Shown: positions 1 through 42,883 of the stretch, in pieces
Position numbering within the stretch: the first letter of the stretch is position 1
Layout of the letters: the number at the start of each line of letters is the position of its first letter
Assembly: GCA_944393615.1 (NCBI GenBank)
Contig: CALYAQ010000134.1
Location: forward strand, 1-42,883
DNA: 42,883 bases
DNA from: an uncultured Clostridia bacterium
Lineage (GTDB): Bacteria; Bacillota; Clostridia; TANB77; SIG350
Reading direction: 5' to 3'
Translations under genes and position numbers: made by a program
Notes under the pieces: generated by a model
Database searches by the model: none
What the model saw: the letters and a program-made list of their open reading frames with translations, nothing else
What the model was told of the DNA's origin: nothing

Positions 1-714
1 GTTATATACATCTAAATTATTCAAATCACTAAATATACTTTGTTGCCCTATTTGTAATACACCTGTCAATATTCCTACTTGCAAATATTGGTTATCTTTC
101 AATGCACTACTCAAAAATGTACTTATAAAGGTTTTTGAATTTTCTAAAAAGCCTTTCGTATATGCTGTATTTAATGGTATATCGTATTCGTCTATTAATA
201 TTATTACCTTTTGGTTATAGTATCTATATAAGTATTCAGTCATCTTTTTTAATGAATTTTGATATTCAACTTCGCTTGCTTTCCCCTTTAATATATTGTA
301 ATATTTTTCTTTTTGATAATCTTCCAATACTTCTATAACACATTTGTGTTTTTCATACACATTTATCATTATATTTTTAAAATTTTCATACATGTTTTCC
401 CAATTATCTTGTTTAGTTTCCTTTAAGGATAAATATATTACTGGATATGCATTTTGATACTCTTTGTATTCTTCTACACTATCTATATATAGCCCTTTAA
501 ACAAATTTTTGTTTTCTTCTTTTTTCGTTATATCAAAATATTCTGACAGCATTTCCATATTAGTTGTTTTTCCAAATCTTCTTGGACGTAAATATAGTTT
601 TGTTCCTCCAAAACTCTTTATTATTTCTTCTATAAATTTTGTTTTATCAACATATAGGTAGTCTCCTTCTACTATCTTTTTAAAATTACTTTCACCAATA
701 AGTATTTGCCTCAA
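1..714 (-). CDS. Predicted AAA-ATPase family protein (PF09820-like; family usually has a C-terminal PD-(D/E)XK nuclease domain). 5' part only; the gene runs past the window start.
   Basis: Absent from the ORF track (no stop in window). Hand translation of the minus strand from TTG at 714-712 is open to base 1: LRQILIGESNFKKIVEGDYLYVDKTKFIEEII..LYLRPRRFGKTTNMEMLSEYF..VIILIDEYDIPLN..LTGVLQIGQQSIFSDLNNL. RBS GGAGAGGAAG at 725-734. Confidence 0.75.
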   Translation of the reverse strand, partial: MRQILIGESNFKKIVEGDYLYVDKTKFIEEIIKSFGGTKLYLRPRRFGKTTNMEMLSEYFDITKKEENKNLFKGLYIDSVEEYKEYQNAYPVIYLSLKETKQDNWENMYENFKNIMINVYEKHKCVIEVLEDYQKEKYYNILKGKASEVEYQNSLKKMTEYLYRYYNQKVIILIDEYDIPLNTAYTKGFLENSKTFISTFLSSALKDNQYLQVGILTGVLQIGQQSIFSDLNNLDVYN

Positions 715-1068
715 TTTTTCTACACTTCCTCTCCTTAAACCATTATCTTAATCTATAGCTTATTATATATTATATTTAAGTTTTTATCAAGCATATTTGT
801 GTTTTTTCTTTCTTTTTGCTTTTTAGGCAAGCTATAATATCTTTCGTAATTTTCCATTCTTCACACTTTTATGAATTACAATTTTTAGTGTTTTCTTATT
901 ATGTTTTTATAATTTGCCTATTTTGATATATTTATATATATTCTTTCTCCCCTTACATTTTTTAAGCACAAAAAAGCCAAAGTAATTTTGGTTACTCTAG
1001 CTTATCTTCATTTCTATTTTTTACACTACTAATATATTAATCAATTTTAAAAATCATTTTTGCTTTTA

Positions 1069-2454
1069 TTAATTATAGAAAGCTCTATACCCTTTATATG
1101 CCATATATACATCATGTTTACTTGTCACTTCATAAGGTGCATGCATTGATAATACAGGAACTCCACAATCTATTACATCCGCTCCTTTATTAGCTATAAT
1201 ATATGCAATAGTTCCGCCACCGCCTTCATCTACTTTTCCTAGTTCTCCTGATTGATATGCAACTTCATTTTTATCAAATATATTTCTTACATACGCAACA
1301 TATTCAGCCGTAGCCTCACTTGAACCTGATTTTCCTCTAGCACCAGTATATTTTAGCAAGCACATACCATTACCCAAAAATGAACTATTCTTTGGATCCG
1401 ATACAGAAGGATATGTTGGATCAAACGCTGCATCAACATCTGCTGACAACATTTTAGTATTTAGATATATTTTATTTAATATATTAGGTACATATTGATT
1501 TAATTTAACAGCAAGCTCCACCAACATATAGTCCAATACGTTTGATTCCATACCAGTATTACCCATACTACCTATTTCTTCCTTATCCATTAACATACAT
1601 ACACAAGTTTTATTCGGTACACCTTCAATGTCTATCATTGCTTTAGCCGATGTAAAGGCACATACCCTATCATCTTGACCATAACCTGCTATCATACTTC
1701 TATCAAAGCCTAATTCTCTTGCCTCAAAATGAGGTACTAATTCTAATTCAGAACTCAAAAAGTCATGTTCAGTTATTCCATATTTTTCATTTAGTATTTT
1801 TAATATATTGTATTTTACTTTTTCCTTATCAGTATCATCAGAAGGATAATTACCAATAAGCAAGTTTAAGTCTTCTCCTTCTATACCTTCAGATAATTTT
1901 TTCTCCATTTGTTTTCTTGCTAAATGTGGCAATAGGTCTGTAATAGTAAAAATAGGGTCAGAAGGGTCATTTCCTACACTAACGTGCACTTTTTCTCCAT
2001 TCGATTTAATTATTACACCTCTAATTTCTAACGGAATTGTTACCCATTGATATTTCTTAATACCACCATAATAGTGAGTTTTTAGTAATGCAAAACCATT
2101 ATCTTCATATAGAGGGTTTGGCTTTAAATCTAATCTCGGAGAATCAATATGTGAACCAATTAAGTTTATTCCATTTACTAATGGTTCATTTCCTATTACA
2201 GCCATTAATATGTTTTTATTTCGATTAATATAGTAAACCTTATCTCCTGGTTTTAAATTTTGCATTTCGCATATACATTTATACCCTGAATTTTCTATAA
2301 CATTCTCCCAGTATTGTACACATTCTCTTTCAGTTTTACAATTATTCAAAAAATCAATATATTCATGTGCAACTTGTTCAAGCTTATTGATTTGTTCCTG
2401 ATTTAGTTTTAACCATCCATTTTCTTTTTTTAATGTTAATTTTTCTTTATTCAT
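1069..2454 (-). CDS. apeA: M18-family aminopeptidase (aminopeptidase 1 type)
   Basis: GSHIDSPRLDLKPNP and DKEEIGS metallopeptidase M18 motifs. Start moved to ATG 2454 (MNKEK...) because AAGGAG at 2462-2467 sits 7 nt upstream. Confidence 0.85.
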   Translation of the reverse strand: MNKEKLTLKKENGWLKLNQEQINKLEQVAHEYIDFLNNCKTERECVQYWENVIENSGYKCICEMQNLKPGDKVYYINRNKNILMAVIGNEPLVNGINLIGSHIDSPRLDLKPNPLYEDNGFALLKTHYYGGIKKYQWVTIPLEIRGVIIKSNGEKVHVSVGNDPSDPIFTITDLLPHLARKQMEKKLSEGIEGEDLNLLIGNYPSDDTDKEKVKYNILKILNEKYGITEHDFLSSELELVPHFEARELGFDRSMIAGYGQDDRVCAFTSAKAMIDIEGVPNKTCVCMLMDKEEIGSMGNTGMESNVLDYMLVELAVKLNQYVPNILNKIYLNTKMLSADVDAAFDPTYPSVSDPKNSSFLGNGMCLLKYTGARGKSGSSEATAEYVAYVRNIFDKNEVAYQSGELGKVDEGGGGTIAYIIANKGADVIDCGVPVLSMHAPYEVTSKHDVYMAYKGYRAFYN

Positions 2455-2570
2455 ATAAACACTCCTTTTCAATATATATTATATGCAAATTTATCTTTTA
2501 AAAACCTAAATTATATATTAAATTATATATTATATTTATCATTTTTACAATCTATATTTTTATTTTTGAG

Positions 2571-2606
2571 AAAAAAAGAAATGGATATTAATTGTATATC
2601 CATTTC
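2571..2606 (-). terminator. Rho-independent terminator after the SLH protein gene
   Basis: On the minus strand: GAAATGGATAT-acaatta-ATATCCATTTC (11-bp stem) followed by TTTTTTT, 10 nt after the stop at 2616. Confidence 0.8.
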
Positions 2607-2615
2607 CTATAGATT

Positions 2616-4511
2616 TTATACTGTAGGGATGTATTCGTTTAATATTGCTATTATATCGCTCCACACTTCATCTACTGATAAACCTGCTGATTTTAATGCA
2701 GGTAAAATTGCTGTAGCAATATCATAAACAGAATCTCCCGAACTTACATCATTATCTTGTAATACAGCTTGTAGTATATCATATAAGTCGCTTTTTGCTA
2801 TTTGATTTCCACTCATAAAATTATCATTAGCTTGTAATTGAGTAATTACTACTCCAATAGCATCTGCATATACATTATTATAGCTACTTCCTTCAATCCA
2901 AGTTTTTAGCTTACCTAGTTCAGTGATTATTAAACTTGGGTTATTAACTTCATTAATAACATCTGTAAGTGTTACAAGTACGCTATCTAAATCTATTAGT
3001 AAGTCAACCATATCTGATAGGCTTGAAGAAGAATTTATGCTTGTAGGGCTCTTATTTATTTTTAATGTATATTTTTGATTATTTACAGCTATTATACCTT
3101 TTAAATCACTAGTTTTAAGATTTATATTTTTACTTAATTCACATGTATCATTATTTATCTTTATTGTTACTGTTGGTGTTAATACTACATTTCCACCACC
3201 AGTGCCACCAGCACCGCCTGATGTTTCTTCGCTTGGTGTTGCTATTGTTTCATTTCCACCTTCTATTTTTTCGTCAAATGCAGTTGTTCCCTCTACTCCT
3301 TCTGATACAACTACTTTCGCATCTTCTATTTCTACATTAGTATTATTAGCATTTACATCTACCGTGGTAATTGTTGCGTCACCTTTTATAGTAGAATCAC
3401 TTCCATTTACTGTTACTGTTTCTATTGTAGAATTTTTATCAGTTTCTATTTGTACATTTGTAGATTCTATTGTTACATTCTCAATTTGTGCATTCTTTAT
3501 TGTTATATTTGCATCATCGTTTGTAATGATAAGACTTGTAATAGTTCCTTCAATTATAACATTATCATTTGCATTATCTACAGTTACTGTTTCTACTGTC
3601 GCTGTATCATCTGCAACAATTCTAATACCTTCATTTGCAGTTTTGGCAATTATAACTGAAGTAATTTTAGATGTTCCTGTAATTTTAACAGAATTTTCTC
3701 CACCACCACGAACTAATAATCTACTATCAATTTGTGTATTATTAATAGTCACATCACCTTGGCCAACACCATCAGCTATTATTAAATCGCCTTTGATTGT
3801 AGAATTTTCAATTACAACATCTGGTACATTTACAATAACATTGCCCTCATTTGTTAATGTATATTCATCTTTATTTTGTATATATTGTTCTACCATATTA
3901 GTTATAATTGTTGCAGCTTCTGCTCTTGTTATATTATCATTTGGATTTATTTTATTATCATATCCTTGTGCATATCCTTTTTCAACTAATGCACAAATTG
4001 CTTTAGTTGCCCAATCAGCAATTTGGTCTTTATCTGTAAATTTTTCTATTACACTTGTATTTTCTGATGATAAGTTAAATGCTCTTGCTAGCATTGTAAA
4101 AGCCTCTTGACGTGTTATATTATCATTTGGTCTTACATTTGTATCAATCATCATGGCTCCCATTTTAATAGCTTTTGCAATATCATTCGCATACCAATCA
4201 TTTGATTTAACATCTTGTACTGTTGATATATTAGCTTCTTCAATTGTATTAAATACACGATTTAGAATTGTAACTAATTCTGCCCTTGTTATATTTCCTG
4301 AAGCTTTAATATATGTTCCGTCCTCTTGTTCATATCCCTTTATTAGCTTATTATCAACTGCTTTTTGTAATGCAACGGTTGACCAATCATTAGGCATATC
4401 AACAAACGTTACAGCATTAGGATTTGGCGCTATCAATATATCATTATCAGCTAATACCGTTATTGATAAACACATTACCATTATTACTACTAAACTCAAA
4501 ACTTTTTTCAT
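2616..4511 (-). CDS. Secreted S-layer-homology (SLH) domain cell-wall protein with a repetitive beta-helix-like central region
   Basis: Signal peptide MKKVLSLVVIMVMCLSITVLA. Three SLH-like segments (DWSTVALQKAVDNKLIKGY; NDWYANDIAKAIKMGAM..ITRQEAFTMLARAF; ADWATKAICALVEKGYAQGY..ITRAEAATII). Then T/V/N/I-rich repeats. Start moved to ATG 4511 (RBS GGAGGAA 4517-4523). Confidence 0.8.
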   Translation of the reverse strand: MKKVLSLVVIMVMCLSITVLADNDILIAPNPNAVTFVDMPNDWSTVALQKAVDNKLIKGYEQEDGTYIKASGNITRAELVTILNRVFNTIEEANISTVQDVKSNDWYANDIAKAIKMGAMMIDTNVRPNDNITRQEAFTMLARAFNLSSENTSVIEKFTDKDQIADWATKAICALVEKGYAQGYDNKINPNDNITRAEAATIITNMVEQYIQNKDEYTLTNEGNVIVNVPDVVIENSTIKGDLIIADGVGQGDVTINNTQIDSRLLVRGGGENSVKITGTSKITSVIIAKTANEGIRIVADDTATVETVTVDNANDNVIIEGTITSLIITNDDANITIKNAQIENVTIESTNVQIETDKNSTIETVTVNGSDSTIKGDATITTVDVNANNTNVEIEDAKVVVSEGVEGTTAFDEKIEGGNETIATPSEETSGGAGGTGGGNVVLTPTVTIKINNDTCELSKNINLKTSDLKGIIAVNNQKYTLKINKSPTSINSSSSLSDMVDLLIDLDSVLVTLTDVINEVNNPSLIITELGKLKTWIEGSSYNNVYADAIGVVITQLQANDNFMSGNQIAKSDLYDILQAVLQDNDVSSGDSVYDIATAILPALKSAGLSVDEVWSDIIAILNEYIPTV

Positions 4512-4565
4512 TTTATTTCCTCCATTCATTTTATATTGAAATTATATTGCATTTTCTTCTATAAA

Positions 4566-5030
4566 TCAATATTTTTTATGTATTTTATATATTTTTATTG
4601 ACAACATTGTAACTCCAATTGCAAATATTGGAAAAGATATGTATATACATTGATATATCATATTCTTTATAGTAGATATAAATAGTGTACTAAACTCTTG
4701 TGTTAGCAAGTTAAAATTATTTACTAAATCAAGGTTATTTACAAACAATGCTAGTATTGTAATTATAATACTGGTTGATATTAAAGATATATATAATAGT
4801 TGCTCTTGTTTTTTTTGTATAAGTATATACATTAATATTCCCAGTAGTATTATTAAAACCAAAATTACAATTAAAATATTAGCTGTAGATACGTAATTAA
4901 ATAAATCAACATTTATACCGTTAAATAATTGTGATATATTATTCATGTTAATTACTAATACCGTTAATACTACACTTAGAGTTAAAACTATATATACAAA
5001 AAATGATAATACATATTTTAAATACTTCAT
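4566..5030 (-). CDS. Hypothetical multi-pass membrane protein
   Basis: 154-aa ORF with about 4 hydrophobic helices. RBS GGAGGAA upstream of ATG 5030, tightly packed after the upstream gene. No recognisable family. Confidence 0.55.
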   Translation of the reverse strand: MKYLKYVLSFFVYIVLTLSVVLTVLVINMNNISQLFNGINVDLFNYVSTANILIVILVLIILLGILMYILIQKKQEQLLYISLISTSIIITILALFVNNLDLVNNFNLLTQEFSTLFISTIKNMIYQCIYISFPIFAIGVTMLSIKIYKIHKKY

Positions 5031-5033
5031 ATT

Positions 5034-6284
5034 CTATTCCTCCACCAAGTTACAATATATTATTAGCCTTTGATTTGTATACATCTTATTATCAAACGGA
5101 TAACATGTATATATCATTAAAGTTTCTTTATCAGTATTAATTTTTGCTTTTTGTTTCTCTGTTTCTAAAACAACTTGTATATCATACACCATATATTCAT
5201 AATTTCCATATATAGTATGTACTTGTATTTTATCGTCAACCTTTATATCTTTTAAATTATATAGCTTGTCCTTTGTATTATGCGTAGTATATAGTATTCC
5301 TTTTCCTTCTCCTGGCAAATAGCTATATATATATTGGCCTATACCTCTTTGTAATATTTCTTCACTATCTCCATAATATATATCAAGTTTAATATCTAAA
5401 TCTTTAATTTCTAGTTCCCCATACTTTTGCCCATAAGTAATTTGTTGTTGTTTATCCTCTTTATTAATATACTGACTTAAATCATTTGTTGCAACATAAG
5501 TTAAAAAATTAACTATAGGTTTATTATCTATGTATATATATGATATTGGAATTAATATCATTAAAACAAATATTAATATTGTTAAAAAAGATATGATTAT
5601 ATTTTTTATTGTTAAATTATTTGATTTAATAGCCCATATAAATAAACCTGCTATAACTAATATGACTAGAAGTGTTAAAATCATAAATATTTGTGTTGTA
5701 TTTAGAGTGTTCCCCGTCTTTTGAAAAAACACTTCTTGTTCTTCATTTGTTATATTCGTACTATTTTGTTCTTTCACATCATTTGTTATATCTGTTTTAG
5801 GTATTGTAACCGTATTTTCCTCATTAGGTTCAACTGGATTAGGTGGTACTACTTCGTCATCTGGCTTGGTTTGGTTTTGGTTTGCATTTTGGCTTATTTG
5901 ATTTATCGCTCCGTCAATATCAACGTTTTGTCTTACTTGCGACATATCTATATTTGCTATCTTTATTACCTCTAGACATATAACCATAAGGCTAACCTTT
6001 TGTTCATCTGTCATTTTGTTTATGTCTGTTGTTCCTATTTCCCTAACAGTAGAAACCGCTTTATTTATTTGTCCTAATATTTTACTATATTGTTCATCTG
6101 TCATTGTTGTTGCATTTAAAAATTGTGTGCCTTTTGAAATTATTTCAGAAGGTAATTTAAAAGTAGTACCGCACACATCATAAGATGATGATATTGCTGC
6201 AATAACATCATTTTTTGTTGCACCTAAGCTTACGGTACTACACAATATACAAATTATAACTAAAAACTGAAAAAATCTTCTCAT
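5034..6284 (-). CDS. Sortase-domain protein with long N-terminal extracellular extension
   Basis: The C-terminal ~150 aa look sortase-like: GILYTTHNT (His), TLMIYTCYPF (TLxTC-type Cys), NQRLIIYC (Arg). The N-terminus has a signal peptide, a ~190-aa Q/N/E-rich region and 2 TM helices. Confidence 0.55.
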   Translation of the reverse strand: MRRFFQFLVIICILCSTVSLGATKNDVIAAISSSYDVCGTTFKLPSEIISKGTQFLNATTMTDEQYSKILGQINKAVSTVREIGTTDINKMTDEQKVSLMVICLEVIKIANIDMSQVRQNVDIDGAINQISQNANQNQTKPDDEVVPPNPVEPNEENTVTIPKTDITNDVKEQNSTNITNEEQEVFFQKTGNTLNTTQIFMILTLLVILVIAGLFIWAIKSNNLTIKNIIISFLTILIFVLMILIPISYIYIDNKPIVNFLTYVATNDLSQYINKEDKQQQITYGQKYGELEIKDLDIKLDIYYGDSEEILQRGIGQYIYSYLPGEGKGILYTTHNTKDKLYNLKDIKVDDKIQVHTIYGNYEYMVYDIQVVLETEKQKAKINTDKETLMIYTCYPFDNKMYTNQRLIIYCNLVEE

Positions 6285-6295
6285 TGTTTACCTCT

Positions 6296-7015
6296 TTAAA
6301 CTATTTCCAAATTATCCCTTACTCTTCTTGGATTGTCAAATATAATTTTATTGTATCTTTCTTCTCCAACTATTTTTTTTATCTTTTTTAATATATTTTC
6401 ATATTCAAAATACATTTTGCCAACGCTATGACAATCAGTAGCAACAAATGACACCAAACTATTTTTTAATAATTTTTTTGCTGTGCTTTTTGCTTTTTTA
6501 CCATGCATTTCAATTAAACTGCCTGCATTAATTTGTAGTAATACACCTGATTGCACAAGTTTTTTGGCATACTTTATATCTTTTTGAATATACTCATATC
6601 TTTCAGGATGTGCAAGTATAGGAACATATCCCATATTCCTTATTTTAAACAATATATCTTCTAAATATAGGACTTTTTCTTGTCTAGGTGTTTCTACCAA
6701 AATATATCTACTATTGTTCAATTTTGCTATATCACCATTTTGTATAAATTCGCACATCTCAGGAAATATATATATTTCATTTCCAATATATATATTAAAC
6801 TTAATATCTTCTTGTTTCAATCTAAATTTAATTGCATCTATCCTCTTAATTATATTATCCGGTGTTTGACAATATTCATTTTGTTTATAATGTGGAGTTG
6901 CTATCATTCCTTCGAACCCAATACTTTTTGCCATTTTAATTATATTTACAGATTCTTGTATATCAATTGCTCCGTCATCTAAATCAAATAACAGATGTGA
7001 ATGTATATCTAACAT
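6296..7015 (-). CDS. PHP-family protein-tyrosine phosphatase (CpsB/YwqE type)
   Basis: N-terminal MLDIHSHLLFDLDDGA, plus ATPHY and LAHPERY motifs typical of CpsB/YwqE. Follows a BY-kinase gene. Confidence 0.85.
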   Translation of the reverse strand: MLDIHSHLLFDLDDGAIDIQESVNIIKMAKSIGFEGMIATPHYKQNEYCQTPDNIIKRIDAIKFRLKQEDIKFNIYIGNEIYIFPEMCEFIQNGDIAKLNNSRYILVETPRQEKVLYLEDILFKIRNMGYVPILAHPERYEYIQKDIKYAKKLVQSGVLLQINAGSLIEMHGKKAKSTAKKLLKNSLVSFVATDCHSVGKMYFEYENILKKIKKIVGEERYNKIIFDNPRRVRDNLEIV

Positions 7016-7719
7016 TTTTTCTTCTTTTTCTCTCCGTCTTCGGCATAATAGTATGAATATCTTCCATAATATCCGTATGTATCTTTTTTCATATCAACTT
7101 GATTTAGAATAACTCCACCAATTTTTCCACCTACAGTTTCTATAGCTTTTTGTGCATGTTTTAAATCGTCTCTTTTAGTTTTTTTGTATGCAGATACTAT
7201 TATTGTAGTATCGACGAAAGTTGTTAATATTAATGAATCTGTAATTCCTAACGCAGGTGGTGCATCTAATATTACTATATCATAATCTTCTCTTACTGTT
7301 TCTATCAAATTTTTCATACGGTCAGTAGAAAGCAATTCCGAAGGGTTTGGCGGTACATCTCCTCTTGTTATTATATATAGGTTCTTAATTTGAGTTGCAT
7401 TTACAATTCTATTTAAATCTAGTTTAGGGTTCGCTAAATAATTTGAAAGACCCATATCATTCTTTATATCAAGGTTATTATGTTGTACACCTCTTCTTAA
7501 ATCTGTATCTATTAATAAAACCTTTTTATCTTGTTGTGCAAATGCAATTGCTAAATTTGTTGATATAAAGCTTTTTCCCTCACCCATCATTGAACTAGTT
7601 ATTAATATTATTCTTGTTTTTCCCATAGATGTAAATTCTATATTCGTTCTTAAAGTTTTAAAAGATTCTGCTGTATGTGATTTGGGTTCATTGTTTACAA
7701 TTAAGTTACTATTTACCAT
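7009..7719 (-). CDS. Bacterial tyrosine kinase, cytoplasmic ATPase subunit (CpsD/EpsB/YwqD type)
   Basis: Walker A SSMMGEGKS, Walker A' LLIDTDLRR, Walker B IVILDAPP, C-terminal Tyr cluster YGYYGRYSYYY. Start moved to ATG 7719 (RBS GGAGGTG). Confidence 0.85.
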   Translation of the reverse strand: MVNSNLIVNNEPKSHTAESFKTLRTNIEFTSMGKTRIILITSSMMGEGKSFISTNLAIAFAQQDKKVLLIDTDLRRGVQHNNLDIKNDMGLSNYLANPKLDLNRIVNATQIKNLYIITRGDVPPNPSELLSTDRMKNLIETVREDYDIVILDAPPALGITDSLILTTFVDTTIIVSAYKKTKRDDLKHAQKAIETVGGKIGGVILNQVDMKKDTYGYYGRYSYYYAEDGEKKKKKC

Positions 7720-8431
7720 TAGAAGCACCTCCTTTTTTCTCATAATGTTTTGGTATTATAGCTAATACTGGCAACTTTGTTGCTTTTTCTATGTCTTCTG
7801 ACCTTTTTATTGTTACATCAAAATAGTAAATTAAGAATACAATTATAACTGCTAGTACGAAAAACGCCATTGTGAACACTACAGTATCCTTAACTAAATT
7901 TATATTTATAGGGGTATTATCAATTTGTGCAACATCAACTATAGATATGTTTTGTATATTATATATTTTAACTATTTCTTCTTTGAAAACACTAGCAAAT
8001 TCATCAGCTATTTTTGCAGATAATTCAGGTTGTAGTGTTGTTACAGTTACTTTCATTACATCAGTATTTTTAACTGATGCTACTGAAATATTTTTCAACA
8101 TTTGGTTATATGTCATATCTAATCCCAAATTATTAATTACCATATTTACAATTTTCCTACTTGTTATAATTTCTTCATATGTGGTTATTAATTTTTGGTT
8201 CAACGCTATATCTGTTTGGTTTATTGATTCGTTTACAACTTGTCCATCTACTATTGTTACTGGTTTAGATAACACAAGCGTTGTTGAAGAGCTATATTTA
8301 GGCACAACAATATACATGCTGTAAATCACTCCTATAATTGCACCCACCACTACGGCTATAGCTATTATCCACTTGCGTGACCAAAAAATATTAAATATGT
8401 CTTTTAAATCTAACTCTTCTTGCTCGTTCAT
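7709..8431 (-). CDS. Wzz/CpsC/EpsA-type chain-length determinant, transmembrane activator of the BY-kinase
   Basis: N-terminal DLKDIFNIFWSRKWIIAIAVV TM helix, periplasm-like middle region, second TM helix, C-terminus overlapping the kinase gene. Confidence 0.8.
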   Translation of the reverse strand: MNEQEELDLKDIFNIFWSRKWIIAIAVVVGAIIGVIYSMYIVVPKYSSSTTLVLSKPVTIVDGQVVNESINQTDIALNQKLITTYEEIITSRKIVNMVINNLGLDMTYNQMLKNISVASVKNTDVMKVTVTTLQPELSAKIADEFASVFKEEIVKIYNIQNISIVDVAQIDNTPININLVKDTVVFTMAFFVLAVIIVFLIYYFDVTIKRSEDIEKATKLPVLAIIPKHYEKKGGASNGK

Positions 8432-8467
8432 TTTATTTCCTCATTTCTTATTATTTTAACGGTATAT

Positions 8468-8496
8468 ATTATATACTACATAAAGACTTTTTTCAA
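8468..8496 (-). promoter_or_regulatory. Putative sigma-A promoter for the wzz-kinase-phosphatase operon
   Basis: Minus strand TTGAAA (8496-8491), 17 nt, TATAAT (8473-8468), about 35 nt upstream of the start at 8431. Confidence 0.5.
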
Positions 8497-8560
8497 GGTA
8501 AAAAGAAAAAAAGTATGTTATCTCAACTATTTTATAGTTATAGCAATATTGCGATTTATG

Positions 8561-8599
8561 TAAAATTAGAAAAACCTTTTTCGGTTATACGAAAAAGGT
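8561..8599 (-). terminator. Rho-independent terminator after galE
   Basis: Arms 8574-8583 and 8590-8599 (ACCTTTTTCG / CGAAAAAGGT), 6-nt loop, then TTTTCTAATTTT on the minus strand. Confidence 0.55.
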
Positions 8600-8620
8600 A
8601 AAAAACATTATTTCAATGTT

Positions 8621-9619
8621 CTATTTACTTTTTAGAATAAAATTCCATGAATCTTTACACATTTGTTCTAAATCTCTTTTAGCCTCCCAATTTAATTCTT
8701 CTTTTGCTTTATTTGCATTTGCATAACATTCGCCAATATCTCCTGGTCGTCTCTGTACAAATTTATATTTTATTTTTATATTATTTACTTTTTCAAATGT
8801 ATTTATAACGTCTAAAACTGAATAACCTTTTCCTGTTCCCAAATTATATATGTGTACTCCTATATCATTTCTGACTTTATCCATTGCTTTTATATGTCCT
8901 ATTGCTAAATCTACAACATGTATATAGTCTCTTACACCTGTTCCATCTTTTGTTTTATAGTCATTTCCAAACACATTTAAGCAATCATATTGTCCATTTG
9001 CTACTCTAACTATATATGGCAATAGATTATTGGGCTTTCCGTTTGGTATTTCTCCTATCAAACCACTTTCATGTGCTCCTATTGGATTAAAATATCTTAA
9101 TATACAAATACTAAATTCATTATCTGAAATATATAAATCATTTAATATTTGTTCTATCATTAATTTTGTAGTTGCATACGGATTAGTAGTGTGTAAATCA
9201 AAATTTTCTGTAATAGGTACTGCTTTAGGTAATCCATATACACTTGCAGATGATGAAAATATAATCTTTTTACAATTATGTTTTTTCATAGTTTTTAATA
9301 AATTCAATGTACCTGTAATGTTATTGTTATAGTATTCTAAAGGTATACCTATTGATTCCGTCAAAGATTTCAATCCTGCAAAATGTATTACTAATTCAAT
9401 ACTATTTTGAGTAAATATATCTTCTAAAGAATTGATATCTAACAAATCAACTTTATAGAACTTTGGTAAAACTCCTGTAATTTGTTTTATTTTGTCTAAA
9501 ACTTCTATTGTACTATTAGATAAATTATCTAATATAACTACATCTTCTCCTTTATTTATTAACTCTACTACAGTATGGCTACCTATATAGCCAGTCCCAC
9601 CTGTTACTAATACACTCAT
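8621..9619 (-). CDS. galE: UDP-glucose 4-epimerase
   Basis: VLVTGGTGYIGSH Rossmann motif, SSSASVYG, YATTK (YxxxK), length 332 aa. Confidence 0.85.
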   Translation of the reverse strand: MSVLVTGGTGYIGSHTVVELINKGEDVVILDNLSNSTIEVLDKIKQITGVLPKFYKVDLLDINSLEDIFTQNSIELVIHFAGLKSLTESIGIPLEYYNNNITGTLNLLKTMKKHNCKKIIFSSSASVYGLPKAVPITENFDLHTTNPYATTKLMIEQILNDLYISDNEFSICILRYFNPIGAHESGLIGEIPNGKPNNLLPYIVRVANGQYDCLNVFGNDYKTKDGTGVRDYIHVVDLAIGHIKAMDKVRNDIGVHIYNLGTGKGYSVLDVINTFEKVNNIKIKYKFVQRRPGDIGECYANANKAKEELNWEAKRDLEQMCKDSWNFILKSK

Positions 9620-9687
9620 GTTTTCCCCCTTATTTATATTTAAATTTGTAAAGTAATTTTTATTTAACTTTAAGGTTTAATACCTTT

Positions 9688-9972
9688 CTAAATAAAAATA
9701 TCTTCCGTGTTTTTATAATTGTTTCCTATCGTAGTTTCTCCAATAGATTTATAATTAACTATTTTAATTATAGATATAAAATCTTCATCTTTATTAATAA
9801 TTTTATTTAATTCATTTTCAAGTTCTATTATATTAGCAGGCGTTATCGCTCCTCTAAATACGGATTTTTGCCAATGATTTAAATATTTCTTGCATTTTTT
9901 AAAAACTTTATTAACTCTTTCTTGTTTTACATCATAAAATAAGAAAACATAGTTATAGTTCATATTTTTCAT
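9688..9972 (-). CDS. cas2: CRISPR-associated endoribonuclease Cas2
   Basis: 94 aa, VFLFYDV..RVNKVFKKCKKYL..QKSVF pattern. Overlaps the cas1 stop (ATGA). Confidence 0.85.
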   Translation of the reverse strand: MKNMNYNYVFLFYDVKQERVNKVFKKCKKYLNHWQKSVFRGAITPANIIELENELNKIINKDEDFISIIKIVNYKSIGETTIGNNYKNTEDIFI

Positions 9973-10970
9973 TCTTTATCATCCATTCTAAAAGGTATAA
10001 ATTCCTTACGCTCTAAAATACACTTAATTAATTTATATCCATCTAACTTTATTGCAGTTTTATATGATATTTTTCTTTTTAGTTTTTTATGTTCAAACAC
10101 TTGATTTATTCTATTTTCGAAAGCCTCTATAAAAACTTTTTTACCTTCTTCATTAAGCAAAGCATAATTATACTTTTTATCAAAGTGTTTTTCAACTTTT
10201 AATCGTTTATTATTTACTAAATCAAAAATCGTTTTATATACAATAATAGGTTTAAAAACTTCACTTAAATCTAGCGATAAGGAAAAACGAGCTTCACTCG
10301 GCTCATGCAAAAATGATATACTTTGTTCTAAATGTGTATTATATATTTGGCTTATGGTCTTAGTATATAATAACATATTACCAAAAGAAATTAATGCATT
10401 CATAGGATTATCTGGTGGTCTTTTTACACGCTTATTTATTATAAATTCATTTGGTAGAAATAATTTGAAGCTTTCATAAAATCTAGCCCATATTCCTCCT
10501 TCAATAGCTAATATAGTTTTTATATTATCACATTTTTTTAATAAGCGTGGCACCTCATTATTATAGTAATCTAACAATTCCTTTAATTGTTTTTCTCCAT
10601 GCCTATAATAATGATATAAAACATAATAAATATTTTTACTTATTCCTAAAACTATAGCCTTAGCTATACTCAATCTATCTTCCTTATACATTAAAGCTTG
10701 TTTAATCAAGAGATTACCACTGATTAAGCTTTTTTTAGGATAATATGTTCCAATATAGTTTTCGTAATAATTGAATATATGCACAACTATTCCCGCCTTA
10801 CTAAATGACTCTAATAGTTTTGTAGTTAGTGTAATCTCGTTAAATAAGTATAATTCCTTAACTCTTTCAATAGGTATATAGTAATTACCTTTTTCATTTT
10901 TAAACTTTATAGAAAAATCTTCCCTTGTTAAAGCTCCTTTTGAAAAAATATATTTTGTCTCTTCCTGCAT
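9969..10970 (-). CDS. cas1: CRISPR-associated endonuclease Cas1
   Basis: 333 aa. PPDNPMNALISFGNMLLY and SFLHEPS motifs typical of Cas1. Sits between cas4 and cas2. Confidence 0.9.
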   Translation of the reverse strand: MQEETKYIFSKGALTREDFSIKFKNEKGNYYIPIERVKELYLFNEITLTTKLLESFSKAGIVVHIFNYYENYIGTYYPKKSLISGNLLIKQALMYKEDRLSIAKAIVLGISKNIYYVLYHYYRHGEKQLKELLDYYNNEVPRLLKKCDNIKTILAIEGGIWARFYESFKLFLPNEFIINKRVKRPPDNPMNALISFGNMLLYTKTISQIYNTHLEQSISFLHEPSEARFSLSLDLSEVFKPIIVYKTIFDLVNNKRLKVEKHFDKKYNYALLNEEGKKVFIEAFENRINQVFEHKKLKRKISYKTAIKLDGYKLIKCILERKEFIPFRMDDKE

Positions 10971-10979
10971 ATTTACCTC

Positions 10980-11471
10980 CTAAATATAACAATACTCATA
11001 ATACGCACACTTTTTACATCCTCTAGTACGAGATATATCAGGCACTTTATTAGAAGTTACAAGAATTTCTATTTCTTTAATACAATTTTGTATTTTTTCT
11101 CTGTTTTCATCTGTTAATATTATTTCATCAACTGATTCATTTTTATTTTTTTCAATACATTTTATTTGTCCTATTTTTGTTATTCCTTTTTGTTCTAAAA
11201 CATATAGATAATATAAAACCTGCATTTTAGTAGCTTCTACATCAGCATCACTTTTCTTTATCTCAACAATATATTTATCAGTTATTTTATCAATAGAAAT
11301 ATTCTCCAATTTAACCTCATAATTCTTTTTATCTTCTGATTTAATTTTATGTAATATTCTCCCTATTCTTACATCTTCCGAATTGTCTTCAAGATTTACG
11401 TTGTTACTAAATAGATAGCACTGTCTTTTACAATGCACATAATAATTAACCATTGTACCAGTAATTTTCAT
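10980..11471 (-). CDS. cas4: CRISPR-associated exonuclease Cas4 (RecB-like, Fe-S)
   Basis: 163 aa. N-terminal Cys (YYVHCKRQCYL), EIKKS nuclease motif, C-terminal CxxCxYxxxC (CKKCAYYEYC). Confidence 0.85.
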   Translation of the reverse strand: MKITGTMVNYYVHCKRQCYLFSNNVNLEDNSEDVRIGRILHKIKSEDKKNYEVKLENISIDKITDKYIVEIKKSDADVEATKMQVLYYLYVLEQKGITKIGQIKCIEKNKNESVDEIILTDENREKIQNCIKEIEILVTSNKVPDISRTRGCKKCAYYEYCYI

Positions 11472-13891
11472 AATATTATTCCACCTACTTGTCCTTCATA
11501 TTTACTTCTATTGAATTTTCCATCTTCAATAAATTCATCTCCATTTTCGATATAATATATATTTCCCAATCTTTCTGTACTAAATTGAACTTGATTTGTC
11601 TTATCAGGAAATATATTATATATAAAGTAATTAAATTTTTCCTTTATCTTTGATAGTTCAATCTGCTTTTTAGCGTATGAAATTGAGTAATCATTACATA
11701 ATATTTTATATTGTTTCCATATACTACTACCTTTTATAACTTCACCATCAATATTTATACTACTGTTTAAAAATATCTGCACAGTATTATTATCTATAAG
11801 TTTTAAATCTCTTTCAATACTATTAAAATTCATTAGCATACAATTTTCAAATAACGCATCGGTATTTTCTTTAGTATGTTTAGTTGTCCTTTGATACAAC
11901 TTATCCATAACATTTGTATAATAAAGGTCAAATTGTTTTGTCAACAATATGTTTTTAATATTAGCTTTAGTTAAATTATACTCTAATCTATAATCTCCTT
12001 TATATATTTTTTCTGCTGTATCAATATTAAAAAAGTACGCTATACAATCTTTTTTAACACTTGAACGATTTATTCTACCTAAAAATTGTTCTTCAGAATC
12101 TAATAACGATATATCCTTAAAGCCAACATCCATATCAATATCTACACCCGCTTCTATAGTTTGTGTAGCTACTACTAAAATATCTTTTTTTATTTTTATA
12201 TCATCAATTACCTTTTTCCTATTATAATTGTTATCATCACCTGTTATTTCATAACAAGTTTCAAACTCACTTTTCATTAAGTTATAAAATTCACGTGCTG
12301 TCTTTTTGGTTATAAATTCTACTAAAATTTTCTTACCTTTATACTCACATACTTTATTTTTCAATATTTCTAAATCAATTTCATTATCCAACAATGAGAA
12401 ATCTATCTTCACCCTACTTTTAAAAATATTATTATTATAATATCTTTTGCTATTGTCTATTAAAGACACATATTGAACTTTATCTTGCTTAATTAATTTA
12501 TCTAATCTAGGTAATGTTGCTGACATAATAATAAACTTTATATTAAATAGTTTTGCATATTTATCTAACATATAAATAATGCTACGCCATTTTGAATTGG
12601 TATATGACTGTATTTCATCCAAAACAACTACACTATTTATATAATTATATAACGTAAAATTAGATATCTTCCCTGTGCCAAATAAAGTATTAAATAAATT
12701 AATATGTGTTGTAATTTTAATAGGATAATGTGCAAATACATTTTGTATATACAATAATTCATAATCATTCCTATCTTCTTTTTCGTCTACCATAGGAGTT
12801 AAAGAATTATCTACTATATATTGTTCATATTTCTTAAAATATTTGTCAAATGTTTCTGCTGTTTGTTCAACAAGTGTATTAAATGGGAAAATATAATTTA
12901 AACTATTAATATTATCAAATGATTGGTATAGTATTTTAGCAAGATTAATCGCCATATTAGTTTTTCCTGCACCAGTAGGTGCTTCTAAATAATATATCTG
13001 TTTATCTAAATTGCTTTTTAAATTTTGTTCAGTTTCTATAAACATTTCTGTTCTTAACTTATTTATACCATCTAAATCCGCATTACCACTTTCATATTCT
13101 TTTATTGTCTTATATAGCTTCCCATTTTCATATTTACTAAATAATTCATTATCCTTTTTAATTGCGAAATCCACTTTATTTCCACTCATATATTCATACG
13201 TTGCATAATAGTCAGCAGTTACAAGTACAGAGTATAAAAGTTTTAATAATATATACATTGCTTGCTTATTACCATTTATTTTATTAAATGTATCAGATAT
13301 ATTATTTTTATTTAATAACTTTTCAAATTGTTTTTGATTAAATTTTGTAGAAAAAATATTATACATTTCTATACTAAACATATTTGAAACAAATTTTTGA
13401 ATATCATTTAATTTTGAATGGTGCATAGATACCACATATCCATATGCGAAAATAAGAAGTGTTAGGAAGTTAAAATCAACAAACTCATATTCTCTTATAC
13501 ACTTTTCCATATCTTGTAAAAAAGCGTCAACATATATCCTACTTGAATATATAGAATGTTCACTATTACTATCACTGCCAATATCTATAATTTCATTATC
13601 CATTTTTAATTTTTGAAATACTGGATTAATTTTACCTATATCATGATAATATATCGCACTTTTAAATAAATCATAAGCCTTATTTGCTATATTATCTTTA
13701 ATATTAGGGTATATTTCTTTTAAAATACTATATACTATTTTATCTAACTTTTTATACTCTTCCATTTTAGTATAATACTCAAATGTTAATTCGCAATGTA
13801 GATAAAGTGGCTCTTTCGAACCACTTTGATTAATATGCGAATAAAACTTTTTATCTAAATTAAATATTTTATCTATTATTTCATTATGCAT
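11468..13891 (-). CDS. cas3: CRISPR-associated helicase/nuclease Cas3 (HD domain + DEAD/DEAH helicase)
   Basis: HD motifs (YYHDIGKINPVFQ), Walker A APTGAGKT, DEIQ box (VLDEIQ), SATLP. 807 aa. Confidence 0.9.
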   Translation of the reverse strand: MHNEIIDKIFNLDKKFYSHINQSGSKEPLYLHCELTFEYYTKMEEYKKLDKIVYSILKEIYPNIKDNIANKAYDLFKSAIYYHDIGKINPVFQKLKMDNEIIDIGSDSNSEHSIYSSRIYVDAFLQDMEKCIREYEFVDFNFLTLLIFAYGYVVSMHHSKLNDIQKFVSNMFSIEMYNIFSTKFNQKQFEKLLNKNNISDTFNKINGNKQAMYILLKLLYSVLVTADYYATYEYMSGNKVDFAIKKDNELFSKYENGKLYKTIKEYESGNADLDGINKLRTEMFIETEQNLKSNLDKQIYYLEAPTGAGKTNMAINLAKILYQSFDNINSLNYIFPFNTLVEQTAETFDKYFKKYEQYIVDNSLTPMVDEKEDRNDYELLYIQNVFAHYPIKITTHINLFNTLFGTGKISNFTLYNYINSVVVLDEIQSYTNSKWRSIIYMLDKYAKLFNIKFIIMSATLPRLDKLIKQDKVQYVSLIDNSKRYYNNNIFKSRVKIDFSLLDNEIDLEILKNKVCEYKGKKILVEFITKKTAREFYNLMKSEFETCYEITGDDNNYNRKKVIDDIKIKKDILVVATQTIEAGVDIDMDVGFKDISLLDSEEQFLGRINRSSVKKDCIAYFFNIDTAEKIYKGDYRLEYNLTKANIKNILLTKQFDLYYTNVMDKLYQRTTKHTKENTDALFENCMLMNFNSIERDLKLIDNNTVQIFLNSSINIDGEVIKGSSIWKQYKILCNDYSISYAKKQIELSKIKEKFNYFIYNIFPDKTNQVQFSTERLGNIYYIENGDEFIEDGKFNRSKYEGQVGGIIL

Positions 13892-13914
13892 AACTTTTCT
13901 CCTTTATATATTTT

Positions 13915-14673
13915 CTAAAAGAAAAAAACATTTCTTCCATTTACATTATATACATTATCCGTATTATCTACCTTAATTGATTTATTAGTATAACTAAATT
14001 CTTTAAATTTCGCATAACCTACTTTTTTATGTAATTCAGTTGGCAAAACTTCTTTCATTTCATATTTATATTCATCGTCATTTTCAAATACTAACATTAC
14101 AACATTCTCATCCACCACATATTCTTTATCTGTAAATATTGAAGCTATTTTATCAATATTACTAGCCTCCTTAACATTTTCAAAAACTTCTACACATGAA
14201 ATATTTGCAAAATGGTCGTTTTTTCCTATGTATGGTATATACTCACATTTTCGTTCTAATAAATTGTTTTTTAGCTTAATATATTCATCGCTATCATCAG
14301 ATAATATATATATATTCCATGCTGGATTTTCTATCCATTGTTCTGATACTATTAGATTATTACCTTCCTCTTTTGAAGCATATCCCACACTATTATTAAA
14401 ACTAACCATATTTTTGCTAAAAGTTCCATTATCTGTAAGTGGCTCAACGGCTATTTTAAATTTACTTAAATGTGTATAAAACTCTGGTAATTCATCTTTT
14501 TTATCTTTAAATAAACTGTTATAATTGTATCCATTTTCTCCATTTATAGCTCCTAGTATGCCTAAAATAGCAATTTTATGTATGTTATTATAGCTAAAAT
14601 ATATTACATTACTTTCAGGTCTTTTTAATATTCCAGTCAAACCTTTCAGCTTGAATTTTAATATTTCTTGCAT
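13915..14673 (-). CDS. cas5: Cas5, subtype I-B
   Basis: 252 aa. N-terminal LKFKLKG..GILKRPES..Y Cas5-like beta-hairpin signature. Sits between cas7 and cas3. Confidence 0.75.
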   Translation of the reverse strand: MQEILKFKLKGLTGILKRPESNVIYFSYNNIHKIAILGILGAINGENGYNYNSLFKDKKDELPEFYTHLSKFKIAVEPLTDNGTFSKNMVSFNNSVGYASKEEGNNLIVSEQWIENPAWNIYILSDDSDEYIKLKNNLLERKCEYIPYIGKNDHFANISCVEVFENVKEASNIDKIASIFTDKEYVVDENVVMLVFENDDEYKYEMKEVLPTELHKKVGYAKFKEFSYTNKSIKVDNTDNVYNVNGRNVFFF

Positions 14674-14685
14674 ATTGACCTCCCC

Positions 14686-15606
14686 CTAATATAGCTTATT
14701 AACTATATTAAAATCTTTAACTCCCTTTAATTCAAGATTATAGTCGTTATAGTATATTTCAACTGATTGGATTTGTTCCATCTCTTTTTCAAGAATACTA
14801 TTTAAATTTGTTAAATCGTAAATATCTTTTCCACCATTTAATTTTTCAAAGTTAACATATTCATCTAAATTAGGTAAATACAATTTACTGCCTTCTTTAC
14901 ACTCAACAAATATTGCTAATTCATTTTCACAACCAATTTTACTATTAGTATTAAAAGCTGTTGCAGCAATTTTGCAACCTTCCTTAAATTTTTCATATGC
15001 TTCTTGTGTATATCCTTCAAAATCTTTTACAACCTCTTTATATATATCATAGCTAAAAGGATTTACGGCAAATGGATACACATAATGAGCTTCATCTACA
15101 AATATCTTTGTTCCTAATGTAGTTTGATTTGCATCATCATCTGTTGAATCTCTAAAAGGTGACAATATTTCCATTGTTTCAATGTTAGTATTCTCATATT
15201 TATTATATCCTTGTCCAATTTGTACTGCTCCTGTTATACTAATGTTATTACCGCCTTCTGCAAATGTAGCACCAAAATTCATTACATCAATTGCAGAAAA
15301 TAGATTTGCTATTACTGTCTCTTTTTCTTTTTCACTTTTAATATCCGCATTAAAAATTTGATTATATCTTTCAGCTAAACTTCTAGCTTGTATATTACTT
15401 TTTTCTTTTTTATATGACTTAATGTACAAAACTTTATTATTATCATCTGATTCCCACATTTTTTTAATAGGATACTTAAAAGCCTTATCGCTACCAAAAA
15501 TATTTCCTTCAGAAGTCGTTTTAGGATTGCCTGTAAAGTCCGCATTCCAATTAGACATTACTGATTTTATTGCTACTACACCATATACTCTATTCTTCTT
15601 CTCCAT
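14686..15606 (-). CDS. cas7: Cas7, subtype I-B (Csh2-like backbone subunit)
   Basis: 306 aa. VYGVVAIKSVMSNWNADFTGNPK motif typical of Csh2/Cas7. RBS GGAGG 8 nt upstream. Confidence 0.85.
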   Translation of the reverse strand: MEKKNRVYGVVAIKSVMSNWNADFTGNPKTTSEGNIFGSDKAFKYPIKKMWESDDNNKVLYIKSYKKEKSNIQARSLAERYNQIFNADIKSEKEKETVIANLFSAIDVMNFGATFAEGGNNISITGAVQIGQGYNKYENTNIETMEILSPFRDSTDDDANQTTLGTKIFVDEAHYVYPFAVNPFSYDIYKEVVKDFEGYTQEAYEKFKEGCKIAATAFNTNSKIGCENELAIFVECKEGSKLYLPNLDEYVNFEKLNGGKDIYDLTNLNSILEKEMEQIQSVEIYYNDYNLELKGVKDFNIVNKLY

Positions 15607-17404
15607 CTTCTTTTCCTCCCTTTTCCTTCTTTTCTAAAAGCAAATTGTTTGACAACAATCCAAATATAACAGTATTCTTATAATCTTTAATGTTATATTT
15701 TTCATCATCAATTCCAACTAATTGAGAAAATATATTATTAAACTTTTGATCTTTAACCCATAATTCATATTTATACTTTTCATATAAACTTATTAATGAC
15801 CTTTTCATTTTAGTATTGCTATTTGATCTTAATATTGGTTCAAATAGATTTTGTTTTAATTTACTAGCTTTACTTTTATTAATTAAATAATATGTAATCT
15901 GACCTATAAAATAATAATATATTTGGGCATCTTCAATCTTACCGTTGCTCTCAATAATATTTTTTGCCTTTAGCTTTATTTCTTCAATCTCCATACTAAT
16001 ACTCCTTTCTTTATTTCCAATATACTTATCTAATGCTATCCATAAATTCATTGATTTAATTGCATTAGAAGTTTTCTTTTCTACCAACTCATCTATTAAA
16101 TAGTTTAATGTTATTTCATAACCTATAGTATTTAATTTAGATTTTAAGCTTTTACTATTTTCTTTTTTAAAGAATTCTTTAAAAACTCTAGCATATAGTT
16201 TTAACATATTCTTTTTCCAATTTGTTAACCCTCTTCCAGACTTTACATTTCTATCGTAATCATAATATGCAGATTTTAAATATCCCGAAAACCAAACTTT
16301 ACTAACAAAACTCTCTATTTCACTTTTATATTCAGTATTAATATCAAAATCTTTTAAGGGCACTGAATTAATATAATTTTTACATTCAAACCTTTTTACT
16401 TTATCTGAATAACTATTTAAATACTCACATTCTTCCACTTTTGCAAATCCATTATCATTTGTAGCCCTAATCAAATACGCAGGTGCTCCAACATATGCCA
16501 TATCTTCTAAATTACCCTTAAATTGATAAGATAAAGGTATAATAACATCTGGTTTAGTTGTTACATTTTTTAAAATCCACGTATACATATTTGCAATTAT
16601 TTTTTCTTCTTCATATGCTGTTAATGACATTTTGTATGGAGTTGTCTTTAATTCTAAATATGGTTTTTTAGAATTGCTTCCATAATTGTAGTTATTAATT
16701 CCATAAATATCTTCAGAATATTTAGTCATTAATTCTTCTTTATTAAAAATTTTTAATTTACTATATACCGTTGATGCTTCCATATATTCTTCTTGTGTAC
16801 CTTCAAAAAATATTTTTACCCATACTTCTTTCTTTATATCTTTTATTTCCTTAATTCTAATAGCAACATCATCCATAACTGTATCAGTTAATGCTTCTAT
16901 CTTGTCTATCTTTTCTTCTGAAATTAACTTATCTTTTAAATCACTAAATAACTCTTCCTTACTATTTGTCACTTCATTCATTGATACTTTTATTTGAGCA
17001 TAATATTGTTTAATTCCTCTTTTAAAAACTTCTATTGGCATAGCATTTTCTACTTCAGTATTGCCTGTAAAATCTTGCAAAGATTTGTTCTTGAAGAAAA
17101 TTGTTAGATAATTGTTGCTAAATATTTTTTTCATCATCTTATATTCTTTACCATCTACAGTTTCAGCATAATTATTAGGTATACACTTATTAGCGCCAAA
17201 GCAATTGCTATAATAGTCTCTGCACGCAAAATATTCGTATATATCCGACGTATTTTCTGTATCTTTGTCTACATTAAGCATGTCCACATATTTTCCATCT
17301 TGCGTATACAAAAAATATATTCCATTTTGTAAGCTGTATGTTTCAATCATAGTTTCATCTTTTTCGAAATACTCTTTAAAGCTATTTGCAAAATCTTTTA
17401 TCAC
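15590..17404 (-). CDS. cas8b: Cas8b large subunit, subtype I-B (Csh1-like)
   Basis: 604-aa protein between cas6 and cas7. GTG start sharing one base with the cas6 TAG (TAGTG). Poorly conserved family, called mainly from position and size. Confidence 0.75.
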   Translation of the reverse strand: MIKDFANSFKEYFEKDETMIETYSLQNGIYFLYTQDGKYVDMLNVDKDTENTSDIYEYFACRDYYSNCFGANKCIPNNYAETVDGKEYKMMKKIFSNNYLTIFFKNKSLQDFTGNTEVENAMPIEVFKRGIKQYYAQIKVSMNEVTNSKEELFSDLKDKLISEEKIDKIEALTDTVMDDVAIRIKEIKDIKKEVWVKIFFEGTQEEYMEASTVYSKLKIFNKEELMTKYSEDIYGINNYNYGSNSKKPYLELKTTPYKMSLTAYEEEKIIANMYTWILKNVTTKPDVIIPLSYQFKGNLEDMAYVGAPAYLIRATNDNGFAKVEECEYLNSYSDKVKRFECKNYINSVPLKDFDINTEYKSEIESFVSKVWFSGYLKSAYYDYDRNVKSGRGLTNWKKNMLKLYARVFKEFFKKENSKSLKSKLNTIGYEITLNYLIDELVEKKTSNAIKSMNLWIALDKYIGNKERSISMEIEEIKLKAKNIIESNGKIEDAQIYYYFIGQITYYLINKSKASKLKQNLFEPILRSNSNTKMKRSLISLYEKYKYELWVKDQKFNNIFSQLVGIDDEKYNIKDYKNTVIFGLLSNNLLLEKKEKGGKEDGEEE

Positions 17405-18096
17405 TAGTTCTTCCCTCCTTTACCTGCTTTACAGAATCCAAATCCATATGAATTTTTTTCTGCTGCTCCTGTTGCAAAAACTATCCAGGCTAATTTTTGT
17501 GCATCTTCATCAGATTTTACTTCAAACTCAAACTTATTACCCAATAGAAAAATTTTTTTATATGGTATTTTAATTGGTACTTTATTTAATTTTGTTATAT
17601 TAGTTATAAAGTCTGTAGTAATATCTTCTCCAAATATCATTTTATATTTTTTTTGTGCATTATCTGTGATACGTTTTTTTACAAATTCTAAATCATCTGG
17701 TATTTTGTATCCTAAATCTGTAGTCATTATGCATGGAGTTAATGTGACTAATTTTTCAATATTTCTATACTCATTTGAAATTAAATTTAGCATTACTATT
17801 TTAAAATCTTCATTTTCACAATTAAATAATAATTGTTTTAATTTAGCCACAAATTCTACATCAATAGCTCTAATATCAAATTGATATAGGCTACCCGCAC
17901 GATAAACACCATCTTTTGGTATTGCATATGGCAAACAAAAAGTATACATTTTATATTTATTAGTTTCATGTAAAACTTTTAACTCATCATCTTTAGACAT
18001 GGCAAAACTAATAAAATTACCAAGTCTATAATAGGCTTCTTTGTTGTCCATGCTATTTTTAAATAGAATAATAGCTTTCATATTATATGTTATCAT
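17404..18096 (-). CDS. cas6: Cas6 crRNA endoribonuclease
   Basis: 230 aa. C-terminal Gly-rich loop GAAEKNSYGFGFCKAGKGG. First gene of the cas operon. Confidence 0.8.
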   Translation of the reverse strand: MITYNMKAIILFKNSMDNKEAYYRLGNFISFAMSKDDELKVLHETNKYKMYTFCLPYAIPKDGVYRAGSLYQFDIRAIDVEFVAKLKQLLFNCENEDFKIVMLNLISNEYRNIEKLVTLTPCIMTTDLGYKIPDDLEFVKKRITDNAQKKYKMIFGEDITTDFITNITKLNKVPIKIPYKKIFLLGNKFEFEVKSDEDAQKLAWIVFATGAAEKNSYGFGFCKAGKGGKN

Positions 18097-18136
18097 GTTC
18101 TCCTCCTTTCATTATGTTTTAGTATAATATGCAAAT

Positions 18137-18165
18137 ACTATAATACTATTTTAAGTGTTTGTCAA
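18137..18165 (-). promoter_or_regulatory. Putative sigma-A promoter of the cas operon
   Basis: Minus strand TTGACA (18165-18160), 17 nt, TATAGT (18142-18137), about 40 nt upstream of the cas6 start. Confidence 0.45.
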
Positions 18166-18234
18166 TAGTATTATTAAAATTCTTATATTTCACAACTTTT
18201 GTAATGGTTTATTTAAAATTATACTAAAACGTAA

Positions 18235-18264
18235 ATTTAAATACAGCTCCTGTAAGACTAATAT
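18235..18264 (-). repeat. Degenerate CRISPR-repeat relic outside the array
   Basis: ATTTAAATACAgCTccTGTaAgacTaat. The first 11 nt are identical to the repeat and about 18/30 match overall. It lies 116 nt beyond the last intact repeat. Confidence 0.35.
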
Positions 18265-18340
18265 CATTATAGCTACAATTATCGAAAAATTCAATATCCA
18301 ATTTCATATAATCAGGATAAAGACATGAAAAAATTAGAAA

Positions 18341-18360
18341 TTGTTGAAATTAGTTAGTTA
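18341..18360. repeat. Left copy of a perfect 20-bp inverted repeat bracketing the CRISPR array
   Basis: TGTTGAAATTAGTTAGTTAA. Its exact reverse complement is at 25231-25250. Confidence 0.8.
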
Positions 18361-18379
18361 ATGGTACGATACGTTGCTA

Positions 18380-21300
18380 ATTTAAATACAACTATTGTCA
18401 AGGTTCAACGTCCAATTACTAATACAACTATTTCCACAACTATCACATTTAAATACAACTATTGTCAGGGTTCAACGAAAAAGACGGTGGTATGGGGTTG
18501 TCTTGGTTTTGATTTAAATACAACTATTGTCAAGGTTCAACTTTATCTTCGCAAATTTCAATACCTATATGTGTATATTTAAATACAACTATTGTCAAGG
18601 TTCAACTTCAGTATCAAAACTACTTTCATAAACTTTATATTCATTTAAATACAACTATTGTCAAGGTTCAACGTAACATTAATATTACTACTAAAACTAC
18701 CCTCTATTATTTAAATACAACTATTGTCAAGGTTCAACAAAACTAATGTTAGAAGATGTTAAAAATAAAAAATAATTTAAATACAACTATTGTCAAGGTT
18801 CAACGTTGTTAATGTACGTACTAAGTATTGTTGCAGAAATATTTAAATACAACTATTGTCAAGGTTCAACAATAATTTAGTTACTCAAATAACAACTATA
18901 GAAGGATTTAAATACAACTATTGTCAAGGTTCAACTTTGATATAAATTCAATAAATATTCTCCAACAATTATTTAAATACAACTATTGTCAAGGTTCAAC
19001 TTCCGTGAAAGCTTTTTAGAGGCCTTAAAGCTAGTATTTAAATACAACTATTGTCAAGGTTCAACTCTTGTACATGCCAATCATAAATAATATATGCATT
19101 AATTTAAATACAACTATTGTCAAGGTTCAACAAGTTCCAAGTTATAAAAGAATGTGTGTGTGTATATATTTAAATACAACTATTGTCAAGGTTCAACGAT
19201 TATAGACGTACCGGCTGAAGTAATTTATGAAGGATTTAAATACAACTATTGTCAAGGTTCAACAATGCGGACTATTATAAATATTACAAGTGTTATATAT
19301 TTAAATACAACTATTGTCAAGGTTCAACCAAAAGGGAGAGGAGAAACCGGAGGAAGAACTTACCTATTTAAATACAACTATTGTCAAGGTTCAACATAAT
19401 TTTAAAATCTTTGATTGGTATCTTAACAATAATTTAAATACAACTATTGTCAAGGTTCAACAGTTGGCGATACAACACTAACTAAAATGTTATATGAGAT
19501 TTAAATACAACTATTGTCAAGGTTCAACACCACCTGCTAAACATAAAACACGATTATTATAACCATTTAAATACAACTATTGTCAAGGTTCAACTCTTTC
19601 TCTAAAGTATGGCGATAGTGTCGTACCACCATTTAAATACAACTATTGTCAAGGTTCAACAGATGCATTTAATTTAGGTAATGCTATTTTGGTTTCATTT
19701 AAATACAACTATTGTCAAGGTTCAACAATTAACCAAGAGCGAAGAAGAGCTAGCAAAATGGACATTTAAATACAACTATTGTCAAGGTTCAACGATTATA
19801 GACGTACCGGCTGAAGTAATTTATGAAGGATTTAAATACAACTATTGTCAAGGTTCAACGGCACACAAGCAGAATACGATGCAATTACAACAAAAAGATT
19901 TAAATACAACTATTGTCAAGGTTCAACCTTCTGGTTTTTCATCATCTAAATTTTCAAGAACATTTAAATACAACTATTGTCAAGGTTCAACGCTATGTTA
20001 TCCTGTAAAAAAACAGGAGGTGCTTTAATTTAAATACAACTATTGTCAAGGTTCAACGCTGTTTCTTGTTCTTTTATTTTTTTATTAGTTGCTATTTAAA
20101 TACAACTACTGTCAAGGTTTACCTTTTTTAATCAAAAAGTGTCTTAAAAAGCAATAAAAATTTAAATACAACTATTGTCAAGGTTCAACGAACGAATGTT
20201 TAAAATTAAAGGAGGTATATTTTAATTTAAATACAACTATTGTCAAGGTTCAACATAAATATTAAGTTTACTTTTAGCAAAATAATATTTATTTAAATAC
20301 AACTATTGTCAAGGTTCAACGTTACTCAGCATTTATTAACTGCAGATGCTTTAAATCATTTAAATACAACTATTGTCAAGGTTCAACTGCGAAAGAGGGA
20401 AATCGTACAAAGAGGTGTTCTTATTTAAATACAACTATTGTCAAGGTTCAACACTTGCAAAGCTACTAGCAATCATTATTTTTGCTATATTTAAATACAA
20501 CTATTGTCAAGGTTCAACTCAATTCTGTTTCTGATATATTTCTATGTAAAAGATTTAAATACAACTATTGTCAAGGTTCAACGGGAACATTAAAAGAATT
20601 ATTAAAGGAGGAGTGAACAATTTAAATACAACTATTGTCAAGGTTCAACACAACCATATAAAAACATATTATACAGCAGATATGTATTTAAATACAACTA
20701 TTGTCAAGGTTCAACACAAGAAAGTGGCAAGAGTGTTGCAAGTATATTCTAATTTAAATACAACTATTGTCAAGGTTCAACTTTAAATCTTGCATTGTAA
20801 AACCACTTGATAAGGGTATTTAAATACAACTATTGTCAAGGTTCAACATATATAATTCCTTGTTTGTTCTATCTGCATCTATATTTAAATACAACTATTG
20901 TCAAGGTTCAACTTCTTCACTACTAATTCCAAATTCTTTCATTAACATATTTAAATACAACTATTGTCAAGGTTCAACATTACAAGCAAATACCATATTA
21001 AACAAGCTTATTATAATTTAAATACAACTATTGTCAAAGTTCAACTCTCCGCATGTCCCTCTTCAATATTCCTTTTTTATATTTAAATACAACTATTGTC
21101 AAGGTTCAACTTCTAGTAATGTAATATTGATAAAAGTAATACATTGATTTAAATACAACTATTGTCAAGGTTCAACAGTGCCATGTTTTATGTATAGGCA
21201 ACCAAACACGTATTTAAATACAACTATTGTCAAGGTTCAACATATTTTAGTCAAATTTGACTTAAAACCTAAAATAATTTAAATACAACTATTGTCAAGG

Positions 21301-24300
21301 TTCAACCAAACATTTGTAATTACTAATATCAATCAATTCGTGATTTAAATACAACTATTGTCAAGGTTCAACTATTTACAAAAAATGTAAAAAAACAAGT
21401 AAAAGCATATTTAAATACAACTATTGTCAAGGTTCAACTACACATATATATTTTTTTCTATCTCTTTTTTGCGATTTAAATACAACTATTGTCAAGGTTC
21501 AACCATATATAATTACCTCGAAAGTGAGGTGAATTATTAATTTAAATACAACTATTGTCAAGGTTCAACAAATCCTACCTCTCTGTAACAATCTGGATAT
21601 TTACTATTTAAATACAACTATTGTCAAGGTTCAACGTAGCTCTCAAATTTACTACCAAATAATGTTTCCGGAATTTAAATACAACTATTGTCAAGGTTCA
21701 ACACAATTAGGATTTAATCCTATTAGCAAAAAAGAGCAGTATTTAAATACAACTATTGTCAAGGTTCAACAATTAATTATGACTATGTTATAATATATAT
21801 GTAAGTTATTTAAATACAACTATTGTCAAGGTTCAACATTTCAAATATATCATCGGTGCTATAACTAAAGGTATTTAAATACAACTATTGTCAAGGTTCA
21901 ACACTAATACAATCAAATAAATTTGCAGTGGTAATAAAATTTAAATACAACTATTGTCAAGGTTCAACTATTAGTAGCTTTAATGAAGAAATAGTCGATA
22001 GGTATTTAAATACAACTATTGTCAAGGTTCAACTGATTGTATATGTACAATCTCCGCTTCCATTCCTTCATTTAAATACAACTATTGTCAAGGTTCAACT
22101 TTTACTTTTAGCCCACTTGCTTTTTTAACAATACTATTTAAATACAACTATTGTCAAGGTTCAACATGTGATTGGTATTGGGGATTTGGATATATTGTAA
22201 GATTTAAATACAACTATTGTCAAGGTTCAACTGTGTAAATTTTAAATGTATTATAAATTTATAATATATTTAAATACAACTATTGTCAAGGTTCAACATA
22301 CAAGCCATTAAAAAAGATGAGGGATGGTTAAAATTTAAATACAACTATTGTCAAGGTTCAACTTTGTCCAAAGTGCATAAACACTAAACGCGGTGAGATT
22401 TAAATACAACTATTGTCAAGGTTCAACTATATGTCTTGTCTGTCAATAGTTTATTGTTAACTATTTAAATACAACTATTGTCAAGGTTCAACATTTATCA
22501 GCAACAAAAACATAGGTTGCTTTTTTGTATTTAAATACAACTATTGTCAAGGTTCAACCATAATCGACAATTGCAAAGACACCGAAGGTTCTTATTTAAA
22601 TACAACTATTGTCAAGGTTCAACTCTTATTGTTGTAGGTATGCCTAATCCATTGTCTAATTTAAATACAACTATTGTCAAGGTTCAACTTTGTCAAAAGT
22701 GCATAAAAACTAAACGCGGTGAGGATTTAAATACAACTATTGTCAAGGTTCAACTCTAACACTATCATTAGAATTGCTTTCTATGTACTATTTAAATACA
22801 ACTATTGTCAAGGTTCAACTTTAATATGTATTGTGCAATGTTTACTGGCTTTTAATTTAAATACAACTATTGTCAAGGTTCAACTACGTTGCTTGTCTGT
22901 CAATAGTTTATTGTTAACTATTTAAATACAACTATTGTCAAGGTTCAACCGGAGATTGTACATATAAATTTAAAGCCGTAGTAAAATTTAAATACAACTA
23001 TTGTCAAGGTTCAACCCTATTGGCAATAAAAACATAGGTTGCTTTTTTGTATTTAAATACAACTATTGTCAAGGTTCAACTAATTATTGCCATTTAGCTA
23101 ACAGTATATTTATTGCATTTAAATACAACTATTGTCAAGGTTCAACATTCTTTGTGTGGAATGTAGGGGATATGCAATAAAACAATTTAAATACAACTAT
23201 TGTCAAGGTTCAACTTTATTTTATTATTTATTTTATTTATATATAAAAATTTAAATACAACTATTGTCAAGGTTCAACGGAGTATATGGGTGGTATGCTG
23301 ATGTATTTCATCTATTTAAATACAACTATTGTCAAGGTTCAACGATGATATAATAGGCGTTTTAACTTGCTACAATTTAATTTAAATACAACTATTGTCA
23401 AGGTTCAACTCCTTGCTGATAATACCCCCAAAATGTATCTCCACTATTTAAATACAACTATTGTCAAGGTTCAACATTTTAGGAAGTATATATTTTATAC
23501 TTCTTTTTTTAATTTAAATACAACTATTGTCAAGGTTCAACTTATAGAGAGGTAGGATTTTACACTATAAAAGAGGAATTTAAATACAACTATTGTCAAG
23601 GTTCAACTTATAAAAGTGTTGTAGCCGAATATAATAAAACTGCATTTAAATACAACTATTGTCAAGGTTCAACATGTACTAGTACATAATAGTAATGTTA
23701 TTATATTAGATTTAAATACAACTATTGTCAAGGTTCAACCAATGCAATCCTTCATTTCTTTTAGTACTTCAAAAATTTAAATACAACTATTGTCAAGGTT
23801 CAACACTTGTATAATATATATGTAAGTTAGATATAACTTAATTTAAATACAACTATTGTCAAGGTTCAACCTGTGTTTTTACTATATATATAATATAAAC
23901 ACTAAAATTTAAATACAACTATTGTCAAGGTTCAACTTGTGCGTCGTTTTTTGTTTTTGACTTTTTAGCAATTATTTAAATACAACTATTGTCAAGGTTC
24001 AACATTTTTGACAAATTTTATCCTCTTCTTTTATAGTGATTTAAATACAACTATTGTCAAGGTTCAACCTTATATTTCTTCATTAGATTTTTTACAAAAG
24101 CCAATTTAAATACAACTATTGTCAAGGTTCAACGTTCCTTTGACAATTTGTTTTTACTCTCTAATTCTATTTAAATACAACTATTGTCAAGGTTCAACTA
24201 TATAAGGAGGTAGAAAATATGAATAAACCTATGAATTTAAATACAACTATTGTCAAGGTTCAACAATTGGAGACCCGCAAACAATACAACTTCTTTCATT

Positions 24301-25050
24301 ATTTAAATACAACTATTGTCAAGGTTCAACACCAATTTGTTAACGTCATTTCTAAACGTAACCATATTTAAATACAACTATTGTCAAGGTTCAACGCGAA
24401 TATGCAAACCTTTGCTAATACTACTTTACAATTTAAATACAACTATTGTCAAGGTTCAACGTAAATAAAGAATTGATAAAAATATTAGGACTAGAATTTA
24501 AATACAACTATTGTCAAGGTTCAACATACACAAAAAGAAATAATAAAAACGGCACATCACGATTTAAATACAACTATTGTCAAGGTTCAACCATATATTT
24601 TATGGCACAGCAAACAGGAAATTAAGATTTAAATACAACTATTGTCAAGGTTCAACTTTTTTATTAGCCATTAATACCACTCTCCTTTAAATATTTAAAT
24701 ACAACTATTGTCAAGGTTCAACTTTTTATCCCCTCAACACCTAGAAACACAACGGTTATTTAAATACAACTATTGTCAAGGTTCAACTCTACTGGGTTTG
24801 ATTTAGTACCGGCACTTAATCAATTTAAATACAACTATTGTCAAGGTTCAACCTACAACCTCTTTGCCTTTTTTTAAGGTGTCACTAAATTTAAATACAA
24901 CTATTGTCAAGGTTCAACATAATTCCTCGTATCTCCTTTTACCTTCTAATGTTATTTAAATACAACTATTGTCAAGGTTCAACTTATGCTAGGAATAGCA
25001 ATATTCAGGCAAGAACCAGTATTTAAATACAACTATTGTCAAGGTTCAAC
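18380..25050 (-). CRISPR. Type I-B CRISPR array, 102 repeats / 101 spacers
   Basis: 30-bp repeat ATTTAAATACAACTATTGTCAAGGTTCAAC on plus, GTTGAACCTTGACAATAGTTGTATTTAAAT on minus (clostridial I-B style, ending ATTTAAAT). Spacers are 34-38 nt and all repeat starts were located by hand. Variant repeats at 18447-18476 (1 substitution), 20094-20123 (3 substitutions) and 21016-21045 (1 substitution). Confidence 0.97.
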
Positions 25051-25369
25051 TAACAAAACTTCAATGTTTTATACAAGTATAATAACATATATATGTTTAT
25101 TTTTCAATATTCGTTATGAAATTTTCCAACAAATTTTAAATATCATCAATGCTTATATTCTAAGTCTTTTATTTAATCGTTGGAAAAAATTAATCTATAT
25201 ATTATTTTTTCATGTTAAGCTTAAAATGTCTTAACTAACTAATTTCAACATACGCATATATATTATCATTAATCCTACATTAATAGTAAAAACATATATT
25301 ATTATATTTTATAAAATAAATTCTTGGATTATTTTAAAACCGCATATATATTTTTATTCAAAAACAAAT
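25051..25369 (-). promoter_or_regulatory. Probable CRISPR leader, with candidate promoter TTGAAA(25107-25102)-17 nt-TATTAT(25084-25079)
   Basis: AT-rich non-coding 319 bp at the end predicted to be upstream by repeat orientation and by the cas strand. Mutated repeats cluster toward the other end. Confidence 0.55.
25231..25250. repeat. Right copy of the 20-bp inverted repeat bracketing the array
   Basis: TTAACTAACTAATTTCAACA is the reverse complement of 18341-18360. Confidence 0.8.
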
Positions 25370-26542
25370 TTAAATGGTAGAAATTGGTAAAAACCTTTCC
25401 AGAAATACACAATCATTAGGACCATTTTTATAGTTCTTTTCTGTAAACCAAATTTGATCTTTTCTAAAAATTGTTAAACTCAACAAATTCGTATCATGAG
25501 TATTAAAGATTAATTGCACTCCTTTCTTATTTGTGTTTGTATTATTAAATAATTTAACTATATAAATTACTAATAATGGATGCAAACTTTTATCAAGTTT
25601 ATCTATTACCATAACATTACCTTTTTGTAATGTTTCTTTTATAAATGGAATTAATAGAAAAATATTTTTTGTTCCTACAGATTCTTCTTCAAAGCCAAGT
25701 ACACCATCCATAACATTTCCATCTTCATCTTTAAAGGTATGTCTAGTTGTTACATTATATCCTTTTATTCCATTAGACATTAATGGTCTTAATTAAGGTG
25801 GAACTGACAATAAATATTCTTCAGTAATCTTAATATTTTTCACATTAAAATTACTAATATTTAAATCTGTTTTACTTAATAAATTTAAAGAAAATTTTCT
25901 CAATTTACCCGTTTTATCCATATCATATCGTTCAAATGCAAATCCTGTTAATGGTTCATATTCAAAAATAACATTTAAACCATTTGTTAAAAATTCATAC
26001 ACTGGTTTGGTTTTTTCATAATTCCATGTTGTTACTGTTACTAAAAAGAATTTATTTTCCATATTTTTTTCTTTTATATCATTTAATTCATTTTCTGATT
26101 TTGTAAAATGATAATCATTTACATTAGTTCTTTCAAATATTTCTGTTTGTTTTCCATTAGGATAATAATACAAGTATTCTTCATATATTTTATATTTGTC
26201 TAATTTGAATCCATATACATATTTAATTCTATCCAATTTCATTATAATTTCAAATTCACTTTTACCTTTAATCGTACTATTATTAAATTGAAATGGTACA
26301 AAAGGTAATGGCATTTTAGGTTGCATATTATTTGAATTTTTCAACATTAAAACAATTAAATTTAAAGCTTTAAATAAATTACTTTTTCCTGAAGCATTAG
26401 CTCCATATATAACTGCCGACTTTAAATAATTTTCTTTTTCGTCCTTTATTAAATTTTCTTCATGTGCTTTGTTTTTAGATGCCAACATACTAAAAGTCAC
26501 TTTTTCTTTTATAGACATAAAATTCTTTACACTAAACTGCAT
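25370..26542 (-). pseudogene. AAA_21/ABC-like defence-type ATPase interrupted by a single in-frame TAA
   Basis: ORFs 25793-26542 and 25370-25780 are in the same frame (26542-25780=762). They are separated only by TAA at 25795-25793 (..LLSVPP*LRPLMSNGIKGY..). Walker A GANASGKSN; C-terminal VMVIDKLDKSLHP...QLIFNTHDTNLL...RKDQIWFTEKN. Confidence 0.75.
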
Positions 26543-26708
26543 TAGTATGTTTTTCCCTTTCTTCCATTAATAATATTCTAAATAAATCGTAAACACTTTT
26601 TAATATTTTTTGTTCATTTTTTGGTGTTTATTTTCCATTTTTGGTTGTTTTATTTTTATTTTTTGCATTTTTATTCAAATTATACATTGAATCATATATT
26701 GTATATAT

Positions 26709-26757
26709 ATAAAAAAAAGAAAAAACTACTACTTGAATGGTAAACATTCAAGTAGTA
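26709..26757 (-). terminator. Orphan rho-independent terminator (copy 1 of a duplicated hairpin)
   Basis: Minus strand TACTACTTGAATG-tttac-CATTCAAGTAGTA then GTTTTTTCTTTTTTTT. No minus-strand gene lies immediately upstream of it. Confidence 0.7.
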
Positions 26758-26948
26758 AAAAAGGTATGGTGGAAGTTTAAAAAATTGAATTTGAAAATTT
26801 ATTTCTTCTTCATAACTAACTACGGTTTTTTCTTTCATATATCTTGTTTCCTTCTTGTTCAGCATTTGTAGCACATTGTAAAAAAAGCTGTTATATTAAC
26901 ATTTTTTCTCTTTATATTGCTCTTTTTGAAATAAAATTTACTCAAACA

Positions 26949-26977
26949 TTGAAAATTGTTGAAAATTTTGATATTAT
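26949..26977 (+). promoter_or_regulatory. Putative sigma-A promoter of the 2TM-protein/RT operon
   Basis: TTGAAA (26949-26954), 17 nt, TATTAT (26972-26977), 28 nt upstream of the start at 27006. TTGAAAATT is directly duplicated. Confidence 0.45.
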
Positions 26978-27005
26978 ACAATATATACTAATAATGGAGG
27001 TAAAA

Positions 27006-28379
27006 ATGGACTTGTTTAAATGTTTATGTAATATAGATTATAGAAATCCATGCAGTATACTTTTTGTATCTGCTATTATTATACTACTTATAGGAATATC
27101 TTTAATAACAAATTTTATAATTATACCTGGTATTCTATTAACAATATTAGGAGTTTTATTAATTATAATTTTTTATATAGTAAAAAAACACTTATATAAC
27201 GAACTACCTGTTGTAAAAGGAAATAAAAATGCTGGCATTTTAATTCGAATTTTTGCTAAAGACGAAGAAGAATATGATGATTTAAAATATAAATTTTTAA
27301 ATGAATTTACTTATGTTCTTGCTAATGAAAAAACAAAGCACTTTAAAACAATATGCATACCATTTCATTTAATAGACGAATATTCGTCAAATAATGAAGG
27401 TGATATTATAAAATTACTCGAGAAAACAAATTGTGTATCTCTTATAACCGTGCGTACAAAATCAGAACAATTAGATTTAACAACACAATATGTTACAGAA
27501 TTCACTTTAGGTATTATGCATCCACATTATATAAAAAATTTAAATAACTTATTGCAACAAGAAATAAATAAACTATTATCGAAAACATCTAAATTTAAAT
27601 ATTTAAAAGAAAATAAAATGCAAGTTTTAGAAACTATGGGTCAAAATTCATCATTTATTTGCCAATATATAATAACAAAATCTTTTTTTCTAAACGGACA
27701 AATAAATGATGCAAAAAACATGGGAACAGATTTATATGAAAAAATAAAAAATTTTTCTAGTAAAGAGATTACCAATACTTTAATTAATCTAACTAAAAAT
27801 TTATGCTATAATATACATCTTTTTTCATTATTTATTGAATTCTCAAAAATCGAATTAAATTTAAATGAAATAGGAAAAGAATTAAATGAAATGAATAATT
27901 ATATCCCCAACACCTACGATTACTATGAAGGAATGTGTGTTTATACATTTTTAAAACATAGAGATATTACTAAAGTAAAAGAATATATAAATAAATGCAA
28001 ACAATTAAATGGACCTAAAACATGGAAATATAATGAAGCTTTTTTATATGCTTATATGGAAAAATCAGAAGGACAAATTATTAGTAAATATATTCAAGCT
28101 TTTAAAATACCATATAATCATAGTGAATTAGTATACTTTATAGAAAATATCTATGATAAGGAAAAGAAAAATACCTTGGCTTTCGCATTAGCAATTTTAT
28201 ACATTGCTTTAGAGCAAAAAGAACTTGCAATCTTATTCTTACACGAATATCTAAATAACAAACCTTCTCATTCACTCGAAGAAGATACCTTTAAAAAATT
28301 ATCAAAAAAATTTGATAAAAAACTTGTTAACTCTATATACAAGCAAGCATCATTAAATAAAAAAGAAGAAAGAATGTGA
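27006..28379 (+). CDS. Hypothetical membrane protein: 2 N-terminal TM helices, ~130-aa mixed domain, long helical TPR-like C-terminus (RT partner)
   Basis: Start set at ATG 27006 (MDLFKCL..) with GGAGG at 26996-27000; the longer track ORF from 26844 has no RBS. TM helices SILFVSAIIILLIGISLITNFII and IPGILLTILGVLLIIIFYIV. No family recognised. Confidence 0.7.
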   Translation: MDLFKCLCNIDYRNPCSILFVSAIIILLIGISLITNFIIIPGILLTILGVLLIIIFYIVKKHLYNELPVVKGNKNAGILIRIFAKDEEEYDDLKYKFLNEFTYVLANEKTKHFKTICIPFHLIDEYSSNNEGDIIKLLEKTNCVSLITVRTKSEQLDLTTQYVTEFTLGIMHPHYIKNLNNLLQQEINKLLSKTSKFKYLKENKMQVLETMGQNSSFICQYIITKSFFLNGQINDAKNMGTDLYEKIKNFSSKEITNTLINLTKNLCYNIHLFSLFIEFSKIELNLNEIGKELNEMNNYIPNTYDYYEGMCVYTFLKHRDITKVKEYINKCKQLNGPKTWKYNEAFLYAYMEKSEGQIISKYIQAFKIPYNHSELVYFIENIYDKEKKNTLAFALAILYIALEQKELAILFLHEYLNNKPSHSLEEDTFKKLSKKFDKKLVNSIYKQASLNKKEERM

Positions 28380-28383
28380 TATT

Positions 28384-29853
28384 ATGAAAAAAATACTATA
28401 TATGTCTAATACAAATGCAAAAAAATATTTTATGAAAAATTCAAGTTATTTTTATTTACATTTACCCGAATACTATAACTTTGCTCCTCTATTAAATTCA
28501 CTAGACCTTCAACTTAATAATCATCTTCTATCTGATTTATATAATACTCCTCCTCACAAAGTTGATAACGTAAATTACAAAATTTTATCTAATAAAGATG
28601 GAAAATATGCTTGGAGATTACTACAACTAATACATCCTGCTTTATATATTGAATTGGTTAACATTATTACTGAAAAAGGCAATTGGAAAATATTAAAAAA
28701 ATGTTTTTCAAACTTCAAAAGTAACCATAATATAGTATGTTGTAGTGATCTTGTAGAGTCTTCCTCAAAAAACAATGATACAGGTGCATCTATTAATCAA
28801 TGGTGGACAACCTTAGAGCAAGAATCAATACGCTTGTCATTGGAATATAATTATATTGGTATAACAGATATTACTGATTGTTATAGTTCTATTTATACAC
28901 ATTCAATTTCATGGGCAATACACGGTAAACAATATTCTAAAGACCACATTGACGACAAGCAGTTGTTAGGATATAAAATTGACAGAGTGCTTAAAGCTAT
29001 GTCATACGGACAAACCAATGGTATTCCTCAGGGTAGTACATTATGCGATTTTATAGCTGAAATTATTTTGGGTTACTGCGATATATTGATTGGAGATGAA
29101 TTATTAAAACATGCAATAACAAAATATAAAATTTTACGTTTTAGGGACGACTACCATATATTTTCAAATAGCAAAGAAGAACTTGATATTATATTAAAAA
29201 TAATTTCCGAAGTTTTATCATCATTAAATTTAAAAATTAATGTTCAAAAAACTTTGGTTTCTCAAAATGTTATTTCTTCTTCAATAAAAAAATCAAAACT
29301 AGATGTTCTTAATAAATTTAACAATAACCTTAACCTTCAAAAACATTTATTGTGTATACGTGAATTTGCATTAGAACATCCTAATAGTGGTTCTTTACAA
29401 GTTTTATTAAAAAATTTATATGAAAAAAGAATTGAAAAAATAAATAGAAAACCCAAGGATATAATGGTAATAATTAGTATCATAGTAGATATTATGTACA
29501 ACAATAGTAAAACCTATGATGTTTGCATATATATTTTAAGCAAATTATTAACCTTCATAGATAAAGAACCTATTATACGTCTTATAGAAAACAAATTTAA
29601 ACAAGTTCCTAATATTGCTTATCTAGATATATGGCTACAAAGATTAACAATTCTCGACAATCGTAATCGTACATATACGTCTACTATTTGCCAATTATTA
29701 TACAATCCTACGATAAATTTATGGAATAATTCTTGGCTTAATTTAAACATAGATTCGCAACTAATTATAGATGAAAATGCTATTAATAATATTTCTAACG
29801 TTTTACCAAGCCGTAATTTATCTTTATTTGATGATTTTTATCTGTATCATTAA
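28384..29853 (+). CDS. Stand-alone reverse transcriptase, UG/Abi (defence-associated, DRT-like) style
   Basis: RT motifs: KDGKYAWRLLQLIHP; TDITDCYSSIYTHSISWAIHGK; GIPQGSTLCDFIAEIIL; ILRFRDDYHIF (DD codons 29146-29151); LKINVQKT. Helical C-terminal tail. Start is 4 nt after the upstream stop. Confidence 0.85.
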   Translation: MKKILYMSNTNAKKYFMKNSSYFYLHLPEYYNFAPLLNSLDLQLNNHLLSDLYNTPPHKVDNVNYKILSNKDGKYAWRLLQLIHPALYIELVNIITEKGNWKILKKCFSNFKSNHNIVCCSDLVESSSKNNDTGASINQWWTTLEQESIRLSLEYNYIGITDITDCYSSIYTHSISWAIHGKQYSKDHIDDKQLLGYKIDRVLKAMSYGQTNGIPQGSTLCDFIAEIILGYCDILIGDELLKHAITKYKILRFRDDYHIFSNSKEELDIILKIISEVLSSLNLKINVQKTLVSQNVISSSIKKSKLDVLNKFNNNLNLQKHLLCIREFALEHPNSGSLQVLLKNLYEKRIEKINRKPKDIMVIISIIVDIMYNNSKTYDVCIYILSKLLTFIDKEPIIRLIENKFKQVPNIAYLDIWLQRLTILDNRNRTYTSTICQLLYNPTINLWNNSWLNLNIDSQLIIDENAINNISNVLPSRNLSLFDDFYLYH

Positions 29854-29870
29854 TGAACTGTATAACAATA

Positions 29871-29895
29871 AAAAGCATTGATGCTTTTTTTATTA
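29871..29895 (+). terminator. Weak rho-independent terminator after the RT gene
   Basis: AAAAGCA-ttga-TGCTTTT followed by a T-rich run, 18 nt after the stop. Confidence 0.4.
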
Positions 29896-30132
29896 TTTCT
29901 TCCATGCAAACACCTTTTCTACTATTTTTCTAATCAAACTAACTCATACTTAAATTATTCAGCATTATGATATAAACCTATAAAATATATATTATGTATT
30001 ACTGTGCATATAATCATTTTTTCTATAAAAATTAATATATCTTGATTAGATAATAGCACCTATACACAAATATTAAATATTTTAACAAAAAGTATGTGGT
30101 GGCAACTAAAATATTTACTAATTCCCCAATAA

Positions 30133-30489
30133 TTACTTTTCAGTATTATCTAACACATTTATACAATATGTAGGTTCACTCAAACGTTCCGTTGCTAATT
30201 TCAACCCTTTTTCCTTTGCAATTCTAATAATTGCTATTTTTATCAAATGATTCCTTATATTTTCTATTTCTGAAATATATGTTTTACTATTATACACACT
30301 TGAAAAAGAATCAATTTCATTTATTTCATTAGCATAATATTGATATAAATATTTAATATAGCAACCATCTCTATCACCTTGTCCAAAATTATTTGCCCAC
30401 ACTCTTTTCAAATCAACTTGAACTTCTTTAACATCTTCGCTTGCTTTTGCTTGCAAAATCTTTTCGATTATTTTTAGTATTTCATTCAT
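30133..30489 (-). CDS. Hypothetical 118-aa protein
   Basis: RBS GGTGGTGA 7 nt upstream of ATG 30489. Candidate extended -10 TGTATAAT at 30595-30588. No recognisable motif. Confidence 0.55.
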   Translation of the reverse strand: MNEILKIIEKILQAKASEDVKEVQVDLKRVWANNFGQGDRDGCYIKYLYQYYANEINEIDSFSSVYNSKTYISEIENIRNHLIKIAIIRIAKEKGLKLATERLSEPTYCINVLDNTEK

Positions 30490-30631
30490 TATACATCACC
30501 ACCATTCTACTTTATGTTTAGCACATCACTTTATTATTCACAAGTCAATTTTCTTGCTTTAAAGTATTGATAAACACATATATTATTATTATACAAATAT
30601 TTTTAAATTTTATATATTTAAAATTTTTCAT

Positions 30632-30675
30632 ATAATAAAAAACTACTACTTGTATGAATATCATTCAAGTAGTAG
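30632..30675 (-). terminator. Rho-independent terminator of the eps operon (copy 2 of the duplicated hairpin)
   Basis: Minus strand CTACTACTTGAATG-atatt-CATACAAGTAGTAG (one mismatch) then TTTTTTATTAT, 28 nt after the stop at 30703. Confidence 0.8.
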
Positions 30676-30702
30676 AAAAATATTAAAAATAATTTATATA
30701 AC

Positions 30703-31857
30703 TCATTTTATCCCTATAATCTTCTTTACCATTCTTTTAGCAAAATTAACACCTCTTAATATAATGCTATTTTTCTTTACGTATTTATTAACCAACTCCT
30801 CAAACTCATACTTACCTAAACCATTAAAAAAGCTTTCTCTATTGCTATTCGATTTTACACTTTGTGTCATTGAAGGATTCATTGAAATAGCTTTTTTAAA
30901 ATCAACTTTTTCATACAATATATTTTCTTTAATTTCTTCAAACACATTATTTCCTTTATTAGAATTTACCATTACTAACGATACTCCTTTATCATCGTTA
31001 AAGTTTGGTAATATACTATTTATTCCCCAAAAATCAGCTAACGTTATATCAGAAACTCTATTCTCTTTTTTAAAACTGCAATTATAACACGATTCCCTTA
31101 AAGATATATTTTTCAAAAACGCTCTCATATATAAATCTGTACTATGATATTTCTTGTACTTATATTCTTTATTTGTTAACACCAAATTAAATCTAGCCCA
31201 ACCATTATCTTTATTTCTAAAATTAATATCAATCTTACCTATATCTTCTTTACCTAATCTATATTTAAGATACTCTTTCCATACTTTTGGTGAAGGTACT
31301 CCATGACATATAATATCTTGAGTATATAAATTTTGATATTCTTTTCTTAAAAAGCTATATAACCCTTCAACTTGGCAAGGCGTACCTGTAAACAATACTA
31401 GCCTTCCATTTTCTAAATATTCTTTTGCTTTTTTATATGTATCTCCAATTTTACTTTGAACATATTTAGACCCTCTTAATTTATATAAATCTTCAACTTT
31501 ATCTATCTCAATATGTTCAACCAAATTATCATTATTAAAACTTGCTCCAAAAACTATACCACCATTCTTGATTACATATGTAGCAATTAAAGTAAATATC
31601 CCACCAGAAGAACTATCTAATCTTACAGTTTCATTTTTATTATAACAAGCATAGGCAATAGGCTTGTTATTATTTTCTTTAGTATTTAAAATAGGACATA
31701 CTTTTTCACAAATTTTACAGTCTATACACTTATTTTTATCAACTACTGGCACTAAAAAACCTTTTGTATCTTCTTGCATAGTAATAGCATTTTTAGGACA
31801 TGCATTATAGCAAGCATGACAACCACAACACTTTGATTTTTCTATAATCTCAATCAT
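30703..31857 (-). CDS. FrhB-family (coenzyme F420 hydrogenase/dehydrogenase beta-like) protein with N-terminal 2x[4Fe-4S] ferredoxin domain
   Basis: CCGCHACYNACP and CIDCKICEKVCP cluster motifs, then FrhB-like SSSGG..GTPCQ region. Confidence 0.75.
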   Translation of the reverse strand: MIEIIEKSKCCGCHACYNACPKNAITMQEDTKGFLVPVVDKNKCIDCKICEKVCPILNTKENNNKPIAYACYNKNETVRLDSSSGGIFTLIATYVIKNGGIVFGASFNNDNLVEHIEIDKVEDLYKLRGSKYVQSKIGDTYKKAKEYLENGRLVLFTGTPCQVEGLYSFLRKEYQNLYTQDIICHGVPSPKVWKEYLKYRLGKEDIGKIDINFRNKDNGWARFNLVLTNKEYKYKKYHSTDLYMRAFLKNISLRESCYNCSFKKENRVSDITLADFWGINSILPNFNDDKGVSLVMVNSNKGNNVFEEIKENILYEKVDFKKAISMNPSMTQSVKSNSNRESFFNGLGKYEFEELVNKYVKKNSIILRGVNFAKRMVKKIIGIK

Positions 31858-31858
31858 A

Positions 31859-33394
31859 TTAACCCCTTCTTAACTTCATAATAACTTTATCTTTCATATC
31901 ATTAACCAAATTCTTTTCATACGAATTCATTCCCCAATACCACATAAATATTGCATATACAATAACATATAATACTATTTGTAAACAAAATGCTAATATA
32001 CTATCAATGGTAAAATATTCTCTCATAACAAATCCTAATATAAATACTACTAAAACAGGAATTGTCATTTCAATTATTTCTTTCCAAAACTTTAAAATAT
32101 CAATATGAATTTTCTTATGGTAGTATATATTTAAAATTAATCCTTGACCTAATATAAGTGATATTGCTGTACCTACCGCACACCCTATTACACCATATAT
32201 ATTAACCAATATTATTGAAAGAATAACATTACATATTGCTATGCCTAAAAACACTAACGTTCTAAACTTGTGTAAATTTTTAGCTTGTAAAATACTAATT
32301 CCTATATTTTGTATTAAAGGTAATGTTACAGGTAACATTAAAATACATGCTATATAATACGACAAATCATATTCTGCTCCAAACAAGAATAATATAAATT
32401 GATGACCAAATAAAACAAAACCCGTTATTATCAAAGCCATTATTATATATTGTAATCTTCCTGTTTTAATAAATACGTCCGTAAACTCTTCATTACTTGC
32501 ATTTCGTGCTACCATTTTGCTTATTCTTGGTAATAATATATTACTAATTGCAGTGGAAAATGCAATGTACATAGTATTAAACTGTGCTGAAACGCTATAT
32601 ATGGCAACAGCAACTGTACCAAGAGTTGCACCTAATATAAAATGGTCAACAGTCCAATTTATCTTATCTATTATAACTGATAAAAATATAAAAAACGAAA
32701 ATATACTTATTTCTTTTAGCAATGGTATATCAAAACCTTTTAAGGCAAATTTTATATTCAATTTCTTTATACAATAAAAAGTATTTAATAATGAACAAAA
32801 AATATTTACTAATGTTAATATTATAACTAAAGTTATTGATTTGTATCCAAACAAAAGAAAAGGTATCATAATTATTGGTGCAAGTATTATTCTTAATATG
32901 TTTACACACTTTGCAAATACAAATTTTTCGTATGCAGTAATTATTGAATTAAATATACTAAATGGAAATGTGATTAATAAATTAAATGATAATATTCCCA
33001 TAAGTATTTTAGCTTTGCTTAATTCTTCAACTGTTAAAGTTGCTCCAAACAAATTTTCAACATTACACATCAATATTAATCCACATATACCTGCTATAAC
33101 TCCTATAACCGTATAAATTGTTAAAAACATACCATGTAATTTACGTTCTTTTTCTTCGTCATTATTTTGTCTATACTTTGCCGTATATATAACAATTGCA
33201 TTAGCAAATCCAAAATCTAATATTGTAAGATATGACATAGTTGTATATACTAATGAATATAATCCATATTCAGATTGTCCTAACGAATATGTTAAAAATG
33301 GTAAATATGCTACACCAATAATCATATTCAAAGCAACTATTATATACGATAATATAACTCCTACTTTTACTTCATTTACTTTCAAATTATTCAC
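31859..33394 (-). CDS. Wzx-type oligosaccharide flippase (MOP superfamily)
   Basis: 511 aa, about 12-14 TM helices, typical polysaccharide-biosynthesis-protein layout. GTG start. Confidence 0.8.
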   Translation of the reverse strand: MNNLKVNEVKVGVILSYIIVALNMIIGVAYLPFLTYSLGQSEYGLYSLVYTTMSYLTILDFGFANAIVIYTAKYRQNNDEEKERKLHGMFLTIYTVIGVIAGICGLILMCNVENLFGATLTVEELSKAKILMGILSFNLLITFPFSIFNSIITAYEKFVFAKCVNILRIILAPIIMIPFLLFGYKSITLVIILTLVNIFCSLLNTFYCIKKLNIKFALKGFDIPLLKEISIFSFFIFLSVIIDKINWTVDHFILGATLGTVAVAIYSVSAQFNTMYIAFSTAISNILLPRISKMVARNASNEEFTDVFIKTGRLQYIIMALIITGFVLFGHQFILFLFGAEYDLSYYIACILMLPVTLPLIQNIGISILQAKNLHKFRTLVFLGIAICNVILSIILVNIYGVIGCAVGTAISLILGQGLILNIYYHKKIHIDILKFWKEIIEMTIPVLVVFILGFVMREYFTIDSILAFCLQIVLYVIVYAIFMWYWGMNSYEKNLVNDMKDKVIMKLRRG

Positions 33395-34505
33395 CTATTC
33401 CTAATGAATTCTTTAAAAAATTCATTGCTTTTTCTCTTTCTTCTTTTAATATATTATCTGTATTACTAAAATCTATATTAAACTCCACTTCTTTATCATA
33501 ACTTGTTAATTTTCTATTTTCCAAATTAAATTTTTTCAATATAGTATCTAGCCTACTACTCATGGATTTTCCTTGTTGCTCTCTATCTAATACATAAAAA
33601 GGTCGTTTATATAATATTGAAAAAACTGTTCCGTGAAAAGAATCTGTAAATACCATTTCTGCATTTTTTATATACCACAAAAATTCACTTGGTCCGGCGA
33701 TATAATATTTATCAATACGTATTTGTCCTAAATCAACAACTTCAAAATTATTCTTTTTCGCTATATCGTATATATATTTTTTTCTAGCTCTAGAATATTT
33801 GCCTAAAAAATATGTTAATATGTATTTTTTTTCAGGGATATATTCAGGATTTTTAGAAACTTTGTCCCACTCTTTATCAGTTAACATCATAGTTGGGTCA
33901 ACAACTAATACAGCTTCTTTTCCACTTATTTCTTTTACTAATTCTACAGATCTTTCTTCTCTTACAGATATAGCTGATATATTTTCAAATCCCTTTTTAT
34001 ATATATCAATATATTCTTTTGGTATATCATTTACTCCTATACTTGCTGAAAACGATATATTTTTTTCTTTAGGAGCAAACTCTAAAAAATTTATTTCTTT
34101 TATAGTTGGTCTTTGTGGATTCCAAACTTGGTCACTTCCTATTGAAAAAAAATCATACTTATCATTTAGTATATTGGTATTAAAGTTATTTGTAATTATG
34201 TTTTCACTATAATTAATATATTTTTCAAATTCTAAAAAGTTTCCTCTTCTTTTTATTAAAACTTTATTCTTTATATGTTTTGATATTATTAAGTTTAGTT
34301 TTCTTTTCAAAACTTGATAAACCTTTGTTATTGAAAATAATCTTAAATAATATTTTATGCTTCTATTTTCATAATCATATGTATTATTTTTTATAGTTTC
34401 AACTTTTAAATTCATTTTTTCGTAACTATACTGAACCGCATAGTTTTGTATTCTATTTTCATAATTATTAATATAATTTAAGTTTATTATTCCTATATTT
34501 TTCAT
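33387..34505 (-). CDS. Polysaccharide pyruvyl transferase
   Basis: IGSDQVWNP motif and C-terminal TDSFHGTVFSI motif of the PS_pyruv_trans family. ATG 34505 preferred (AAGGAGA RBS). Confidence 0.8.
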   Translation of the reverse strand: MKNIGIINLNYINNYENRIQNYAVQYSYEKMNLKVETIKNNTYDYENRSIKYYLRLFSITKVYQVLKRKLNLIISKHIKNKVLIKRRGNFLEFEKYINYSENIITNNFNTNILNDKYDFFSIGSDQVWNPQRPTIKEINFLEFAPKEKNISFSASIGVNDIPKEYIDIYKKGFENISAISVREERSVELVKEISGKEAVLVVDPTMMLTDKEWDKVSKNPEYIPEKKYILTYFLGKYSRARKKYIYDIAKKNNFEVVDLGQIRIDKYYIAGPSEFLWYIKNAEMVFTDSFHGTVFSILYKRPFYVLDREQQGKSMSSRLDTILKKFNLENRKLTSYDKEVEFNIDFSNTDNILKEEREKAMNFLKNSLGIGE

Positions 34506-34509
34506 CAAA

Positions 34510-35469
34510 TTATCTCCTTACTTTTCGTTTATGTACAAAACTACATATTATCAAAAGTATACTACTAGGAATTATTTTTAATAAACTTACTAATATACTT
34601 TTTTTAATTCCTAAACCTTTAACTTTTAAATCTCTGTTTTCTTTTTTCATTTTCTTAATTATATCTAATTTTTCTTTATATGTATAGGTACAATCTTTAT
34701 GAGATAAATCCATAATACAAGAAAATATATTTTTATACCTTATATAATTTAAAGCATACATTATATCTTCTTGATTATATTTTCTTGTTATTTCTTTAGC
34801 TTTATCATTTACATACATAAGTTTGTTATATTTATCTTTCTTATATTTCTTTGTTAAAGAATTACTATTATCTTGATTATAGCAATAATAATTATATGAA
34901 TTTAGTACAACTTCTTTTACATATTGTATATAGGTAATATTAAAAAGCTTATCTTCTCCTATTTCTGTATTAGTATCAAACAATATATTATTATCTTTGA
35001 TAATTTTATTGGAATAAATCTTACTACAAGGTGAATTTATTAACTCTGTATATATTAATTTTGCTATAACATCTTTTACTTTATATGTATTACTTTCAAA
35101 TAAATTTTCTACTATTCTAAAAATATACATATCTTTATCCACATTTAAATTCATTACTTGGTTAATTTTATTTAAACTATTTTCTAAAATCCAATCATCT
35201 GAATCCATAAACATAATATACTTACCATTTGCATTTTGTATCCCCATATTTCTAGCTGAACTAACTCCGCCATTCTCTTTATGAAATATTTTTACACAAG
35301 CATTATTTTTTGCAATCTCTTCACATATTTTATATGTATTATCCTTTGAACCGTCATCAATAACTAGTATTTCATAATCATAGTATTTTTGTTTCAATAT
35401 ACTATTAATGCATTTTTCAATATATTTTTCTGCATTATATGCAGGTATTATTATAGATAAATTGTACAT
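34510..35469 (-). CDS. Family 2 glycosyltransferase
   Basis: LSIIIPAYNAEKYIEKCINSILKQ..YEILVIDDGSKDNT and FMDSDD (DxD). Confidence 0.85.
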   Translation of the reverse strand: MYNLSIIIPAYNAEKYIEKCINSILKQKYYDYEILVIDDGSKDNTYKICEEIAKNNACVKIFHKENGGVSSARNMGIQNANGKYIMFMDSDDWILENSLNKINQVMNLNVDKDMYIFRIVENLFESNTYKVKDVIAKLIYTELINSPCSKIYSNKIIKDNNILFDTNTEIGEDKLFNITYIQYVKEVVLNSYNYYCYNQDNSNSLTKKYKKDKYNKLMYVNDKAKEITRKYNQEDIMYALNYIRYKNIFSCIMDLSHKDCTYTYKEKLDIIKKMKKENRDLKVKGLGIKKSILVSLLKIIPSSILLIICSFVHKRKVRR

Positions 35470-35470
35470 A

Positions 35471-36550
35471 TTAACTCCTTTCTATAAATGTTTGATACGG
35501 TATAACATCACTCATTCCAAATACATATACTTCTAAAATAAATAAAAGTATTATAAACATAAACATTAAAATAGTAATACATTCTTTTTCTTTTTTTTCT
35601 TTTATTACTTTAGGTATTGCAGGTAACAAATATATCAATACAATTGTAAAGTATGAACTTATACGAGCTAATGCCACTACTTTTAATGATAACATGCTTA
35701 ATATTACTCCTATTAAGTATAGAAAGAAAAACTTTTCATTATCTTTATCATAATGTATTAATCTCTTAATATATATACTTAAAACGAATAGTATTAAAAT
35801 ATTTAAAACAATATGGCCTATTCCTCCTATAGAACCAGTTGTATATACTGTATATTTTTCAAACAGTTCAATATTGCTCATAATGTTTAGAAACGCATCT
35901 ATATTAAGTGCTAATACTGTTACCGCAACTAGCGATACTAACTTTATTAAACTATTATCATTTTTAATATTTAATATGAAATAAAATGGTAATAATACTA
36001 TTGCTGTTTTATGAAAACACATTGCAAATAAAGTGAATAATAAAAATTTAACAAAACGTTTATTTATTATATATTTTAAAGCAAAAAACATTATTACTAC
36101 AGCCAAGCACTGTCTCATTCCATTAAAGCTTGAAGTAAAAAACATAAATAAATATACAAGCATACCTAGACTAATAGATATTTTTTCTTTTTTATTAAGT
36201 ATTCCTAAAAATGCAAATATTACTGTTAATATAGCAAAAATAACAAACACCACTTGTTCTTCATTAAAACACATTGCTATTTTTGCTATAATTCCAAAAC
36301 CGATTTCATAATCACTTTGCAATAGCTGGTTTATTGACATGGAATTGATATTATCAATGCTATAATAATAAGTTAAAAAATCTGTTCCGACATTATACCT
36401 AATGCCAGATATTACTATTGGTATTAATAAAGCTAATACAAATAATAGTATTTTTAATTTTTCACTTATTTTTTTATCATTTTTTTCTGCCATATATATA
36501 ATAATTATACATATTAGAAATGATATTATATAAAAAACTACACTCCCCAT
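35471..36550 (-). CDS. EpsG-family membrane protein (Wzy-like polymerase)
   Basis: 359 aa, about 10 TM helices. RYNVGTDFLTYY motif typical of the EpsG family. Confidence 0.7.
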   Translation of the reverse strand: MGSVVFYIISFLICIIIIYMAEKNDKKISEKLKILLFVLALLIPIVISGIRYNVGTDFLTYYYSIDNINSMSINQLLQSDYEIGFGIIAKIAMCFNEEQVVFVIFAILTVIFAFLGILNKKEKISISLGMLVYLFMFFTSSFNGMRQCLAVVIMFFALKYIINKRFVKFLLFTLFAMCFHKTAIVLLPFYFILNIKNDNSLIKLVSLVAVTVLALNIDAFLNIMSNIELFEKYTVYTTGSIGGIGHIVLNILILFVLSIYIKRLIHYDKDNEKFFFLYLIGVILSMLSLKVVALARISSYFTIVLIYLLPAIPKVIKEKKEKECITILMFMFIILLFILEVYVFGMSDVIPYQTFIERS

Positions 36551-36560
36551 TTTATCCTCA

Positions 36561-37673
36561 CTATTGATTATATACTTCTATCATTTCTTTTTTTACATTA
36601 TCTAATAAATAATCATGTACTAATGTTTTTGAAATAATAGAAAAATTATCTTTTATATCTTTATGTAGTATTAAATTAGTAATGCTATCATAAAATTTTT
36701 GTTTATCATTTGTATTTACTATATATCCATTTTCATTATTTTTCACTAACTCTCTATGACCTCTATTATCAGTCGCAACAATAGGTAAACTCATATACAT
36801 AGCTTCCATTATATTTACTGGTAATCCTTCTCTAAAACTTGATGCTACATATATATCAGTTATTGATAACAACTGTCCTATGTCTTGTCTTTTACCTAAC
36901 AATTTTATATTGTTTTCTAATCCTTTTTCTTTTATTTGTTGTTCGTAATATTCCTTTAATTCACCTGTTCCTATTAATAGTAAACAAACATTAATATTAC
37001 TTTTAACTAATTGTTCTACTGTATCTATCAACAGCATTTGATTTTTATTTTTATTTAACTCTGCTACATAAGACAATACGGTTGAATCTTTTGGTATTTG
37101 TAAATCCTCTTTATATTTTTGTTTCTCTTCTTCACTTAATTGTACATCTAATCTTTCAGTTTTACAACCCACTCCATGTATATGTCTAATATCTTTTATC
37201 TTAAATTTCTTTTTTGCAAATTCATAATCTTCTTTATTTATTGTAATTAAGCAATCCGTATATCTTGACATCATTTTTTCTATTGGGTAATATATTAACC
37301 AATTAAGTTTTGGTGCTCCTTTATAGAAATGAAAGCCATGTGCTGTATATATTACTTTAGTATTATATTTCTTTCTTGCTTTTCTTGCTGCTAATCTAGT
37401 TAATACTCCACCTACTGGTGTATGACAATGTATTATTTCATATTCATTTTCATTTATTATTTTCTTTAATTGATTATATACTTTTAAATTTTGTAGTTTA
37501 AATGGAAATCTTGCAAAATCCAAATCAAAATGTTTATCACAATACGGTATTTCTGCATTTCCTTTACATGCTACATGAACTTCATATCCTTGTTCTTTAA
37601 AATATTGTAAATATGGTATATGAAATGTTTGTATATGATAAGTAACTGTTGCTACAAATAATACTTTTTTCAT
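36561..37673 (-). CDS. Family 4 (GT-B) glycosyltransferase
   Basis: C-terminal SFREGLPVNIMEAM (E-x7-E) motif, 370 aa. Confidence 0.8.
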   Translation of the reverse strand: MKKVLFVATVTYHIQTFHIPYLQYFKEQGYEVHVACKGNAEIPYCDKHFDLDFARFPFKLQNLKVYNQLKKIINENEYEIIHCHTPVGGVLTRLAARKARKKYNTKVIYTAHGFHFYKGAPKLNWLIYYPIEKMMSRYTDCLITINKEDYEFAKKKFKIKDIRHIHGVGCKTERLDVQLSEEEKQKYKEDLQIPKDSTVLSYVAELNKNKNQMLLIDTVEQLVKSNINVCLLLIGTGELKEYYEQQIKEKGLENNIKLLGKRQDIGQLLSITDIYVASSFREGLPVNIMEAMYMSLPIVATDNRGHRELVKNNENGYIVNTNDKQKFYDSITNLILHKDIKDNFSIISKTLVHDYLLDNVKKEMIEVYNQ

Positions 37674-38298
37674 TTACTGCTCCATTCTTTTTGCAGGTAT
37701 ACCTATATATGTACCTACTTGTTTTATATCTTTTACCACTACCGCTCCTGCTCCTATTACACAACTATTACATATTTCAATATTGTTCTTTACAACCGTT
37801 CCTGCTCCTATATGTGTTTTTTCTCCTATTGTTACAGTACCGCATAAAGTTACATTGGGCGATATATGAATAAAGTTTTGTAATATATTATCATGTTCAA
37901 TAATTGCTCCTGTGTTTATTATACAGTGCTTACCTATTTTAGCACCTGAATTTATGACTGCATTTGCCATAACAGTAGTACCTTTTTCAATATATACATC
38001 TATTCCAATAACTGCAGTAGGGTGTATAGCTGTATAATATTCCAAATCATATTCATTACTTATTTTTTTTCTTGTGTTATTATTGCCTATCGCAATTATA
38101 AAAGAAAGTTCTTTGTTTTGTTTTAATTCATTACACTTTTCTATTTTTCCTATTACTTTTATATCATTAATTATATTAGTCCCGTATAGGTACATTATCA
38201 TCTAGAAAGCCCACTACATTATCATTTGATTTAATTATAATATCTGCTACAACTTTAGAATGTCCTCCGGCACCAATTATTACTACATTACTAGACAT
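37674..38298 (-). pseudogene. PglD/EpsM/NeuD-type hexapeptide acetyltransferase carrying a frameshift
   Basis: The N-terminal Rossmann part [40 protein letters not shown] (ATG 38298, stop 38178-38176) is in a different frame from the left-handed beta-helix part (track ORF 37674-38201; 38298-38201=97). Confidence 0.7.
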
Positions 38299-38914
38299 TT
38301 AATTGCTCCTTTCTTTCACATTCAAACTTACTCATAGTAGCATTACCTTCCTGTGATATACCTTCTCTTTTAAATACTTTCCCTACTGTTGCTAATATAA
38401 TTTTTACATCTAGAATAAATGACACCTCATTTGTATATGTAACATCATATTCAAATCTTTTTTCCCAACTTGTTGCATTTCTTCCATTTATTTGTGCTAA
38501 ACCTGTTAATCCAGGTCTTACATCATGTCTATGTTTTTCATTTTCATTATAGTATGGTAAATATTCAACTAATAATGGTCTAGGACCCACAATAGACATA
38601 TCGCCTTTTAATATATTTATAAGTTCTGGTAATTCATCTAAACTTGTACTTCTAAGAAATTTACCAAATTTAGTAAGTCTATCTTTATCAGGTAAAAGAT
38701 TTCCTTGCTCATCTTTTTTATCTGTCATTGTCCTAAATTTATAAATCGTAAATATTTTTTCATCTTTCCCCGGTCTTTGTTGCTTAAATATAACTGGGCT
38801 ACCAAGTTTTATTCTTACCAATATTGCTGTTATTAACATTATTGGAGATAATACAATAACCCCTATAAGACTTAATGTAAAATCAAGCACTCTTTTTATG
38901 TATTTTTTATACAT
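38291..38914 (-). CDS. Undecaprenyl-phosphate sugar phosphotransferase, small PglC/EpsL type (initiating transferase)
   Basis: 207 aa, one N-terminal TM helix. [26 protein letters not shown]-like [21 protein letters not shown] motifs. Confidence 0.85.
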
Positions 38915-38917
38915 ATA

Positions 38918-40054
38918 TTACACTTCCTTAAATAAATTTCGTATTATTTGTATAATTTCTTTTTGTGTATCTTCTGTCATTTTAGTATCACTAGGTAGAC
39001 ATACTCCTTGCTCAAATAATTCTTGAGATGTTGAACCTTGTTGTAACTCTGATATAAAATCATATTGTTCAAATACAGGTTGCATATGCATTGGTTTCCA
39101 TACTGGTCTTGATTCAATGTTTTCCTTTTCTAATGCCTCTATAATATCTAAAGGTTGAATTTTTGAATCTTTATCTATATATATTGCAGATAGCCAATGA
39201 TTTGGTCTTGCATTTTCTTCGTATGGTTGCATTGTAATTTGAGGTATATCTTTAAATCCTTCTTTATATAACTCATATATTTGCGTTTTTTTATTTATTC
39301 TTTGTTCCAAAACTTTTAACTGACCTCTACCAATACCTGCTAAAACATTACTTAATCTATAGTTATATCCAACCTCATTATGTTGATAATGTCTTGCTGG
39401 CTCTCTTGCTTGAGTTACCCAAAAATGTACTTTATCTATTCTTTCTTTACTATCTGAAACAAGCATACCACCACCACTAGTAGTTATAATTTTGTTTCCG
39501 TTAAATGAATAGGCACCATAATCTCCGAATGTTCCTGTATGTTTTCCGTTATATGTAGCACCTAAACTCTCTGCCGCATCTTCTATAATTGGTGTATTAT
39601 GCTCTTTACATATTTTTTCTATCTCATCTATTTTAGCAGGAGTACCATATAAATGTACTATCATAACCGCTTTCACATTCAGATATTTTTCAAATGCTTT
39701 TTCTAACGCTTTAGGGCTCATATTCCAAGTATCTTTTTCTGAATCTATAAATACTGGGGTCGCACCTTCATACATTATTGGATTGGCAGTCGCTGAAAAA
39801 GTTAAACTTTGACAAAACACTATATCTCCCTTTTGTATATCAACAGCTTTTAACGCCATATGTAAAGCTGCTGTTCCTGCACTTAATGCACATGCATTTT
39901 GTGCTTTAGTATATGCACAAATTTCTTCTTCAAATTTATTTACATTTTCCCCTAAAGGAGCAATCCAATTTGTATCAAATGCCTCCTTTATATATTGCAT
40001 TTCATACCCTTCATCAGACATATGTGGTGAAGCTAAAAAAACTTTTTCCCTCAT
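38918..40054 (-). CDS. DegT/DnrJ/EryC1/StrS-family sugar aminotransferase (PglE/EpsN type)
   Basis: 378 aa. YSFNGNKIITTSGGGML (PLP-Lys region) and NYRLSNVLAGIGRGQL motifs. Confidence 0.85.
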   Translation of the reverse strand: MREKVFLASPHMSDEGYEMQYIKEAFDTNWIAPLGENVNKFEEEICAYTKAQNACALSAGTAALHMALKAVDIQKGDIVFCQSLTFSATANPIMYEGATPVFIDSEKDTWNMSPKALEKAFEKYLNVKAVMIVHLYGTPAKIDEIEKICKEHNTPIIEDAAESLGATYNGKHTGTFGDYGAYSFNGNKIITTSGGGMLVSDSKERIDKVHFWVTQAREPARHYQHNEVGYNYRLSNVLAGIGRGQLKVLEQRINKKTQIYELYKEGFKDIPQITMQPYEENARPNHWLSAIYIDKDSKIQPLDIIEALEKENIESRPVWKPMHMQPVFEQYDFISELQQGSTSQELFEQGVCLPSDTKMTEDTQKEIIQIIRNLFKEV

Positions 40055-40530
40055 TTTTCTTCCTTCTTTCTATTCTTTAATATATATATAATTAACATTG
40101 CAATAATTATACCAAGTAACGCACCTGCTGAATCAATACATACATCTGTAAACTGCATTGCTCTGCCAGGTATAAAATATTGATGTAATTCATCTGATAT
40201 TGCATAAGTTGTTGCTACAACTTGAGATAATATAACCTTTGTTTTTGTTGCGTATTTAGTTGTACTAAATAAAAGATATATTAACATTCCACCTATAAAA
40301 TATATTGTAAAATGTGCCAACTTTCTAATTGGTAATTGTAATTGAGATATAAGTTGTTGCTTTTGATTGTCATTCATGTTATCTTCAACAGGCAATACAT
40401 TTAATATTACCTCAATTACCTTTTGACTTGTCCCACTAGATTGTACCGCTTCTTGATGTGAAAAACTAAAAACAATAATCATCCACAATATTACTAGGAT
40501 ACAACTTAATACCCTTATTTTTTTATTCAT
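40051..40530 (-). CDS. VanZ-like membrane protein
   Basis: RKLAHFTIYFIGG and DELHQYFIPGR..D..D..G motifs. Start moved to ATG 40530 (MNKKIRV). Confidence 0.7.
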   Translation of the reverse strand: MNKKIRVLSCILVILWMIIVFSFSHQEAVQSSGTSQKVIEVILNVLPVEDNMNDNQKQQLISQLQLPIRKLAHFTIYFIGGMLIYLLFSTTKYATKTKVILSQVVATTYAISDELHQYFIPGRAMQFTDVCIDSAGALLGIIIAMLIIYILKNRKKEEK

Positions 40531-40552
40531 AAATATATATTCCTTCTTCCTA

Positions 40553-42400
40553 TTACAATATGTTTTTATCAATAAATGTAGGTACAATTTCCTTCATCAT
40601 TTGTCTTACATCATGTCTTGTACAATTATCATTTTCTATTAATCTAGCTAATTTTTGTAACTTTTCATTTATTTCTTTTTCATCATGTTGTTCAATTTTT
40701 GATATCATTATCTTATCATTTGCAGTTTTAGTAAGTCCCTCTTCAGCAATAAGCAATTCTTCATATAGCTTTTCGCCTTTTCTTAGTCCCGTAATCTTTA
40801 TAGGTATATTTTTTCCCGAAAATTTAATTAATGTTTTTGCTAAATCATATATTTTTACAGGCTCCCCCATATCAAGTACAAATATTTCTCCACCTTTTGC
40901 ATATGTTCCAGCTTGTAAAATAAGTCCTACCGCTTCAGGTATTAGCATAAAATATCTCGTAATCTCCTTATGTGTAACAGTAACAGGTCCTCCCTCTTGT
41001 ATTTGTTTTTTGAATAACGGTATTACAGAACCATTACTCCCTAAAACATTTCCAAATCTAACAGCCACATAATTAGTTTTGCTATTAGAATTTTTTGCCT
41101 GCACAATCATTTCACATATTCTTTTCGTTGCCCCCATTATGCTAGTTGGATTTACTGCTTTATCTGTAGATATAAGTACAAAACGGTCAACTCCATATTC
41201 ATTTGAACACGCAACAACGTTATATGTTCCAAACACATTATTCTTTATAGCCTCCATAGGACTATTTTCCATTAAAGGCACATGCTTGTGTGCTGCAGCA
41301 TGAAATACTATTTGAGGTCTATATTCTTTAAAAATTTCATTTAATCTTTTCTTATCCCTAATACTAGCTATAACCGTTTTTATTATATCTTCTCCATATA
41401 CTGGCTGTAATTCTCTTTCAACTTCATATAACGAATTTTCATATATATCTAACATAATTAATTTTTCAGGAGAAAAAGTAGCAATCTGCCTACAAAGCTC
41501 TGAACCAATTGAGCCACCTGCTCCAGTAACTAACACTATCTTTCCCTTTAAAAAATCACTTATTTCATTATTATTCAGCTTTATACTTTCTCTACCCAAC
41601 AAATCTTCCAACTCAACATCTCTAAAGCTGTCATCTATATCTTTACCATGTATAATCTTCTCTATTGGTAACATTACCTTTACTTTAGCATTTGTATCAT
41701 TACAAATATTTAGAACTTCATTTTTTTCTTTCTCTTTTATATTTTGAATAGAAAAAAGTATTAAATTAACATTCTCTTTTTCACATATACGCTTTATATC
41801 TAACCTATTTCCAATTACTTCAACACCATACATTAAGCATCTTCTTTTTTCAGTATCATCATCTATAATTCCAACTATGTTATATTCATCCCCCATATTA
41901 ACAGTAATATTTCTAATAATTTGTGATGTAGCTTGACCTGCACCAATTATTAATATATTCTTTTTTTCTTTTTTACCTTTACTATTAATATAGTTTACCA
42001 AACATCTAAACCCTCCACGTACTGCTACTGTTTCTACTGCAATAAATATACCCGCCAATATATTAGTCTGCATACTTAATGTAGCAATTGGTAAAATCGT
42101 CTCTATCATAGTTATTAACCACGCTGATATAGCACAAGTACAAGCTAGCACAATATATTCTTGTATACTAGAATATATTGTTATATTCCTATATATCCTA
42201 AAAACATTCCAAAATATTATATATATTATAATTGCTAAAAGCACTGTACTAAAAAAGGCACTAGATGCTATACCATATTCTTGTGGTATAAACAAATATG
42301 TAAACATATATGCTAATATTATTGCTACAATATCTATTATAACTAAACTAATTCTCTTTACTATTTTAGGTAATTTACTAACAACCCCTATAAAATTCAC
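40553..42400 (-). CDS. Membrane-anchored UDP-HexNAc 4,6-dehydratase (CapD/EpsC/PglF family)
   Basis: N-terminal TM helices, two Rossmann motifs (IIGAGQA; VTGAGGSIGSEL), STDKAVNPTSIMGATKR. Start moved to GTG 42400 (RBS AAGGAGAGG 42411-42419) because the track ATG 42466 lies in the loop of a terminator hairpin. Confidence 0.85.
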   Translation of the reverse strand: MNFIGVVSKLPKIVKRISLVIIDIVAIILAYMFTYLFIPQEYGIASSAFFSTVLLAIIIYIIFWNVFRIYRNITIYSSIQEYIVLACTCAISAWLITMIETILPIATLSMQTNILAGIFIAVETVAVRGGFRCLVNYINSKGKKEKKNILIIGAGQATSQIIRNITVNMGDEYNIVGIIDDDTEKRRCLMYGVEVIGNRLDIKRICEKENVNLILFSIQNIKEKEKNEVLNICNDTNAKVKVMLPIEKIIHGKDIDDSFRDVELEDLLGRESIKLNNNEISDFLKGKIVLVTGAGGSIGSELCRQIATFSPEKLIMLDIYENSLYEVERELQPVYGEDIIKTVIASIRDKKRLNEIFKEYRPQIVFHAAAHKHVPLMENSPMEAIKNNVFGTYNVVACSNEYGVDRFVLISTDKAVNPTSIMGATKRICEMIVQAKNSNSKTNYVAVRFGNVLGSNGSVIPLFKKQIQEGGPVTVTHKEITRYFMLIPEAVGLILQAGTYAKGGEIFVLDMGEPVKIYDLAKTLIKFSGKNIPIKITGLRKGEKLYEELLIAEEGLTKTANDKIMISKIEQHDEKEINEKLQKLARLIENDNCTRHDVRQMMKEIVPTFIDKNIL

Positions 42401-42424
42401 TTGCGACCTCTCCTTATTATATAT

Positions 42425-42487
42425 ACAATCAAAAACAAAGCAAAAAACAACCAAAACATTATACATATTTATATAATGTTTTTGGTT
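42425..42487 (-). terminator. Intrinsic terminator/attenuator in the eps operon leader
   Basis: Minus strand AACCAAAAACATTATA-aaatatg-TATAATGTTTTGGTT (15 bp, one bulged base) then GTTTTTTGCTTTGTTTTTG. Ends about 10 nt before the capD-like RBS. Confidence 0.7.
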
Positions 42488-42605
42488 ATTCTATATAACA
42501 AATAAAAATCGCATATTGTTGTTTATAAAAGCTATTTTTAAAATCATCCAATTGTGTGTGTGTGTGTGTGTGTACAGCCTCAAGGCTTATAGCATTTCTA
42601 TACAT
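42486..42605 (-). CDS. Candidate 39-aa leader ORF containing the (CA)10 tract
   Basis: RBS GGGGGAG (42618-42612) 6 nt before ATG 42605. Translation MYRNAISLEAVHTHTHTQLDDFKNSFYKQQYAIFICYIE. The TAA at 42488-42486 overlaps the first bases of the terminator stem. Confidence 0.3.
   Translation of the reverse strand: MYRNAISLEAVHTHTHTQLDDFKNSFYKQQYAIFICYIE
42553..42572. repeat. (TG)10/(CA)10 dinucleotide microsatellite
   Basis: Ten perfect TG units read directly from the sequence. Unusual for this AT-rich context. Confidence 0.95.
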
Positions 42606-42643
42606 TTTTTACTCCCCCATATCTCTAAAAATTCTTCTTTGAT

Positions 42644-42672
42644 ATATTATCATATATTTATTTGTTTTTCAA
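42644..42672 (-). promoter_or_regulatory. Putative sigma-A promoter of the eps leader/operon
   Basis: Minus strand TTGAAA (42672-42667), 17 nt, TAATAT (42649-42644). Confidence 0.4.
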
Positions 42673-42820
42673 GGAATATCGACAAAAAATACAAATTTAC
42701 CAAAAATTACTCAAAGCTTACGCGTCTAAAGGTTAGAAAACTTTTTCTTTTTTCATAGGTCAACTGAAAAAGTAAATGCAATTCTGTAAAGTAAATGCAA
42801 GTTGTAAGAAAAAATGCAAT

Positions 42821-42860
42821 AAAAAAAGCAATATTTTAACAAAAAGTATTGCTTTTTTTT
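42821..42860. terminator. Bidirectional-looking rho-independent terminator
   Basis: AAAGCAATA (42825-42833) and TATTGCTTT (42847-42855), 13-nt loop, A-run upstream and T8 downstream. Confidence 0.5.
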
Positions 42861-42883
42861 GAAAATAGTGTAAAATTAAAGTA

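Follow-up and report, generated by a model that had tools for sequence, protein, structure and literature searches.

Abi-P2, encoded by a P2-like prophage of Escherichia coli, is a reverse-transcriptase-like polymerase that synthesizes DNA independently of a template and primes this synthesis with one of its own tyrosines (PMC9508834). The priming residue, Tyr61, sits between the fingers helices alpha2 and alpha3, and the Y61F mutant is inactive (PMC9508834). The protein in PDB entry 7R08 has been identified as Abi-P2 (PMC11077055). According to a 2021 review, whether defence also requires other elements of the Abi-P2 loci was unclear (PMC8632793).

In this work, we analyzed two adjacent genes on contig CALYAQ010000134.1 of an uncultured Clostridia bacterium (42,883 nucleotides, hereafter the window): one encodes a reverse-transcriptase-like protein (RT) and the other, directly upstream, a membrane protein referred to here as the partner. 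A first-pass annotation of this DNA had proposed that both form an uncharacterized defence module in which the RT senses infection and the partner executes abortive infection. Our results favor a different reading, which we consider likely: a known Abi-P2 defence gene lies beside a separate, uncharacterized membrane protein gene, and the two are neighbors that share a transcript and not a new two-gene system.

Assignment of the RT to the Abi-P2 family

The RT gene occupies positions 28384-29853 of the + strand and encodes a 489 aa Abi-P2-type polymerase. The HMM placement suggested in the first-pass annotation was carried out against the PADLOC models. The RT matched the AbiP2 model with an E value of 2e-177 and 588.9 bits, its residues 1-484 aligning on profile positions 4-485 of 489; the runner-up was RT_UG14 (157.8 bits), and Drt4 and AbiK scored 140 and 96.6 bits, respectively. 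The RT also matched Pfam RVT_1 and, over residues 1-452, the Abi-P2 structure itself (7r08_A; E 1.9e-80, 273.9 bits), in an alignment that covers both the RT-like and the Abi helical domains, the latter extending in our protein from approximately residue 300 to the C-terminus. As judged from these profile matches, the RT is an ordinary, full-length representative of Abi-P2, a known family of single-gene anti-phage systems. It can thus no longer be termed uncharacterized, although the earlier view that it is a defence RT of the Abi/UG lineage, with Abi-P2 among the candidates named, and not a retron, group II intron, DGR or Cas1-fusion RT, was right.

All the RT motifs quoted in that annotation are present in the translation and the set is complete. 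Motif A contributes Asp D162 (28867-28869, + strand) and motif C, FRDD, contributes D255 and D256 (29146-29151, + strand). The putative priming tyrosine is Y30 (28471-28473, + strand), which was mapped from the published Abi-P2 work (PMC9508834) through the 7R08 alignment: residue 32 of the 7R08 chain is the native M1, so that Tyr61 is native Y30, and it aligns without gaps with Y30 of the window protein in LHLPEYYNF. Y30, D162, D255 and D256 are invariant across our 26-sequence alignment of the family, and the first position of motif C, F in this RT, is either Y or F among its relatives.

By homology to the solved E. coli enzyme, the RT would assemble as a trimer, and the hydroxyl group of Y30 would prime the synthesis of random-sequence ssDNA, made without a template and covalently bound to the RT itself. 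This protein-linked ssDNA would then lead, by a further downstream step, to a block of phage multiplication, and phage resistance would be the expected outcome if the RT behaves as its homologue does.

Gene layout and expression signals

The partner gene (27006-28379, + strand) encodes 457 aa and ends with a TGA codon at 28377-28379, which is followed by the 4-nt spacer TATT (28380-28383) and by the RT ATG at 28384; both ORFs and the 4-nt spacing were thus as first annotated. Upstream of the partner gene, the top-scoring promoter-like match on the + strand spans 26949-26977 and consists of TTGAAA, 17 nt and TG-TATTAT, with an extended -10 (10/12 positions plus the TG); it is a consensus match only, and promoter-like matches across the region were not enriched relative to shuffled sequences. 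A strong Shine-Dalgarno sequence, GGAGG (26996-27000, + strand), precedes the partner ATG by 5 nt. The anti-SD duplex energy calculated for the partner was -10.6 kcal/mol, against a window median of -6.3 kcal/mol, and that of the RT was -1.7 kcal/mol, a very weak value that leaves it with no usable Shine-Dalgarno sequence. Downstream, an intrinsic-terminator-like hairpin (29870-29889, + strand) begins 17 nt past the RT stop codon and consists of an 8-bp stem, AAAAAGCA/UGCUUUUU, with a 4-nt loop followed by a U-rich run. It is the sole element that the MFE fold of the downstream flank shares with the centroid fold, and the consensus terminator scan missed it because its stem has fewer than three G-C pairs.

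A single promoter-like site and a single terminator therefore serve the pair, which gives candidate sites to the promoter and terminator that the first-pass annotation had attributed to it. The promoter-like site probably drives both genes and, given this operon-like layout, the partner and the RT are very probably co-expressed. Since the RT gene is almost devoid of a Shine-Dalgarno sequence of its own, its expression in this strain probably depends on the promoter of the partner and on the ribosomes translating it. The RT cassette sits right behind the partner gene and would borrow its promoter and, probably, its ribosomes. A true two-component system would tie the expression of the RT to its partner in the same way, an observation that runs against our preferred reading.

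The regions flanking the pair, 240 bp upstream and 280 bp downstream, contain no convincing ORF and are of a size that would fit an ncRNA; the first-pass annotation had suggested that they could encode a template or primer RNA. The RT would then use this RNA as retrons and DRT2 do. Neither flank gave an Rfam match at the gathering thresholds, however, and both folded no more strongly than shuffled controls (z -0.95 and +0.55). Moreover, the upstream flank is taken up by the promoter and ribosome binding site and the downstream one opens with the terminator. Because Abi-P2 is a protein-primed polymerase that works without a template (PMC9508834), and the tyrosine that it uses is conserved here, no ncRNA is expected and the RT would need none. 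We regard the use of an ncRNA from these flanks as extremely improbable.

The partner protein and its family

Hydropathy, for the TM helices, and an AlphaFold2 (AF2) model (pLDDT 93.6, pTM 0.87) bear out the earlier description of the partner as a protein with two TM helices, a domain of around 130 aa and a TPR-like tail. The TM hairpin comprises residues 16-35 and 40-64 (27051-27197, + strand), within two hydrophobic helices with 19-aa KD windows of up to 3.1 over residues 12-65, and this TM pair is kept in most of the 75 relatives collected. In the AF2 model, it is followed by an alpha/beta domain (residues 76-200; 27231-27605, + strand) and by TPR-like helical repeats (residues 201-456; 27606-28373, + strand), with around 13 helices arranged as an alpha-solenoid. 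By the positive-inside rule, the alpha/beta domain and the TPR-like array are predicted to face the cytoplasm.

As previously noted, the partner could not be assigned to any named effector. Sequence and profile searches gave no match in Pfam, PADLOC, NCBIfam or the PDB; among the 75 relatives, four had Pfam TPR matches, and comparison with PADLOC produced single matches only (E at least 0.0017). The Foldseek check suggested at the outset was run with two models against the PDB and also against BFVD, and returned generic TPR folds only, the best matches being TPR superhelices with a high homology probability, weak TM-scores and E values of about 4e-3. Two other candidates, a myelin-P2/FABP sequence match (E 0.04) and GT2+TPR look-alikes in BFVD (E >2e-3, TM <=0.25), were discarded as noise.

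The extent of the family was exposed by an exhaustive HMM search, which identified 807 cluster representatives of a uniform length of around 450 aa; a word-indexed homology search with the 75-sequence profile had gained two proteins. By homology, then, the partner is a member of a separate, sizeable, uncharacterized membrane-anchored family. The most conserved residues of the wider family are aromatic and small ones, mainly in the helical region, and none of the conserved positions is an acidic, Ser, Cys or Lys residue that would point to catalysis. No homologues were found by tblastn in PLSDB plasmids and INPHARED phages, or in a scan of IMG/VR, and the family is patchily distributed: a pattern-based scan of 185,579 species genomes gave, within its sensitivity, only three hits.

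Several of these traits bear on whether the partner has anything to do with defence. It might be a housekeeping or envelope membrane TPR protein without any role in defence, placed by chance where a variable islet borders on a polysaccharide cluster. The islet in the window does abut a polysaccharide-synthesis (EPS) locus, and such a role would suit a fairly large family of uniform length that matches no defence model and many of whose neighbors in other genomes are housekeeping genes (MutL, MiaA, riboflavin synthesis, RecQ); the weak GT2+TPR look-alikes in the viral fold search would also fit. These fold matches are nevertheless not significant (E >1e-3, TM <=0.25), no EPS genes lie beside the relatives, and an all-vs-all comparison of neighbors found no gene conserved beside the family. 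Besides its patchy distribution, the family recurs in the vicinity of R-M, AbiLi plus RloB, Mob_Pre, PIN and HicB genes: its members stand alone in small variable islets, often near R-M, AbiL-type, toxin-antitoxin and mobilization genes. The only recurring neighbor is an AbiLi-type ATPase, present at one other locus (L012) and in the window. All considered, a housekeeping role seems unlikely. A slightly better case, still a doubtful one, can be made for a new defence gene, membrane-anchored and acting alone, in this family of about 800 representative clusters. The reading that we prefer is that the partner most likely constitutes an independent module, which might by itself serve in defence or abortive infection.

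Co-occurrence and spacing of the two genes

Co-occurrence across genomes had been proposed as a check of the two-gene module, and the two genes were not found together elsewhere. Neither tblastn nor the partner-family HMM detected a partner homologue in 100 other loci of Abi-P2-type RTs. Reciprocally, the partner relatives at L001-L007, L012-L014 and L111-L114 have no RT beside them, and neither does any of the 11 independent loci, a small sample to be set against some 800 family representatives and in which several short contigs (L005, L006/L007) may cut off the downstream gene. The only other copies of the pair belong to the same strain: the three assemblies that contain it are 1 SNP apart. 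In one of them (L115), an apparently split RT next to an intact partner was considered as a sign of independence and rejected, as the split is a 10-N scaffolding gap that provides no evidence either way.

The surroundings of the RT relatives vary. Of the closest ones (49-57% identity), some follow a SLFN/AlbA-HATPase, a DpnII-type helical REase or AbiEii and others stand alone and, in the two cases examined, RT relatives at about 70-73% identity already differ in their upstream gene. No recurrent accessory gene of the RT emerged from the 100 loci, where the upstream and downstream neighbors belong to many unrelated families. Since the two genes are nowhere else co-conserved, a dedicated two-gene module is not supported.

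The 4-nt gap might still be taken as a sign of partnership. We therefore surveyed the spacing upstream of the RT gene at the 85 of the 100 loci with enough upstream sequence, using homology-anchored RT starts; -4 nt overlaps between the upstream gene and the RT, obtained with ORF-based starts, had turned out to be partly artefacts of over-extended RT starts. A same-strand ORF ends 60 nt or less from the RT start in 36 of them (42%). The upstream genes identified encode HsdS, HsdM, AbiEii, a short pAgo, a type IIG R-M enzyme, trypsin-TPR proteins, a ResIII-domain protein and a phage integrase, and most of those placed tightly belong to defence systems of unrelated kinds (HsdS, AbiEii, pAgo, type IIG R-M). 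Because the same placement is common behind many unrelated genes, the tight spacing between RT and partner carries little weight as a sign of partnership. At a few loci, the protein encoded directly upstream is a single sensor- or effector-like one, namely a trypsin-TPR protein (0 nt) or a SLFN/AlbA protein (15 nt). Such cases allow for lineage-specific recruitment of partners by Abi-P2 RTs and, as such, do not favor our preferred reading.

These cases, together with the 4-nt gap and the very weak RT Shine-Dalgarno sequence, which would make expression obligatorily linked, the defence-island setting and a 2TM hairpin resembling that of many defence effectors, could be explained by a genuine lineage-specific two-gene abortive-infection system. 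In it, the RT would sense infection or make a DNA product, and the partner would be its effector, acting for instance through oligomerization and membrane damage, or else its membrane tether or regulator. Against this, the pair is absent from all 100 RT loci and all 11 partner-family loci, its remaining copies come from one strain, equally tight placement occurs behind complete unrelated systems (type I R-M, AbiE, pAgo), and the partner matches no PADLOC effector model and belongs to a family lacking conserved acidic, Ser, Cys or Lys residues suggestive of catalysis. We consider such a system improbable. Slimmer still is the chance that, in this lineage, the 2TM/alpha-beta/TPR protein was enlisted by the Abi-P2 polymerase and truly works with it. 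In such a case, for example, the TPR domain could sense a phage trigger or the ssDNA linked to the RT, and the membrane would be damaged by the TM hairpin. Of the working model first put forward, what stands is that the pair is very probably co-expressed, as the 4-nt gap and the RT anti-SD energy of -1.7 kcal/mol indicate; what falls, for want of co-conservation, is the dedicated module.

CRISPR-Cas context

The type I-B CRISPR-Cas system described near the pair is indeed in the window, as Cas1b and Cas5b exceed the curated cut-offs. The nearby AAA_21 ATPase was likewise confirmed in its identity, as an AbiLi-like protein; its gene is, however, disrupted by an in-frame stop codon. The end of a very long CRISPR array is about 3.3 kb away and a CRISPR-linked AbiP2-like clade (clade 15) is on record (PMC8632793), so that the RT could be thought of as a CRISPR-associated, clade 15 RT serving the adjacent CRISPR-Cas system. 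The reported clade is nevertheless tied to type I-C (PMC8632793), and the system here is type I-B. In addition, the array lies between the RT gene and cas1, the RT is encoded on the opposite strand to the cas genes, the partner gene separates it from the array, as does the gene of the disrupted ATPase, and homologues of the Cas proteins of the window were found in none of the 100 related RT loci. On grounds of type, position, strand and this absence from related loci we rejected the association, which has hardly any likelihood left.

Implications

The main value of these results lies in a correction, by which an apparently new RT module becomes a divergent Clostridia-type member of Abi-P2 next to an unrelated neighbor. 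They also carry a warning, as partners should not be inferred from tight spacing in defence islands: Abi-P2 genes are very often located directly behind other defence genes, and their expression may depend on those genes. The partner itself defines a sizeable, uniform and wholly unannotated membrane-anchored TPR family with a high-confidence structural model, and its recurrence in variable islets makes this family a reasonable candidate for defence-island screening. If both proteins did cooperate, this would bear on how Abi-P2/AbiK-type polymerases stop phages. In the event of a true recruitment, the partner would fill in as the effector still missing from Abi-P2-type immunity, which would suggest that Abi-P2 RTs are hubs with interchangeable upstream modules (2TM-TPR, trypsin-TPR, SLFN/AlbA).

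Comparison with known systems

With regard to generic TPR/Sel1 scaffolds, the C-terminal 255 residues or so of the partner model as a TPR-like alpha-solenoid, while its TM hairpin and 125-aa alpha/beta domain have no recognizable counterpart. The likeness to retron 2TM effectors and to DRT systems reported to act with small membrane proteins is superficial and consists of an RT gene beside the gene of a two-TM protein. Those proteins are small and co-conserved with their RT, whereas the partner has 457 aa and a large alpha/beta and TPR region predicted to be cytoplasmic. Nor does it match any PADLOC model of the recognized families when compared with the 2TM effectors of SLATT, retron, CBASS and Pycsar systems.

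The RT shares its superfamily with AbiK and AbiA of Lactococcus, DRT4, Drt6 and UG14, all of them RT-like polymerases that are protein-primed, need no template and carry a helical domain at the C-terminus. Its scores against AbiK, Drt4 and UG14 are far weaker than that against AbiP2 (96.6, 140 and 158 versus 589 bits) and, unlike AbiA, it has no HEPN domain. Compared with Abi-P2 of the E. coli P2-like prophage (7R08), the RT shows moderate identity (273.9 bits for residues 1-452) and comes from a low-GC, Clostridia-like host, its motif C reads FRDD instead of YRDD, with the aromatic residue retained, and, in contrast to a lone Abi-P2 cassette, its expression would start out from the 3' end of a different gene. 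Notwithstanding these differences, both proteins match over their full length, with the fingers/palm followed by an Abi-type helical domain, no thumb or maturase domain and a length of about 490 aa; both keep the three catalytic Asp residues and, in an N-terminal loop, the tyrosine used for priming, and both are set in variable, AT-rich defence regions.

Identity of the reverse transcriptase

Two plus-strand ORFs had been proposed to form an uncharacterised two-gene defence module: a 457-aa membrane protein (27006-28379), hereafter the partner, and a 489-aa reverse transcriptase (RT; 28384-29853). An ORF check found both at these positions, in a region whose G+C content (21-26%) is similar to that of the remainder of the window. 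All the RT motifs quoted in the first-pass annotation are present, with D255 and D256 encoded at 29146-29151. Its view of the RT as an unassigned UG/Abi enzyme is refuted by an end-to-end match to PADLOC AbiP2 (2e-177, 588.9 bits; residues 1-484 on profile positions 4-485 of 489); the second-best model, RT_UG14, reached 157.8 bits only. The top solved-structure match was 7r08_A (1.9e-80, residues 1-452), the structure of Abi-P2 (PMC11077055), in an alignment that takes in the RT-like domain and the greater part of the helical tail.

In Abi-P2, a Y61F mutation abolished DNA synthesis, thus identifying Tyr61, in the loop joining fingers helices alpha2 and alpha3, as the priming tyrosine (PMC9508834). 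The deposited 7R08 chain has a 31-residue tag, chain residue 32 aligning with M1, so that Tyr61 is native Y30, which aligns gap-free with Y30 of the window RT (LHLPEYYNF). In an alignment of 26 relatives, Y30 was invariant, as were the catalytic D162, D255 and D256. Motif C is FRDD, not YRDD, and either Y or F occurs there in relatives. Since the family is large (more than 4,000 90%-identity clusters at E <= 1e-30) and the closest relatives share only 57% identity with it, the window RT is a divergent but typical member. Judged from its sequence, it is a canonical member of the Abi-P2 family, a newly found example rather than a new kind of RT.

The partner protein and its family

The architecture suggested for the partner was recovered in an AlphaFold2 model built with a 75-sequence alignment (pLDDT 93.6, pTM 0.87), in which a short N-terminus precedes two TM helices (16-35 and 40-64) separated by a 4-residue loop, a five-stranded alpha/beta domain (residues 76-200) and a TPR-like repeat region of about 13 helices (residues 201-456). 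Most family members have the TM pair. Basic residues follow TM2, so that, by the positive-inside rule, most of the protein probably lies in the cytoplasm. As had been noted, it fits no named effector: searching PDB, Pfam, NCBIfam and PADLOC by profile and by sequence returned nothing but weak TPR matches in a few members, and fold searches against PDB and BFVD gave TPR/Sel1 solenoids only, all at E > 1e-3. Of the positions conserved in the wider family (H172, Y221, W340, A345, F346, A349, Y350, Y362, A365 and L391), the majority fall in the helical repeat region; being aromatic or small residues, they look like TPR packing positions and not a catalytic set.

A word-indexed search with the partner found five relatives at 39-42% identity, and scanning 185,579 species genomes contributed two Clostridia MAGs and a distant Chitinophagales protein. 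The family proved much larger in an exhaustive profile search, with 807 cluster representatives (50% identity) at E <= 1e-3, or 112 at the stricter E <= 1e-30; almost all are 430-480 aa long and match over their full length. Defence and mobile-element genes among 68 ORFs neighbouring family members were a Bsp6I-type R-M pair, an intact AbiLi+RloB pair, a type I REase, DpdF-like and PDC-type proteins, Mob_Pre, PIN and HicB, together with ordinary housekeeping genes. Such a mixture is what small variable islets show, and it hints at a defence or mobile-element function without proving one. The family is unannotated and merits systematic defence-island analysis, although none of these results demonstrates a new system.

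The only neighbour recurring with the family was an AbiLi-type ATPase. At one partner-family locus (L012, 3513-7251), the partner homologue is preceded on its own strand, at a distance of two genes, by an intact AbiLi (439 aa) with an RloB-like gene; the degraded AbiLi of the window (25370-28379) is divergent from the partner. This recurrence could be chance within defence islets. Two other members are closely followed on the same strand by further uncharacterised genes, by a DUF6731 gene after 15 nt (L114, 1466-2383) and by a 380-aa protein without family after 40 nt (L002, 6471-7613), and the membrane-TPR protein may head variable two-gene cassettes of its own.

Expression of the gene pair

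The proposed 4-nt junction is confirmed, the partner stop codon (TGA, 28377-28379) being followed by TATT and the RT ATG. The pair also has signals of its own, as claimed: a single good promoter-like site (26949-26977, plus strand), which has an extended -10, and a plus-strand hairpin with a U-run at the start of the downstream flank (29870-29889). On these sequence features, partner and RT almost certainly form one transcription unit in this strain. A GGAGG Shine-Dalgarno lies five bases before the partner ATG (-10.6 kcal/mol; median of 26 window genes, -6.3), whereas pairing at the RT is almost nil (-1.7 kcal/mol), so that translation of the RT probably relies on ribosomes that have just completed the partner ORF. 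Such dependence fits a piggy-backing cassette as well as a true operon, and the resulting obligatory co-expression is the main point in favor of a lineage-specific recruitment of the partner as the effector or regulator of the RT.

Absence of co-conservation

Co-conservation was examined from both sides. No RT adjoined a partner homologue at any of 11 independent partner-family loci (L001, L002/L003, L004, L005, L006/L007, L012, L013, L014, L111/L112, L113 and L114), where an all-against-all neighbour comparison revealed no conserved adjacent gene. Conversely, among 100 loci with Abi-P2-type RTs (29-57% identity), no partner was detected by tblastn with nine queries from the partner family, and the best hit of the partner-family HMM to ORFs flanking these RTs was only E = 0.16. 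The sole other copies of the pair come from two further assemblies, both of this strain and differing by one SNP over 3.6 kb. Across the loci examined, the two genes are thus not co-conserved elsewhere, an outcome that the first-pass annotation had itself named as refuting its proposal, and the idea of a dedicated module is not sustained. Recruitment confined to this lineage, for which the small number of partner contexts sampled leaves some room, is the main rival reading, and we regard it as rather improbable.

The 4-nt gap is itself weak evidence of partnership, since tight placement behind unrelated genes is common in the RT family. With RT starts anchored by homology so that over-extended ORFs were avoided, and considering same-strand upstream ORFs of at least 100 aa, 36 of 85 other RT loci having at least 400 nt upstream showed an ORF ending 60 nt or less before the RT start. 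These genes span many unrelated families, and most of those identified are parts of well-known defence systems: type I R-M HsdS (10 loci) and HsdM, AbiEii (4), Schlafen/AlbA_2-HATPase proteins (SLFN; 3), DpnII-type helical REases of the kind associated with pAgo (2), short pAgo (2), trypsin-TPR proteins (2), a type IIG R-M enzyme and a ResIII-domain protein. Outside defence, a phage integrase precedes the RT at 3 loci. Upstream associations turn over quickly, as RTs 73% identical already differ in their upstream gene (SLFN-linked L008 and stand-alone L011; trypsin-TPR-linked L028 and type-IIG-linked L026). The nearest relatives of the window RT (51-57% identity) have SLFN, REase, AbiEii or nothing upstream. 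Most simply, the Abi-P2 gene can be read as a self-contained cassette inserted time and again at the 3' ends of other genes within defence islands.

The RTs directly downstream of hsdS (L038, L056, L065, L066, L075-L079 and L091) share 46-100% identity (median only 52%), so that the arrangement is either ancient or has been formed more than once; a three-term full-text search of a paper library brought up no report of it. The trypsin-like proteases fused to TPR repeats (L028, 1233-3203; L029, 2599-4785) have a gap of 0 to the RT start, and their protease domain matches the PADLOC model for the retron type XI RT-protease. A genuine pairing of RT and protease-TPR protein may be present here, but it is seen only for these 92%-identical RTs.

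Genomic surroundings and flanks

The adjoining CRISPR-Cas system is type I-B, as annotated (Cas1b 380 bits, cut-off 304; Cas5b 168 bits, cut-off 97). Its complete operon (9969-18096, minus strand; cas6, a 604-aa cas8-like gene, cas7, cas5b, cas3, cas4 and cas1b) adjoins an array (18380-25050, plus strand) of about 6.7 kb in all, with at least 100 copies, possibly more, of a 30-nt repeat matching Rfam CRISPR-DR3. A CRISPR-linked AbiP2-like clade has been reported with type I-C (PMC8632793), but the window system is I-B, the array lies between the RT and cas1, and homologues of the window Cas proteins occurred in none of 100 related RT loci; a link of the RT to this system is hence very unlikely.

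The AAA_21 ATPase upstream is also present and matches AbiLi in PADLOC. The gene (25370-26542, minus strand) is split by a single in-frame stop (TAA, 25793-25795) into ORFs of 249 and 136 aa, with no RloB/AbiLii gene beside it, and is probably a real pseudogene, as the identical split is called in two further assemblies of the strain. Between its start and the partner promoter, at a place where none of the minus-strand genes terminates, lies a strong terminator-like hairpin reading on the minus strand (26726-26758; 14-bp stem and T-run). It could be a terminator that has lost its gene, or else an insulator at an insertion boundary of the partner-RT cassette. Convergent with the RT is a 118-aa ORF (30133-30489, minus strand) without significant match in Pfam, PADLOC or NCBIfam, whose position is kept in the two other assemblies; past it, polysaccharide-synthesis genes start on the minus strand (FrhB/4Fe-4S protein, MOP flippase, pyruvyl transferase).

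A template or primer ncRNA had been envisaged in the flanks. All gathering-score Rfam matches listed for the window are CRISPR repeats, none of those listed falling in the flanks; folding there is no better than that of dinucleotide shuffles (upstream z = +0.55, downstream z = -0.95), and Abi-P2 chemistry needs no template (PMC9508834). We therefore give very little credence to a flanking ncRNA serving the RT.

Taken together, these results indicate that the RT is probably a canonical Abi-P2 polymerase of abortive infection and is expressed from the tail of a gene unrelated to it. The product of that gene, a TPR protein anchored in the membrane and belonging to an uncharacterised family, would act independently of the RT. 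By homology to Abi-P2, the RT would assemble as a trimer and use its own tyrosine to prime template-independent ssDNA synthesis.

What the first reader, a model, noticed from the sequence alone, without database searches (positions are those of the whole stretch)
42425..42672. eps operon leader: upstream ORF carrying a (CA)10 microsatellite whose stop codon overlaps an intrinsic terminator
On the minus strand the order is as follows. A candidate promoter (TTGAAA-17-TAATAT, 42672-42644) comes first. Next is a strong RBS GGGGGAG, exceptional in this AT-rich DNA, 6 nt before ATG 42605. Then comes a 39-codon ORF (MYRNAISLEAVHTHTHTQLDD...CYIE) in which (CA)10 encodes the His-Thr run. Its TAA (42488-42486) supplies the first two bases of a 15-bp terminator stem followed by a T-tract. 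Only about 10 nt later come the RBS and GTG start of the first eps gene, and there is no room for a credible promoter after the terminator. A ribosome reaching this stop would occlude the 5' arm and favour read-through. By my translation, losing one CA unit gives ..HTHTHTIG-TGA, stopping about 60 nt upstream and letting the terminator form. Gaining one unit gives a frame that ends at a TAG 3 nt before the TAA. Slipped-strand changes in the dinucleotide tract could therefore switch capsule/EPS expression through translation-coupled attenuation.
Basis: partly seen in the sequence, partly recalled or inferred. Interest (0 to 1): 0.65.

Follow-up and report, generated by a model that had tools for sequence, protein, structure and literature searches.

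The report
Repeat-switched leader before polysaccharide operon
A slippery run of ten CA pairs in a tiny gene ahead of a sugar-coat operon probably acts as a random on/off switch by setting whether ribosomes run into a transcription stop signal; this trick was proven once in Streptococcus gallolyticus, and this uncultured gut bacterium carries about 40 copies of it.

Summary
They hold a TG-extended promoter-like site, the GGGGGAG Shine-Dalgarno (SD) sequence, a 39-codon upstream ORF (uORF) containing (CA)10, and a TAA that overlaps the first bases of a strong hairpin followed by a T tract. The SD and GTG (42400-42398) of a CapD/PglF-type gene follow.

It is one of about 41 paralogous cassettes in this 1.6-Mb chicken-gut genome assembled from a metagenome (MAG). 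The same cassette occurs in 62 of 401 genomes of the order.

In 70 of 74 loci that have a terminator, a frame stays open from the tract to the hairpin (37 expected by shuffling). Usually exactly one frame does so. Tract length ranges from 4 to 36 units and differs between copies with 97-99% identical flanks.

Downstream genes are typical contingency genes:
- pilin-like surface proteins
- glycosyltransferases
- HsdS
- phage tail fibres

Here the target is an 11-gene Wzx/Wzy polysaccharide operon.

The mechanism has an experimental precedent, the S. gallolyticus pil1/pil3 switch (Danne 2014). This is therefore a new variant of a known kind.

Specific to this copy, n=10 and n=11 read ON and n=9 reads OFF. 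A predicted outer helix also sequesters the eps SD.

Repeat variation at this particular locus could not be measured.

The parts
42644..42672 (-). Promoter-like site: TTGAAA, 17-nt spacer, TG-extended -10 TAATAT. The predicted transcription start is near 42637.
   Evidence: 9 of 12 matches, TG present. Paralogous cassettes carry TTGACA-17-TACAAT at the equivalent place. A terminator-like hairpin of the upstream unit at 42821-42859 means a promoter is needed here.
42612..42618 (-). Shine-Dalgarno sequence GGGGGAG of the leader ORF, 6 nt before the ATG.
   Evidence: All paralogues have AAGGAG or GGGAG at the same spacing.
42486..42605 (-). Leader ORF (uORF) of 39 codons plus TAA. The N-terminal part MYRNAISLEAV(HT)3 is the conserved cassette.
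   Evidence: About 41 paralogues in the genome.
42553..42572 (-). (CA)10 tract, the proposed slipped-strand switch. It is preceded by the conserved flank AAGCCTTGAGGCTGTA.
   Evidence: Tract length runs from 4 to 36 units across homologous loci. Ten of 17 pairs with at least 90% identical flanks differ in length.
42544..42546 (-). TGA stop used when n=9 (n divisible by 3). This is the short, predicted OFF frame.
   Evidence: MYRNAISLEAVHTHTHTIG*, with the stop 56 nt before the core stem.
42491..42493 (-). TAG stop used when n=11. It lies at the foot of the hairpin, so this frame is predicted ON.
   Evidence: 38 codons, stop ending at +115 against a stem start at +113.
42430..42492 (-). Intrinsic-terminator-like hairpin with core arms 42487-42472 and 42463-42449, followed by a T tract at 42448-42430. 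The TAA of the n=10 frame supplies the first two stem bases.
   Evidence: dG -19.7, z -5.3. (whole element dG -36.4, z -6.0).
42402..42513 (-). Predicted outer helix in which 42513-42493 (inside the 3' part of the leader ORF) pairs with 42423-42402. It sequesters the eps SD GGAGAGG (42413-42407).
   Evidence: pairing probability 0.87-1.0 for most SD bases. (0.99 against 0.22 for shuffled flanks, 0 of 30 as high). It is not general in the family (7 of 43).
40553..42400 (-). First regulated gene: a CapD/PglF-type polysaccharide biosynthesis protein (Polysacc_synt_2) with GTG start 42400-42398.
   Evidence: E 1e-122. (58% identical orthologue in G031).
30703..40553 (-). Rest of the tightly packed operon: VanZ, DegT aminotransferase, Bac_transf, PglD-like acetyltransferase, GT4, EpsG (Wzy-like), GT2, pyruvyl transferase, Wzx flippase and an FrhB/Fer4 protein.

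Best explanation
The leader is a phase-variation switch of the leader-peptide attenuator type, driven by a simple sequence repeat.

**How it would work**
- Transcription starts about 32 nt before a short ORF that has a strong SD.
- Replication slippage in the (CA)n tract changes the reading frame after codon 11.
- With n=10 or n=11, ribosomes translate up to the foot of the terminator hairpin (TAA 42488-42486 or TAG 42493-42491).
- There they occupy its 5' arm, and the 5' strand of an outer helix that sequesters the eps SD. RNA polymerase therefore reads through and the 11-gene Wzx/Wzy polysaccharide operon is expressed.
- With n=9 (or any n divisible by 3), ribosomes stop at TGA 42546-42544, 56 nt before the stem. 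The hairpin then forms and most transcripts end.

**What is shown**
- The anatomy.
- The frame logic.
- The stability of the structure.
- Membership of a family of about 41 copies in this genome, spread across the order.
- Conservation of a frame open up to the terminator.
- Hypervariable tract length in that family.

**What is inferred**
- Slippage at this particular locus.
- Coupling of translation to termination.
- The ON and OFF assignments.
For: - **Anatomy and frames:**
- **Family:** 40-41 cassettes in the own genome share the SD, the ATG, about 10 codons and the flank TTGRGGCTSTA(CA)n.
- **Distribution:** the motif is in 62 of 401 genomes of the order and 19 of 50 genera, with 0 control hits. 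It is in more than 112 loci of gut Clostridia MAGs.
- **Open frame:** a frame reaches the hairpin in 70 of 74 loci (exactly one frame in 62). Shuffling predicts 37.4. Dereplicated clusters give 46 of 49 against 28.9, P<5e-6. The stop lies inside the hairpin for 57 of 80 reaching frames.
- **An insertion test:** copy C84 carries an insertion of about 100 nt yet keeps an 82-codon frame that ends at the same ..KIKLE stop in the terminator arm.
- **Hypervariability:** n ranges from 4 to 36. Pairs with 97-99% identical flanks differ, for example 10 vs 11, 9 vs 13 and 10 vs 13.
- **No independent promoter:** there are 36 nt from T tract to GTG here. Twenty-eight of 59 loci have fewer than 55 nt, and a promoter-like motif occurs in only 12 of 59.
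- **Targets:** downstream genes are classic contingency genes, namely pilin-like surface proteins, GT2/GT4/GT87, HsdS, DUF285/LRR proteins and phage tail fibres.
- **Ancestry:** relatives carry the same cassette fused in frame to the pilin-like protein, M..SLEAV(HT)n..L.NKKGITLVAL. This is ordinary in-ORF phase variation and shows that the tract acts as a frame switch.
- **Precedent:** in S. gallolyticus pil1/pil3, a leader stop 4 bp before or within the hairpin gives high expression, and a stop at least 28-49 bp upstream gives low expression.
- **SD-sequestering helix in this copy:**
Against: - No read-level count of CA units at this locus was possible. Only k=31 contigs were available. Two samples support n=10, and three stop matching at the tract end in a way that only suggests n>=11.
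- No usable RNA data were found.
- In this genome 29 of 41 copies have exactly n=10 and none has 11 or 12. A freely drifting tract would not give that. It may reflect recent amplification or gene conversion, selection, or the assembly consensus.
- The eps association is unique to this genome. The CapD orthologue in G031 has no CA tract upstream.
- Whether ribosomes keep pace with RNA polymerase in this lineage is unknown. In Bacillus subtilis they often do not (general knowledge).
- Both ON stops lie at the very foot of the stem and not inside it.
Confidence: 0.7

Rival explanations
1. Relic cassette. A copy of the pilin-gene leader landed upstream of a horizontally acquired eps operon and is no longer a working switch. 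The operon is expressed constitutively through a leaky terminator, and the CA tract is only a passenger.
For: The eps-cassette link is found only in this genome. The sequence after the tract has diverged from the family consensus. A multicopy element, probably mobile, lies immediately upstream.
Against: The tract is perfect and full-length. Two of three frames stay open for 27-28 codons to the exact foot of the hairpin, while the third stops after 2 codons. The hairpin plus SD-sequestering helix is far more stable than shuffles (z -6.0). No alternative promoter exists.
Confidence: 0.13
2. Independent small-protein gene. The mini-ORF with its promoter and terminator is a self-contained, phase-variable small-protein gene, and a stop codon inside a terminator is simply normal gene architecture. 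The downstream gene is expressed separately.
For: The unit runs from promoter to terminator. Stops overlapping terminators are common in compact AT-rich genomes. Twelve of 59 loci have a promoter-like motif after the terminator.
Against: Beyond the N-terminal cassette the long-frame peptides are not conserved in sequence or length between lineages; only their openness is conserved. The cassette always lies directly upstream of, and in the same orientation as, a surface or glycan gene. Most spacers are too short for a promoter, including the 36 nt here. Fused versions show that the leader is an N-terminal extension of the regulated protein.
Confidence: 0.06
3. Amino-acid-sensing or factor-dependent attenuator. 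The His-Thr codon run stalls ribosomes when His- or Thr-tRNA is scarce, as in the his and thr leaders, or an RNA-binding protein recognises the CA-rich RNA. Control would then be physiological rather than stochastic.
For: Runs of regulatory codons in leader peptides are the hallmark of classical attenuators (general knowledge). The flank AAGCCTTGAGGCTGTA is conserved across families for no explained reason.
Against: No alternative antiterminator pairing with the terminator arm was predicted. The downstream genes have nothing to do with His or Thr supply. Sister cassettes use (GA)n, encoding Glu-Arg, or G9 in the same design. The three-frame stop pattern and hypervariable n are what a frame switch needs, not a stalling sensor. 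No Rfam family matched.
Confidence: 0.04

Closest known systems
Streptococcus gallolyticus pil1 and pil3 leader-peptide phase-variation attenuator (Danne et al. 2014, PLoS Pathog, PMC3894217)
   Same: [quoted passage not shown] Repeat gain or loss moves the leader stop. A stop far upstream gives low expression. A stop just before or inside the hairpin gives high expression, because the ribosome blocks the stem-loop. In both systems two of three frames are ON, and both control surface structures.
   Different: The repeat is a dinucleotide (CA)10, not the pentanucleotide (GCAGA)22. The leader is a conserved portable cassette present in about 41 copies per genome and across an order of uncultured Clostridia, not two loci of one species. 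Related copies exist as in-frame fusions and as stop/start-coupled versions. The target here is a Wzx/Wzy polysaccharide operon. This copy has an added predicted SD-sequestering helix. There is no experimental proof here.
In-ORF slipped-strand phase variation, for example Neisseria opa CTCTT repeats in the signal-peptide region, Helicobacter pylori CT repeats and Campylobacter poly-G in capsule genes (general knowledge)
   Same: A hypermutable repeat near the 5' end sets the frame, the switching is stochastic and heritable, and it acts on multigene families of surface proteins, glycosyltransferases and restriction-modification specificity genes. The fused relatives of this cassette work in exactly this way.
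   Different: In the window the repeat is not in the regulated gene. Its frame is read out through a terminator and an SD helix, so a whole 11-gene operon is switched at the transcriptional level.
Classical ribosome-mediated attenuation (E. coli trp, his and thr leaders; general knowledge)
   Same: The position of the ribosome on a leader peptide decides whether a terminator hairpin forms.
   Different: No alternative antiterminator hairpin was predicted, and the system senses no amino acid. The input is a heritable DNA length change, not tRNA charging.
Haemophilus influenzae intergenic SSR acting through 5'-UTR structure and RNase III (NAR 2025, PMC12721329), and invertible-DNA switches read out by Rho termination such as E. 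coli fim and C. difficile flgB (review PMC12360218)
   Same: A DNA-level phase switch is converted into an RNA-level or termination-level output.
   Different: Those systems use no leader-peptide frame. The termination cases depend on Rho and on DNA inversion, not on an intrinsic terminator and repeat slippage.

Membership tests
SSR leader-peptide attenuator (S. gallolyticus pil1/pil3 type) | A simple sequence repeat lies inside a short leader ORF that has its own SD and ATG, at the 5' end of the operon transcript. | tested here: met
   GGGGGAG, 6 nt, ATG, with (CA)10 in codons 12-18. The promoter-like site lies 38 nt upstream.
SSR leader-peptide attenuator (S. gallolyticus pil1/pil3 type) | A premature intrinsic terminator lies between the leader ORF and the first structural gene, with no promoter after it. 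| tested here: met
   Hairpin with T tract, dG -19.7, z -5.3. There are 36 nt to the GTG, with no promoter-like site. This is prediction only.
SSR leader-peptide attenuator (S. gallolyticus pil1/pil3 type) | Changes in repeat number move the leader stop between far upstream and at or within the terminator. | tested here: met
   with n=9 the stop is 56 nt before the stem, and with n=10 and n=11 it is at the stem foot. The same pattern holds in 70 of 74 family loci.
SSR leader-peptide attenuator (S. gallolyticus pil1/pil3 type) | Repeat number varies between cells or strains at the locus. | tested here: inconclusive
   At this locus only k=31 contigs were available. X1 and X4 support n=10. X2, X3 and X5 end at the tract with unmatched letters. 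In the family as a whole the feature is clearly met.
SSR leader-peptide attenuator (S. gallolyticus pil1/pil3 type) | Anti-termination depends on translation (start-codon, stop and stem mutants; chloramphenicol uncoupling). | not testable with these tools
   This needs reporter or transcript assays, and the organism is uncultured.
(CA)n leader cassette of uncultured gut Clostridia (this scan's family; no published name found) | SD-ATG, about 10 codons ending in [ST][LV][EG]A[VL], the DNA flank TTGRGGCTSTA, then (CA)n read as (His-Thr)n. | tested here: met
   The window has ..AISLEAV with TTGAGGCTGTA(CA)10.
(CA)n leader cassette of uncultured gut Clostridia (this scan's family; no published name found) | A three-frame stop pattern: one (rarely two) long frame reaches the output element, and the others stop within a few codons. 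| tested here: met
   In the window copy two frames are long and one is short.
Amino-acid-sensing leader-peptide attenuator (trp/his/thr type) | Mutually exclusive antiterminator and terminator structures, with downstream genes in the pathway of the sensed amino acid. | tested here: not met
   No competing antiterminator appears in the folds. The downstream genes make a polysaccharide.
Known structured cis-regulatory RNAs (Rfam 15) | A match to a curated covariance model. | tested here: not met
   the best hits are far below gathering scores, and the hit with the lowest E-value lies on the upstream terminator hairpin.

The most novel reading that the evidence does not exclude
This genome may run the densest repertoire of leader-peptide SSR switches yet seen. 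It has at least 41 (CA)n cassettes, plus (GA)n and poly-G sister designs, in 1.6 Mb, or about one per 38 kb.

Each cassette would independently gate one pilin-like surface protein, one phage tail-fibre-like gene or, here, a whole capsule-type operon. A single clone could then display a combinatorial surface.

The cassette would be a portable frame sensor that evolution has wired to three outputs:
- in-frame fusion to the regulated protein
- terminator occlusion
- stop/start coupling

In the eps copy it would form a double lock, in which one translating ribosome opens both the terminator and the SD-sequestering helix.

The invariant flank AAGCCTTGAGGCTGTA would have a function of its own, such as promoting slippage or pausing.
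Probability: 0.4. Interest if true: 0.75.

Novelty: new variant of a known kind. Interest (0 to 1): 0.58.

Why it matters
Phase variation in gut commensals is known mostly from invertible promoters (Bacteroides, C. difficile). SSR switches are known mostly from Gram-negative pathogens, and the leader-peptide-plus-terminator version is known from one streptococcal species.

Here the same logic appears as a mobile, conserved module. It is used dozens of times per genome in uncultured, genome-reduced gut Clostridia, apparently the group GTDB calls TANB77 (my inference from the names of the matching MAGs). Pilin-like proteins of that group have been linked to immunotherapy response (PMC11680825), and that paper does not mention phase variation.

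If the switches work, three consequences follow:
- Metagenomic presence of these surface-protein and capsule genes would not predict their expression.
- Assemblies would break at these loci, as this MAG does.
- Strain-level CA counts would become a readable record of which surface structures are on.

The eps copy shows the module capturing a whole polysaccharide operon.

Tried and rejected
- **Rfam:** no family matched.
- **Consensus terminator scan:** it misses the hairpin because the stem has too few G-C pairs. Folding was used instead.
- **CA counts at the eps locus:** all runs are held as k=31 contigs that break at the tract. A +TG variant contig exists in X1, X5 and X8 but cannot be assigned to a locus. 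Unitigs in X2, X3 and X5 stop matching at 42573 with 2-3 letters that the tool does not show, so this is only suggestive.
- **RNA evidence:** three runs of unknown type at depth 3-4 gave nothing usable.
- **Metagenome scan with an eps-specific flank:** 0 hits.
- **Conserved eps-cassette link:** the only CapD orthologue, in G031, has no CA tract upstream.
- **SD sequestration as a general family feature:** rejected (7 of 43 loci, Wilcoxon P=0.22). It holds for this copy and for one subfamily.
- **RNA hairpin or peptide constraint as the reason for the conserved flank (and inspection):** no convincing covariation was seen. Part of the apparent conservation comes from the search pattern itself. 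This is left unexplained.
- **Pilin family membership:** N_methyl/TIGR02532 did not hit the pilin-like N-termini, so they are called "pilin-like" only by motif and by the literature.
- **His/Thr-sensing attenuator:** rejected; see the rival explanations.

Full report
**1. The observation**

- TTGAAA lies at 42672-42667, followed by a 17-nt spacer and TAATAT at 42649-42644. TG two bases upstream makes this an extended -10, and one search lists the site with TG=yes.
- The Shine-Dalgarno (SD) sequence GGGGGAG (42618-42612) lies 6 nt before ATG 42605.
- A 39-codon ORF (MYRNAISLEAVHTHTHTQLDD...CYIE) ends at TAA 42488-42486.
- (CA)10 occupies 42572-42553.
- The TAA overlaps the first two bases of a 15-bp, one-bulge stem (42487-42472 pairing with 42463-42449), which is followed by a T-rich tract (42448-42430). 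Folding gives dG -19.7 kcal/mol, z -5.3, with no shuffle as stable.

The SD GGAGAGG (42413-42407) and GTG (42400-42398) of a CapD/PglF-type gene follow (Polysacc_synt_2, E 1e-122). No acceptable promoter lies in between.

One search confirms the frame predictions. With n=9 the ORF stops at TGA 42546-42544 (..HTHTHTIG*). With n=11 it stops at TAG 42493-42491.

There are two minor corrections. The start codon is at 42400, and the SD lies about 16 nt after the T tract rather than about 10.

**2. The leader is not unique**

Searching the window's own genome with the leader gave an unexpected result. The genome is a 1.6-Mb, 28% G+C, 160-contig assembly from chicken gut metagenomes (MAG). The segment from the SD through the tract is repeated about 40 times.

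All 41 copies share five features:
- an AAGGAG-type SD
- an ATG
- about ten codons ending in [ST][LV][EG]A[VL]
- the DNA flank TTGRGGCTSTA
- a (CA)n tract

Forty-one of the 44 (CA)n tracts of at least 5 units in the genome are of this kind. Most copies lie within a few hundred bases of contig ends. The family is therefore a main cause of the fragmented assembly.

Where enough sequence is present, the cassette is followed by a terminator hairpin. After that come the SD and start of a 350-720-aa protein. Its N-terminus is MKKGISLVALVITIVVLVILTG, and it carries Ig-like domains (Big_12). I call these proteins pilin-like surface proteins.

The window copy is the only one placed before a polysaccharide operon. 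The operon has 11 tightly packed genes:
- CapD/PglF
- VanZ
- DegT
- Bac_transf
- a PglD-like acetyltransferase
- GT4
- EpsG (Wzy-like)
- GT2
- a pyruvyl transferase
- a Wzx flippase
- an FrhB/Fer4 protein

**3. The frame logic is conserved**

In nearly every copy exactly one of the three frames after the tract is long. This frame has 44-59 codons. It has 82 codons in copy C84, which carries an insertion of about 100 nt.

The long frame ends in one of two ways. It ends either in the 5' arm of the terminator (..KKINRKEKIKLE*) or just past the T tract (..NMLSWFFAV*). The other two frames stop 11 and 22-28 nt after the tract.

I extended the test to 74 loci with a detectable terminator, drawn from the own genome and from loci in other genomes. 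A frame stays open to within 12 nt of the stem in 70 of them, and exactly one frame does so in 62. Shuffling the intervening sequence predicts 37.4. After dereplication the result is 46 of 49 against 28.9, P<5e-6. The stop of the long frame lies inside the hairpin for 57 of 80 reaching frames.

The distance from T tract to the downstream start codon has a median of 56 nt. It is below 55 nt in 28 of 59 loci. A promoter-like motif lies in that spacer in only 12 of 59. The window copy has 36 nt and no such motif. Downstream genes therefore depend on read-through.

**4. The tract is hypervariable**

The motif occurs in more than 112 loci of uncultured gut Clostridia MAGs from humans, rabbits and roe deer, including Clostridium sp. 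CAG:389. It is present in 62 of 401 genomes of the order, spread over 19 of 50 genera. The reversed-pattern control gave no hits. Copy number is highest in the window's own genome (40); the next highest are 31, 19 and 16.

Across these loci n ranges from 4 to 36 with a broad distribution. Among pairs whose 100-nt flanks are at least 90% identical, 10 of 17 differ in n:

| Flank identity | n in the two copies |
|---|---|
| 99% | 10 vs 11 |
| 98% | 9 vs 13 |
| 97% | 10 vs 13 |

Tract length therefore changes much faster than point substitutions accumulate, which is the signature of a slipped-strand contingency locus.

One caveat applies. Within this genome 29 of 41 copies have exactly n=10 and none has 11 or 12. 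This points to recent amplification or gene conversion, to selection, or to an effect of the assembly consensus.

In the consensus states, only 2 of 23 evaluable cassettes in this genome are in the long frame, and one of them is the eps leader. In other genomes the figure is 11 of 45.

**5. Origin and range of outputs**

In many relatives the same cassette is fused in frame to the pilin-like protein: M..SLEAV(HT)n..L.NKKGITLVALV... That is ordinary in-ORF phase variation.

The long frames of the uORF type keep the ancestral ..LL.NKK.. motif. The attenuator form therefore appears to have arisen by insertion of a terminator, an SD and a start codon between the leader and the mature protein.

A third form has the leader frame running across the SD and start of a small phage tail-fibre-like gene, or ending in an ATGA overlap with it.

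Besides pilin-like proteins, the targets include:
- HsdS
- GT87, GT4 and GT2 glycosyltransferases
- DUF285/LRR surface proteins
- tail-fibre modules

This is the classic repertoire of contingency genes.

The CapD orthologue in G031 has no cassette. The eps wiring is therefore specific to this genome.

**6. Mechanism and precedent**

The literature search found a direct experimental precedent. In Streptococcus gallolyticus, pil1 has 22 GCAGA repeats inside a 38-aa leader peptide, followed by a premature terminator of dG -18.7 kcal/mol. pil3 is built the same way.

Out-of-frame repeat numbers lengthen the leader, so that its stop lies 4 bp before or within the hairpin. The ribosome then blocks the stem-loop and pilus genes are transcribed. 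Leaders that stop at least 28-49 bp upstream give low expression. Start-codon, three-stop and terminator mutants, together with chloramphenicol treatment, support the model.

The window copy has the same geometry. The n=10 and n=11 stops lie at the foot of the stem and the n=9 stop lies 56 nt upstream. As in pil1, two of three frames are predicted ON.

I found no paper describing this (CA)n cassette. I also found no description of phase variation in these Clostridia. The one paper on their pilin-like proteins does not mention it.

**7. An extra feature of this copy**

The read-through RNA is predicted to form a long two-tier helix. Below the terminator, 42513-42493 (inside the 3' part of the leader ORF) pairs with 42423-42402. 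This covers the eps SD with pairing probabilities of 0.87-1.0 for most of its bases. The whole element has dG -36.4 kcal/mol and z -6.0.

Shuffling the 5' flank lowers SD pairing from 0.99 to 0.22, and none of 30 shuffles reached the observed value. The helix is not a general family feature: it is seen in 7 of 43 loci, P=0.22. If it is real, the same ribosome would open both the terminator and the SD.

**8. What could not be done**

All public runs holding this DNA are kept as k=31 contigs, which break at the tract. Locus-specific unitigs support n=10 in two samples. In three others they stop matching at the end of the tract, with a few letters that the tool does not show. This is suggestive only.

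RNA runs were uninformative. A metagenome scan with an eps-specific flank found nothing. Rfam has no matching family.

**9. Earlier notes of this scan**

I consulted these notes only after the analyses above. They describe the same cassette family in other genomes and name the same precedent. They agree with my reading but are not independent evidence.

This window adds four things:
- the wiring of the cassette to a polysaccharide operon
- the highest copy number among the 401 genomes sampled from the order
- the statistics on frame openness
- the SD-sequestering helix

**10. Verdict**

The element is a new variant, and a new target, of a known kind of switch. It belongs to a large and apparently unpublished cassette family. 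Confidence in the mechanism is 0.7. The main gap is direct evidence for repeat heterogeneity and for translation-dependent read-through at this locus.

Noticed in passing
window 42757-42883 (minus strand; contig end): A repeat of about 127 nt has 15 copies at 91-100% identity. Nearly all lie at contig ends and are followed by unrelated DNA, so this is probably the end of a mobile or otherwise multicopy element. It carries a terminator-like hairpin (42821-42859). Those motifs are part of this repeat and are not specific to eps.
   Followed up: partly
own genome C92:9644-9675: A (GA)16 tract lies inside a leader ORF, MNRNLETLDTL(ER)n. This is the same cassette design with a different dinucleotide.
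   Followed up: no
own genome C80:2058-2066: A G9 tract lies in a short ORF (MKQDKAVQTNVLNGGGTLLTNSNEVFLVLKYLKTHIKVCVFC) that runs into a terminator hairpin, AAAACACATA..TATGTGTTTTTT. This looks like a homopolymer version of the same switch logic.
   Followed up: no
own genome C93, around 21126-21700: A (CA)14 cassette has an n+1 frame that ends in a TGA overlapping the ATG (ATGA) of a 157-aa gene. The gene sits in a prophage-like block with holin-like and amidase genes downstream. Related loci (L030, L109) place the cassette before tail-fibre C-terminal modules (phrog_2712).
   Followed up: partly
own genome C2, C78, C84, C91, C106, C120:905: In one subfamily of cassettes an insert of about 120 nt lies between the terminator and the gene. 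It carries a promoter-like TAGACA..TGATATATT, which would bypass the switch. C84 also has an insertion of about 100 nt inside the leader that still preserves an 82-codon frame to the terminator.
   Followed up: partly
own genome C101 (about 12029-10000, minus strand) and C120 ORF at +1641..2546: Pilin-like surface proteins, or their downstream ORFs, end in a Hint/intein-like module (CFVAGTKVLTENG...LVHN).
   Followed up: no
window 18512-24656: A large CRISPR array with about 100 copies of the repeat ATTTAAATACAACTATTGTCAAGGTTCAAC (TRF).
   Followed up: no
window 42604-42690 in runs X2, X3, X5: Strains in three other gut samples share the eps gene and the leader up to the tract at 100% identity. 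Nothing in them matches the uORF start and promoter region, so the upstream half of the leader has been replaced in those strains.
   Followed up: partly
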